Below are positions 1 through 64,000 of a stretch of 64,000 nt of DNA, piece after piece. Source of the DNA: Monocercomonoides exilis PA203 (lineage: Eukaryota > Protista > Preaxostyla); the NCBI GenBank assembly GCA_001643675.2, contig LSRY02000036.1, forward strand, positions 744,001 to 808,000, in the 5' to 3' direction. The stretch's first letter is position 1. The number at the start of each line of letters is the position of its first letter. A program made the position numbers and the translations under genes. The notes under the pieces were generated by a model. It ran no database searches and had not been told where the DNA came from. It saw only the letters and a program-made list of their open reading frames with translations.

Positions 1-2
1 TT

Positions 3-1562
3 AGTGGAAAAGAAGAAGCAACTCTTGTAATTGTTAATAATATGACAATATCATCATCTGTTTCTTTGAGAACTGCAAAAATTAAAAATTCTGAACGAAT
101 TGCAACAGTTACAATTAATATTCAATCCTTGTTGCCTTATGATGATTGTATTCGATGCACTTCAAATAATCACATCGCAAATGTTCGCTTTGTATTGGAT
201 CGAATTCATTCGAATATCAAAAATGTATTTTCCATCTCCAGCTTCAGCGAATTTAACCAACAAATAAAAATTGATAATTCTTCGATTTCATCAAATAATT
301 CTCCATTTGAGGAACTTACTCTTTTTTCCATTATGGGATATCTTACTGTTAGTAACACAGACATTTCATCCTTATCTATCAGTAGGCTATTTCATATTCA
401 TTCGGTAAGGTCTTCGCACTTTGATGCAAAATCATTGAATATCAATTCGGTCTCAACAAAAGAAAGAGGAGGCATCCTTTATGTGGAGTCGAGTCAGAAC
501 GAAGTCCAATTGCATTCAGTAGTTATTAACAACTGCCATGGCAAATACGGACAAGGAAGCCACATTTTCATTGCTGATTCTGTTGCAACGCTTGATAACT
601 TAACTGTAACTAATCTTTCTGTTGATGGCCCTGGAAATGATGATATATGCACCTTCGGATTTGGTGCGATTGCTCTGTTTCAGTCTGTTTTAAAGCTTTC
701 TTCTTCGACTATCCACAACAACAAAGTTCTTCCGTTTTATGTTGACAATTCCTTTGCAAGCTTGTATCTTGTATATTTATCTGGTAACGGGGATGTAAAT
801 CCTTTGTATCCGTCATCACGAAAGAACATTTATTGCACAGGAGAAGCTAATCTCTCTCTTTATATGAAAGAAGGGGGAGATGATGCAACTGAAGAACGCC
901 CGCTTTGGATGATGATTGATTCATGTTCTGTGGTCGGAAATATCTCAAAAGCTTTCTCTCCTTTTTTCATTCCTGAGCTTATAAATGTGACTTATGATGA
1001 ATCTGAAACCAATGATAACACTCCTCTTATGCTTGTAGGTAATCATCTGTTGCCCTGCAATTTGATAGCGAAAGTTGCAACGGATGTCTCTCAAACATCT
1101 GTCAAAACATATCCATTGTCTTTCTCATATAATGAGACCCACGGAGAGGTGCTAGTCCCTTCCACTTTGGTGACTGCAAGCAAAGGGCATAACCCAACGA
1201 TGACACTTTTGTATGGTATTGACAAAGCCGGATGGAAACAGGCAGAGACAGCGAAAAAGATTCCTATCGTTGGCAAACCAATTGAAACACCAGTTGAAGA
1301 TAAACCAAACTATAAGTGGGTCGCGCCTGTTGTAATTTCAGTGATTTTACTTGTGCTTATAACGTTTATAATAATTGTGGTATGTTTGGTCATCCGAAAT
1401 AGAAAGATGAGACAAAAAATAAAACAAACAGAAATGTTTGCCTCGCTTTTAAGTGAGAAAGACCTCACTTCAACAATTGTGAGAGTGAGTGAATATCAAA
1501 TCCCAAACAAATTGACTATTCCTGAAGATACACAAATGCCATTTTATGAAGACGATGATTGA
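3..1562 (+). CDS. 3' part of a Cys-rich beta-helix-type single-pass membrane protein (5' end lies outside the window)
   Basis: The frame is open from position 3. It has a GGILY-type repeat, RKNIYC / SPFFIPEL / GNHLLPCNL motifs shared with the genes at 30671 and 55317, a TM helix WVAPVVISVILLVLITFIIIVVCLVI followed by RNRK, and a short acidic tail. Confidence 0.8.
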   Translation, partial: SGKEEATLVIVNNMTISSSVSLRTAKIKNSERIATVTINIQSLLPYDDCIRCTSNNHIANVRFVLDRIHSNIKNVFSISSFSEFNQQIKIDNSSISSNNSPFEELTLFSIMGYLTVSNTDISSLSISRLFHIHSVRSSHFDAKSLNINSVSTKERGGILYVESSQNEVQLHSVVINNCHGKYGQGSHIFIADSVATLDNLTVTNLSVDGPGNDDICTFGFGAIALFQSVLKLSSSTIHNNKVLPFYVDNSFASLYLVYLSGNGDVNPLYPSSRKNIYCTGEANLSLYMKEGGDDATEERPLWMMIDSCSVVGNISKAFSPFFIPELINVTYDESETNDNTPLMLVGNHLLPCNLIAKVATDVSQTSVKTYPLSFSYNETHGEVLVPSTLVTASKGHNPTMTLLYGIDKAGWKQAETAKKIPIVGKPIETPVEDKPNYKWVAPVVISVILLVLITFIIIVVCLVIRNRKMRQKIKQTEMFASLLSEKDLTSTIVRVSEYQIPNKLTIPEDTQMPFYEDDD

Positions 1563-2246
1563 GCAATAATTTATATATCCTTAAATATTCGTGCAACTGT
1601 TATTTGCAAGAACGTCAACTATATAAACAGCTTTGAGATAATATCAGAAACATTAGCAATTGTATTTTGAAACATGTGTTTATGTGTTTTATTTTTTCAT
1701 TAAATATTTGTATTTACGTTCACAAATGCTTTTCGGAGATTTCAAAGAAGCAATTGCATCCATTAATGAGGATTATTGCATCTCACTGTGAATCATAAAG
1801 AAATGTATTTTTCATGTTCTCTTTATTTTTTTCTTATTTTTTTGAGTTATTGAGCCTATAGCGCAATTGTTTTTACGTGTTAGTACATCAAATCAAAGAA
1901 TTTTTCATTGCATTTCGGCTCATTAAATTCTTTTGATGGTTTGTGAGAAGGATTAATTTTTTTTTATTAGCTAACAATCAAATTTCGTGTTCTTATTAAC
2001 CAAACGAGTTAAAAATATCGTTTTATCAAAAATGAAATGAAAAAAATAATTTAGATGTGTCGAAGCTCTTCTTTCCGCTTATTGTAAAAGAGATGTAACA
2101 ACTTACAGAAGTTAAAGCTTAAATAAGAAAACTGCCAAACATTAGTTTTTCTTTTAAAAAAAATCATTAAAAAAGAACTTAAAAAATACAGAGTAAAAAA
2201 ATACTTCTCAATTCAGATATTAAAAAGTGCACGAGCGAATTCCTCT

Positions 2247-5200
2247 TCACATATATGGAAATCTTGCATGGCGGAAATGGTGGCTGCTTCCAAAGCCATA
2301 ACTGTCACTTTCCATTGATGCAAGCATTGAAAAGTCAAAATCATCGTTGTTGTCTGCACTGTAATCCCATGCGCTGCTTGAGCTGCTGTAAGACTCGGCT
2401 TCGCGTGGCTTCAGGCCATCTACCTTTTCCAGCGCCTGCAGATTGATGGAGCTGTAAACATCAGCGCTGATTGCCTCTCCCATGACAACATCAACATAAG
2501 AATCGCTTGACTCACAAGCGGAAGAGGATGAAGACAATGAGGAAGATGAGGAAGAGGAGGATTCCGATGATGAAGCAGTCGTCTTCGCAGAGGAAGTTCC
2601 CGAAAGAGAAGTTGAAGTTGTAGTCTCCGAAGAGCCCTGTGTCTCCATCGGAGTCAAACCAATCGGAGCTGTCGGTTTCGAATGATCCGTTTCCCCGCCA
2701 TCTCCAGTCGCCCCAGCTTCCCCACTCTGCGCCTTCACTGCCTCGTGTTGCTGACCACTCCCAATCGTCCCACGAGGCAAACAACAGTTTTTTTGCTTTG
2801 TTTCTTCATCTTCATCGTCTTTGCTGATGCTTTCGCTTCCTTCGCTCTTTATTTCATCCATCGAATTCTGTTCTGTCTGGACATCTTTCTGGATACCATC
2901 TGCCTTCTTCCTTTCTCTTGTCACACTCTCACCCTCCATTTCCTTCTCTTTCCCAGTCTCTTCTGCACCTTTCTTCTTTTCTGTCTCTTTTTCTTTCGAT
3001 CCTGTCTTATTCTTCTCTTTCTGTTTTTTCACCCATTCTGGACCGCGGACAATGGGCTCCCTGATTTTCCCTTCATTTTGTGCGTTGTCCACTTCCTCTG
3101 CAGTGAACGGCAGGCCTCTTCGTTTGTAATACAAAATGTATGCGTCCTTCGTCACCACACTGTTTTCACTAACCTCATCGACGCTATCATCGTTGTATTT
3201 CATCCACTTCTTCTTCAAGGGAGAGTATGCATACGCTGTGTAGTGCCCTCCTCCTGTCCCGCCCATGTGATTCGACACTGCAAACAGATCGTATATTGGC
3301 GGAGATGCCTTCTTTTGGGCTTCTTTTGCTGCCTCTTTGGATTTGGATGAATTGCTGTTTGAGTGGTTTTCCTCTTTATTGTCACTCTTCCCTTTCTTTC
3401 CTTTCCCGCCTTCCTTTTCTTTGCTGTCAGCTGCTGACTTCTGGTTATTCGACTGTTTTGCGAATGAATAATTCCTTTTCACACTCTCAGCTGTATCTGC
3501 AGTCATCTCCGGTGGGCACTTCTCAAATGCAGCTAAGTTCAGCCCTTTAACTGGGAAATTGACAAGCATGTCCAACTTCTGCCTCACCCCAAACTCTGCC
3601 GATGAAGAAAAGCGCTTCAGCTGGATGGTCAAAATGGAAGGCAGCTGCCAGATGTCCAGCTTCTTCCACGCCTGTTTGTGCTCCTTGCATTCGCTGCAGT
3701 ACCACGCATTCTCTTCAGACAGCTGCTCCTTCGATGTAAAGATGTTGAAGCAGTCTTCGATTGTTGTCGTCTTCTCCTTCTTCCCTTTCTTCAGCTCCTT
3801 CAGCACTGCTCGTGATGGATGCTCGTCCAGTGCCATTGCCTTGTGTGCATCCACAACATACGGCGCTGTCCACACAAGTGTCATACACTCTTCCTTTGTG
3901 ATCTTCGGAATGGCTTCCCAAATAACCTCGTTGCTCTGCGTGATCTCTTCCACTGTTGAATTGGAGCCGAAGTCTCCAACAGCCAGTCTGTACGGAAGCA
4001 GCGCACGTGGCGGAAGGGGCAGTGATTCAAGCCACTCTGCATCTGAGAGAGGAGAGGAGGATTCCGATGAGATTGAGGCTGATGCCAATGAAAATGCTTT
4101 GCTTTCGGTGGATGTTTTATTTCCTTTGTTTTCTTTGCCTTCTTTGCCTTCCTTGTTCTTCATGTGTCTGATGCATCTGTGATATTTCCCTTTCTTTGTG
4201 CTGCTCGAGAACCAAGGGCAATATTCTGTGTTGTTTGTTTTATTCTTCTCTTTCTCATCGTCAAACGAAAACTGATTCGATTCTCCGAAAAATGGCTCGC
4301 AGTAAATCCTCTTCTCTGACATTTCTGCTTCTTCTTTTTCTTTCCTCTTCCGTTCTTCTTCTTCCTTCTTCTTCTTCTTTTCTTCCTCTTTCTTTCGCTC
4401 CTCTTCCTTCTTTTTCTTTTCTTCTTCCTTCTTCTTTTGTTCCTCTTCTTCTTTCTGCTTCTTTCTTTCTGCTTCTTTCCTTTCTTCCTCCATCTTCTCC
4501 TTCTTCCTCTTCAGTGCCTCAAGATCTCCCTTTTTCTCCTTCTGCCTCTGCGCCTCCCTCAGCTCAGCCATCAGCACATCAGCCACACTCAATCTTTCCT
4601 CCATCTTCAGCTTCGTCAGCTTCTCATCCGTCACAAATTCTGCAATGTCGTTCTTCTTCTGCTCATATTCCGCATCTTCTGCCCACAACTTGTCCTCATC
4701 TGTAAATATGCTTTCCATATCCAGCTGTTTGCTCTTCTCCTTTTTGTCTTTCCCTTCCTCTTCCTCGTCTTCATCATCACAGGAGCATTCATCATCACAC
4801 TGAAGTGATACATATATTGTCATTGCCCGTTCGCTCAGCTTCTTCATCCTCTCTGCCTTCGCCTTCTTCTCCTCTGGCGTCATCCCTACGCCAAGCTCCA
4901 CACACAACGATGGCTCTTTTTCCATTAAATAATATGAATAGCTACTTGAGTATCCATCATCGTTCATCATCCCCCTCTTCTTCTTCTCCTTTTTCCACTG
5001 CTCCTCCATGTTCGTTATCTCGTTCCGAATGTCCTTCCCAAGCTTCTTCTCCAGCTTCTTCACCAGCTTCTCGTCTTTCTTTGCATACTGATCCAGATTC
5101 TTCTCTGTCTCCACCTCTTCGCTCTCCTCCATCTGCGCAATCTTCTGCCTCTCTTCGCTCTCTGCCCACTTTCTGTAAGCAGTCGGGTCAATGAGCCTCT

Positions 5201-8064
5201 TCACCCAGTGCCACACCTTCGCATGCAGATCACGGCAGCTGTCGTGGTGCAGCCGCGAAGACACCGCAAAGGGCATTCCGTGTGCAGACTCCGAAAAGGG
5301 GAAGAAGTGCGCATTCGAATCAACACTCACCTTCACACTGGACACACGAATGTTGCTTGTATCACTCTCCTTCAGCTGCTCACGTTTCAGTTCTGCTTCC
5401 TCTGCCCATGCAATCTCCTGCACAAGCATCTCCTCTTCTTCCTCCTTCCGCCTTTTCGCCCGCTCTTCTTCGGACATTCCCAACTTTTCCTCTTCTTCCT
5501 CTCTCAGCTGCTTCTTTTGTCTCATCTCTTCCTCAGCCACACTCCGCTTCTTCGCCATTTTCAGCTCTTCTGCCTGTTTTGCAGAGGTTGAGAGATAATG
5601 TCTGTCTTTGAAGTAGTTGGCAGCTGCATCCATTTCATAGACAGCCACACGCTGTGCACTCAATGTGCTGACTTCTTCGTATTTCAGCAGAATGCTCTTC
5701 ATCTTCCCCTCACACGGCGGCACAGCCACAAGACGCTCAGCAGGAATGCCCGTCAGCTTCCCCACTGCTGACAGGATGTGGCTGATTGTGCCATACTTGG
5801 GCACTTCCACTGCCATCTCCTGAACTGTCCATAGAGGATCAACAGAAGCAGAAGACGAAGATGATGAAGCAGAAGAAGCAGATGATGTATCACTTCCAGC
5901 AGACATTGGAGGAGGTGTGCTTGGCGGGGTGACATCAGCTGCTGGGCTGACTGATTCAACTGGAGAAGGGGTGGATGAACTTGATGGCTGTTCTGCCTCT
6001 TTCGCTGCTCCTTCACACAAAGCTGGCAATTCTCCAAAGGCAGTCTCTTTCACACGCTGTGAGCAGAAGCGGGGCACAAAGAAGACAGTGATTGTTGTTG
6101 TCCTTTCACCAGGCAGTGGCAGAGACAGAACTGAAAGTGGGTCGAAGCTGACTGAGCGCTTGCCGCATGTTGGGCAGTCCACTGTTGACTTCAGCTGGCC
6201 ATACAGAAGATCCACAATGGCTGAGTCGTTGCGCAGTTTGAACCGACGCTCAGCTTCGAGTGAAGATGCAACATCATCTTCAGTTGCTTCCACATTCTCT
6301 ACATATGGCTTGTCTTTGATGCGGTTCAGATCTTCGTGCTGTTGTTGATTGATGTTTGGTGTTTGAAAGGGAATATCACAAATTTATACAGCAACAGGAA
6401 ATTTCAACAACAGCCATCAACAAAAGAATTAACATTGGAAATTAGAAAATGATAATTACTTTTGAAACAGAGCAAAAAAGAAAGAAAAAAGATGTTCAAA
6501 CCAATCCATCGAGGAGGAATGTGAGGAATTCCTGTGAGTCCTGCTGGGAATACCCGCTGAACTGGTGCGAAAAATGGGACACGACGCTTTTCACTCGTCC
6601 GGGATTAACAACAGCATAATCACCGCTCCACATCGCCCTCAGCCAGGCAGCATACACTGCAGCCATCTTCCCATCACAGCCGAGCTTGTTGTTGATGTTG
6701 ATGTCCTTCACAAAGCGGAACGAGAGGAAGAAGTTCGTCAGCGGCAGTGCATGCGACAGACACTGCAGTGCAGAGTTCATATAGCATGTGTTGCCCAGGT
6801 TCTTCAGCCCTGTGTCTCCTTTTGTCGCTTTGTTCTTCTTCCCTTCTTTCTTCTGATTTCCCCACCAGTTGTTCTCGTCATTGGGATCTGCAGGCTCTTT
6901 TGGGGATTGATTGCTCTTATTGGCTTTTGAGGATGTACGAGAAGATGATGAACTAGAAGCCGAATATGTTGATGATGATGAAGATGATGCAGATGAAGAT
7001 GAAGCTGACTGTGAAGATGCAGACGCTGAATTTTCTTCATTCTCAAACCTCCTGTAATTCAAATCTTCTTCCAGCATGTGTGATTGGTCTTCTAAAGCTT
7101 GTGGTGGCACGTCTGCTTTTTTCTCTTCGATCCCGACCATTTCGTGATATCTCACAATATCTTTACTTGGGTCATAATTCGATCCTTTCGACTCAAGTTC
7201 CTTGAATGGATCATCAAATTTTTCCCCTTCTCCCATAAAACGCTTGTGCTCATCAAGCGCGGCTCCTCTAATAGCTACAATTCCCATTGGTTTTTCCTCT
7301 TCTGCAAATTTTGGTGAGTATTTCCACAATAACACGGCTTCACTGTCTGCAGATTTTGCTGGGAACACTTCAAGTAGAATAGTGTTGCTTCCGGTTCCTA
7401 GAGTTTGTTCAAGTTCTCGAAGTGTAGAAAATTTGAATGATTTTTGAGGTTCTGTTGTTGTCCAGCATTTTATTGCGTGCTTTGGCAGCAAGTTTAGTTC
7501 TGCCATAATCTTTTTATAAATATCATTCTCTTTATAATATCTGGAGATGGTGATCTCAGTAAAGCCAGCAGCAGATGTATATTTCTTTTGTTGCTCTGTC
7601 ATGTTTTCTTCTGGTGGATTTTTAAATCCGATACGAAATGTTTTTGGATCTTTTTCAAGTTGCTTCATTGTTCCAAAAAGAACAACTTCAAGTTGTATTT
7701 GAGGACCGCCTTGATAATCATCTACAATCCTGCTCCAATCGCTACTGTGAACAATTTCGAATTCTCTTTTATAAATTTTTTCTTTGAAAAATAATCATAA
7801 AATATTTTTTATTCACAAAAACAGAATTCAGATTTTTAAGAAACTTAATTTTAATATTTCAAATTTTTATATCAAACTTGGATTAAATTTTGAGCTATCA
7901 GGAATTAAAAGAGAAGAATTATCGATTGGTCCTGATGGATCTCCATCCGTGAAGCTTTTCCACCATCCAGCTTCAATAAGTGATACCATTTCGTGATTCG
8001 ACATATTACTCAATCCACTTCTATTTATAATTTCATTCTTCTCTTCTTTTGTAAGGAGAGGCAT
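2247..8064 (-). CDS. Ubiquitin carboxyl-terminal hydrolase, USP4/11/15 (Ubp12)-like with N-terminal DUSP domain; exons 8064-7878, 7781-6502, 6338-2247 (~1852 aa)
   Basis: DUSP motif WWKSF..GPIDNSSLL, Cys box GLKNLGNTCYMNSALQCL, QQDSQEFLTFLLDGL|HEDLNR joined across a GT-AG intron, Zn-ribbon CPTC...CSEC, and His box YDLFAVSNHMGGTGGGHYTAY..WMKYND. Both introns restore the frame. Confidence 0.93.
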
Positions 8065-8247
8065 TTTTGTGAAAATCTCTGATCCGAATAACCACATTAT
8101 TTTTTGAACATTTGGTTTTTGGAATTTTTCGTTACAAGTGAGTTATTATTCTGTTTTCATCATAAAATGTTTTTGACACAAACAAAAAAATTCAGAAACA
8201 TATACATTGGGTTAGATCAAATTTTCTGAAATTACATTTGCTTTGTT
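8065..8247. promoter_or_regulatory. Compact divergent (bidirectional) promoter region between the USP and Nup62-like genes
   Basis: The two start codons point away from each other with 183 bp between them. Confidence 0.55.
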
Positions 8248-10767
8248 ATGGCAAGCATACCAAATCCTTTTGCAACTACCCAAAGTGCACCAGGTGGAAA
8301 CGTTTTTAACACAGGAGCTACGGCTGGGGCAAATGTATTTTCAGCGGGAACAGCACAAACACAACCTCAACAACTTGCAAATCCTTTTGGTACTGCTACA
8401 GGAGCAACTGCTTCGCCTTTTCCCAGTGCACAGCCGAGCACTGCAGTAGCAAATCCATTCAATACTGCGGCTCAGCCAGCTGCAGCTGCGGTTCCTGCAA
8501 ATCCATTTTCAACAACAGCAGCTGCAGCTCCAGCAGCGGCAGGAGCGTTGCCAGCTACAACTCAACCAAATCCATTTGGAACAATTCCAGGTTCTTCTCC
8601 AGCGACTGCAGTTCCTTCATTTCCAGCTGCTTCTGCTCCTGCTCCTGCAAATCCATTTCAAACTTCCACAACTGCTCCAGCTCCTGCACCTAATTCAGTA
8701 ACACCAGCTAATCCTTTTGGAGTTGCTACAGGAACTGGGAATGCAAATGTTGCAAATCCATTTGCGGCTGGAGGTGCTGCAGCAGCTCCTTCTGCGCCTG
8801 CTCCTGCCAACCCATTTGCGGTTAATAATGCTGCTGGTGCTGCAAATCCTTCGTTAACAACTGCAGCTCAGCCAGGTCAACCTGCTCCAAACCCCTTTGG
8901 CGCAGCAACTACAAATCCTGCACAGCCAAATCCATTTGGAGCAAATACTGCAACTGCAACCCAGCCAGCTGCTGCTCCTGCTTTGGGAAATGCAACAGCA
9001 CCAAATGCAGCAAATCCGTTTGCAGCTCCAGCTGCAGCTTCACAACCTGCTGCTCCAGCGACTGCAGCTGCACCCGGCACAACTCCATCAACAGCGGCAA
9101 ATCCATTTGCAACTGGAGCAGGCGCAACTGCAGGAACAGCGCCAGCTAATCCATTTGCGCAATCAACAGCTGCGCCAGCACCTGCAGCAGCGACAACATC
9201 AACGACTTCTGCTGCGCCTGCGGCTCCTGCTAATCCTTTTGCATCTACATCTACCACAGCACCAGCTGCAGCCCCAGCCAATCCATTTGCAACAACTGCT
9301 GCCTCCACAACCACCGCAGCCACCACTGCTCCTTCTACCACTACTGCACCTGCTTCTTCGGCTCCTGCGAATCCATTTGCAACATCAGGTTCAACAACAG
9401 CAGCCTCGACAACAGCGCCCGCAGCAGCCAATCCATTTGCATCCACTTCCACCACTGGATCGACGACTGCCCCAGCCAATCCTTTCGCAACAGCAGGTGC
9501 CACCACTGCTCCTGCTGCTGCCTCTTCCACCGCCAATCCATTTGCCACAACGTCAACAACCACGGCCAGCACAGCCCCGGCGAATCCGTTTGCCACAGGT
9601 GCTGCCACAACCCCATCTAATCCATTTGCGACTGCGACAGCGACAAATGCTGCTGGAGGTGCAAATGCGACTGGGGCAGCAGGAAATGCAGCAGCTGCAC
9701 CAGCAACAGACGCCAATGGGATTCCGCTGGAGATTTCAGGGAGCAATCTGCACTCAATCGGGGTGATGTGGACAGAAGAGCTGAAAGAGCTGCAGATGAC
9801 ATTCAACAGACAGGTCAGTCAGATCGCTCGGTTTGACGAAGAAATAAGGAAGAATCAAGGATTGGTATGTGGAACTTGTATTTTCTGTTGATAGTGAATG
9901 TTTTTAAATGTCTTTTTTTATATATATATGCATATGTTCTATTTGTCACTTTTCTTTATTTCTTTTCTGTTTCTATTATAATTCCAATTTTTAATATGAA
10001 TTTGTATTTCAGCTGGAAAGGCTGGTAGAAGATGTTGAAGCATATTCCATTGCACAGAAAGAAATGGAAAATGCAACAACAGCCATTCTCCAGCAGCAGA
10101 AGGAGATTCACAAGACATTAGATGGACTTTCCACAACAGTGGCATCGATGGTTGACCCACTGAAGTCTGACCCAGAGTGCATGAGAAGATTCCAAATGTG
10201 TGTTGACAATTTTTCATTTATTAATATATTTATGCTATTTGGTTTTTGTTATATGGCTATGTATGTATGTATATATGTAATGGTTTCTTTTTTGCTTTTG
10301 TGTTTTCATATATTAGATATGAAATAGCAGAAGAACTAGATTCTCAGATGAGTTCAATGGAATCACAGATCGAAGGAATCGAAGAATCACTTTCGACTCA
10401 GTCACTCAACACAATCATCGCACTGCAGAAGTCCCAGTCAGGCTCCTCTTCCACTTCGTCGTCCTCTTCCACTTCCTCCGCAGCATCCTCCACATCATCC
10501 GCGTCATCCACAGACACAGCCTCTGCTCTTCCTCTTCTCTCTACTGGCAGCTCTGACAGTGTTGATTCACTTACAGCAGACCTGTCAGATGACTCCATCC
10601 CTGTTTCCACCATTGTCTCTATACTGAGCTCAATGTACGGCAGCCTCCAGAACATCGACAGTCAGGTTGCTGTTGCACAGAATGCACTTGACGCCTCGGC
10701 TTCTTCACTTCGTTCTCGTCAGCAAATTCTCGAGCAGGAAACTGTTTTGTCTAATTCTAGAAACTGA
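8248..10767 (+). CDS. NUP62: Nucleoporin Nup62/Nsp1-like; exons 8248-9864, 10013-10197, 10317-10767
   Basis: An Ala/Thr/Pro-rich N-terminal repeat region (~22 NPF) is followed by a coiled coil matching the Nsp1_C pattern: WTEELKELQMTFNRQVSQIARFDEEIRKN, ILQQQKEIHKTL, RRFQIYEIAEELDSQM, IVSILSSMYGSLQNIDSQ. GT-AG introns keep the frame. Confidence 0.82.
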
Positions 10768-11100
10768 AATAATAAATAATTATGAATTAATATTCACTTC
10801 GCTAATAAATTATATGTTGAGCATATGTCCTCTCCTTTTTTCATTTCTTTATGTTTTTATTATATTCAATTTTTAAACAATCAAAGAATTATGAGAATTC
10901 ATTTTTTATTAGAAAAAATAAATGCAGTTCAAGGGAATTGATATTTTGAATAGTGGAAAAAATTGAAATTTTTTCTCAAAAAAGAAATTTGGAAAAAGTG
11001 ATTTTTTTAATTTTTCCAAATTAAGAATCGAAAAGAAAAAACGTTATTGTAAAGATTTTTTAAAAATAAATGTCAATAAATAATTTTTCCTTTTTTATAT

Positions 11101-11836
11101 GGGTGATTATTTATGAAATCAGATTTTTTCTGTTGAAAATTTCGGTTTGAAATTTTCACTTGAATATCAACAAAAGAACACGAAAAAAACAAAAAGGCAT
11201 AAAGAAGAAATCATCATCTTTATTAGAGTTAAAACATTTATTTTTGATACAGTTGTTGTAAATTTGGTAAATGTATATTATAGGGGAACTCGAATTTTTC
11301 AAATTTTTTATTATTAACGAATTCAATATAGTATAAGAATCATTTATTAATTAATAAGAATTTGAGATCATCTTATTTTTATGATAAAAAACAATCTGGG
11401 ATTCTTAATATTTATGGGATAGATCAATAAATGTTCTTGTTGTTTTTGAGTGCTAACCCTAAAAAGAAGAACGGGAACAAACCCTAAATTCAAGATTTGT
11501 TACGCTAACGCTAGCACCTAAACCAATCTATTAATGTTGAGATTATTTCAGAATTTAAACCCAATTTATTAAAAAAATACTGGGTCAGATCAAAATGTTT
11601 TATTTGAAAAAAAGAAATTTTGATGATTGATGATCTCAAATTTTTATTAATTAATAAATGATTCTTATTCAATATTATTTCCGTTTATAATAAAAAATTT
11701 GAATATATCGTGTTCCCCTATCATCTCCTTTTACCGTAAATTTAGCATTTAAAAACAAAAAAAAAATTCACAAAAACAAACATTTTTTGTTAAAAAAACA
11801 TCCCGAAAAAAGTCATGATTACTTTAATAATCACCC
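11101..11836. mobile_element. Non-autonomous TIR element (MITE) with GGGTGATTATT termini and ATAT flanks
   Basis: GGGTGATTATT at 11101 and AATAATCACCC ending at 11836, with imperfect extension to ~30 bp. ATAT lies on both sides. Confidence 0.7.
11283..11718. mobile_element. MITE with ~90 bp imperfect TIRs and TA TSD, nested in the previous MITE
   Basis: TA|GGGGAAC...AAGAATCATTTATTAATTAATAAGAATTTGAGATCATC is mirrored by GATGATCTCAAATTTTTATTAATTAATAAATGATTCTT...GTTCCCC|TA. Confidence 0.85.
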
Positions 11837-12314
11837 ATATTTTAATCTTTTTTTTTCATAAATGAAGACCTTGATTTTTTCTCATATCGCATAGAAATAA
11901 CAATCTCCCCACAAGTTGAAGAATTTTAATGTTTCATTACAAATGCTCAGTTTTTTATTACATGGGTTATTCTTTTTGAAAAGCAGCAAATGTTTAATTT
12001 TCAAAAAACAATAATTTTCTTGTTTTTTTTGTATTTTCATTCACACATAAGTGACTTCACTAATATGGAATCTATTATATGATAATGCTATTTCAAAGAT
12101 TCTTGAGGAAATTCGTGAATGGGAACAGAAATTTGATCAAAATATAAAATATGGGTCATTATTTTTCATATCGTAACTTTGTTCGAAGAAAGATCTTTTT
12201 TTTAAATAATTGTGGTATGAAATGAAAAGGGAAAAAACACATGTTTATAAATGAAAAGAAAAAGATCGACCTGTGCGACACGACATGCTATTTTTTATAG
12301 CTGTCGGTCACCTC

Positions 12315-12317
<3 letters not shown>

Positions 12318-12371
<54 letters not shown>
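12318..12371 (+). repeat. poly(A) tract, 54 nt
   Basis: Read directly from the sequence. Confidence 0.95.
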
Positions 12372-12373
<2 letters not shown>

Positions 12374-12789
12374 TGACAACACTTCCTTTGTTTAATAAAT
12401 TAATAAATTCGTAGTGTTTTTTTTAATAATTAATAATTAATTTTATTTTCTTTTTCATTGAGTCCAATATTTGATCTGGAAAACCATTTTTTTATTCATG
12501 GATTAATGAAACAAAAAATTTTTCGAAATTCATCGTTTATCATTTCAGTGCAAAAATGAATAGGACGAACACTAATATTTTCATGAACAATTTGAATTAC
12601 AATTTTAAGATAATTCATTCCATCCGAGCTTTTGAAAGTTCTATTTAAAATAGAGAAATTGTGTGGCTTTCTTGAATAAATTCATTCAAGAAAATGTTGA
12701 TTTCATCTTATCCAAAAGAGTTAGAGGTTTGCTATCATTGTTGCATTTGAATTCATGATGACTGTATTTATTTCTGTTCTTTGCTTTTA

Positions 12790-14172
12790 TCAAAGAGTTA
12801 TTGAATCATTGCAATTTTTCAGAACAGAGACTGCAAATAGTTGAAATTGGAGAATTGAAAGAAGTGATGAAGGAAATGTTTCGAAAATGACTGGAATCGG
12901 TTCTCACAAGAAAACAGTCAAGTGAAATCCACAGAATGATTGAAGAAAAGAAGTTATCATTGAACAGTATAACAGTGCTGTTTAAATACGTTAGATGCTA
13001 CGAAATGCTTATATTTTATGTTTTCAATGCTTTAGCAACTCACCTTTTTCCATAAGTTTTCAAAAGATAATAATAGATGAAAATTGGACAGAAAAAGTGA
13101 TCGAAATGCTTCCAAAAATGTTTTGATATGCTGCCTTTTGCTAAAAGATAGGACTCAATCAGGATTGCTTTCTGCGTGTGTGTTTTTTTTCTCTGAAAGC
13201 AACAATGATTTATGAGTGAAGAAAAGAGGAACAAAAAAACCTTGAAATAACTTTAATGGCTTTGAAAAATACTATCCGTAACATGGTGTGACCATTTTCG
13301 TTTTCTTTTTGAAAACTTTTTTGTTTCTTATTTCTGAACATAAAGTTCTAGAAGAAATAAATTAAAAGTGACTGACAAAAATTGTCCAATATTATCATGA
13401 ACATCACAATCTGTTACGTCTTTATTCTCATTCTAATTGAAAATTTTTGAAAGACAGATTTGTCAGTGAAAAAACGTTGAAGATGCAATCGAAAATGAGC
13501 GACATTTTTCGAGAGAAGCAAGACGAGTATTTGAAGAGTTGATAGGAAATGTGGATTTGAAGAATAAAGAAGAATAAAGAGGAGAAAAGTCGAATGAAGA
13601 GTTTCTTTTTTGGGATGGCTTCATGAATCGTACTGCATCTTTACCGAAACAAAATCTGGAATGAAAAATCAATCCTTCTTATCGAGGTAATTGTTCATGT
13701 ATTTCAACCAATAAAGTGGAATTATGGGAGGATTTGCAACTTGTGCATTTATTTATTGAATACAATAACAAAGAACATAGCTGTTAAAATTGAAGAATTG
13801 TTGAGATGGAGCAATTTATGCAGTATCGGAAGCGATTCAGTGGCCAACGATGATTGACAAGATGGCATATGCGATCATGAATTTTTTTTATGAATGTTTA
13901 AAGAAAATGAAAATGAAAAGAGGATGATGAAGAGGAGTTTAATGAGAGGGATGTAGAGGATGATGAAGATAAGGATGAAGATAAGGATGAACTGAATAAA
14001 GGTTAAATAGAAGAATCGAATAGTGAAAACTTGAAAATGAAGATGCTTGAAAAGATGGAAGAAAAAGGATTCAAAGATTACATCTCTGTCTTTCATGAAA
14101 CGCTTCCTTTTTTGTAAATTTTGCAATAATAGTATTTCATTTGATTTTTCAGATAAGTTCAAAAATGCGTGA
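12790..14172 (+). pseudogene. Decayed copy of a helical-repeat multigene family protein carried inside the nested element (boundaries approximate)
   Basis: Protein-like segments (HRMIEEKKLSLNSITVLFKYVRCY; NERHFSREARRVFEELIGNVDLKNKEE; KMLEKMEEKGFKDYISVFHE) are broken by stops and frameshifts. From memory they resemble a highly expanded Monocercomonoides hypothetical-protein family. Confidence 0.6.
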
Positions 14173-16528
14173 GAAATCAGTGAAACTGTATTTTTCTTTT
14201 CAAAGAATATTTCTTTCTCTTTTCTCAATCATTAATGAAAATAAAAACAATGCAATTAAGCTTTTTTGAAATCCTGGTTCATCAAATTTCAAAAAATGAA
14301 GTGAAACCTTGTTTCAAATAAAAAATTGAATATCATTTTGCGTATTCCGTCTTCTTTCTTAAGTGAACTTCTTAAAGAAATTTGTGGCTGCAATATTTTT
14401 ATATTGAAAATTCCAAATCCTTCAGGCTTTCTTTCATCGTTTCCAGATATTTCTCATTTATCCAAGGATTTTATATTTCCATGTTTTTGCAAAACACCTT
14501 CTAAAAACAATTGTTTTGTTCTATTCAGGCATTTTTGTCGATTATCTGAAAATAACTGTATTTTCAAAAAATATGAGGATGGTGAGAAAAAAAGAAATAA
14601 GACTTGCATTAGAAAATGGTTTTGAATAAGAAGAAAAAGTCGAAGCTCTCGTGAAACATTCAACAGAAAAAAAAACAATTCTGGAGAGTCGAATGATAGT
14701 TCTGTTAAAATATCAACTAACAAGCAATAATAAAAAATTCAGTCATCATACCCCTGATAAATATTGATAGATTATTATTTTATCAATTTCATAAGATGAT
14801 CCACATGTTTATGTAGAAATTCAGCAATTACTGTTCAGCTCGCAAGATATACTTGTGCGGCTTGTTGTCTTTGAGTAAAAAGGATAAATTCATCTGACAG
14901 AGCAACTGTATTTTCTATTCTCATCACCAAATATTCAAATACTTCTCATTAAGGCATTTAAATGCCTTGTAACTTCGATTTTTACAAAAAACTTAGCATA
15001 TCAATTATTTTGTGAAAAATAGTGATGAGCACTTAAATTCTTCGATGCATTTTTCCGCATGAACTAAATTGTTTAATTTTTCCAAGTGATAAATACACAC
15101 TCCTTGTTGTAATTTTAAAAATTGAGTTAAACAAACAAAAAAATAAGAAATCGTAATATCAACAAATATGAACGTTTTCAAACGGTAATCAAAAAAAACA
15201 GTCTTTGAATGTACATTCTTCAGATCCTTTTTTAATTTGTATTTGTTTCTTTCACTGAAAAATGAAAGTTTAATAAATATTAAAAGAAAAGTTATGGCAA
15301 TAACTCACAAAAAAGTGAAATCAGTAATATTTCAAAAGCAAAGAATGTTATTTTTAATTCCTGTTCAATTTTCCAACTCATTCATTTCATTGACAAAATT
15401 ATTATCCAGTGACAGAAGTGGCTTCCAGTGGCTTTTTAAATTCCTTTGTTCACTGATCATGTCACAAAACCATTTTTCTCTTTATTCGAATTTTAAAATT
15501 TTTTTGATAGAATTTTCGAAAAAATTAATTTTTTTTTTTCAAAAAAGTTGTAATAATATGAAAAGAAAGACATTGTTTAAGGTTTTCTTTAAAAGAAATC
15601 CAAAATATGAGATATGAAAATTATTTATGGTACTGATCAGAAGAAAATGTCCTGTCGGTCATCTTTGTCACTAAGTGGCAAAATTTGCCACTTGTCGCAC
15701 AGGTCTAGAAAAAGATTCTTGATTGATTTTTTGAAAACTGAGTTAATTTGAGAAAAATTTGAAAATTCCATTATAACATTAATTAATTATGCTGTTTTTA
15801 ATATATGAATTATTTGATATCAAAACATCAAACAAGCTCAATCATCACTTGTAAAACATTACGATTTGAGTATGATTTAATCCTATTTCTTTTTTCAAAG
15901 CTTCGATTAACTAATCATTTGTATTTAAATTTATAATTGATTAATAAAATTTAGATACGAATTTGCAATATTTCATGTTTTCTTTGACATATTTTTTAAA
16001 AGATGTTTCGTTTCATTAACGAAGTATTTTGGTTAAGGAGATATGAGAAGAAAAGGAGAAGCAGTTTTTTATGAAATATATATTTGTAATATTTGGAGCT
16101 AAATGAGAGGATAAGATTTAGAAAGATGTGGAATATATATAAACTTGACATTTTTTCTATTCATTAATTTTTGAAAAAATAGTTTAGAGAATGTTATTGA
16201 TAATTAAGCCTTCTATAAATTTTTCATTATTATTTCTTATTTCTTCATTTTAAACATTGGACTTTTATTTGTTTGTTGAAAAGTTTATAGTTAGTGAAAT
16301 ATTTTCGACAATAACATGATGTTTTAATGCATTTATCACTATTTTTGAAAGATCTTTATGTATTTGATAAATTTGATAGAAGAACTCATGAAACAAAACA
16401 CATAAATGTGATGCCTTAATAAACATATAATTAACTTTTGCAATTACAATTTCTCTATAACTATTTTTTTTTAGAACATGTGAAATGAAGAAAAAAAGAT
16501 AAAACCAACAAAAATGTGAAGAAAAATA

Positions 16529-18541
16529 GGGTCATATTTTTATTAGATCCTATTTTTTTTATTCGATCCTATTTTTTTGAAATCAATTATTCAGCCACCC
16601 ACATTTCGATTTATTAATAGTATTTTTGGTATATAAGAAAAATATCAGCAACTGAATAAATACATTTAAATGCATAACCTGTTTCTTGTGGGGGGGAAAT
16701 GGGGGGGTTAAAAGCCTCCCGTTGAAATTCTATCAGTTACAGGTTGGTTCCAATGAATTAAATACAAAAAAATATGCATTTAATGTACAAAAAATTAAAT
16801 TTCAATGAAAATGGATATTAATAATTATTATATAAATAAATTGGCTTAATGATCATAACCCAAAAAATTAAAAATGAGAAATGAAGTTGCAAGGAAATCA
16901 ACTGCGGGTCAGCTGAAGCTGTGGGAGGGAATGCTGTCCCTCAAATACAGACAATTTCGGAATCCACTGGAGCGAATGGCGCACATAGTTAACGATGGAG
17001 CTGTGCGTATGGTGGACGCATACAACAGCAAAAAATTCAGCAAAATCCGAATCAAGCGTGCGGTGAAGGCTGTTCGGCAAGGAAGGCTAGTATCAAAAAT
17101 TGGAAGACCTGCTGTGGTCATTGGAGAAAAAGAGCAAACAGTGCTGGATGAAATAAAAATAGAATCACTGTCTGGAGCAAGCTTAACAATCAAGAAAATG
17201 CGTGAACTGGTTTGTATAAATATTCTTTGAAATGTATTAATTAATATTAATTAGATTGAAAATGTTGTTAATGATTTGAAACCAGAAAACACGCCAGATG
17301 TTAAAGTTTCTGCGTCAGTTGCCTACGATTTCATCAAACGACATCCAGAGCTGAAGACATCAAAGCCAAAAATTGTTGATGCGAACAGGCTTGCCGTATC
17401 ATGCCAACAAGTTCTAAAGCCCTGGTATGATATGCTCAACGGATTACATCAGAACAACAGTTACAACAACGCACTGATTTTCAACGTGGATGAGTCTTCA
17501 CTCAGGGTTCCCGACAGCTCCAATCGGAATGTCGTTCATCCGGCAAATACAAAACCCGGTTACGCTAAATCTGCTGCGCGAATGGCGAATTCTACACTGA
17601 TTGCGGCGGTCGCAGCAGATGGACAATCACTTCCTTCAGTGATCCTGTGGCCGAGTCTCAAACTTCCTGATGACTTGAAGCCTCTTCAGTCTACAAATCT
17701 TGAGATTTGGCCGAACAAATGCGGATGGATGGAATCTTCAACATTTAGGAAGTATGCACTTACAATTCTTCTCACTTCAATCAAAGAAAGAAGGCAACGC
17801 ATGTCACTCGACGAATCGCACTGCTTGCTTCTAATCGACTCCCACATTTCTCGAGCAGATCCAACAATCTGGCGAGAGTTCAAAAAAGAGAATGTAGATG
17901 TTGTGACATTCGTCCCTCACAGCACACACATCTGCCAGCCACTGGACAGAGGTGTATTTGCAGTTCTGAAGTCAGAAATGAGTTCACAGTACGAAGCACC
18001 TTCGTCGTCGTCTTCAGCAGCGAAAAGAATAGCTCTTGTGGAAGCTCTTCAACAATCAATTCATTCGGCGCTATCACCTTCGGTCATCAAAAGAGCATTC
18101 AAATGCAGCGGCGTGCTGAAAGACTCGTCTGGGCCAGTTCTGATGAAGCTTCCTCAATCATCGACTTATCCTCTTCCTTCTCATAAAAATCGATTTGACT
18201 TCTACGGTAAAGAAATAACAGAAGAAAAGGTGCTAAATGAGTGGGATGATTATTTGAAAAAGAAAAGCGAAATGGAAAATGAAAAAGAAAACATTTCTGA
18301 TGAAGAAAATGATGAAACAATGAATTTCACGAAAAAGCTGAAAAGAAAATTCAAAATACTTCAAGATGAGAACGATATAGAGAAAGAATCATCTGATGAA
18401 ATTGAAAGAGGAAAGGGAAAAAGAAAAGTCATACGCAAATTAGATTCGAGTTTTGTATTTTTTTGAATTTTTTTTAGAATTTTTCATTTCGAAAAATTTG
18501 GGTACTAATAAAAAAAATGGGTACTAATAAAAATATGACCC
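16529..18541 (+). mobile_element. Autonomous pogo/Fot1-like (Tc1/mariner superfamily) transposon, 2013 bp, TA TSD
   Basis: TA|GGGTCATATTTTTATTAG ... CTAATAAAAATATGACCC|TA, with subterminal repeats, enclosing a transposase gene. Confidence 0.93.
16874..18466 (+). CDS. pogo-family DDE_1 transposase (DD35D); exons 16874-17209 and 17255-18466 (~515 aa)
   Basis: N-terminal HTH-like region with GRP, catalytic motifs IFNVDES, LLLIDSH and PHSTHICQPLDRGVF, with 35 residues between the second and third Asp. A 45-nt GTTTGT..AG intron joins the two ORFs in frame. Confidence 0.92.
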
Positions 18542-18640
18542 TATATGAAATATACGAAAGTCAAACAGAAAGTTTCATATTTATAAGTTTCATTTAATTC
18601 ACAAACATAAGGCAAAATTCTTGCTCCAACGCATCACGAT

Positions 18641-18900
18641 TCAGACACTTAGAAAATTGTCGAGATAAAGTCCTCCTTCTGCATTGTCTGCTTTGCAATT
18701 CTGGAATTCACTATCACTGATCCTTACACACGCTGAAATCGCAAAGATGAGCATTCCACCTCCACTATAGCTTTGTGCAGCGCATGAGTCGAAGGTGTTG
18801 TTCACAATCTCAACCGATTTGATATTGAAACAATTAATTCCTCGACCAGCATAGCATGCATAGCAGTTGTTGAACGAGCTGTTTTTGATGGATTTGTGGA
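18641..18900 (-). pseudogene. Isolated fragment of a beta-helix membrane-protein family gene inside the large transposon
   Basis: NSSFNNCYA...NNTFDSCAAQSYSGGGMLI...DSEFQNCKADNAEGGLYL has the same F..C.A...GGG repeat style as the intact family genes, but no start, TM helix or continuation. Confidence 0.65.
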
Positions 18901-20718
18901 GATGTTGAAGAAGATCAGCTGTGTGTGCACCATAAAGTGTGTCAAGGGTGTTGTCAGAAATGGGGTTAATGAAACACAAAAAGATGAGAAATCCAACTCA
19001 CTCACCAATACACTTCCTCCTCCTTCACTTTCTTCTCCTCTTCCTCCACCTCGTTGTCCTCCTCTCTCTCCTCCTTCATCTCTTCAATCCAATATTTCTT
19101 ATAACCCCAAAAATCTTACAACACCTTTCCTTCCTCTTTCTGCTACACATAAAAGAAATCTTATCAAAAAATATTAAAAATCCTCCTCTTCTAATGCTGT
19201 TCAGTTTCAATAATTCTGTGAAGCTCTTTCCCAAACTGATTTCTCTTATTGACCTTCACTTTCTATCGTCTGATGCAATTTCACTCCCTTGAAGTTTCAC
19301 GAAAACGCCCGCAAATACAATTTTGTTCAAACAAATAAAAAGAAAAAACAATAAATCATATAAAAAATAGATCAAATAATACAACAAAAAAAAATATCAT
19401 ACCTTCGTTTTCCTTTTCTCTCGCTCACTTTGTCAAAGAATCGCCGCACTCATTGTCCTCTTCATTGCTTCTATCATCTCCAACAAAAACAAAATGTGCT
19501 ATTATCTCCATTCTCAAAGATTATCCTTTCAATGAATATTGTGGGGGATGTTCTCATCTTCTTTTTTAAAACTTTCCCACAAATTTTCATCTAAAACTTC
19601 TTCCCTTTCATCTTTCTCCTCTTTTTATTCCTTTTCTCTTGATTCATCTCCTCATCTCCTCATCTCTTCATCTCATTCCTTCCAATTCACATCCCCATTC
19701 CCTGCCATATTTCCTCTCTCCAAATTCAAAAACATTCCATCTCTTCTTCGACCCATCCAAAACCATCAATGCACTCCCCCTTTTTCGCCCTTCTTCTCCC
19801 AAAGCTTCATCAAATAAAAAGTCCTTTCATTCCATTTGCTCGCAATTTGGCTAAACTTCAACCGCAGCTGCAGAGGCTTGAACATTATTTTTCTGCTGGA
19901 AAAAAACAGACAGTGAGTGCATTTCTACGTTTTCCTGCTCCTAATCGAAAAGCGAAGAATCGTTGTTTTAATCTTCTTTTTAATGATTCACTGGCTGCAC
20001 TGTATCTGCTGAAGCTGAACATTTGAAAAACAAACCAAAGAAGAAGAAGACGAAGAAGAAGATGATGATGATGTGGAAGAAAAAATAGAAGAAATAGAAG
20101 AAAGATATACATGGAATTATGTTGCTATTTCGATAAATAGGGAGAAGTTCGTGATGAAGATGATAAGAAAGACAGCAATCACGATAATTAGAATGGAAAA
20201 GGAGAGGAAGAATAGGAATGAAGAATAGGAACAAATTTCTGCAATTGTCAATGTTAAAGACGATGCAACATACAAGTGAGATGCAAAGTGGAGTGGCACA
20301 TGGGGAACAAAAGCTAATTGAACAGGGCATCTGGAGAGAGGAGCAAAGCCCAAATGAAAAAGAAGAAAAAAAAAACACGAAGATGAAAACAACAAATTCA
20401 ATGAAGAAGAAGAAGATAATAATAATAATAATAATGTTGATGTTGATGTTAATGACAACGGCTATTGAATCGTCCGAATGGAGCAGCATGCGAATGGGGA
20501 TGCTGCTTGCTCTGAAACGGAAGTGCCGTTGGATCACTTGGACAAGCAGCGTTGGCAATCCGTCTGCGGCAATGCCAACCGCTGCCGATGCCAATGCCGA
20601 TCCCCGACAAGGCGACGCCAGCTATGGCACAGGCGCAAGCGAACAAGTCGTTCGTCGAGAATATATCTTCCTCAACAAATGGCAACAGCAATAGCAATGC
20701 AATGAGAAAGAGAAAGAT

Positions 20719-20814
20719 GAAGAAGAAGAAGAAGAAGAAGAAGAAGAAGAAGAAGAAGAAGAAGAAGAAGAAGAAGAAGAAGAAGAAGAAGAAGAAGAAG
20801 AAGAAGAAGAAGAA
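20719..20814 (+). repeat. (GAA)32 microsatellite
   Basis: Read directly from the sequence. Confidence 0.95.
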
Positions 20815-22045
20815 GAGGAAATTAATGGAGAAGAATTTAATTAAGAAGAAGATAAAAGCATCAACTACGTAATGGCATCGCCTGTTTTCTCTCTTCTGGA
20901 TTAAGTCCGAGTGCTTCGCAGCTCCTCCATGCCTTTGCCACCATCATTCCAAAGCTTCTCCTTTCCATCGCTCTCTCACATAACCCATTCATCCTTTTCC
21001 CCTCTTCGCTCCTCTTCCTTTAGCGGCAAGGCCTCGCAGCATCTATTAGAGTGTCTTCATCATTTTTCTACGTGTCCACTTCCGCTTTGCCTCCTTCTCC
21101 ATTTCTAATTCAACATTCCCTCTTCATCTCCATCACTTTCTTTCCCCATTTAACCCTCAAAAAGCTTTCAACCACAGCAACTTCCATTTCCTCCTCACAT
21201 TTCTGCTTTCCATTTCTTGATAGATGCTAACAATACAAACTAATTAACAAATCAACAAACAAACAAATAAATAAATAAATATGAGACAAACATATAATTG
21301 TTAATTTCCACCACAAATTTTCTCCTTTATTGACATTCTTCAGATTAATGATGTCATTTCAATCAGAATATACTTTTGCTTTAAATTCTCATAACATTTC
21401 CTATTCAACATTTGTAATTTTTCCTTAATTTCTCATATCTCCTTAACCAAAATACTTCGTTAATGAAACGAAACATCTTTTAAAAAATATGTCAAAGAAA
21501 ACATGAAATATTGCAAATTCGTATCTAAATTTTATTAATCAATTATAAATTTAAATACAAATGATTAGTTAATCGAAGCTTTGAAAAAAGAAATAGGATT
21601 AAATCATACTCAAATCGTAATGTTTTACAAGTGATGATTGAGCTTGTTTGATGTTTTGATATCAAATAATTCATATATTAAAAACAGCATAATTAATTAA
21701 TGTTATAATGGAATTTTCAAATTTTTCTCAAATTAACTCAGTTTTCAAAAAATCAATCAAGAATCTTTTTCTTTTCATTTATAAACATGTGTTTTTTCCC
21801 TTTTCATTTCATACCACAATTATTTAAAAAAAGATCTTTCTTCGAACAAAGTTACGATATGAAAAATAATGACCCATATTGTTTTATTTGAAAATTGAAC
21901 GTTTGCGACTTTTCATATAGAATTAACAATATTTGAAATATTTATCTGTCGTTTCAAAACCCAAAATATGATTAGAAAAAATTGAAGAGGCATCACAAAA
22001 TAGATATTTCACATTTCAGGGTTCATTAATGAATATTCATAACTA

Positions 22046-22421
22046 CAGATATCGCACAAAATACCGGACATTGCACAAAATACCGGACAAGATCGAATTC
22101 ACAATAACTGTAAGAGGAATAATTCTGACAATTTTCCTCAAAATATATCTCAATGATACAAACTCAATTGATATCCAAAACTTTCAAAATAGTTTCATTT
22201 GTGCTCAGAAAAAATATATATTGAAATTTCGGGGAAACTCAAAAACCTATTTCTCCGAGATTTCGATAAATATTTTTCTGAGCTCAAGCGAAGCTGTTCT
22301 GAAAGTCTTGCATGTCAAATGAGTTTGCATTGATGAGATATATTTTGAGCGAAATTATCAAAAATTTTCTTCTTTCGGTTATTGTGAAATCGATCTTGTT
22401 CGGTATTCTGTGCGATATCTG
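22046..22421. mobile_element. Tc1/mariner-type MITE with CAG termini and TA TSD
   Basis: TA|CAGATATCGCACAAAATACCGGAC...AAGATCGAATTCACAATAAC is mirrored by GTTATTGTGAAATCGATCTTGTTCGGTATTCTGTGCGATATCTG|TA. Confidence 0.85.
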
Positions 22422-25400
22422 TATAATTCAAGCCAAAAAATTTGACAGAAGAAATATAACTTCAATAATCATCATCGTTATATTAAATAATATTTTATAA
22501 AAAAAGAAGTTGTGAAATTTGTCTATCCATTGTTTTTTGATGAATACGAAGTTTAAAACGTAATATGAATGGACTTTTTTATTGGAGTGCTAAATATCTT
22601 TTTCAATGTTTTGAATTAAGCCTGGTTGACGGATTGAAAAATTGATGGTTACGTCAGTCAGTGGAATATTTTCACGTCAATTGGCTTTTTTTCTCTCTAT
22701 CTTGATATTTGAGGCAATAAACACAAATTTTATTGCTTAAAAATGTATGGTTATTTTTTGAAATAATTAATTATGTATTATTTTTTCCTCAAAAGAAAGA
22801 AAATATTATGAACCATAATTCTAATAATATTTATTCTGAGAAATATCTTTTTGCAATTGAACGCTTGAAGTCAATGATAGCTGATTGGTTTGCATATTGT
22901 TGTATTTGCCTATAATCTGTAAATGTTCTTCTTTCAGGGAATCCAGTGGAAATTTACGAAAATAAACAAAAAGTGGAATATCTTATTAATCTGCATGAAT
23001 ATCGAGTTTATTCTACAAATTCATAAAGAAAGTTCACAGGATGAAGAAAATTGGAAGTGAAAACTGAGAATCAGATGATGAAACACTTGAAAATCGAAGG
23101 CATAACGAATTTTATTATAAAGGAAAACAAGCATTGACTTGGGAATAATAAACAGAAAATTGCTTTAAAAAATGCTTTGAAGGTTTGATGTAGTTATTTT
23201 TTTCGAGTGATTATTATTTTTCATTCAGGATGCTGAAAGATAGAAGGAATGGATGGCTTTGAAGAAGAACAAGATAAGCTAGGAAGGAAAAAAAAGACGG
23301 ACACATGAAATGCTAGATATTTCGAAGATTCATTGAATCGGGCTTTGACGAAGAATTCGTTTTTGAGGAAAGATGTTTTTTTTTTTGTGAAAGAGGGGAA
23401 GCGAATATGGAAGAGATGAAATGAAAAAGGGATCGCTCAATCTTTCGTATTTTTTGTTGGAAAGAAAGAAAGTGGATTGAGCTGAATGTTTGATGGATTT
23501 GGAGGATATTATTTGCCAGAAGAAAAAGGGACAGAAGAAAAGAATTTCAATGTATTTTTTTGTTGATGTTAATTGACTCTCATCTTCTCAATCTTCAACA
23601 AATAATCATCTCATTCAACACATTCATCATCATCATTGTCTTCTGGATCTTCTTTAAATATATCATCAACATTTCACACAAATTCTTCTTCTTCTTCTTC
23701 TTCTTCTGCTTCTTTTGCTAATTTGACATGTCTGTTTTCAATTGAGTTAAGGAATAATCTCCGGAATAAATCGAACGGGCCCTAACGATGGAATTTATTT
23801 TTTGTGATTTTTTTTTTGAATTATTTAAAGAAGAAGAAGAAGAAGGAAGAGGAGAACAAGGAAAAGAAGAAGAACATGAAGCTGGTTGAGAGCTAGCCAC
23901 CAACTGCGGAATGTGCTTTACAGAGCGGGAAAAAGAGAAATGCAACCAGGGAGACTCAAACGAGATAGGAAGAACTTTGTTTATGCCACATGACTCAGAG
24001 AACAGCTTTGAATCTCTTTCAACCACCTTCGGTGTTCTGCAGCTTGTTATTTAAACATGGAACAATGAATGACTTTTATGCTTATGTGAGTGTCTGCCTC
24101 ATTGCTACTTGCACAATCTTCACAATCCTTTCAAATAGCAAATGAATGTTCGACCTCTTCTTCTCCTTCTCATTTTCATTCTTTCTCCGCATCGTCCATC
24201 CCAGCTTCCACTTCTCCGCTTCAATTTCCATTATTCATTCTCTCTCTCAGATGAATGTGCTCAAACGGATTAAAACCACTACAGAAGACAAGTGCACAAA
24301 GGTTAAAAAGCAACAGGAAAGTGACAAACTGAAGAATTGTGTGGAGAAAATAACAAATATGAAGAAGAATACGAAGAGGAAATGAAGAAGAAGGAGAAGA
24401 AGAGGTGGTTGATTGTGGGAAGGCATCAGGAAAGAGATGGAAATGAGCACAAGGCGAGCCAACAACCGACGAATAAGATGAAGAAGCCAATGGAGATATG
24501 GAATTATAATTGGAGAGAGAAGGCGACAGATCTGAAATAGCAGGAGAAGAGAAAGAAGAAGACGTACAAAAGTGCGAAGAGGCAGAGAAAAGAGGATTAG
24601 ATCCATTATAATTCATGTTTTTGAACAATCTCATTTATTGGAGTGGAAGCATTGAAGAAGAGAGAAGAGGCACTGCTTGACAGATCAGAGCTGCATTCAG
24701 CGAGTGTATCGCGGCCGATCCAAAAGGCAGCTGAAACGCACCGCCTTGGAATTCGACTGATGAATTGAGAAGAAACGAAGAAAAGGAAAAAGATGAAGAA
24801 GACTATGACAATGATGGAGATGACGATTTATCGCTTGAGTCATTGTGTTGTTTCATTCCTTCTTTTTCTCCATCACTTCCTTCTTCATCTGTTGTAGTGC
24901 TTTCATCCGTTCCAATGGGAATGATGTCTGATGTGATGAGTGCTGCCCTCAAAAGCGGCAGGTCGTCTCTGCCGAGGTAGAAGCAGTCGTCGATGGCGAA
25001 CAGCATGGCATCTTTTAGCTGATTGTCAGAAACAAGATGGATGACTGGCTGTGGGATGAGGGAAAACATAGCAACGATCGGTTGAGTGGGTGTGGGAAAG
25101 GACAATAGCTCCGTTGGGGGAGAATGAAGTTAAAAAGAAGAAGATGGCGAAGAAGGAAAAGAAGCTGCAATAGAAGAGGAAATATCAGTGAAGCGTTAAA
25201 ATAAAATTGAAAAATCAGCAAGCAATAATGGAATTCAGAAGGCATAGAGAGATGCACAAAGCTGTTGAAAATACAGAATTCATGACAAAGAAGATATGTT
25301 GAAAGCTATTAAAGCACTTCGAACTTTATCATAGAAAAGAAGTGAGATTTTATTGAAAAGAGCAAGAAACGCAACACATATTCTCCTTCTCGTTAACTTC

Positions 25401-25646
25401 CATCATGAATATTGCTTTCAGTTTCCTCATTCAGATGTTCTTCTTTTTATTTGCTCATTGATATTAACGCTTCACAAGAACTATTTTTAAATATGCAGTT
25501 TATTCATGAAAATATTGATTGATATTTTTGTGAAAATCAAAAAAGAAAACAGATGATTTATTGTTTATTTCAAAATTTATTGAAAGAAATGTGAAATGAA
25601 AAAACTTTTGTCAAAAGACAAAACAGTTAAAAGAGCATTCAGTGCT

Positions 25647-26279
25647 TCAAAGATAGAGAATGCCTTCTGTCACCAGAGATCCTTTTTGTTCTTGAAAAGA
25701 CACATTCGCAGCTTGATTCGCTGCATTGAGATGAAACAAATGAAAAAAAGATGTTTGAAAGAATTGTTTGAATAAATTCTTTCTTCGTGATCTCTGCGTC
25801 GAACTTTTGTGTGTCGTCTTCTTATACGAAGCTTGGTGCTTCATTCAAAAAATCCGGAAACAGTTTGAAACATAAATCCCTGATCTCTTTTGATTGATTT
25901 GATTATACTGTTACAACGTATCTTTCAAAACCTTGTCTAATTCGTGTAGCCCAGTAAAATCATATGGAACATACCACTTGATAACAAACTTCTTTCTCTT
26001 TTCTGGTTCCAGTTGTGAAGTCAAATTGATCTTCTGGTTTTAAAACAGCACCTCCACATTATCTACGCCAAATTCTATTTCATCAGTTCCGTCTTCCATT
26101 GCATCTTCAGTTAAGTCACGAGAATTATTTTGGAAATATGTGATGCGAGAATATGTCAAACATGACGAAGAAAAACTATCAAAAGAAGAAGAGCAGGAGG
26201 AACTTGTTGAAGGAAACGAAAAAGACTCATGCATGCTTTCATCTTTTTTCTTTTCACTTTATTTTGTTGATCCGGTCAT
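25647..26279 (-). pseudogene. Probable decayed gene of unknown family
   Basis: One frame reads as protein-like from ATG 26279 but is interrupted by several in-frame stops. Confidence 0.3.
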
Positions 26280-26982
26280 TTGAAGATACACTTTAAAGTG
26301 TGTTCATGCTATTCAAAGTGAATAAATCAATCAAAAAACGATGCATTTAATATGTTTATCCATAAAGGCATTCTGAAATTCACTCAAAATATATTAACAT
26401 ACAATTATGTTGGGTGTTGACACAAAAATTTGACAAAGTCAAAAAAAGATCGACCAGACTGTGACTTAGGCAATTTCCAAAAAATTGATCCGGTCAAAAC
26501 CCATTAACGTGTTCTTTATTTCTTTAAAAAAGTTTCGATTATTTTTTGTTCGATTTAAATTTTTCATTTTCCTTTTATTTTATTAAGTGTGTGAACGATA
26601 AACTGTTAAACTTTTGAATAATTTTGATTCGATATAAATGCTTTTTGACTTCAAGCATTTTTAAAGTCAGTCAAAAGAAGATTTCCTTAAGACAAAAGTC
26701 TTAAGTCACCCAGGCTTATTTTGAATTATTTTGTTATAGGATAAAATGTGAATAAAAGATTTTTTTGTGGAAGAAATAAACATAATTGTTTTTATTTTTG
26801 AAATTTATTCCATTTGCTTTTAGAAATAAAAAAATGATGTTAATTTGTGTCGACAAAATGATGATTATTTATTTTCAGTTGACGATGCATATTTTTGTTT
26901 TTATATTATTCACATTGATTCATATGAAAATTACATTGTTGTCCCCATAATTACAGAATTTATTTATGAAAGAAGTGATTTA

Positions 26983-27837
26983 ATGGATACACACAATGTT
27001 GAATTGTCCAAAAATATTGATGTAAATTCATTGTATGATATTTTATTATATTCAAATCTAAAATAGTCTTTTTTGCTTAATTCAACAATTATTTAATATT
27101 TACACTTTAAAAGGGAAAATTGTTCCATTAAAGACAAACAATCTATTTCAAAAACAATTTCTTCTTTTGAAGGAAAGTGTTATTCTTCAAGTGAACCTGT
27201 ATCTAATTGCAAACTTGGATTTTATCGAAACAAACCAGAACATTTAACACTGCAAAATAAAAGAATAGAATTTGAAATATCCATTGCTCAAGCACCAGAC
27301 GCTTTTATAGAAGTTGTTTCACAACAAATTTGCATATTATTTGCTGTTATTCTTCCAAAGCTCATCTACACCAAGAGACATTTTAGTTCAGGAAAAGAAA
27401 AAATTATTATTGAACTTTCTGAAGAAGGGCTCAAAACATATGATAAAGTTCAACACTTTTATAAATTTATAAGAGATGAAACAAAATTGACAACAGTCGA
27501 ATTAGTTCATACATTCGTTCTTATGGAGCATCTTATGAGAATTGAATCAAAAGAGCAAAGTGAAGGAAGGCCAACAATGATTGCAGAATCGAATCTTGGA
27601 ACATTATTATTGTGCGTTGTAATGATTGCTATTAAACTGAATCGGGATATCCCCTTTCGTAATGGATGGTGGGCAACAATGTTAAAAGTACCTTTGGATG
27701 TTTTAAATCAATCGGAATTAATATTTTTGGAAAGGGTAAAATTTTGTACGCACATGGAAGAAAGTGAGTACGTATATTTGCTTAATAAATTTACGTCTGT
27801 GTTCCAAATTCAACATTGTGAATTAAAGTTGAAATAA
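26983..27837 (+). CDS. PHO80/cyclin U-P-like cyclin; exons 26983-27032 and 27114-27837
   Basis: Cyclin box LTTVELVHTFVLMEHL..ESNLGTLLLCVVMIAIKLNRDIPFRNGWWATMLKVPLDVLNQSELIFLERVKF. The frame is open from 27114, and a GTATGA..AG intron gives an in-frame start. Confidence 0.78.
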
Positions 27838-28554
27838 ATTTTCTTTGAATTAAGATTTTTAGTTTTATATTTCTTTCTAGTTTTATTACAAATGAAATTA
27901 TTTACCTAATTTTTTTGGATTTATTTTTTCAAATTGGATTATGAAATTATATTAATTTTTGAGAGTTCATGTGAGATCATCATGATGACTTCAGGTGCTT
28001 TGTTTTTTTTCTTTCATTTTTGGTAATATGTAATGATTTTTTGTTTGGTTTTTGAATTTGCTTTTTAAAATACTTATTGCTTTGTTGAGATTGATATTCA
28101 ATTGTGAATTATCCGTTTGCTTTTCATTTTTTTACTCATTGGAAGAGTCCAGCACCAAGCTGCATGATCTTTTAATGAGTAAATATTTAACACGAGTTTT
28201 TACCAAAAATTTCCTTTTCTTTTCATTGAATAAAGTTATAAAAACCTCAAAGTTGCATAAACAATTAAAGTTATTAAAGATTTCATTTTTTAGAGATGCG
28301 CTTTATTCACAAAATAGTTGTTGAGCAGAGAGATTCTTTAAAACTGTACTTCACAAAATACACTTATATTTTCGAAAAAGAATGAATTTATTATTAACCA
28401 ATATTAATAATAATCTTTCAAAAATTGAAAGATTATATAAATGATAATAAATATACACAAAAAAAAAAAAAAACAAAAAAGTTTTATTTCTTGTTGAAGG
28501 AAGAAAAAATATTTCAAGCTTTAAATATTTAAGAAAAAGTTTTGTTTTTCACAA

Positions 28555-28627
28555 GGGGAATTAGATCAATTGGTAGATCGCGCGCTTTGCATGCGTGAGG
28601 CACCGGGATCGAAACCCGGATTCTCCA
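28555..28627 (+). tRNA. tRNA-Ala (anticodon UGC)
   Basis: Cloverleaf with acceptor stem GGGGAAT/ATTCTCC (G3:U70), D arm GATC/GATC, anticodon arm CGCGC-TTTGCAT-GCGTG and T arm CCGGG-ATCGAAA-CCCGG. A downstream T5 fits a Pol III terminator. Confidence 0.95.
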
Positions 28628-28943
28628 TATTTTTGTTGTAATTTTGACTTTATAAAATAAGAACTATTATTTGTGATTTTTTTTGTTTATATATCCATTT
28701 AATTTTATTCTCCCAAAAAACCTCAAATATTTATGACTTATTTTATTATGAATTACATCGAAGATTGCGAATGAGATGAAAAAAGTAAAACAATCAAGCA
28801 AACACTCTCATAAAATTATTAAGCTCAATAAAGAATATAAATGTTTGCAAGTCAAAAAACACAATTATTAATAAATTGAATCAAAGAAGTGAAGCAGGGT
28901 GTATTGGGAAGAAAAAGAAAGTTGTTTAGGATAACAACCATTT

Positions 28944-30429
28944 TTATGAGGATGTGCTTAAGAGAGAATGATGTTCTGCACGTTCGCATTTTTTATTAGT
29001 AGACCCTGGAGGTGGCAAGCGGAAGTGGAAATATTGACCATCGGCAAAGGCAACCTTTTGATAAAATTGAATAATAAAAAATGATTCAAAAGTGAATACA
29101 AAAAAATTAAAAATATATTATAATTATGTTTAAAAGAAATATTGCACCTGAATGGTTTGATTATCGGGCTTGAACGAGGAAATATGCTTTGTTTCAGTGA
29201 TTCCTTCTTGATCAAGGCGAATGAACGCACATGATTTCTCACTCTTTTTCTCTCCTTGAATTGCAAATATGTGAATGGTCTTGGAACTTGATGAAACAAC
29301 AAGCATCGTTCCATCATCGCTAAAGGCAAGGGAGTGGATGTGGGCTTGTCTACCCACACTTGACCTTTTCAATTCCATAACCATTGCTTTTGATTCAGTA
29401 TCCCACACGCGAATTATTGTTCCCTTTGCGGATGCAGTTGCAAGCCATTGCCCATCTTTACGGAAAGCCAACGCAACCACTGGATGGTCATGAGCTTCCA
29501 AGATCTGATAGCTTCCATAAGTTTCTGCGTCCGTTGTTGAAGCACCCGAAGAGGTTGGAGTTGGCGTTCGAGCAGATCCTGGCTCATTCAATCTTGCCAA
29601 ACACACATTTCCACGAGCTGGATCACATGGATATGCGAGTATCGGCTTTTGTGGACAGAGAGCAACAATGGGTGGGTTGGACAATGCTTCAGGAGGAACA
29701 GGGGTAGTTTGGTCTTAAAAAAAAATATCATTTATAATAAACGCAGTTATTAAAAACAATATTATTCATTATTCAACAAACAAATCAATACATGAAAACA
29801 TTTTCATAAAAGATGTACATACTAAAGTACATGTCTAATGTGCAAACGGGCTCAATCTTTTCAAGTGTGTAAATAATAATTGATTGCTTCAAAACAACAA
29901 CCAAGCTGTTAAATGACATGGAATATGAAGCAAAAGTTTAGTGTTATCTTTTGACAAAAATTATCATCAAAATCAAACTATTGTTGATTCAATTTGACAG
30001 ATTGAATATCTTCATTAAAACGAAGTAGACAAATAACTTGATCAATTTTGGTGTTGTAAAGGTAAAGCACTCTCGGGGTGAAATTTTCAACACTTGAATT
30101 ACAAACAACAGCCAATAATGATGTGGAAAAGAACATTTCGCAAAGGTGAATTGGATGATCAGAAACTTACAAATGTTACAGGAAATTAAAATATGAAAAT
30201 ATGCTTAATTAAAAACACACATCCTCGTGTGCACTGATCAAATGGATCGGTTCTCCAAAGAGTATATCCAGCTTTTGTCCCAACTAGTAAACATCTGTCG
30301 TTACAAAAATTGTGACCAAGCCATTGTAAGCAATTCATCAATCATAATTTAATCGAAATCCATGACATACGTGTTGGTCTGATTAAAGCTTAGAAAAGTT
30401 ATATCTTTTGTGCGTTCCCTTATTTGCAT
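28944..30429 (-). CDS. ATG18: PROPPIN WD40 protein, ATG18/WIPI family (six exons)
   Basis: ITFLSFNQTNT|CLLVGTKAGY, CEMFFSTSLLAVV, and EAHDHPVVALAFRKDGQWLATASAKGTIIRVW..SLAFS..SSSSKTIHIF. Five GT-AG introns keep the frame. Confidence 0.88.
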
Positions 30430-30670
30430 TAGTCAAGTCTTTCACAAAAATATGAAAGTTACGATCCAATACAGACCATAAAGTAAGGGTACTTACCTTT
30501 ATTTGATTTTCAATTATTGATTCCATAAATAATTGCGAAAATCATCTCTCTCTATCATAACTTTTTCGTATTGAATTATAAAGAGTTATTTGAATAATAT
30601 GAAATTCGGCAACCCATGATAATAATTATTATATTTTATTTTATTGTGTAGCAGCCTTTAAAAGAGTGGA

Positions 30671-33600
30671 ATGAGATGTTGCGTTATAAAATATTTTTTA
30701 GTATTATATTTGCATAATGCAATTAACATGGCATTGCTTGTTAATCAACCTTTCACTTCACACACTTCATCTTGTTCCGATGGTGCTACCACGTCTCTTT
30801 TTACGAAATTTCAAAACACATTATCATTAACTTGTTCACCTACTGTTTTTTATTTCGATAAGCATCAAATCCGTTTGCAAAACACTTCATTGAAATTACA
30901 GAACATAAACATTTTATCTGAATCATTTCACCATCTTCTTAGTGTTGATTGGAGTTCACTTCTTTGTTTGAGCGACATTAGTTTTTCTATGCAAACAACT
31001 TTACATTGCCATTTGATAACTTATTCTGGAGAGGTTGATGCATTCAATCTTTCCCTTTCTTTTCCACATTCTTTATCTTCATTATCTTCTTCTATTTTCC
31101 ATTCTGCCCATCAAAACTCAGGGTTCAAGATAACTTTGACAACTCTTTTTTCTTTAAAATTTTGTGAAGATGCTTATTCTTCCCTTTTTTGTATTGGAAG
31201 AGGAAAATATCAATTAATCGATAAATGCTTGTTTTGCAACATATCTCAAATAAAGAAAAATTTTCATCAACATCCACAAGATTACAATTCTTTTAATATG
31301 TTATTTTGCTCTCGTTCTAAGTTTGTTTCAGTTAGGGGATTCTTACACGGGCTGTATGATGCTAATAACACACCAAAATCTTTTTTTTCGACAAATTCTT
31401 CTTTTTTGAAATGCCAACAAGAAAATTCATTTAATACAGAATATAAGACCCAACAGTATTTAGTTGAAACATCAACATTTGAAGACGACGAATTTTCTCT
31501 TTGTTATGCATCTGAAAAGAGTCAAAGTGTGAGTGGAGGAGGGATTGCTTTCTGTGGAAATTCGTCTTCTGATCTTACCATCCAAAGATGCACATTTACA
31601 CAGTGTACAGCAACTGGGTGGGGTGGTGGTGTTTTTGTGAAATGTTGTGGTGAAGTAATTATTAATTCGACTTACTTTTTCAGTTGTAATTCACAAAAGT
31701 GCGAAGGAGGAGGATTGTTCTGCAAAGGTGCGACAGACAAATTAACAGTGGAAGACTGCACATTTGGAGTCTGCTCTGGGTACAGAGCGGGAGGCGGCTG
31801 CGCAATAATTTTTGATGAAAAACAAGAAATAGATTCTTTAATCGTTCTTGTAACAGGAACCCGCTTTAGGGATTCTATTTCGAAAAAACTTGATTCACAA
31901 TTCGAAGAGAATTCATTTGAATCGCATGCAAACACTTTGACAACCAAAATGCTCTCATCTTCCTTTCACAGCACTTCATCTGCTTCTCTCATCCCTTCTG
32001 TTTCACCGAGTGATTATCATTCTATCAACGAGTTCACACCATGCGATGGAGAAGGCTCAGGCTTGTTTATTCAATTCGATGTTTCGCATTCGTTGCTGTA
32101 TTCAATCAAAGAATGCATCTTTCTTGGCTGTTCAGCGTCCGCACATGGTGCCGCTTCGCTTTTTATTCCCGACAAGATTGAATTGTCCGTATTGGGATTC
32201 TGCGTATTTACTGGGAACGAGCGTGGAGATGGGATTGCATCCGATGTTGCGTTTCATGCACCTTCTGATGATGTTGTTTGCCCCATCACTTATTGCTTCA
32301 CTTTGTCGAAGAAAGATAATGTTGCGCTGTGTCTGCCGGCAGACGCCTCGTACTCCTTCAGCAGGGAAGCCTGTGAGCTGAAGGACGAGTGGCTGCCGGT
32401 GGGAAGCCTGACGCGGGCAGTCAATGCAGAAATCGGGTCGGACAAGAACTTCTTGTGCGGTATGAACGGCAACCGCCCCTGCGCCTCGCTGTCGTATGTG
32501 CTGAGCTCTGTGGTGGATGGCTCGCTGCATTGGATAGCCACAATCGGAGCCAGCTCTTATTTGAACGAAGGTGTTGACGGAATCATTTATGACATCATGA
32601 TCGATGTGCTTGGAGAAGATAAGCGGTCGACAATCTTTGATATAAGAGACATGAAGAACTGTGGAGATGAGGCGGTGTACGAACTGGTTAATTCAACTGT
32701 TTCTTTGTCTTCGGTGTCTGTCCTGATGCGTCCTGAAAAGGCGATCGAGTTTGTTATGGCTGATGGGTGTCAGATTGCAATCGAGTACTGTCTGTTCAAT
32801 GCAGGCAGCACTCAGAAGATGTACCCGCTCCACACACAGTTCTTCATTTTTGTGGACTCAAAGTTTTCGTTCTCCTATTGCGAAATAAACTACATCAGGA
32901 TGGCAGCTATGCCTTTCCTTTCAATTGTGGAAGAGGTTTGGATATGATGCATTTTCTTTGATTTCATTTTCCATTTAATGATTTCTTTCCTTTAATTTGT
33001 GTTTATTAAATTTTATTTGCTATTCTGACAATACAAATGTATTTTTAACGTTGATTTTTGATGAATTCTTATTATTTGATTTTCTTATCTTTTATTTTTA
33101 ACCTTTTAATTTTGTTGTGTTTCTGTTTGCATATTTCAGGTTGGGTCTTCACATGAATTTTCTTTTTTCAATTGCAACATGACAAATTGCTCAGCAAGAA
33201 ACTCAAATTCTCCCTTGCTATTATATAAAGTGACACAAACACCAGCACCTACACACAGAAGGAGACAATCACAAATGCAGAAGAGCAGCTCTTTCATTCG
33301 GGAATCCTTTTCTGATCTGTCTGTGCTGGTGATCAACTCCAGCAGCTTCAGCGACATCACCAACGACATCCACGAGAAGGGGGGTCTGCTAAACACGATG
33401 ATCTCGCGGACGCACGAAGTCTTTGTGAGCAGCAGCACTTTCACGTCGTGTGTGGCATCGATGCAGTCAGCCAAAGGCGGAGTTGCATACTTTGACTGCT
33501 CAAATGGAACAGGAGTGAACAACTGGAAGCTGTCCAATGTAGTGTTCAGAAACAATGCAGCAGCCTTTGGCAGAGATTTGTTTTTGATTGTGCCAAACAT

Positions 33601-36600
33601 GATGACGCTGAATAGTATGACCATCACTTACAATTCAACACCGAAGGATTACGTCATTGCCAATTCAGTCATGTGCAAGGACGAAATCTTTTCTGTGCCG
33701 ATGGATCTGCTGTTCCTCTTCATGACATGGTCTGGCACATACTTCCACGTCTCGTCGGGACCTACAGCTATAGACTGGATCAACTGCGGTGAAATTGAAG
33801 TGCCTTGCGAGACTATCGGATATCTACTGAAGCGGAGAGCGATGGTGGATGTCACATTCAATATCACCCCGCTGCACCCGTACTATCAGAACGAACCAAT
33901 TGCGCTCAACAGACTGATTCTGAGCGGAAGATTCCAGAACTCATACGGAGACAGCATTCAGTTCACAGGAGCTGAGTTGCAACCTGATTACTGCTCAGCA
34001 AATAGAGAAGACAGAAACGGAAAGGAAAGCTTTTCATTAAGCACCGAGGAAAAGACAACACACAACAAGAATGATTCAGATAGCACTATAACAATGAACG
34101 ATACGAATAACAGTTTTGACGTTACAGACGATAGAAGAAGCAGAGGAAAAGGAACTAGTCAAAGAAATAGCAACAGTTTCAATGGAGCTGAATGGATGGT
34201 GCATGCCAATAGAGAGCTTACAATACAGAGTGTCAAGATAATCTATGGTGATCTGCCAGACACCATTGCCGTTCTGTTCAGCACGGAAAATGCAGCTGCT
34301 ACGTTCAGCAACATTACAGTCAAGGGCGCAGAGAATACACGCCAGGATGCAGGTCTTGTGGTCGTATATGGCGGGTCACTAGCACTCACAACAGCCATCT
34401 TCAGCAATCTCGAAGTGAGGTGGCACAGTCTGATCCAAGTTGTGGACTCAACCGTGTATTTGAGCATGTGCAGGTTCGATCAAGTGTCGCTTGATAAAGC
34501 ATCGTGCATCAGCATCTCAAACACAGCCGAAGAGATTATATCAGCACATTTCAATCAGAGCTCAAATTCTGCTGCGAACAGCCTGGCAAAGCAAAGTGCG
34601 CTCATGTTCGACAGCAACGTGACTGAATCTACTCTCTCAGACTCATTCTTTAGGATCGGCTCAGGAATCAAGCAGACCGTCTATCTCTTTGTCAGAGGCT
34701 CCAAATTCAACATCCAGTCAAATTTAGACAAGCCTGCGTTTCTGCTCACTGGGAGTCCAAGCAAACCTCCATTAAGTGGCAATTCATCTTCTGTTCACTC
34801 TTCTACAGAAGAAGTTCCGACTTTGAACTTTATCTCCAAAGACAACTCGTTCCAGGGGTGCAATGCTCCTTCTTCACTGACAGGAGGCGTCTTCTGCCAC
34901 ACTCTGCTGAACAATGAAGACAGCATGTTCGCGCTGGACAACACCTTCTTCAGCAGCTGCAGTGCGGCAGAGACTGTTGGCTATGGCGGCTGCGTTTATC
35001 TCAAATGCGCAGAGAATGCCTCAACGTTTACCTTTTCAAACATTTTCTTCCATCCATCGCGTGAGTGTGTTGGAAAGCTGCTCTTCATTGCAGCATATGG
35101 ACTTGGGGTTGTTGCGAATCCGATGAGATTTCGCTTTGGATGGTATGAAGAGATGTTTGATACGAACTCTATGTGCGGCATTGATATGGCGCAGGCTGGA
35201 GAACAAGGAGCCAGCTCGAAGGAGAGTGCAATTGTGAACCTGCTTGATATCTTTGCGATGCTGTCGTGCTCAGACAATGTGTATGTGTCGATGAAAGAGA
35301 AGAATGCAGTGGACAATTCAAAGTGCGGGATGAAAGTTTCAACGCCCTGCAAGACACTTGCAGAGGGTGCAAGGCATGCGATTAATGATGGATATCTGAA
35401 ACTTCTGGATGACAACAGCATTGGCAGCGAGATTGATATCACCAACGTCAAATTGCAGGCATTTGGCACAGAGACAGAGTTCGCGACGATTGCTGTTGAA
35501 AGGCTCGACCATTCATTTAAGCCAGGAGTGATCGTGAATACGGGAAACTCAAGCATTTATGGTATCTCATTTTTGTTCACACAGGATTCGAAGGTGCCTC
35601 ATCGTTCATTGATTTATTCTGAAGGAATAGTGTTGCAAATCCTGTCGAGCCAGTTCACTTCGAATGGAGGCCCCTTCGATCCATTCACGTTTTCGTTGAT
35701 TACTTGTGAGTTTGGCGGGTTTGACTTTTTGGATTTGTTGGTCTGCAATCTGTCTTTCCAGGCGAATGTGATGACGCTGTCTGAAGACAACACAATGTCA
35801 ATACGATCAACACGGTTTGAAAACATTACCATAACGGCAGGCACAGTACTTGTCATCAGCGATAAATATTCACTGCCGCATCCTTCGAATCATTGCTTGG
35901 CAATTGTTGATGGCTGTTTTTCAAACATCTACAAAACATTGGTGGGTACAACATGTTTTCTGTATTTAGTTGAAACAGGGACTGCTGAGCTGTCTAATGT
36001 GAAGTTCATCAATTGCTCAGCATCTAACAATTCATTCTACGGGAGTATTGCATACATTGAAGCATTCAATGCTGTTTTAAACACATGTTTGTTTTCTGGT
36101 GCAGTCTCATTGTCACATGAAAATGATAACATGCGAAAAGGAACAGAAACAAATCCTTTTAACGATCAAATTTCACCAACCTTGCATAAAGTGAAAGAGA
36201 AAGACGCTGCTCTTGATATCGAAATGTGTTCGTGGTCAGGCGCTGGATTGACAATAGTGGCAACAATAGGCACGCTCTACTCGTGCGAGTTCTGCTTCCT
36301 TTCTGACGGTGCCCTTCTGGTTGGAGGAGGGCGAGTGCTGATGGACGGCAACTACTTCCACGACAACGGAAATCCCAAATCGAGATTTCCTGGCATACAC
36401 CACAACATCATCTGCTTTGCTCGCACAAGCGTGCGCATGGAGAATATGGAGAAAGGCGATGGATCTCTTCTGTCTCCGTCGCTGTGGATGATCGAAGGAG
36501 ACTGCAACGTCACTGCACCTACAGGCTCTCCAGCTTCTGAGTCGCTCTTTTTCATCCCAAAGCTTTCATCTGCAAAGTATTCTGTCATTGACAACGAGAT

Positions 36601-37117
36601 CAATATAACTTTTGATGGAATGCAGCTGTTTCCGTGCTGCATAGGATATCGCATCTTCAGCCCTTCTTCCCCCGAGCCGTTCATCGGCAACTTCTCAGAC
36701 GCGAGTGGCGGGCGCCTGTTTGCAAAGATTTCAAAGGACGTGCTGCAAATTGTGCCGTCGATGAATGTCTCAATCGATTATGCTGGGCGTGCAGGACGTG
36801 AAGGACTTCTTTCGACGTACCCAATTGAGCTGATTGAAGAAGTGATTAAGAAGCCAGAAGGGAAAAACAAGATCCTCATCATTGCATATGCTCTATGTGG
36901 AACAGCATTTTCGGTTACGGTGGCGTCAATCGTCGTCATCTTCTGCTTTATCCGAAGAAGAAAACAAGAAGTATTATCATCACACGAGACGGCAAGCTCC
37001 ATCAACTATGGCTCGTTCTACATTCGTGACTCTTATGTGATGGAGCGTATCAGCACCATTTCTGCTGTTGCTATACCAGCTGATGTGCAACCTCCAAACT
37101 TTGAGGAAGACGACTGA
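30671..37117 (+). CDS. Large Cys-rich beta-helix-type single-pass membrane protein; exons 30671-32935 and 33140-37117 (~2080 aa)
   Basis: A phase-0 GTTTGG..CAG intron joins the 758 aa and 1312 aa ORFs. It has GGG(I/V/L) repeats, CG...PC.(T/S) motifs, HNIIC / FFIPKL / GMQLFPC motifs, a C-terminal TM helix followed by RRRK, and an acidic tail. Confidence 0.85.
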
Positions 37118-37550
37118 ACAATTTCACTTCATTTTGATGTCAAATGAATTATATAGCGTTTTTATGTTGTAAATTATGTACCATTTATTTATGTTTTATA
37201 ATAATTCTCAGAAGTTTTGTTTTTGTTAATGTTTTTCTTTCACTTTTGTGTTTTGTGGAGTTTTGGAGCTATTTTTTGATTTTATACATGTAAAGTTATG
37301 TATGTCTGTGTTTACAAATTACATCAGATTCTTATGCTGATAATGTTTATTTCTCGTTTTGTTTGTGAGGTCATGCTTCAAATTTCACTTTATTGTTCCT
37401 TTTTTCATTGGAAAAATAATGAAAATTGAAACTGCAACAAAATTTTATTGAAACAAATCAGGAAAAAAGAAAAGAAAAGAAAACAATACAAAAGAAAAGT
37501 TAAATGCTGTGAAAATCGAATTTGGCTTTCTTCAATTTACGATGCCATCG

Positions 37551-37574
37551 CACACACACACACACACACACACA
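37551..37574 (+). repeat. (CA)12 microsatellite
   Basis: Read directly from the sequence. Confidence 0.9.
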
Positions 37575-37870
37575 CCAGATTTAAATACTTGATGGCAAAT
37601 GCAAAGCATATCAAAGAGATGATAAAATAAAAGAAATAAAAGACGCCCGAGCTGTTAAAAGCTCAATCAATTAATAATTACAAATCGCTTTGCAAATATT
37701 ACTTTGGTCTGAAATATACACAATAACAAATGGAAAAGAGTGCATAAATGAAAGCTTATCAGAGCAATTAACAGATAAAGGAATATCCTTTCTCATAAAG
37801 TCATCAAAGACAAGAGCATTGAAAAAAAGCAACAAACAGACATTTTTAGGCAAAAAAGATATAAAAAAAT

Positions 37871-37930
37871 GAAAGAGAAAGAGAAAGAGAAAGAGAAAGA
37901 GAAAGAGAAAGAGAAAGAGAAAGAGAAAGA
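37871..37930 (+). repeat. (GAAAGA)10 tandem repeat
   Basis: Read directly from the sequence. Confidence 0.9.
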
Positions 37931-38361
37931 GACAAAAAGAGAAAGAGAGAAAGAGGGAAAGAGAGAAAGAGAGAGATATAAAAACAAGAGAATTGTTGCT
38001 GGAGAAAAGGAATTAGCTTGCTAATTTTTAAAGAAATATCCTGATAACAAAGCATAAACAAAATTATTGATTGCCATAAGCAACACAAATATATGTAAGA
38101 CCTCATATCATCAGGTGAATAATTCCAATAGTCGAGCTATTGCAGAATGTCCAAAGCAATAAAGTCAAAAAGAAAAAGAACAGAAAAAAATAATAAAGAA
38201 AAAAGAAAAGTTGAGACTAGCAAATCCAATTTGAATGAATTTTCACAAAAACAAAATGAAAAAAAGATGTGAAAAATTAAGATTCAATGAAGTGAACAAT
38301 AATACTTAAACCAATCAACTTCATCTTCTTCTCATAACATTCAACTCAATCCAAACTCGCA

Positions 38362-41300
38362 TCACTTGTTTTTCTTCGACTCTCTCGAATCAAAGAGCGA
38401 CGTCTTCCGCTCTTTCTTCTCGAGTCTCCGTCTCGCCTCAATCTTGTAGTTCTCCTGATACAATTTTGTGAAGTCTGACTTGAACAGCATTCCACAATAC
38501 CTCCCTTGCTTTGTCACAATGCAGAAAGAAAGAGCCATCAGATTGAAAATAGCATTCGCTTTGGAAAGAGGCATCGATGCATCCATTGAAAAAGGAGCAG
38601 GGTCTATCAAAACAAGCTCAGTGCGCATTTCAATCGTTGCCAGATCGGCATCATTGATCTCCATCTCCCGATACTTCGGCTTCACTCTGTTGGGAATCGT
38701 CTGGATCTGAGTGCTTGATTCATTGGCTGTTTCTGTTGAAGAAGAAGAAGAAGATGATGATGATGATGAAGAAGAGGAAGAAGTTGATGTTGATGTTGAG
38801 GATGAGGTTGATGCTGCAGTTTCGCCTTGATCCTTCACCTCTGTAAATCCACTTGCATTGATAACACCGTCCTTCAGCCCCGACATCATCAGTCTCTTTG
38901 CCCGCTCTTTCACAGCCTGCCTTCGCTGGGCAGCTCTCATGGCAGCCATCTTCTTCTTTGCAGCCATCGACACCTCTCCTTTGGATGAGACAGGTGTTGG
39001 TGGAACAGGAGTGCTAGGTAGTGCAGCAGTAGAGGCAGAAGAAGAAGAGGAGGATGTTGTTGTTGAAGATGAAGCAGCACCTTCTGTGTGAAGTGCAGCA
39101 GATGAGCCGAGTGTGGCAAAGGACGACAGCATCTGAAGGCCAGCGCGGTTTGTGCTGGGTGAGTTGGCAGAGGTCATCTGAAGATACGAGAGCGATGGCT
39201 GGGAAATTAGATGGTCTCCTACAAGCACCGATGGAGAGTCATCAACGATGACAAGAGGAGGAGGCAGGCCTTGGTACTTTTGGATGGCTGTGGGGTTGTC
39301 CAGAACAATTGGTGCAGCCTGTGGAGTAGTGGCAGGTGTTGTTGATGAGCGTATCTTTGAATCGGAGATGCTGCTGTTCCCAAGCGATGCTGTTGATGGA
39401 GAGGAGGAGGCTGAGAGAGTGTCAGATTGATTCATTGGATCAGGGGAGCCGTGTAATGACTCTGCTATGGGAGAGGAGGAGATGGAAGAAGAAGAAGACG
39501 CCATGGCTGTATCAGTCGTTGATGGCGTCTGCGCAAGTGATGAGAGCATTGGAGAGGTTGAAGGCAGAGACGAGGGAGAAAGAAGAGGAGCAGTTGAAGT
39601 CGCACCTAAGCTTGCGGAGATAGAGAACGACGGGGACAACGGGGAAGGTGATTTCTGTGTTGAACTGACAGACTCGTTCAAGCCAACAACCTTCGGGGTG
39701 AGTAGAACAGTGTGTGGAGTGGCGAATCCCCGTGCAATCTGCTCTTCATTCGATGAGGAAGAGAGCGAAGACGATGGCTTCTTCAGAAGCTCTTTGTACT
39801 GTCCAGACTCATTTGCTGTCTGAATAACCTTCGATGCATACGGCAGCGCCCCAACTTTCGTCTTCAGCATCTCCATTCTTTCATGCCCAGTCATGAAACT
39901 CATTGTCGGTGACGATGCAAGTGAAGTCAGCGACCTTGTTGAAGATACACGCGAGATGGATGAGACAGCATTTGGATGAGGAGTGCTCTGACTGGCACGT
40001 GAAGCTGTGTCTGACAAGCTGCCTTCTCCTCCATCGCCTCCAGTTGCACCAATAAATGGTGTCGATCCACGTGGCGCTTCCTTGCCATCAATACCATAGC
40101 CAGCGTGCTGGTTGTTCTTGAAGAACGTGTCAAGAACAATCGGCTCGTCATTCACAGCAATCATAATCGCATTCTCCAGAAGTCTTCTGTTGTTCAGCAG
40201 ATGCTCCAGCGAAGGCACGGTGACTGCCCCAACCAGAAATGGCTCCTGTTCTGAGTGCACAAGTGGCACACACGAACACGACAGCGCCTTTGCAGTCACA
40301 ACAGTGTCTTTGATCTTTCTGAGCGTTGTCTTTTGTGTCAAATAGAACTTCTTTGTGTTCATCAGCGACTCTGCTGTGAACTGGCCAGGCTTGATGGAGT
40401 CGGGCAGCTGTGGGGATATGTACGGGATGTTACGGAACTTGGTGATCATTGTGAAGAGTGAGTCTCCACAGGCAACAGAAGTAAAGTGGCCAACAAGACT
40501 TCCCAGCACACACGCAAGAGAGATGTTGGGCATTTGAGACACTTCCATCAGGACAAGTGCAGGAGAGATGGTTTGTGTGGCTGCTGCCAGGAATGCTGCT
40601 GCTCCACAAGCAGAGTAGATAGACTGGCAGTTGAAGTGCTCAGGAGAGGCTAAATGGAGGAGCTCGCCAATGAGCCTTCCCAACAGAGAGCCAGACACAA
40701 GTGAGGGCATCACAATACCTGCGGGCACAGCCAGCTGCATGCACAAAGGCATCACAAACAGCTTGATCAGCGTGCACAGCGCCAGGTTGCCGACAGGACC
40801 GATCCTTCCTCCCCACGTCGACTGCATCGACTTTGGCAAGTTGGCATCCAGCATCGACATGAACAGCCCTGCTCCGCCTGTGCCAGGTGGCGCAAATGAC
40901 TCGTATGGGATCGTCAGCCCCGCGTTGATTGCTGCAATCACGAGCACAATCAGATACCGTCTGTATGTGTTCTTGAAGTGGAGTCCAACAGACTTGAACC
41001 AGTCGATGATGTAGTCAGAGACAGACTTTGATGAGCCAGCTTTCTTCTTCTTTGCCGATTGGCGTGCAGAAGAAGGTGCCTGCTTGATGACAACCTTCAA
41101 CCGCTTTGCTGGCTTCTTCACTGTTTGCACCTTGTCGAGCTCTTCGTCTTCTCTGCTTTCGGGCACGGGGGTGCTGGCTGAAGCAGTTGCTCCGATGAAG
41201 TCCGGAATGGTTTCTGAGGGGAAGTCGAGCGAGGTCAGCTTCTTCTCGCCTGTCGCACGTGCAAAGCCATAACGCTCGAATCTTCGGTATGCAGTGGCAG

Positions 41301-42593
41301 CATGTTTGGCCATGCGGATGAAGAAAGCAGCGAACAAGCCGACGATCAGCCCAGTCACGATAAACAGAGGATAGTCATAGAGCTCGGCTTTCTGCTGGTG
41401 CTCTGGGGCTTCTCCAAGAGGGGAATAGTCGATGAACCACAACAGACTGGGTGAAGAAAAAAATTATAGGAGGAGCGTGGGAGAGAGAAATTATAACCAA
41501 GAGCATAATGAATGCAATATGGAATTAAGAATCGATGCGAAAAAATAAAAGATGAAAAAAGTAATTTCAAAGACAAAAAATATATATATATAAGCACCAT
41601 AATCCATGCATATAATCCCATCAAAACACACCGAAACACGAAACCGGAAAAAGCAGCCGCGAAAAATGTTCTTCCATAATTTTTTGTCAGAAAGACATCT
41701 GAAGTCAGCTCGATGGAAAAAAGCACTCCTCCAACAGGAGAATACATTGTGGCAGCCATTCCCACTGCAACAGCAAATGCAAGTGTTGTTCGTTTGATAG
41801 ACTCTGTTTCAAGAAAGTTCCTGAAAACAGGAATTTTGGACATCAGCAGATAGCATGTTATAAATGAAACGGATGTGATTGGTCCAACACGCCCAACGTA
41901 TAGTCCACTCGAAATAGCCAACATGCATCCAAAGGCCTTTGCTAGCAACGCTCTAAACGTTAAAAATTGTGGAAACGGAACACCACTAAGGATTGCTTTG
42001 ACTTCTGGGATCCCAGAGCCAGAACCAGCCGCAGGTGACAAAGCGGCAGTGGCAATTCCAGAAATAACTCCAAGAATAACAGAATAAAGCATATGGCACA
42101 AGATTTTCTGTCCTTGCGTATTGCAAAGAGATAGGAAATAAGACTTTAATTTGCTGAAAGCGTATGTAATCATCCAATCTTGGAAAAATGAAATAAGTGT
42201 AGCAGTTGCAGCCATGAGGCACAAAAATAAAACAAGTTGCAGTGTTGGATGCCTACTAAAAAATGCATAGGCTCCGGTAAATCGAGAAGATCTTATATTT
42301 TTCGTTTTATCTTTTTCAACGGCTTTCAAAGCATATTTTTGAATTTCGCCCAGTTGCATATTTGTCACTCCTTGCTTCGTTGCTTCATCACTAATTTCCC
42401 TTGCTTTTTCATAAAATAGGTCTTGCCTGTTCGATTCTATATTGCGCTCCTTCATACCAATTTTTTGTTTTAATGCAAATTCTGCAAACCGCTCTGGAAT
42501 AAAGCCCGATAAAATTGGAACATCCAGACACATAACCCCAACTATAGGATCTCCAACATCTTCAGTTATATGTTGCGTTTGCTTCGTTGTCAT
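38362..42593 (-). CDS. CLC-family chloride channel with two CBS domains; exons 42593-41632 and 41446-38362 (~1348 aa)
   Basis: Motifs GSGIPEVKAIL, GRVGP, GGVLFSIEL, VPAGIVMPSL..G..GRLIGE and GAAAFLAAATQTIS; CBS1 (TAESLM...VPLV..LVG) and CBS2 (IDPAPF...FCIVTKQGRYCGML). A phase-2 intron gives FVFRLLWF. Confidence 0.93.
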
Positions 42594-42697
42594 CCGACAA
42601 AAAAATCAAACGGAAAAACTTTTTTAAACTGATCTGTTTCCATACTCGCATTCATTATTTCGCAAGAATTTTTATTTTTTGTGTTTTATTTGCTGAA

Positions 42698-43314
42698 ATG
42701 AGTGTACCTCAAGATGAGCAACATGTTTGAATTAAAGTTACTTATTTTTTACACATATTACTAAATTTGTTTTGTCCTTTAATGCAAAGAGCATGATTCA
42801 GAGGCAAATGCCGAAAGCAAAGCCGGAAAAAATAGATTCGATTAAATCTAATTCATTTCATATGATCATTATTTTACAACTAACTCAAGAGCTTGAGTCT
42901 CGTACTTTTTATCACTTTATGACACTTGACGAAGGGCTGAAAGGCATGAGTTTTTGACTTTTTCATAAATTCATTTTCAACTTATGTGCAAAACGAAACT
43001 TTGATTAAATTATAGCAATGTATACATTATTTATGTCATGTCAAAATCATCTGAAGAATCCAGGCAAACCTCTTCCGGATCCTTTACCTTCAGCAAATTG
43101 GGAGGATATTGAAACATTTTTTCATGAACTTCCAGATTTTGCTGCATTTGTTATTGATGCAACAATTGGTTTAATCTTTTCTTCTTCTTTAACACGTTTT
43201 TATTCTGAAACTTTTAATCATTATTTATCAACAGGAGGGTATCGCAGTTTTAATCAGTCATGGCTGTGCAATGAATTATATCAATATCTCTATCCAAATG
43301 ACCCATCGCCTTGA
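42698..43314 (+). CDS. ERH: Enhancer of rudimentary homolog; exons 42698-42724, 42790-42943, 43016-43168, 43235-43314
   Basis: The spliced product HMIIILQLTQELESRTFYHFMTLDEGLKAMYTLF..NP..DIETFFHELPDFAAFVID..GGYRSFNQSWLCNELY parallels ERH ([61 protein letters not shown]). Confidence 0.78.
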
Positions 43315-43555
43315 AATATTTTTTTCAAGAAAGTAGTTTATATCATTTATGTATAATTAGATATTTGTGATTTTAAAGAAATTGATTTGTTTGTATTTTC
43401 TTTCCGTTTTTTTCGTCTTTTGTTAAATTTGCTTATATATGGTTTTTCTAACTGATTTGTTGGGAATACATTATTTCAAAGAATTATTCATCTGTGATAA
43501 TTCTTTCCTTTCTTTGTAATTTTTCGAATAGCCTATAAAGGTACAAGATCAAAAA

Positions 43556-45283
43556 ATGTTGAAATTATTGTTTTTGTTGAGTTCGGCTTTTTGTACGCTA
43601 AATTATAAAAAAGGCCAAGTTTTTACTTATAAATATGATTCAAGAGTGGACATTAAGGCAGTTGAAGATGATGGAACAAAGGGAGCTTCAACTCAAGACA
43701 TTGTTTGTGATGTCTTCATAAAAGTCCTCGAAGTTAAATCTTCATCTTACTTGATGCAAATGGATCTTAAAAATGCTGCTATTGTTTCACATCTTGGTAA
43801 AGAGAGCGAAAGAGGACAAAAGGACAAGAACACGGAACAGTATATTTCAAGACCATTACTGTTTGAACAGTCAAAATCTGGTACAATTTACAATGTCCAT
43901 GCCCATGCAAGTGATTACGAGGATGCAATTGAGATGAAAACAGGTATTCTCAATCAATTTAGATCGTCAGCTCCTGCAAAATTGGATGCATTTGGTGCTG
44001 AATTCACTACTGAAGAAGTGATCGATAATCAAGGATACCACTATGAATATGTGGAGACTGAAAGACGTGACGATATGTTGATTGTGAGAAGTCAATATTG
44101 CGAAGATGACTTTATTGGATTTGTAGATTCCAAGGCAACAGCTGATCAGATTGATTTGGATGTTGTAAACGAGCAACAGATTCAAAGCGGAATGATTGTT
44201 AACTCTCATTCGGAAATGACAGTTGTTTTAAATAAAGGAGAATCCATTTCAAATGGAGAAGGTGAATCAACAGATATTGTTTCAACAGGACAAGCAAACA
44301 TGCGTTTTCTTTCAAAAAGTACTTCAAATGATGATGGAGAAGATTACGAGGATCTAGATGATTTCATTAACAAAATTAATGAAGATTATAGACCCATTTC
44401 ATACATGACAAAAGAGTGGTACGAATCTAGAGAGAAAGAATCAGAGTTTGCTTCAATTGAAGAAGATGAAGGAATATTTGGTGCATCAAGTACCTGCCCC
44501 TCTGCTCTTACACTTTGCAAGGGCTTTGATAAAAGTTGGACAGTGGGAAACAGGAATGTTGGTTTAAAATTGAGCGCTAGAGCACTTGCAGGAGTTACAA
44601 AAGAATGCAAGATCGAATCAAGAAGCTACATGGTGGGAGCCTATGCATCAATTGATATTCTTATTTTGAAGAAAACAGTCAGCGCTGTTAACGCAATAGC
44701 TGAATATGGACTTCTTGACGGTTCACCTTCAAGAAACATGGTCGAACTGAAATTGTTCAATAAAGTGATCTATCAAAAGAAATTCCCATGGAAAGAATGT
44801 GTTTATGACTCAGTAACTTTGTGCCAATACACTCGTGACTTTTCAGTTGGATTCTCGATTCATATTTTGGTTGTTAAGATCAAATTCCTAATTGGAATAG
44901 AATTAGGCTTCAAGACAGAATTGAAATACAAAATGTGCCTTCAACAGCTAACAGCATCAATCACTTTTGTTCCATCAGCGTCTGCATCTTTGCATGGTGG
45001 AGCCGAAGCAAGCGTTATCGTTGTCAAAGCTGGAATTGAGCTTCGCGGTACAATTTCCGACAATTTGGACCCGACAGCATACATTGATGGCAATCAGTGT
45101 CGTGTCGGATTTTCTATGTATAACACCTTCAGTCCAATTGAAGCATCGCTTCAGGGTTACTACTGCTTCCGTAAGTTGAAGTTCAAGCACTGGAAGCTCA
45201 AGTTCACTTGGGGTAAGAAACATGCACTGAAGATCTGGTCTCATAAATGGGGAGGATCCAGAACAAAAATTATTGACATGTAA
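43556..45283 (+). CDS. Secreted beta-rich protein, possibly with a vitellogenin/MTP N-terminal beta-barrel-like lipid-transport fold
   Basis: Intronless 575 aa ORF with signal peptide MLKLLFLLSSAFC. The start YKKGQVFTYKYDSRV and ISRPLLFEQSKSGTI resemble the LLT N-terminal sheet. An acidic linker precedes a basic, Cys-containing amphipathic-strand C-terminal half. Confidence 0.55.
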   Translation: MLKLLFLLSSAFCTLNYKKGQVFTYKYDSRVDIKAVEDDGTKGASTQDIVCDVFIKVLEVKSSSYLMQMDLKNAAIVSHLGKESERGQKDKNTEQYISRPLLFEQSKSGTIYNVHAHASDYEDAIEMKTGILNQFRSSAPAKLDAFGAEFTTEEVIDNQGYHYEYVETERRDDMLIVRSQYCEDDFIGFVDSKATADQIDLDVVNEQQIQSGMIVNSHSEMTVVLNKGESISNGEGESTDIVSTGQANMRFLSKSTSNDDGEDYEDLDDFINKINEDYRPISYMTKEWYESREKESEFASIEEDEGIFGASSTCPSALTLCKGFDKSWTVGNRNVGLKLSARALAGVTKECKIESRSYMVGAYASIDILILKKTVSAVNAIAEYGLLDGSPSRNMVELKLFNKVIYQKKFPWKECVYDSVTLCQYTRDFSVGFSIHILVVKIKFLIGIELGFKTELKYKMCLQQLTASITFVPSASASLHGGAEASVIVVKAGIELRGTISDNLDPTAYIDGNQCRVGFSMYNTFSPIEASLQGYYCFRKLKFKHWKLKFTWGKKHALKIWSHKWGGSRTKIIDM

Positions 45284-45782
45284 AAAAAAGTGGTAATAAA
45301 CTTTCTCAAAGATGATTCATTGTTTGGGAAATGGATTGTCCTCAAAAGAACACAAAAGTAGTATAGCTTTGCTCGAGTTCTATGTATAGCAGCATATATT
45401 GATATTTTATTTGAGGTTTTTTTTTATTCATGTTAGATAGTCGGTAGAATTATTGCTTTAGAATATTCTTCTGTTTCATGTGGATGGGGATTTTTCCGAG
45501 ATCTTTAAGAAATGTTTTTTTTCTTATACGTATAAAAGAATCCCTGCATCCAAAATCTGTTGATGATTTTTTAGCTTTTTATTTTGGATTTTAATTTTCA
45601 TCGAATATAACTTAAAGCAATGAGTTGTTATTTCTACAATAATAATTGCTTTTTATTGAAAGATTTTATTCTGAAATGACATATTCAAAAGAAATAAAAA
45701 AAATAAAAATTATAAGTACAAATAAAACAAAGAACATAAATTCTTTGGTAAAGTTATTGAAGTTCTCAACTCGAATCGAATT

Positions 45783-48700
45783 TCATTCACCTTTTGATTG
45801 CACACTTGCTTCATCCACATAAACATAATCCTTTGATGCCTGCGACTCAGAGCTGGTGCTGTCGTCGATCGAAAAGTCTTCATCTCCTCTTCCTCCGCCT
45901 CCACTGCTTCTGACCCCAGCCAAGTAGATTGTGTCTGCCTTCCGCTTGAAGATGCGGCTCTGCATAACACACCGCCAGACAAATGGAACCAGAAATTCTC
46001 CAACAGGCCCTGTCTCCTCGAATGTGTACTCTGAAATCTCCACTTTCTGATACTCCTTCTTCTTTCTTCTGTATTGCTTGTCTGCATCATGCACTGTTCC
46101 TCCATTCACATCCAGCACATTCTCGTTCTCCAGGTCACTTCCCCATCCAGCACGGACAATCCCCAGCATCGTCTCCATCGATACTATTGCTCCATCATCA
46201 CCCTCGCTGTTGCCACTTTCATAGCTTCCTTCTCCTCCAGTTCCACTTCGTCTGTCTCCTGACACCCCCTTTTCTCTTCTCTTCTCTTTCAGACTCTGCT
46301 TCTGCCCTGCCAGCGCAGAGGAAGGCATCAAAGATCCCCTCTTTGCTGCAAAGTCGTCGTCAAGGAGAGAGAAAGGCGTGGTGGTTGTGAGCAGATCGCG
46401 TATGAATATGTTCTGGTGGGTGTCAGCAGCTGACCGGGAAGAAGAAGAAAACGAGTTTCTGAGCGGAGACTCAACAGCTGCTGTGAATGGAGAAGAGGGC
46501 TGGCTGTGTGAAGATGTCCCACCCAATGGTGAGTGTGTGAGAGAGAAGGAAGAAGAGTTGCGAAGATGTGGCGGACGATCCAACTGAGAGGAAGGCGATG
46601 GAATTGAAGGATGTGGTTGGGTCGAAACGTTTGGTTGTACCATCGAATGGAAAAGCCTTCCTCTGTTCTGATAGGCTGACTGTGTTGCCTTTGCCTCTTC
46701 CTGTTCTCTTTCAGAGGCAGAAAATTGGAGCAGATCTGAGCTGATGGACATCTCAGCAGTGTCAAGTGAGGCATAATCTTCCCACTTGTTTTCAAAGCCA
46801 ATGCGGACGGCGCTTGGAAGAGAAGGCGGTTTGAATGAGATGGAAGAGGAGGTTAAATACTTTCTTTCTGTTTTGGAGCGTGAGAAGGATCTTGTTGGGC
46901 TTTTCTTTCGAGTGATGTTTGAATGTTGCATTGTTGATGGGGTGTTGGAAGAAGGAATTTGAGATGCTTGTGATGAAGGAGATGCAAAAACTGCTGGCTT
47001 TTCTGAAGATGACTCAACAGTATTCTCCTTCTTTTCTTGCTCTTGTTGTTGTTCTGTCTGTGATTCTGTCTTGTCTTCTTTCTGAACATTCTCTTCCTTT
47101 TTGCCATCTTCCGCTTTCTCCTTTTCTTTCTCCTCCTTCAACCCATGTGCCCTTATCACAGCAAGTGGAATTTGAGTGATTTTGGAGGATGTGATGCCAT
47201 ACACCTCACCTGCTGTATATGCACCTTGAGGAGTCATCCCATCCCTCGCAAAGGAGAGGGACATGCCAACATTGTCAAATGCACCACTGGTTCTTCTGGC
47301 TGTGCTGTTGTCTGATGCTGAGCGGGAGTCGGATTGGAAGGCGTTTGCGTTAACAGACGCAGCAGGAATCGCAGAATTTGGGAAAAGCTGTCTGCAAACA
47401 GACACGAAATGAGAGATGACAAGGCGGATGTTGTTGATGAAAGGAGCAACAGAGACGAAGAGATGGGGGTACAATTCGACAGGGTGGAAGAAAGAGGAGC
47501 GGTGGTAGATGAGGAGGCAGACGAGGTGAGGGTTGCGCTGGATGGAGAGGACAGGGAAGAGGGCAGCATGAAGCACTTGGAGCACCAAATGAAGCAGTTT
47601 GTTGTTGTATGTCTTCTCGTCGTTTAAGATGGCTGCTTTGAGGAGCATCGCCTGGAAGGAGGAGATGGCAGAAGGGATGGAGGCAGCAGGAGGGAGAGGA
47701 GTGGAAGAAGAGGGGAGAGAAGAAGGAGAAGACTCAGAGGGAGAAGAGGGAGAAATGCAGTTGTTGTAAGGGAGTGATGAAAGTGAAGGAAGGGAAGGAA
47801 GATAAGAAGGAAGGGAAGGAGAGGCGAGAGAGAAAGGGATGGAAAGGGTGGGAGTGTTGGAGAGGGTGATTGAAGTGGACGGGGTGAAGCGGGAGGAGAA
47901 GGAAAGAGCGGGCGTGATGAAAGGGGAGATGGATGGCGTGGCTGAAGGGAGGCCGGGGGAGAGAGGGTAAGTGTAGTTGAAGAGAGAGCCTTGGGACGCA
48001 TTTAATGTCAGTGCGTGTGCTCGTGAATGGGATCGGATGTGGAGAGAGAGGGAATTCGAGTCAGATGCCTCAGACAACACAGTCGCGAGGGAGGAAAGAG
48101 AGGAGATTCGTGGCACTTCGGGTGTTGTTGTGCTCATCTTCAAATTCTTTGCATCGTCTGCACAGAATTCTCTTGGCGACGATGCTTGGTGCTCTTCATC
48201 AGATTTGCTTGTATTTTTAAGCTGAAGTTTGCTGAGTTCAATATTTGTCATTGAAGCCTGTGACAAAATGTCAGAAGAGGAAAAATCTGACTGAGAAGTG
48301 GATGTCAGTGCATTCGGCGATGAGGCAGAAGGAAGTGGTGAGCCTGTCAGTTTGTCCCATTTCTCATAAGATCCCTTCAAGCTTCGTTTTTTCTCTCCCT
48401 TTTCAGCAACATCGCTTGAGCTAACACGATGTGGAGAATAAAACAAGGCAGCTGTGATTGGTATTTCAGACTCAGATGCGATGGATGTGGCAGCAGAGAG
48501 CGAAGGCATCCTCGGAAATGCCCCAGCTGATCCCAGCCGCACAACTGAATGGAGAAGAGAGGCAGCCAGTGAGAGAAGAGCCATGCAAGAGATCGGGTGC
48601 AGCTGTCGGGAGTTTCGTGTGGCATTGACAAGAACAGGCAGAAGGCGTTGTGCGGCTAAGAAGGAGTACTCGTTGTAGCGCTGCTTGTCTGAAAGATACC

Positions 48701-49628
48701 TCATCTGCTTGCCGGCAGGCGATGAGGCATAATAATTATTGTAATTTGTGTTGTTGCCGGCAAACTGTGGAGTTGCCGGCAAAGGTGTAGATGAAGAATT
48801 GGATAATGGCTGAATTGGAGGTTGCGGAGAAAATGAAGGAAAGGGTGATGAAGACACCACTGAAGCAGGCAAAGAGGAATAAGACGATTGATCTGACTGC
48901 TCAGAATCGAATGTTATTTGCTGGAAGTTTCTTGCCTTTTGGTCTAAGTTTGTATTTGGCAGCGTCAGTGGCATTGATGAAGAGCTTTGTTGAGAAGAGG
49001 AAGCCAAATGAATCTGCTGGGTGTGCTTCAAATAGGAGCTTTCTGTGGAACTCCTGAGCTCGATGATGGCATAGCAGAGACAGGCAATGAAGAAGGAGCC
49101 CATTGAGAAGAAGTTGTGGCTGATTAACATCTGCTGCTGGCGGAGAAAATCAGAAGCAGAAGAAGAAGATGATGATGATGATGATGATGAAGATGATTTT
49201 TGTTGTGAGTGAGATGAACCAATGGATGAAGTGTATGGATTGCGTTTCAGAGGAGTTGGAGACAGATCAGGGCATTTAGATCTCTTTGCAGTGTGGATGA
49301 GGAGGAGGGTGATGGAAGAAGGAGGGGTAAGGACAGAGAAGAGATGCGACATGAAGGAGGAGGACTCAGAAAGAACAAGGAGGATGCTGGAGAGGCAGAA
49401 GAGGGCAGGTGGGGAGAGGAGGTGTGGGGCGAAGAGGAGGTGGAGGAGAGAAGGGAACCAGGAACGGACAGAAACAGAGGGGTGGGATGGGATGACAGGG
49501 GTGAGGAGATAAGAGAGAGTGGATGGAGAAGAAGAAGGAGAAGAAGGAGAAGAAGAAGATGATGATGAAGATGATGAAGTGGTGTGGAGATTGAAGGAGG
49601 GAACAAGTGGGGCAAGAGCTGTGGAATG

Positions 49629-49664
<36 letters not shown>

Positions 49665-52600
49665 TGATGAATATTGTTTACTGTTGTTCTGAGTGAGTGA
49701 AGCAGGACGCATCAGAAACGGGGAGTTGAATGAAGAGAGCATCGAAGAAGAAAACGAAGATGGAATCTGATGTGGATGTGTGTGTATCAACTGCTCTGTT
49801 TTCATCTCCTTTTCGCTTCTGCCTTCCTTTTCTATGTCTTCTTTCCCCTCAGAAATCACTTGAGGTTCTCTATTTGTTGTATGTGGTGTGTCTTTTGCAT
49901 CTTTCCTGTATGAATCGCCTGTAATGAAGAGGCGGAAATTTTTGTTGTGCACGACGAGCAGGTAGAGAAGAAGGAGGTGCAATTCTGACTGGCATGTGGT
50001 GAGCTTCAGAAGAAGACGTGTGAAGTGCAACTCGGCTAGCGGGGATGTGGAGGTTGATTTGAGCAATGAAGAGGAAGAGGAGGAAGAGGAGGAAGAGGAA
50101 GAAGAAGAAGACGATGAAGATGAAGTGTCTGAAAGAGAAGTGGCTGCAGCGAATGCATCGACTGCTCCTTCGATTGTGGAAGAGAACGGCTCGTTTGCTG
50201 AAAGCATCGGCGTCTGTCCAAAGAGACTTGGAGAAGATGTCTTTGGAATATTCAATGAAACCTGATCTGCTTGTTCGTTTTCCTCTTCTCCTTTCTCTTC
50301 TCCTTCTCCCTCTTCTTCTTCTCCCTTGTTGTCTCTTCTCTCATTCTCCTCACCCTCTCCTCTTCTTCTCCCTTCCTCTGCATTCTGCACAGGTCTGATG
50401 CTGCACTGGCAGAGCAGCAGAATCAGCGCCAGCGCTCGAAAGCCGATCGGATCAGCACTCGCAGCGAGGATCGGATGGACTGTCTGTGTGCAGACAGACG
50501 CCAGCCAGCAGACAAATGGATGGAGTGTAGAAGAAGGAAGGGAGGTGGAAGAGAAAGAAGAAGAGGATGAAGAAGAAGAAGAAGGGGAATGAGAACGAGA
50601 GCGAGAGCGGGATCGTGACTGTGATGGTGAACGTGAGCGAGAACGAGACTTCTCGTTTGACAAGTGCAGCAGCGGAGATATAGTTCTTGTTATATTCTGT
50701 TGGCTGTTTGAATTCTTCGGTGTGTGTGTGAGTGGGCGTGTAGGCAGCATTGCCAGAGAACCAGGAAAATGCCCCGATGATTGAGGATTGAAGGTGTCCA
50801 GTGCTGTCACTGCCAGCCCTCCCCTTGTGTCGTCAAATGCATCACATCCAAAAAGACTGCTTCCGAATTCGTCACCTTCACGTGCCTCTGCTTCAGCGCC
50901 TTCGCCTTTTCTGTCACCGCCCAAAATCATGCGAAATGCACGCATTGAGGCCTTCACGTTGCTCCAAATGGAGGTTGCACCTGTAGATTGATAAGATGAG
51001 GAGGAGGAAGAGGAAGAAGAGGAAGATGATGATGATGAATTGTATGAAGACTGAGAAGAATAAGACGAGCGAGAAGAAAGCGGTGGGGTGGATGAATGCG
51101 ATGTGTATGATGCGAGTGAAGGGAACTGCTGGACGAGAGAGACAAATGCGAAGAGAGGAAGAGACTGTGGCGTGGGGGTGGAGTGGTCAGATGCTAAGTA
51201 TGCAGGAATGGCAGACGATGGAGGGAGGTTAGAGAGCGCGTTCTCAATGGCATAGTACAATGACTGCTCTGTCTGTGCCAGGAGTGCTGTTGACTCAGCA
51301 TCTGCACACAAGGCGTCATCACCTTCATCCCCATCGCTGCCTTCAGAGCTCTCCGCATTCTCCATTGTGAACCACGACAGCTGCCGGCATGCATCGCCTG
51401 CTCCATTTCCGAATTCTTCAATGAGATCCAACAAAAGTCTGCCAAAGTTTGAGGCTTGTGCAGTTTTTCCATTGGAGAAAGAAGAAGAAGAAGAAGAAGA
51501 AAATGACTGCCCTGATAGTTTTGATGCTGATGATGCTGTTAGTGATGAGTATGAAGACTGCCGAGGGAGAATAATCCCATTGCGAGAATAAGGCAGCATC
51601 CGCTGAGAAGACGAGGATGAGCTTAAGTCTGAGCGAAATGACGAACCAGCAGCAGCAGAAGAAGAACCATAAGAAGAGCTGCCCTGTGGCTGCGCCTTTG
51701 TCTCCTTCAGCAGATTTGCAATCTCTGAAAGAGAAGTGACGCTGAGTGACTGAGTGAAAGGCGTGGGCGACTGCCGTGTCTCCAAAATGCCCAGAACCAA
51801 ATAGACAACGTGAAGTTGTTGTGGCGTGAGGGTTGTGCCGAGCGAGGGGAGGAATGAGCTGATGATGGGAAACGATTTGTATGCAGCATCGTCGGGGGGC
51901 ACTGAAGGAGATAGGGAGGAATGACTTTGTGTGTTGGATGGGCGGGAAGAAGGAGAGGAATAAGACATGAAAGAAGAAGCAGATTGAGCTTTCGATTGCA
52001 TTGGAATTGTTGAGCCTCTCGTTGAGCCTGGCAAGAATGAAGGAAGTTGTGTTTCTGCTGATGAAGAATGGAAAGATATCGTTGAATTTATTTGCTGCTT
52101 GCGAAGCGTTTCAATCCATTCTGCCTCCACCTTCCCTTCGTGAGAAGCCTTGTTTGCAGCGAATAGTGGAAGGAGCATGAGCATCAGGGCAGAAGCAAAT
52201 AATCCCTGTGTCAGTGCATAGCCGGTGAGAGACGGGAGTAACGTCCATTGAGAAGGGGGAAGCGGAGGCGAACACAATAAAGACAACAACGAGTTTGCTA
52301 GTTCTGTTGATCTGTGATGGCATGCAAACAATAAATACGGTGGTAAAGGTGAAATGTGAGGAAGCGATGGGTATATAATTGCCTCTTGTAAGTGTATACT
52401 TTGCCTTTGAATTGTGTTTGGGTTTGGGTATTTTAAAGCTGAAGTGTTAAGCTGTGGTGTTAACAAAAGAAGCAACACATCCAACGTCGCTTGATGTAGA
52501 GGTGCAAGTTGTGGGGTTATCGATACATCTACGAGATAATCAATCATCACGTCAACAAGCTTTGCAACTTCTGTTCCATTTGGAGATGGGACAATAAAGC

Positions 52601-53165
52601 TTCCTCGAGCAATTCCTCGTGACTCCACTCTCTGTGTTGATCTTTCGTAATCAAAGGAGTGAAATGAGTCCTCCGAAAGAAAAGTTGAGCATGCATCAAT
52701 AGGAAGTTTTGAAGAGATATATTGCATGTAAAACCAACAGAAAAATAGTAAGTTTGTCAGGGAAAGAGGAACAAAAGAATCGTGAAATAGATCGAAAGAT
52801 TTTGGAGCAGTAGAATCGGTAGCATTTTCTCCTACTTCAAAAGATGTAACACATTTCGGAAGTAATTGACGGTATCTTGCAATTAAAGTTATTAAAAGAG
52901 TATTAAAATTGTGCGTTGATATGTTATTTTGAACTAGCATTTCTCCATGATTTTCAAAGCATTGCAATAATTCGAGTAATGAAGTTGCAGATATTTGCAT
53001 TCTCAAAGTTTCTAACTGTTCCCAGACAACATGAGTCACTGGTAAAGGGATTGGACCACAAATTTGAGAAGAAAGAGTAATAAAAGATTCCACAGAATTG
53101 AACAATGGAGCAGTTCCTAATTGATTCAATCTGTAAGATGGATTTTTTTGGATATAAAAATCCAT
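45783..53165 (-). CDS. DYM: Dymeclin (DYM/HID1 superfamily) homolog with very long Ser-rich insertions, 2460 aa
   Basis: Dymeclin-like blocks: LVQNNISTHNFNTL, LLLLYLLVVHNKNFRLFI, VLVNATRNSRQLHP, RNPHLVCLLIYHRSSF..INNIRLVISHF, and YTFEETGPVGEFLVPFVWRCV. Confidence 0.8.
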
Positions 53166-53774
53166 TTTTTCTCGTCTGTATCTTCGCTAAAAAACAATGT
53201 TTGCAAGTTTATTATTTGATCATAACCTTTATATTTTGTTTGCAGAATTTTTCTAAGTGATTCTCGAATCATAATAAGAAATTTTTTAATTCGAAACGAA
53301 TTAACAATTAATTAACGTCCTTCAATGATTTGTTTGAAATCATTTTTCCACATTTCAAACTTGAAAATGAACTTTTTATAACTTGAAAAAATTATTTTTT
53401 AAAATTCCATATGTTTTTCTTTGATAAAGAAATGGGGGAAAATACGGACTTTCAAGCTTTTTTTGCACAAAGTGCAAAAAAACTACCTCACTCATAACTT
53501 TGTTTCGCTTTCTCAGATTTCAAAATAAATTAAATTTTCATAACTGCAAACAAACATCATTGAAATAAAAACATCAGGTTTTCCAACATTTCACAAATAA
53601 CAAAAAATGGAACCATTTTTGTTGTGTTTTTTTAATCCAAAAAAGTCAATGAAATGAGCAAAAATTTTCAATGAAAAAGCTTAAAGAAAAAAATTTTGTC
53701 CCAAATATTTTTTTTCAAATTTTTTCTTTAATAAAATCGCTTATCGTTATTTCCTAGATATCTGAAATGAACAT

Positions 53775-54035
53775 GGGTGATAATTTTTGAAATCATATTT
53801 TTAAACATTCATAATTGTCAGTTCAAGAATTTTCCTTGAATATTTGTTCATAAACACTGAAAAGAAACAAGCCTATTCAAGAGATCATCATCTTTATTAC
53901 AGCTCACACATTTGTTTTTTAAACAGTAATGTTGAGTTTTATATTTGAATACAAAATCTCTTCTCAATAACAAACGATTCTTGAAAAAACAATTCCAAAA
54001 AAAAAAAAAAGTTATGATTTCAAACATTATCACCC
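53775..54035. mobile_element. MITE, 261 bp, 23-bp TIR GGGTGATAAT(T/G)TTTGAAATCATA, 4-bp TSD ACAT
   Basis: ACAT|GGGTGATAATTTTTGAAATCATA ... TATGATTTCAAACATTATCACCC|ACAT. Confidence 0.85.
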
Positions 54036-55316
54036 ACATGTGTCACTTTGTGACTATTGAAAGACAAAATTTATTTCCTGACGGACTGAGATATAGATTT
54101 CAATTCCGAACCTCAATAAAGAGAACAACTATTTTTGAATGCAAATATAATAAAATATTAATCAAATATGCGAAAAATTGAAATACGTTTTTAAAAAGGC
54201 TATTGACAAAAAGACATATTTGGAAATTTTTGATCATCGGTCAGTCAGCAACAGTCAATGGAGTCAGTATCTGGTGGAGAAGAAATTTTTATTTTATTTA
54301 TGAAAAAAGGTGAAGTTTTAAGAATATAATAGAAAGAAGAATTCAATAAATATTTATTTATTTAAAAAATACTTCAATAAATTCACAAAATTAAATATTT
54401 TTGAAAAACCATAACTGTCTTGGATTTTCAATTACTAACGGACGTGATATATGCTTTTTTGTCTGTAACACATGTTTGGTTTGAAATTTTCAAAACAATT
54501 TGAAATATTATTATTTTTGTTTCCAGTTATCTCACACAAAATTTCTTTATTTGTCGAATTTTTTCAAAAAAGAACCTTTTGATTAATTTTCGAATAAAAA
54601 TAAAAATTTCATATTTTTTTATTATATTTCTGTTTCCCCTTACGAAGCTTCACTTAAATAAAAACAATAACATTGTCAATTTTTTTTTATCACGATTATA
54701 AAATTTGGAGAATGAGAACAGTAATTTGAGAGAAATATGAAATTTTTTTTTTATTTGAAAATAAGTCAAAAGAGAATTTTCATAAAAATAAATTCCGACA
54801 CTTGAGAATTAACCAGATTTCATATAAAATTAGTTGTCGAATGACAAGTTGTAATTGTTGTTGGAAAATTTAATTATTTAAATAATAATGAGTGATTATT
54901 CCATTGATTTTGGTGAAATGTTGAATTGTGTTGAAATTAAGACCCAACAATCGAATAATCAAACACAAACAAAAACAAAAACTAAACGAAACCATATAAA
55001 AAACAAAGCAAAATAAAACAAAGCGAAAAAATTTTTTTATTTCATTTATAATAATTATTATAATAATTAAAACAACAAAATGGTAATATTAAACAGATGA
55101 AAAAATAAAACAATATCAGAAATCTGATGGCATATGCATTTATGAACATTTTTCAAAGAATCTTGGCCACAAACTTCAACAGAACACACGCTGAAAAAAA
55201 TATGGGTATTGTCACATTTGAGTTGAAAAATGGGTGATAAAATTTGTTGATTATTTCGATATTTTTCTGAATCAAGTGTGTTTTTGAGAACACCGAATCC
55301 TCTTTGAGTTATTGAA

Positions 55317-58300
55317 ATGCATGTATTCTTATCTGTTATTTCTTTTCTGTTTTTTCTTTCATTTTCAACAGTCGGAAACAGTTTGTAATTTTTATAAAAA
55401 AGATTATAATTTATTTATTTTATTTTGTTTTTTTTACACATCGATTTAAGTATCAACTGAAAGGAACATATTTATTAAATCAGAAAGTTTTAAAAAAAAT
55501 AGTTGTTATTATGATAATTTCCAAACTACCATTTCAACAAATGAGGAGTATTTATTCAACATTTTCAACTGTTCAACTCATCTTCATTTCTTTCAATTTG
55601 TATCCGAAGAATATGGAAGCGTTGCACAGATCGATCCAATAACAGTTTTAAGTGTTTCAACAAGTACCATTATAAACTCACCTTTCAGTCACACCCCATT
55701 TTTTACAAATGGAGGATTAATCCACTTAAAGAACATCTCTTTTTTCAATCATATGCCCAATTCAATCTGCCAATCAATCATTACTGGTGAAATTCAAAAT
55801 AAAGATTCAAAGAATCATTGCTCTGTTTCACTTTCTCATTCCTCATTCAATTCTCATCGAATTGATTCTCCTCCATTTGTGAGTTCCACAGATGCATATT
55901 CTTTATCCATCACAAACTGTTTTTTTTTAAATCTAACATCTCAAAGTGCGAAACGAAATATCCCTTCCAAAGAGTATGAAAACGTAGAAATAACTTCAAC
56001 TAATATTATAAACTGCATTAATCCTTATAACGGATTGATAGTCACACCAGCCCAATCTTCATTCATTTGCAACAATTCATCATTTGATAAGTGTAGTGCA
56101 AACATTTCAACAAAGATTTCTTATTCATCCGGAAACAACTCCTTTAACGATGATTTCTTTTCTATCAGTTGTTCTGGGAATGGAGGAGCTATTGAATGTA
56201 ATCAAAATGCTTCGTTGAATATTTATAACTGTCATTTTGATAAATGCAATTCCACAAATTATGGAGGAGCCATTAGCTTTGAATCAATAACAGGTTCATT
56301 TTTGTGTGATCATTGCATTTTCACAAATTGCTTCTCAAACGAAGGAGGCGCTATTAATTATTTGAATAATAAACAATCAACAACTCAATCAACATTGTTT
56401 TCAACAAATAGTGGAAACGGAAAAGGGCATATTATAATGGGCTATTTACAGAGTGGATCTCATTTATTTCAATCGAATATTTTTGAAAAAGGCGAATGCC
56501 ACAAAGAGTATACTGGAGCATTTCACACATATAACATCAATTCCAGCATTATCCTCTCAAATAACCTATTCCAACATAATACAGCAAAAACGTTTGCACC
56601 TTGCATATTACTTGGGCAACAAGGCGATAATGAAAAATTTTCATTTCAATGTACATTTTGCTTCTTCCAGAATAACACTGCACCTCAACAAAGTGGAATG
56701 GATGTTCACATCACACAATACATTGCTTCAAATTCTTTAACAAAAGATAATTTTGTTGAATGTTATTCTTTGTCCCAAGGAACAAGAGTCGTTCGATGTA
56801 TCACACAAAACTGGTACACATGCAAGGATTCAGAGACACTCGATTGGCTTCCAGATTATCAAACAGATTTTCAGATCAGAGCTCATTTCAGTGAAGGAAT
56901 AAATCATGATGACTGTGGTTTGGTACCTTCTTGCAAAACTCTGAAATATTCTCTAACAAGAAACACTATGAGCGCAAACATTACAATCCTTGCAGATTCC
57001 TGTGAATTCTGCGAAGAAACAATTGAAGTTGGTTCAGGACTTGCTTCAATTGCAGGGCATTCCAGAGAAGAAACAATCATCAGATCCCTCGAAGGAAATA
57101 GTGTTTTCACGGTGGAAACTGGCACTTTGGATATTAACAACTGCCACGTGAAGCATATGGATGGAGTCAATGGTTCGTGCAATTCTTTTTTAGAGATGAG
57201 TGGAAACGGAAAAACAACTGTGAAGAAATGCGACGTTTCTTGTGTTGATGAAGAGAATGAAGTTCACTCGAGTGCATTTAAAATGAATGCAGGATATACC
57301 CTTTTGGAAGAAGTGAGAATGTTTGAGATGAGATTCTCCAGTTGCAGTGCAATTGCTTTTGAACAGGAAGCAGAAACATTTGTATTGGAGATTATTTTGA
57401 CAAACTTTAGCAAATTAACAAGATCAAATGGAGATGGGTCGATCGCTGAAGGAAAATTGTCCTCTGGAGGAAAGATAATTGTATCAAATTGCATGCTGGA
57501 AGAAAGTGTGTGCGAAGATGGTAATGGAGGGGCATTGAACATTAATGTGGAAGATGATGGGAAAATTGAAGTTAACGGAACAGAATACACAAAGTTTTCA
57601 AAATGTAGAGCTCAGAATGCTCAGAGTGGACAAACCAGACAAAGTGGATATGGAGGAGGAATTTATGTTTATTTCTCTGATTCATCTCACTCAATTTCGT
57701 TGACAAATGTTTCATTCGAAGAGTGCGGTGCACTGGTGGGCTCTGATATGTTCATTAATGGAAATGTTTTGAAAGAAATTGTGAGCAATGATACTTTTAA
57801 TTTTTCTCTTGACATGAACAACCTGTCAGCGTTGAGCGGGATGGAAAGATCAGCAAGCTCAACAGTCATATTTCCACTTGTATATTTCTTTCGCCAATTG
57901 AACGGTTCAGCGCATGTGAATGGAAGTGAAGGAACAGATTTTAGTGGTTGTGGCTATATTGACTGTCCTTGCAAAACAATTGAAGCAGCCGCACTGCGCT
58001 TTCATGATCAAAAGAGGATGATTTTTTTGCGTCAAGGTTTTATTTTCGATCATGAAGTTCATTTAGAAGATCATGAATATGTAATTGGAGAAGAGAATCT
58101 GTCAGTTTCCATTAGGATAGATGGAAGTTCCGAAAAGAAATCTGATGAACTGTTGCTTGTATCTATTTCAACAACTTTGGATGGAATCTCTTTTATTCTT
58201 CCATCCTCTCTCAATCAACGATCTTCATTAATCCGTTCCTCTTTTGATTTGTCCAGTCCTTCCACTCTTTCCATCAAGAAATGTTCATTTCTTCTTTATA

Positions 58301-61300
58301 CACCAGAAGTTATATCTTACGAATTGACCTATTCGCTTCTGTCTGCAACTGGAGGAAATCTCATCATTGAAAGAGTTTCTGCGTCAAACCTGATTTTTGG
58401 AAGATGCTCTGCTTTAACTGTTTTATTAGTAACACTGAATATCACAGAAATGACTCTGTATAAAACACAGGCAACTTCAATTTGTGGATTGATTTCTCTT
58501 GGGAAAGAAAAATTATTCTCTTCAGTCATTTCATCACCAAATGCCTTCATCGACAAAATGCCCGAATCAACTGATATCCTTGTGAATAATTCAAACTTTA
58601 TCAGTTGTGAAGCTCAAAACTCGTTGAATGGAGGCTGCACGTTTATAGAGTACCGCGAAGGAATGAAGTTAGAGATCAAAGACTCTGTTTTTATGCAGTG
58701 TAAAGCACCAAGAGGAAAAGGAGGCGGGGTGTATCTGAACTGCGGTTGTGAAGGTGAATTGTCATTTCAGTTCACGGACGACGTATTCAACATGAACGAT
58801 GCATTGAGCGGCAGAGACATTTTTGTGTATTGCACAAGCCTTGAAGCGCAAATCAACGAGAAACAGTTCAATTTCTGCATGGAAGAACCTATGTATAACA
58901 CAAAAAATGCTATCTTCGGTTCCGATATTCAAAGAGGGGCAGACGAAGAAGATGTGAACATCATTGATCTTATCTTGCGCTATCTGAGCGATCTGATATT
59001 CATCGGCAGCGAGCTAAATGGCGGAACAATTCTGAAGGACTGCGGACGCTCAACTGTGCCTTGCCTCACACTGAATCATGGGCTGGGACATCTGATGCAG
59101 TCTTTTGAAAGTCGGATTGTTGTGAACGGAAGCAGCACAATCAGCAGTGAATGCAACCTCCAAGATCTCAGCATACGCAGTATCTCCAAGGCAAAAACAT
59201 CTCTTCACGTCAACTCTGATATCAATCGCACTCGAGACAGCTTGATGCACTGCGCAGGAATTGTCAGGATAGAAAGCCAGAACTTCATCTTTGAAAAGTC
59301 CTTCAGATCACTTCACCTGGCTTTCTTCTTTTTCAACTCTGGTGAGGCAATATTCACAAATTGCTCGTTTAGGCCTGCTGAAGCTGAATCTGTTCCAAAT
59401 ATTCTACCAGATACAATGGCTTCAATCCCTTTCATTCTCATGCTCGTAGATTCATCAGATGCAATTTTACAGTCATGCGAGCTGGAAGACTCCAGCTGCA
59501 AAAACTCATGCTTCATCTGCAAGAATTCAGCAAAACTCCAAATCCAAGATTTCTTATGTAGACGAATTGTGCTCAATTCTGCTCTTGTGATAGATATGGC
59601 AAGTACCGAACTGTCTCACATTTGCCTTGACACTGTCACCTGCATGACATCAATATTTGAGTCCAAAGGGCTAAATAAAAACACCTCTCTCGAATGGATC
59701 GATGCCAGAAATATAACATTGAAGAAAGGAAGCGTTTTTTCAGTGTATGATGCAGTTCAGACAGAACAGAAACAGCCTTTTGTCAGGAAAAATATGTCTT
59801 TTTCTTCGTTCAGAAATGTCACAAGCTCTGATAGTTCTTCAACAATTTTCACGTTTGCATCTCGAAGTTGTGAAGTTTTCTTGCAGAACTGTAGCTGTTC
59901 TTTGAGTTCATCATCTGGTGACAAAGGTCAAATTGCTTCATTTTCGTCGCTTCCGAAACTCAAATTGGATTCGTGCACATTTGATGGGGCATCAATCAAA
60001 GAAAACGAAGCTTGTCTTCATGAAAGAAATCATGTTGATTTATTTCACAATGATGCTTCAAATCATTCCGAAAATGAAATGAGCCTCAATCCACAAAGAA
60101 GCAAGATTTCATCTTCAACTGTTTCAGAAATATGCAGCTGGAACTCGTCGATTGTGGATATAACTTGCTGCTCAGTTGAAGACGTTGACTCTTCATTCGT
60201 CAATGCCCCATCTGGAGCATTATCAGTATCAGGTGGAGATATTCGACTGAAAAAAGTGGAGTTCAGAAACAATTCACCATCAATTCATTTCTATGAATCT
60301 GCCCGAAGAAATATTCTCTGTGAAGATGCTGCACAGATTGATGTGGAAAGTTTGAAAAAAGATGATGAAGCAGCAAGTAGATCTTCGTCGTGGATCCTAA
60401 ATAATGGTTGCAATCTATCTGGCATTCCATCGCTTATGGCTTCTCCCTTTTTCATTCCTGTTCTTCATTCAATTCGAGCACAACAATCGGAAAATGAAAT
60501 CGAATTGTTCTTCGCTGGTTCTCTTCTTCTTCCTTGCAATCTTTCTTTCCAAATAATAATTTGTTCAGAAAATGAAGAACATATTGAAACATATAATTTT
60601 GTTGTTGATGATTATGTATCAGAAAATGAAATCCATTCCTCAATTACTTCTTCAGACTTTGCTTCAATAACAGGAAACACTGAAGTGAGAGCATGTATTC
60701 TGTTTGGGAGTGCAGAATCTCCTTCATCAACACAGTCATTCGTTCTGAAAAATAAAAGCGAAGCAAATGCGAATGGAAATGAAAGGATTGCCGAAGGAGG
60801 AAAAGAAGGGAAATCGTATTGGTTGTTGATTGTTGTTGTGCTTGTTGTGATATTATTGATTGTCCTTATTGGATTTATTTTGTTTGTAATTCGATGGAAG
60901 AAGGTGAAGAATGAAGCAGAAGATCTGAGAGAGATTGTGAACGATAACATCAGAAAGGATCCGAAGGCGTTTGAGATGGTGACGATGGAGATGTCACCAG
61001 AGGAGCAGTGGAGGAGAGCAGAGAGGGAGGCAGAGAAGAAGAACGATGAGAGAATCAAGAAGAGGGTGTATGCGAAAAGTTTGGGACATTCAGAGTCATC
61101 GGAACATCTTCTGTCTGAGAGTAGATCGACTGAATACATATTGGGGAGAGACTCAGACAAGATTCCTCAATGGATGCTAGAGAAGGTTGATGAAGAAGAA
61201 GATGAGGAAACAAGAAAAAGAACCCCATCGCCATCCATTTCATCCACTTCGACAACAGACACTTCAGACACAGAATCCACTTTTGTTCGAGGGGAGGATT

Positions 61301-62166
61301 TGTGTCCAACCACTTCATCAATGTCGAATCTGGTGGATGCGATGGCCTGTTCATCTCCTCATGAGAAATTGATTGTGGATCTGAGGGATTCGCTGTTCAT
61401 GCTGCTTCATGGGAAGAACGAGAAGAAGGAGATGGCGATAGGCACTCTGAAGGAAAGAGAGCAGACAGCTGCCCAGGTCTTGTTCTGGGTGGCCAATCTC
61501 GCCCTCCACTCATTTTCCGAGATGGACAACCCTCTTCAGTCACTTGTCAATCTGAGCCCACACATTGTGCTGTTCTCTGAGCACATGGTCATCTGCATTG
61601 TGATGCACTCCGACTTCTCATCTGACGATGATTCCGATTCATCCTCAATATCTTCCTCAACCGTTGTCACATCAGCAAGTGATGATAATGAGGAGGAGGA
61701 TGACTCTCTGCCCTCATCTGCATTTGAGGATGAGGACGACAATTTCAAGAAAGAGTGTCTGAGGTGGAAGGCGCCAGAGCTGCAGATGAACAAGAAGATG
61801 GGGGCAACAGAGAAGTCGGTGGCATTCTCGATCGGGATGATGCTGTGGGAGTGCCTGACGCTCCAGATCCCGTTTGGGGAGTATGAGGCAGAGGCAGCTG
61901 GGCAGAAGATCGTGAATGGGGAGAGGCCGAACATAGAGATAATCAGCGAATCGCGGATGAAAGGAATGGTTGAAAAGGCGATGAGCATGAACGCAGAGCA
62001 TCGCCATTCTTTGACACAGATCAAGCGGGAGTTTGTGGAATTATTTCCTCAAAGTGCAATGATATTCACAATAACTGATGCTATATGCTTGGAAGAGCAA
62101 AATAGCAACATTGATTCAATGATCGAAAGACATTCATCTCAGACTTCTGCTTTGAAAAAAGATTAA
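55317..62166 (+). CDS. Large beta-helix receptor-like membrane protein with C-terminal degenerate kinase (pseudokinase) domain; exons 55317-55380 and 55484-62166
   Basis: A signal-peptide exon (MHVFLSVISFLFFLSFSTVG) splices in phase 1 onto a frame open into the 2137 aa ORF. GGAI repeats and TM helix YWLLIVVVLVVILLIVLIGFILFVI precede kinase C-lobe motifs LRWKAPEL, KSVAFSIGMMLWECLTLQIPF and GERP. No HRD or DFG is present. Confidence 0.87.
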
Positions 62167-63487
62167 CCAATGTTGTCTTTCAAAAAGAGTTAATCTATTC
62201 AAAAATGCAAGTACGATTTCATAGATTTCATCCTTTTCTCTGAATATATGAGAAAAATCTTCTGGTTTTTATCCAATTTGTTTGTTGCTATTAGACTTTG
62301 TTAATTTCGTAATTTTTTTATTTGTTGAAGCAGTAAAAAGCTTCTTGAAGAAAATTTGTAAATATAATTCTGTATAACTTTTGTATTACTGCGTCATTTA
62401 CGTAATGTTTTCATGGTTGCCGTTAGCACTTCAAAAGACGAAGCAACTTTCTTTTTTCATGAGAAAAAATTTTCTTCTCTTTCTGCTTGTGCTATCTCTG
62501 ATGAGATACTCGAGCCTATGGACATTATATCAATATGAAAATCTCTGTTTTTCTTTGTTTATTCAGCTGCAGATGATGTAGGACAATTAATTGATTATTG
62601 TCGGAATAAATTTTCAAAAATTCGTAATCAATGCTGATATCACACAATTATTGATATTCATTTTTTCCCTAATGACCATTGAAATTTCTTTCCTTTCGTT
62701 CGAATGATTCTCAAATAAGTAAGAGGGTTCATTTTTTAGTCTCTTCCATATGTGCAAAGATCTCTTTCAGAGACAAACCCGACCAGAATAAAAAACGTTC
62801 TGTTTTGTCATCAGACAATAATTCGACTTTAAATACCACATCTTGTATAAGAGATGCAATAAAAGCGCATAGTGGACAAGTTTGAAACATGTGATTTCAC
62901 AAATCTTGATTCAAACGTTCAAAAACGTCTTTCATGAAAAGTTAATAATTGAACCTTTGCAAACCTTCAGATAATTTCCAAAACATATTGCACATTTAAA
63001 TCATATAATTGAAACATTGCCACATTAACTTGTATGTATTTAATCAGCGCATTAGCAAGAAAATCGATATTTATCATTTGTTGTTTTAAAAATTTCGTTA
63101 TGGAACGTCAAAAACATTTATAACTAATTTCATCATTTGCATTAAAGTACTTCATATTCTAGCTAGAAATTATTATCCATCTTTTATGACAAATAATTTT
63201 ATGAACAGATTTTTTTTTTTTTAATAAGAAAATTTATTTTCTCAAGAAATTGCATAGAGTCAAATTAATTCATTTCTAAAAAGTAAAGGTCAAATAAAGG
63301 CATAAGTGCTTCATCACTCTCCTAGAAAAGAAAATGATTTCTCCCTCTTTTCAAAAAATTTTATTAAACAAATGAATTGACACTTAAACCAAAACTTTTA
63401 ATAAAAAATTATAAAAAAATTAACAACAAGACATTACTGCAAACGAAAATGAATTTTTAAATTGCTTGCTGAAGATCTATTCCATTT

Positions 63488-64000
63488 TCACACTACGTCT
63501 ATGTGATGTAATTTCTTTTTTCTATGATGCTTTTTATGCTTTTGTGGAATTTCCCGAACATTTTTTTCGTGAACATCATGAGAAGCATTCTTCAACACAG
63601 TCTCTTCAGAATCCAGGTCATTGAATCGCCTTGCATCAGTCTTTGTCATCTGCTGGTACAAGAAGGAAACAATTCCGCAAAGTACACCCACAAACAATAG
63701 AAACCCTGAAATAACACACGAATAAACAAATGAATTAATAAGAATCGTTGATTATTTTTGAATAGAAATACTTCAGCCAAAAATTCATTTATTCACAAAA
63801 TGATGTCTCCATCAAATCATATTTGCCATTCATATGAACAATCATTTTTTATTATTTGTCTTTATTTTTTTTCTTATTAAATATTTCTTAACTTTTTCTA
63901 TGTGTGTGCTTTATATTTCTTTGGCATACCATTTATCCCCCCCAAAGTGAGTGTGTCTGTTGTAAGTCTTGTAACATATTGATTTCTGTCTATTTCTGAG
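63488..64000 (-). CDS. 3' end of a membrane protein gene entering from the right edge, possibly CDC50/LEM3-like; last exon 63705-63488
   Basis: A GTATGC..CAG intron joins RQKSICYKTYNRHTLTLGGIN to GFLLFVGVLCGIVSFLY, a TM helix followed by a basic His-rich tail. The resemblance to CDC50 KSIVL..WLGGKNPFL is loose. Confidence 0.4.

Follow-up and report, generated by a model that had tools for sequence, protein, structure and literature searches.

The stretch of Monocercomonoides exilis DNA analyzed here (the window, 64,000 nucleotides of contig LSRY02000036.1) contains, between positions 12153 and 21875, a single element of 9,723 bp with two inverted arms of about 457 bp each, as recovered by an inverted-repeat search (Table 1). 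The element begins with GGGTCATTATTTTT and ends with GACCC, and ATAT adjoins both ends. The arms, which are 99 to 100% identical, were detected as two inverted-repeat pairs, 15707-16060 with 21419-21772 (pair I1; 354 nt, 99%) and 12197-12266 with 21763-21832 (70 nt, 100%). Once positions 12267-15706 are set aside, the left arm (12153-12266 plus 15717-16060) aligns with the entire right arm (21419-21875), the only differences being one mismatch and a 1-nt indel in a run of T. No tandem arrays were found within either arm. An initial annotation had described this locus as a 9.7-kb element with long terminal inverted repeats (TIRs), one of them split, and that description stands, the split being due to a 3,440-bp insertion in the left arm.

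Table 1. Features of the outer element and its surroundings (window coordinates; TSD, target site duplication)
Feature	Position	Strand	Remarks
TSD of outer element, left copy (ATAT, 4 bp)	12149..12152		Matching 4-mers flank 10/14 copies examined
Left arm, outer 114 bp, beginning with family tip GGGTCATTATTTTTCATATCG	12153..12266	+	100% complementary to 21763-21875 except for one T-run indel
Nested element A, 3,440 bp, non-autonomous, 13-nt TIR GACCTGTGCGACA	12267..15706	+	10-bp TSD
Left arm, inner 344 bp	15717..16060	+	Pair I1, 99% complementary to 21419-21762
Family-specific subterminal DNA of outer element	16061..16526		16219-16525 aligns with L036 1116-1420 and with L034, 75%
Nested element B, pogo-type, 2,013 bp, TIR GGGTCATATTTTTATTAG	16529..18541	+	TA TSD at 16527-16528 and 18542-18543
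Decayed beta-helix-like (Pmp-like) gene fragment	18653..19143	-	tblastn E 2e-10 and 5e-21, 55-58% identity
Upstream region of captured gene, family backbone	19144..20065	-	Common to other copies and host gene loci
Copy-specific 650-bp piece with GAA-rich repeats at its bounds	20066..20715		Absent from 14 other copies
Family-specific subterminal DNA	20716..21418		73-80% match to nearly all family members
Right arm, 457 bp, uninterrupted; empty site for element A	21419..21875	-	Inverted-repeat pairing
TSD of outer element, right copy (ATAT, 4 bp)	21876..21879		Flank comparison
Foldback MITE adjoining outer element, uninterrupted paralogue of the L036 insertion site	22044..22425		Inverted-repeat pair I2

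The insertion in the left arm, element A, is flanked by the 10-bp duplication agaaaaagat (12257-12266 and 15707-15716) and contains a run of 54 adenines (12318-12371). Its 10-bp duplication and 13-nt TIR would suit a MULE-like element, a group with TSDs of 9 to 11 bp whose autonomous members encode a Mutator-type transposase; no transposase was found in the element itself, and its open reading frames (ORFs) had no match in Pfam. Besides this copy, the genome has two more that are full-length, both 93% identical to it (7% diverged), and the right ~480 bp are common to a larger family of 545 candidates. A short-read contig joins position 12256 to 15707, with 10 letters in common, in the intact form seen in the right arm. 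Both earlier proposals, that the right arm represents the empty site and that the element with the 10-bp duplication inserted later, are supported. Element A is present in the left arm only, having been neither copied to, nor removed from, an arm, which counts against homogenisation of the arms.

The second insertion, element B, has the DDE_1 transposase, short TIRs, and TA duplication of a pogo element. Its DDE_1 ORF (17276-18466; PF03184, Pfam E 7.5e-15) is preceded in the same frame by another ORF (16874-17230). Sister copies are 99% identical, and candidate pogo loci number 1,222 in the genome, a good many of them retaining intact ORFs. Removal of both nested elements and their duplications leaves 9723 - 3450 - 2015 = 4,258 bp, in agreement with the ~4.3 kb originally estimated. 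An ORF and Pfam search found no transposase in this backbone, as the initial annotation had stated, and the sole transposase ORF is that of element B.

Short-read contigs from the same strain, none of which spans the whole structure, reproduce the local sequence, and one of 484 nt runs through position 16060, the inner boundary of the arm, with zero differences. At precisely 12149-12153 and 16522-16528 the contigs stop or diverge, the behaviour expected where repeats end. True palindromes are abundant in this genome, which would be compatible with a local inverted duplication or a nanopore-assembly artefact involving no transposon; this explanation is extremely improbable given the short-read agreement across 16060, the recurrence of the same termini and 4-bp duplications at at least 20 unlinked loci, and two insertions whose empty sites can be restored.

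A search of the genome (82.3 Mb in 101 contigs) with the arm returned 41 matches, mostly in -/+ pairs spaced 2.2 to 10.7 kb apart. At least 20 paired copies of 2.2 to 10.7 kb have GGGTCATTATTTTTCATATCG as their tip and a net duplication of 4 bp, of the form A-NN-T, and the 21-nt tip has 64 matches in the genome as against none for its reversed control, far beyond chance. The arm sequence thus occurs mostly in correctly oriented pairs with duplications rather than as solo repeats. Flanking 4-mers are identical in 10 of 14 copies, compared with 0 or 1 of 14 at shifted positions, and fall into three types: ATAT, ATTT, and AGTT. Four cases are non-palindromic and are direct repeats (three of ATTT and one of AGTT); four further pairs have ATAT on each side. 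The 4-mers always begin with A and end with T, and a 2-bp duplication combined with tips T...A would yield identical sequences. In two copies the insertion can be undone. Copy L032 interrupts a pogo-type ORF, and excising the element with exactly 4 bp restores a 253-amino-acid in-frame match without stops (E 1.6e-115), whereas removing 0, 2, or 3 bp instead breaks the frame. Copy L036 interrupts a foldback MITE, and its flanks, less 4 bp, align without gaps to the MITE copy in the window. These restored empty sites show directly that the family is mobile.

The size of the duplication also bears on a possible relationship to pogo (Tc1/mariner type), in which the family would be non-autonomous, would be moved by a pogo transposase, and would have tips TGGGTC...GACCCA and a 2-bp, mostly TA, duplication. 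Tc1/mariner-pogo elements insert at TA, which is the inner dinucleotide in 7 of 11 informative copies; moreover, element B starts with GGGTCATATTTTT, matching 13 of the first 14 letters of the family's tip with one gap, and intact pogo ORFs are plentiful among the candidate loci. However, TA does not abut the family's tips in the manner of Tc1/mariner-pogo: the net duplication is 4 bp, and in four copies the inner dinucleotide on both sides is TT (three copies) or GT (one copy). At all 10 pogo ends inspected (element B and four sister copies), TA lies directly against GGG, with no T between. The arm and the pogo ends are alike at the tip only, and where pogo sequences occur in or beside pairs carrying the 21-nt tip they are nested or neighbouring, no such pair having its own pogo ORF. 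The tip and its ATAT flank are also found on elements of 13 to 18 kb that carry an ORF with a USP domain. Although it is the strongest of the competing explanations, kinship with pogo is unlikely.

These larger elements are the likeliest mobilisers of the family. The first 14 nt of the family tip bound five +/- pairs of 12.9 to 18.0 kb, and three of the five contain a UCH/USP open frame of 576 to 919 amino acids, each situated 3.46 kb from one tip; ATAT lies on both sides of three of the large pairs. The likeness extends over about 14 nt plus the flank, and the 21-nt tip, allowing up to 2 mismatches, did not match the 13- to 18-kb elements. Their USP-domain protein of ~916 amino acids, its domain located by coordinates, is a putative transposase that may act on the family. 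A tentative assignment to Sola2, of the Sola superfamily reportedly described by Bao et al. in 2009, draws on this shared 14-nt tip and on the type of TSD. Published Sola2 elements are 10 to 15 kb long and have 4-bp AT-rich TSDs of the form AWWT (ATAT, AAAT, ATTT) (PMC3627910), and TSDs of this type are found in the family.

Most of the interior of the element is family backbone. About 2.2 of the 2.9 kb in the right internal part are homologous to, and collinear with, other members, as is the left internal part, and L034 and L036 can be aligned along their entire 5 kb (81 to 88%). The gene fragment in this copy corresponds to residues ~85 to 176 and ~296 to 375 of an intact 720-amino-acid member of the largest gene family of the cell, for which the genome has 1,635 candidate loci, the middle having been deleted. 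Positions 18882-19587 and 19573-20065 align at 74 to 88% with copies L037 and L032 and also with gene loci on C42, C71, and C80. The gene family had no Pfam match at E <= 0.1 and none in a PDB profile search, and its AF2 model (mean pLDDT 37) is all-beta in residues 283 to 480 only. Its language-model neighbours are the Chlam_PMP, DUF1565, and Beta_helix clusters (0.95), and the consensus of its alignment contains repeated C.A...GGG(I/M/L) / F..(N/K)C units.

Across the family, the cargo comprises 1.8 to 2.9 kb that are 84 to 90% identical to host gene loci, spanning ~0.7 to 1.8 kb of upstream sequence and residues 1 to ~390 of 720. Its junction with family-specific DNA recurs in other members, and both this junction and the truncation point (residues 375 to 394) are the same in at least five copies. 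This shared, collinear arrangement indicates that the main cargo, some 390 codons from the start of a beta-helix-like gene together with the DNA upstream of them, stems from a single ancestral capture. The cargo tree is a star without resolution and speaks weakly against grouping all cargo in one clade (AU test, P = 0.04); the cargo may have exchanged sequence with host genes later on or have been replaced more than once. Relatives of the copy-specific 650-bp piece (20066-20715) occur only at C53:236724-237494 (84%) and in an inverted pair at C80:1538778 / 1547748 (80%); at its right bound lies an (AAG)~36 microsatellite (20714-20820).

Within copies, the arms are 98.5 to 100% identical in 13 of 14 cases, but between copies their median identity is 78.8% (maximum 96.8%), a divergence of ~21%. 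Arm identity is therefore no sign of youth, and the arms must have been kept alike. Arm length ranges from 340 to 930 bp by copy, the inner boundary is sharp, and one copy (L041) has unlike arms (79%). In copy L037, which has no direct TSD, mirror identity continues 2.97 kb beyond the termini, and one D5-like helicase gene is represented on both flanks, mirror-fashion, by its residues 102 to 597, indicating that copying across arms does occur. Identity extends into the flanking DNA of one other copy, for ~25 bp. Gene palindromes that are not mobile also retain similar arms in this genome (4.3-kb arms, 99.6%; >4.7-kb arms, 97.3%). This pattern suggests that the arms are homogenised by gene conversion within the element, as opposed to being alike through recent insertion.

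Alternatively, the arms could be regenerated at each transposition, with one templating the other through a panhandle or hairpin, such that their identity would date the last move. Identity within and divergence between copies are reminiscent of LTR pairs, and most copies still have intact TSDs. To our knowledge, cut-and-paste DDE/DDD enzymes do not resynthesise ends, which argues against such templating. Replication genes are absent in or near the family, and the whole genome yields one weak integrase match. The spill of identity into flanking DNA fits local recombination and not transposition, and non-mobile palindromes keep their arms alike as well. We consider templating highly unlikely.

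The initial annotation had proposed a young, gene-capturing element of Pack type that shuffles fragments of expanded gene families, a model that implies recent capture of several host fragments and shuffling that is still active. Part of this proposal holds, in that the element is a mobile, non-autonomous TIR element containing sequence from an expanded host gene family; in addition, its 650-bp piece is unique among the 15 copies compared, the cargo tree is compatible with more than one origin, and its arms are nearly identical. Yet such arms are present in nearly all copies and are uninformative about age, the copies themselves are ~21% diverged, and the cargo of this copy, which bears an internal deletion, shows the most decay in the tblastn comparison, with 55 to 58% amino acid identity to the intact gene versus 65 to 89% for the fragments in nearly all other copies. 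The sister copies of element A, at 7% divergence, likewise speak against a recent origin, and the claim of youth is largely refuted. A patchwork captured by this copy is not supported either: only the 650-bp piece is specific to it, and the capture junction and most of the internal DNA are common to the family. No copy was found whose main cargo comes from a different, unrelated host gene, and the idea that gene fragments are being actively shuffled is not supported. Recent, repeated capture is accordingly improbable, slightly more so than kinship with pogo.

As a whole, the best explanation, which we regard as probable, is that the outer element is a cut-and-paste DNA transposon of the gut protist M. 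exilis, old and non-autonomous, with a target signature like that of published Sola2 elements, belonging to a family of about 20 to 30 copies whose reference form of ~5 kb consists of ~450-bp arms, subterminal DNA, and a captured piece. An ancestor would have captured the 5' portion of the beta-helix-like gene with its upstream region, and its descendants would have inserted at A-NN-T sites with a net 4-bp duplication, presumably moved in trans by the 13- to 18-kb elements with the same tip. After insertion, this copy would have dropped part of its cargo and acquired the 650-bp piece at a GAA-rich repeat; element A would have entered the left arm next, and the pogo element would have arrived recently. 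Throughout, the two arms may have recombined with each other, staying near-identical. In a genome rich in transposons, the outer element is fairly unremarkable.

Several known systems resemble this family in part. Large palindromes, such as those of mammalian sex chromosomes and plastid inverted repeats, also have arms that evolve in concert while the units diverge, but here the arms are ~0.45 kb, mobile, and separated by 1.3 to 9 kb of unique DNA, and conversion is inferred. Galileo, a P-superfamily element of Drosophila (PMC3573991), shares very long TIRs that vary in length from copy to copy, a mostly non-autonomous membership, and now and then a chimeric copy whose arms differ (L041 in this family); it differs in its 7-bp TSD, and in M. 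exilis the arms lack tandem subrepeats and do not stem from the partner element. The absence of subrepeats and the unique centre of 1.3 to 9 kb also set the family apart from foldback elements.

Sola2 elements have TIRs, AWWT-type 4-bp AT-rich TSDs (ATAT, ATTT, and AAAT), and transposase-deleted derivatives beside complete ones, and at 10 to 15 kb in dictyostelids (such as DFa and PPa; PMC3627910) they approach the 13 to 18 kb of the presumed partners. In contrast to the published Sola2 TIRs of 12 to 22 bp, the arms here are ~450 bp and identical within each copy; the family itself is without a transposase, and its tip GGGTCATT is not among the dictyostelid tips in the supplement of PMC3627910. 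Like the Pack-MULE and Pack-TYPE elements of plants, the family consists of tens of non-autonomous TIR elements, bounded by TSDs and lacking a transposase, with a host-derived interior of promoter-proximal DNA and the 5' half of a gene. It belongs to another superfamily in another kingdom, its arms are much longer, and most of its fragments are broken by stops and deletions; and whereas the plant elements have made many different captures, this family appears to descend from a single ancestral one.

The outer element of the Monocercomonoides exilis window and the two later insertions it carries form a three-layer nest. Two inverted-repeat pairs were detected when positions 10-24 kb of the window were searched for repeats, and together they resolve into a single right arm and a left arm interrupted by 3,440 bp. 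In short-read contigs, the joined form with its 10 shared letters is that of the intact right arm; these contigs, the only read data among the runs found, neither span nor contradict the structure as a whole. The second insert, element B, has a 396-aa open reading frame (ORF) matching Pfam DDE_1 (E = 7.5e-15), which together with its TA flanks and inverted ends identifies it as a pogo-type transposon. Two ORFs of element B share one frame, and the 45-nt GT...AG stretch that separates them and holds the sole stop is probably a short intron, whose splicing would yield a transposase of approximately 515 aa. Removal of both inserts and their duplications leaves 4,258 bp, and the description in the initial annotation proves accurate to the base.

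Features of the outer element, its nested inserts, and their neighbors (window positions)
Feature	Position	Description
Outer element	12153-21875	9,723 bp; termini GGGTCATTATTTTTCATATCG, inward from 12153 and from 21875 on the opposite strand; ATAT on both outer sides
Inverted-repeat pair, longer	15707-16060 / 21419-21772	354 nt, 99%
Inverted-repeat pair, shorter	12197-12266 / 21763-21832	70 nt, 100%
Right arm	21419-21875	
Element A, left-arm insert	12267-15706	13-nt inverted ends; 10-bp duplication 12257-12266 = 15707-15716
Element B, second insert	16529-18541	Inverted ends GGGTCATATTTTTATTAG; TA either side
Element B ORFs	16874-17230, 17276-18466	Share one frame
Probable intron of element B	17210-17254	GT...AG
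Segments aligning with other copies	16219-16525, 18880-20065, 20716-21370	72-88%
Copy-specific segment	20066-20715	Bounded by GAA-rich repeats, the right-hand one (AAG)~36
Foldback MITE	22044-22425	147-nt arms, 81%
Foldback MITE	11266-11735	470 bp; GGGGAAC tips
Right end of an element	11804-11844	Adjoins the 11266-11735 MITE; GGGTGATTATT tip, then ATAT
Beta-helix-like family genes, apparently intact	30662-32944, 55450-62163	Open frames of 761 and 2,238 aa

Searches of the genome (82.3 Mb, 101 contigs) yielded 41 matches to the right arm, mostly as -/+ pairs spaced 2.2 to 10.7 kb apart, and 64 matches to the 21-nt tip, versus none for the reversed control. An identical tip begins and ends all 14 of the other complete copies fetched for comparison. 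Of 14 informative copies, among them the one in the window, 10 have identical 4-mers outside their two tips (ATAT, ATTT, or AGTT), and shifting the comparison by 4 to 20 bases reduces this to 0 or 1 match. Because ATAT is its own reverse complement, the telling cases are the three copies flanked by ATTT and the single copy flanked by AGTT, where the repeats are direct and not inverted. Four further pairs with ATAT at both ends emerged from a pattern search that included the flanks.

The empty site can be restored for two copies. One of them (L032) splits a pogo-type ORF, and excising the element with exactly 4 bp restores one 253-residue match without stops (E = 1.6e-115), whereas excising 0, 2, or 3 bp leaves the match broken into two frames. 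The other (L036) splits a foldback MITE; once 4 bp are taken out of its joined flanks, they show a gapless alignment with the uninterrupted MITE on the right of the outer element, whereas the flanks without this removal show a 4-nt gap at the junction. The arms are thus paired, with duplications and restorable sites, in place of the mostly solo, unduplicated arms that would have spoken against the initial annotation, and the outer element is a non-autonomous DNA transposon with long arms and a cargo. A MITE of the type split in L036 also lies within 170 bp of 4 of the 15 family copies, reflecting either a shared target preference or a place where transposons pile up. Around the left end of the outer element, 11.0-12.5 kb is itself a transposon pile-up of 22 to 24% G+C.

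Most of the interior of the outer element is common to the family. Besides the segments of the window copy that align with other copies, L034 and L036 are collinear across their entire 5 kb, and 1.8 to 2.9 kb of the backbone is 84 to 90% identical to loci of a host gene family. This gene family has no fewer than 1,635 candidate loci genome-wide, with intact members of 600 to 750 aa and giant members with open frames of 2,000 to 4,500 aa; two apparently intact members share the window with the carrier of a dead fragment. The elements carry about 0.7 to 1.8 kb of upstream DNA and roughly the first 390 of 720 residues, and the C-terminal half of the gene occurs in none of the elements compared. 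Both the truncation point (residues 375-394) and the junction with family-specific DNA recur unchanged in five or more copies, indicating that the cargo traces to a single ancestral capture. The gene fragment of the window copy was probably inherited from the family founder and shows more decay than any other in the comparison, with residues 85-176 and 296-375 at 55 to 58% identity and the middle deleted. Eight cargo fragments and six host genes, placed in one tree, form a star without resolved branching, and a single cargo clade is mildly disfavored (AU p = 0.04); later exchange between cargo and host genes may have occurred.

The patchwork that the initial annotation ascribed to capture by this element is accordingly for the most part a family trait, and the sole copy-specific acquisition is the segment at 20066-20715, which is missing from all 14 other copies and has relatives at only three other places in the genome. 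As for the "beta-helix" label given to the cargo, it is no more than plausible: language-model neighbors and a recurrent C.A...GGG motif suggest repeats of the Pmp-like beta-helix type, but the gene family has no Pfam match, drew a blank in a PDB profile search, and gave a poor AF2 model (pLDDT 37).

Arms within one element are 98.5 to 100% identical in 13 of 14 copies despite identities of only 70.6 to 96.8% (median, 78.8%) between elements. Identity falls abruptly to background at the inner boundary, which varies by copy from 340 to 930 bp. The ends of an element are not remade in cut-and-paste transposition, and this pattern therefore requires that, within each element, one arm be copied onto the other; the arms are most likely kept alike by recombination. 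A DIRS-like or LTR-like account of the arm identity was rejected, there being no reverse transcriptase or recombinase among elements that have target site duplications and ends like those of DNA transposons. In the window copy, the arms differ at two positions beside heavily decayed cargo, indicating within a single element that arm identity is not a sign of youth. The outer element, which had been taken as young, is old. Sister copies of element A are 93% identical to it, versus 99% for those of element B (which have the same 403-codon open frame), so that element A was probably not inserted recently, in contrast to the nested pogo. A single copy, L041 (G000:C17:1040365-1044448), has arms that differ markedly from each other (79%) and still has ATTT at both ends; its left arm is nearest to L040 (93%) and its right arm to L037 (81%), and it is either chimeric or has escaped homogenization. 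The result is a clean, checkable warning that arm identity is unusable for dating long-TIR elements in the M. exilis genome.

In one copy, L037, mirror identity (99.7%) extends 2.97 kb past both tips, and the copy centers an 11.7-kb palindrome (with L049 and L050, G000:C80:1133500-1150200). Residues 102-597, the greater part of one D5-like helicase gene, lie on both sides, and the outside 4-mers, ATTT and AAAT, are inverted and not direct, indicating that a mirror copy of one flank has taken the place of the other, original flank. Around a second copy, L039, the mirroring covers about 25 bases of flank. Judged from their sequences, these copies show two apparent cases of arm-to-arm copying that overran the element into flanking DNA.

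Palindromes also hold intact members of the cargo gene family. The arms of one (L047, G000:C42:140500-150499) exceed 4.7 kb at 97.3% identity, those of another (L051, G000:C71:58000-67999) are 4.3 kb at 99.6% with a 140-bp spacer, and at least eight further inverted gene pairs have identical scores. The presence of such palindromes with alike arms in the same genome argues that arm homogenization is not special to the transposon family. The 10-kb palindrome of L047 is centered on a related, GGGTGATT-tipped foldback of 1.2 kb (4627-5843, tip GGGTGATTGTTTTT). We consider it rather unlikely that long arms are active recombination substrates from which copying at times exits, making the transposon the center of a new palindrome. 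If this were general, the palindromes that bear genes and characterize the genome's largest gene family would be seeded by TIR transposons. The indication that arm-to-arm copying can reach outward and form palindromes is the more interesting residue of the analysis. Inside a 10-kb family copy (L043:2173-5501 and L044, G000:C36) sits a further nested element, with arms of 669 bp (99.6%); its intact ORF of 597 aa bears DUF5906/VapE-like (D5-type primase-helicase) domains. Related places number about 80 across the genome, and some of them form identical inverted pairs.

About 46% of the M. exilis nanopore assembly is repeats, with 35% of the assembly "unclassified," and inverted repeats and palindromes go unmentioned in the genome paper (PMC8767320). 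The family shows how part of this fraction is built, from transposons that carry defunct fragments of the largest gene family and are nested one in another, and provides two concrete cases in which arm-to-arm copying appears to have spilled into the flanks.

A pogo transposase was initially favored as the mover of the family, since 13 of the 14 tip letters recur at the start of the nested pogo. It was then set aside: TA lies directly against GGG at all 10 pogo ends inspected, family duplications include TT/TT and GT/GT, and the arms have no similarity beyond the tip to either pogo ends or host gene loci. Nor is the copy at C7:1555822-1561992 an autonomous pogo version of the family; its pogo ORF sits where a nested arm insertion would put it, and its arm match ends 236 bp from the tip. 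D5-like helicase elements were rejected as partners, with none of their approximately 80 matches inside large elements of the same tip, and a retroviral-type integrase or Maverick-like partner is unlikely given one weak Pfam rve match in the genome. Set against the 1.4 Mb of LTR elements given by PMC8767320, that single match in 82 Mb reflects LTR elements that are very decayed, are of the DIRS type, or were missed in a first look.

The 14-nt tip has 85 matches, versus none for the control, and besides the family bounds five +/- pairs of 12.9 to 18.0 kb. In a Pfam UCH search of the genome, three of the five pairs each proved to contain a USP-domain open frame, of 916, 919, or 576 aa, at a distance of 3.46 kb from one tip, and ATAT lies outside both tips in three of the five. 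With up to 3 mismatches, the pattern of ATAT followed by GGGT-N-ATTATTTTT occurs 4,663 times in the genome, versus 124 times for the control; many of the occurrences are MITEs, seen as inverted pairs with a spacing of about 250 bp and in most cases GGGTGATT-tipped, and this tip with its ATAT flank is the mark of a dominant transposon group. Should the USP-domain elements indeed be linked to the family, its defined tips, 4-bp signature, and compact size would make it a suitable substrate on which to test an unusual candidate transposase. Dictyostelid Sola2 elements are 10 to 15 kb long, with 12- to 22-bp TIRs and 4-bp AT-rich duplications (AWWT; ATAT, AAAT, ATTT) (PMC3627910). By its tips and duplications, the outer element is most likely a Sola2-type dependant; the family is new, and the kind of element is already known.
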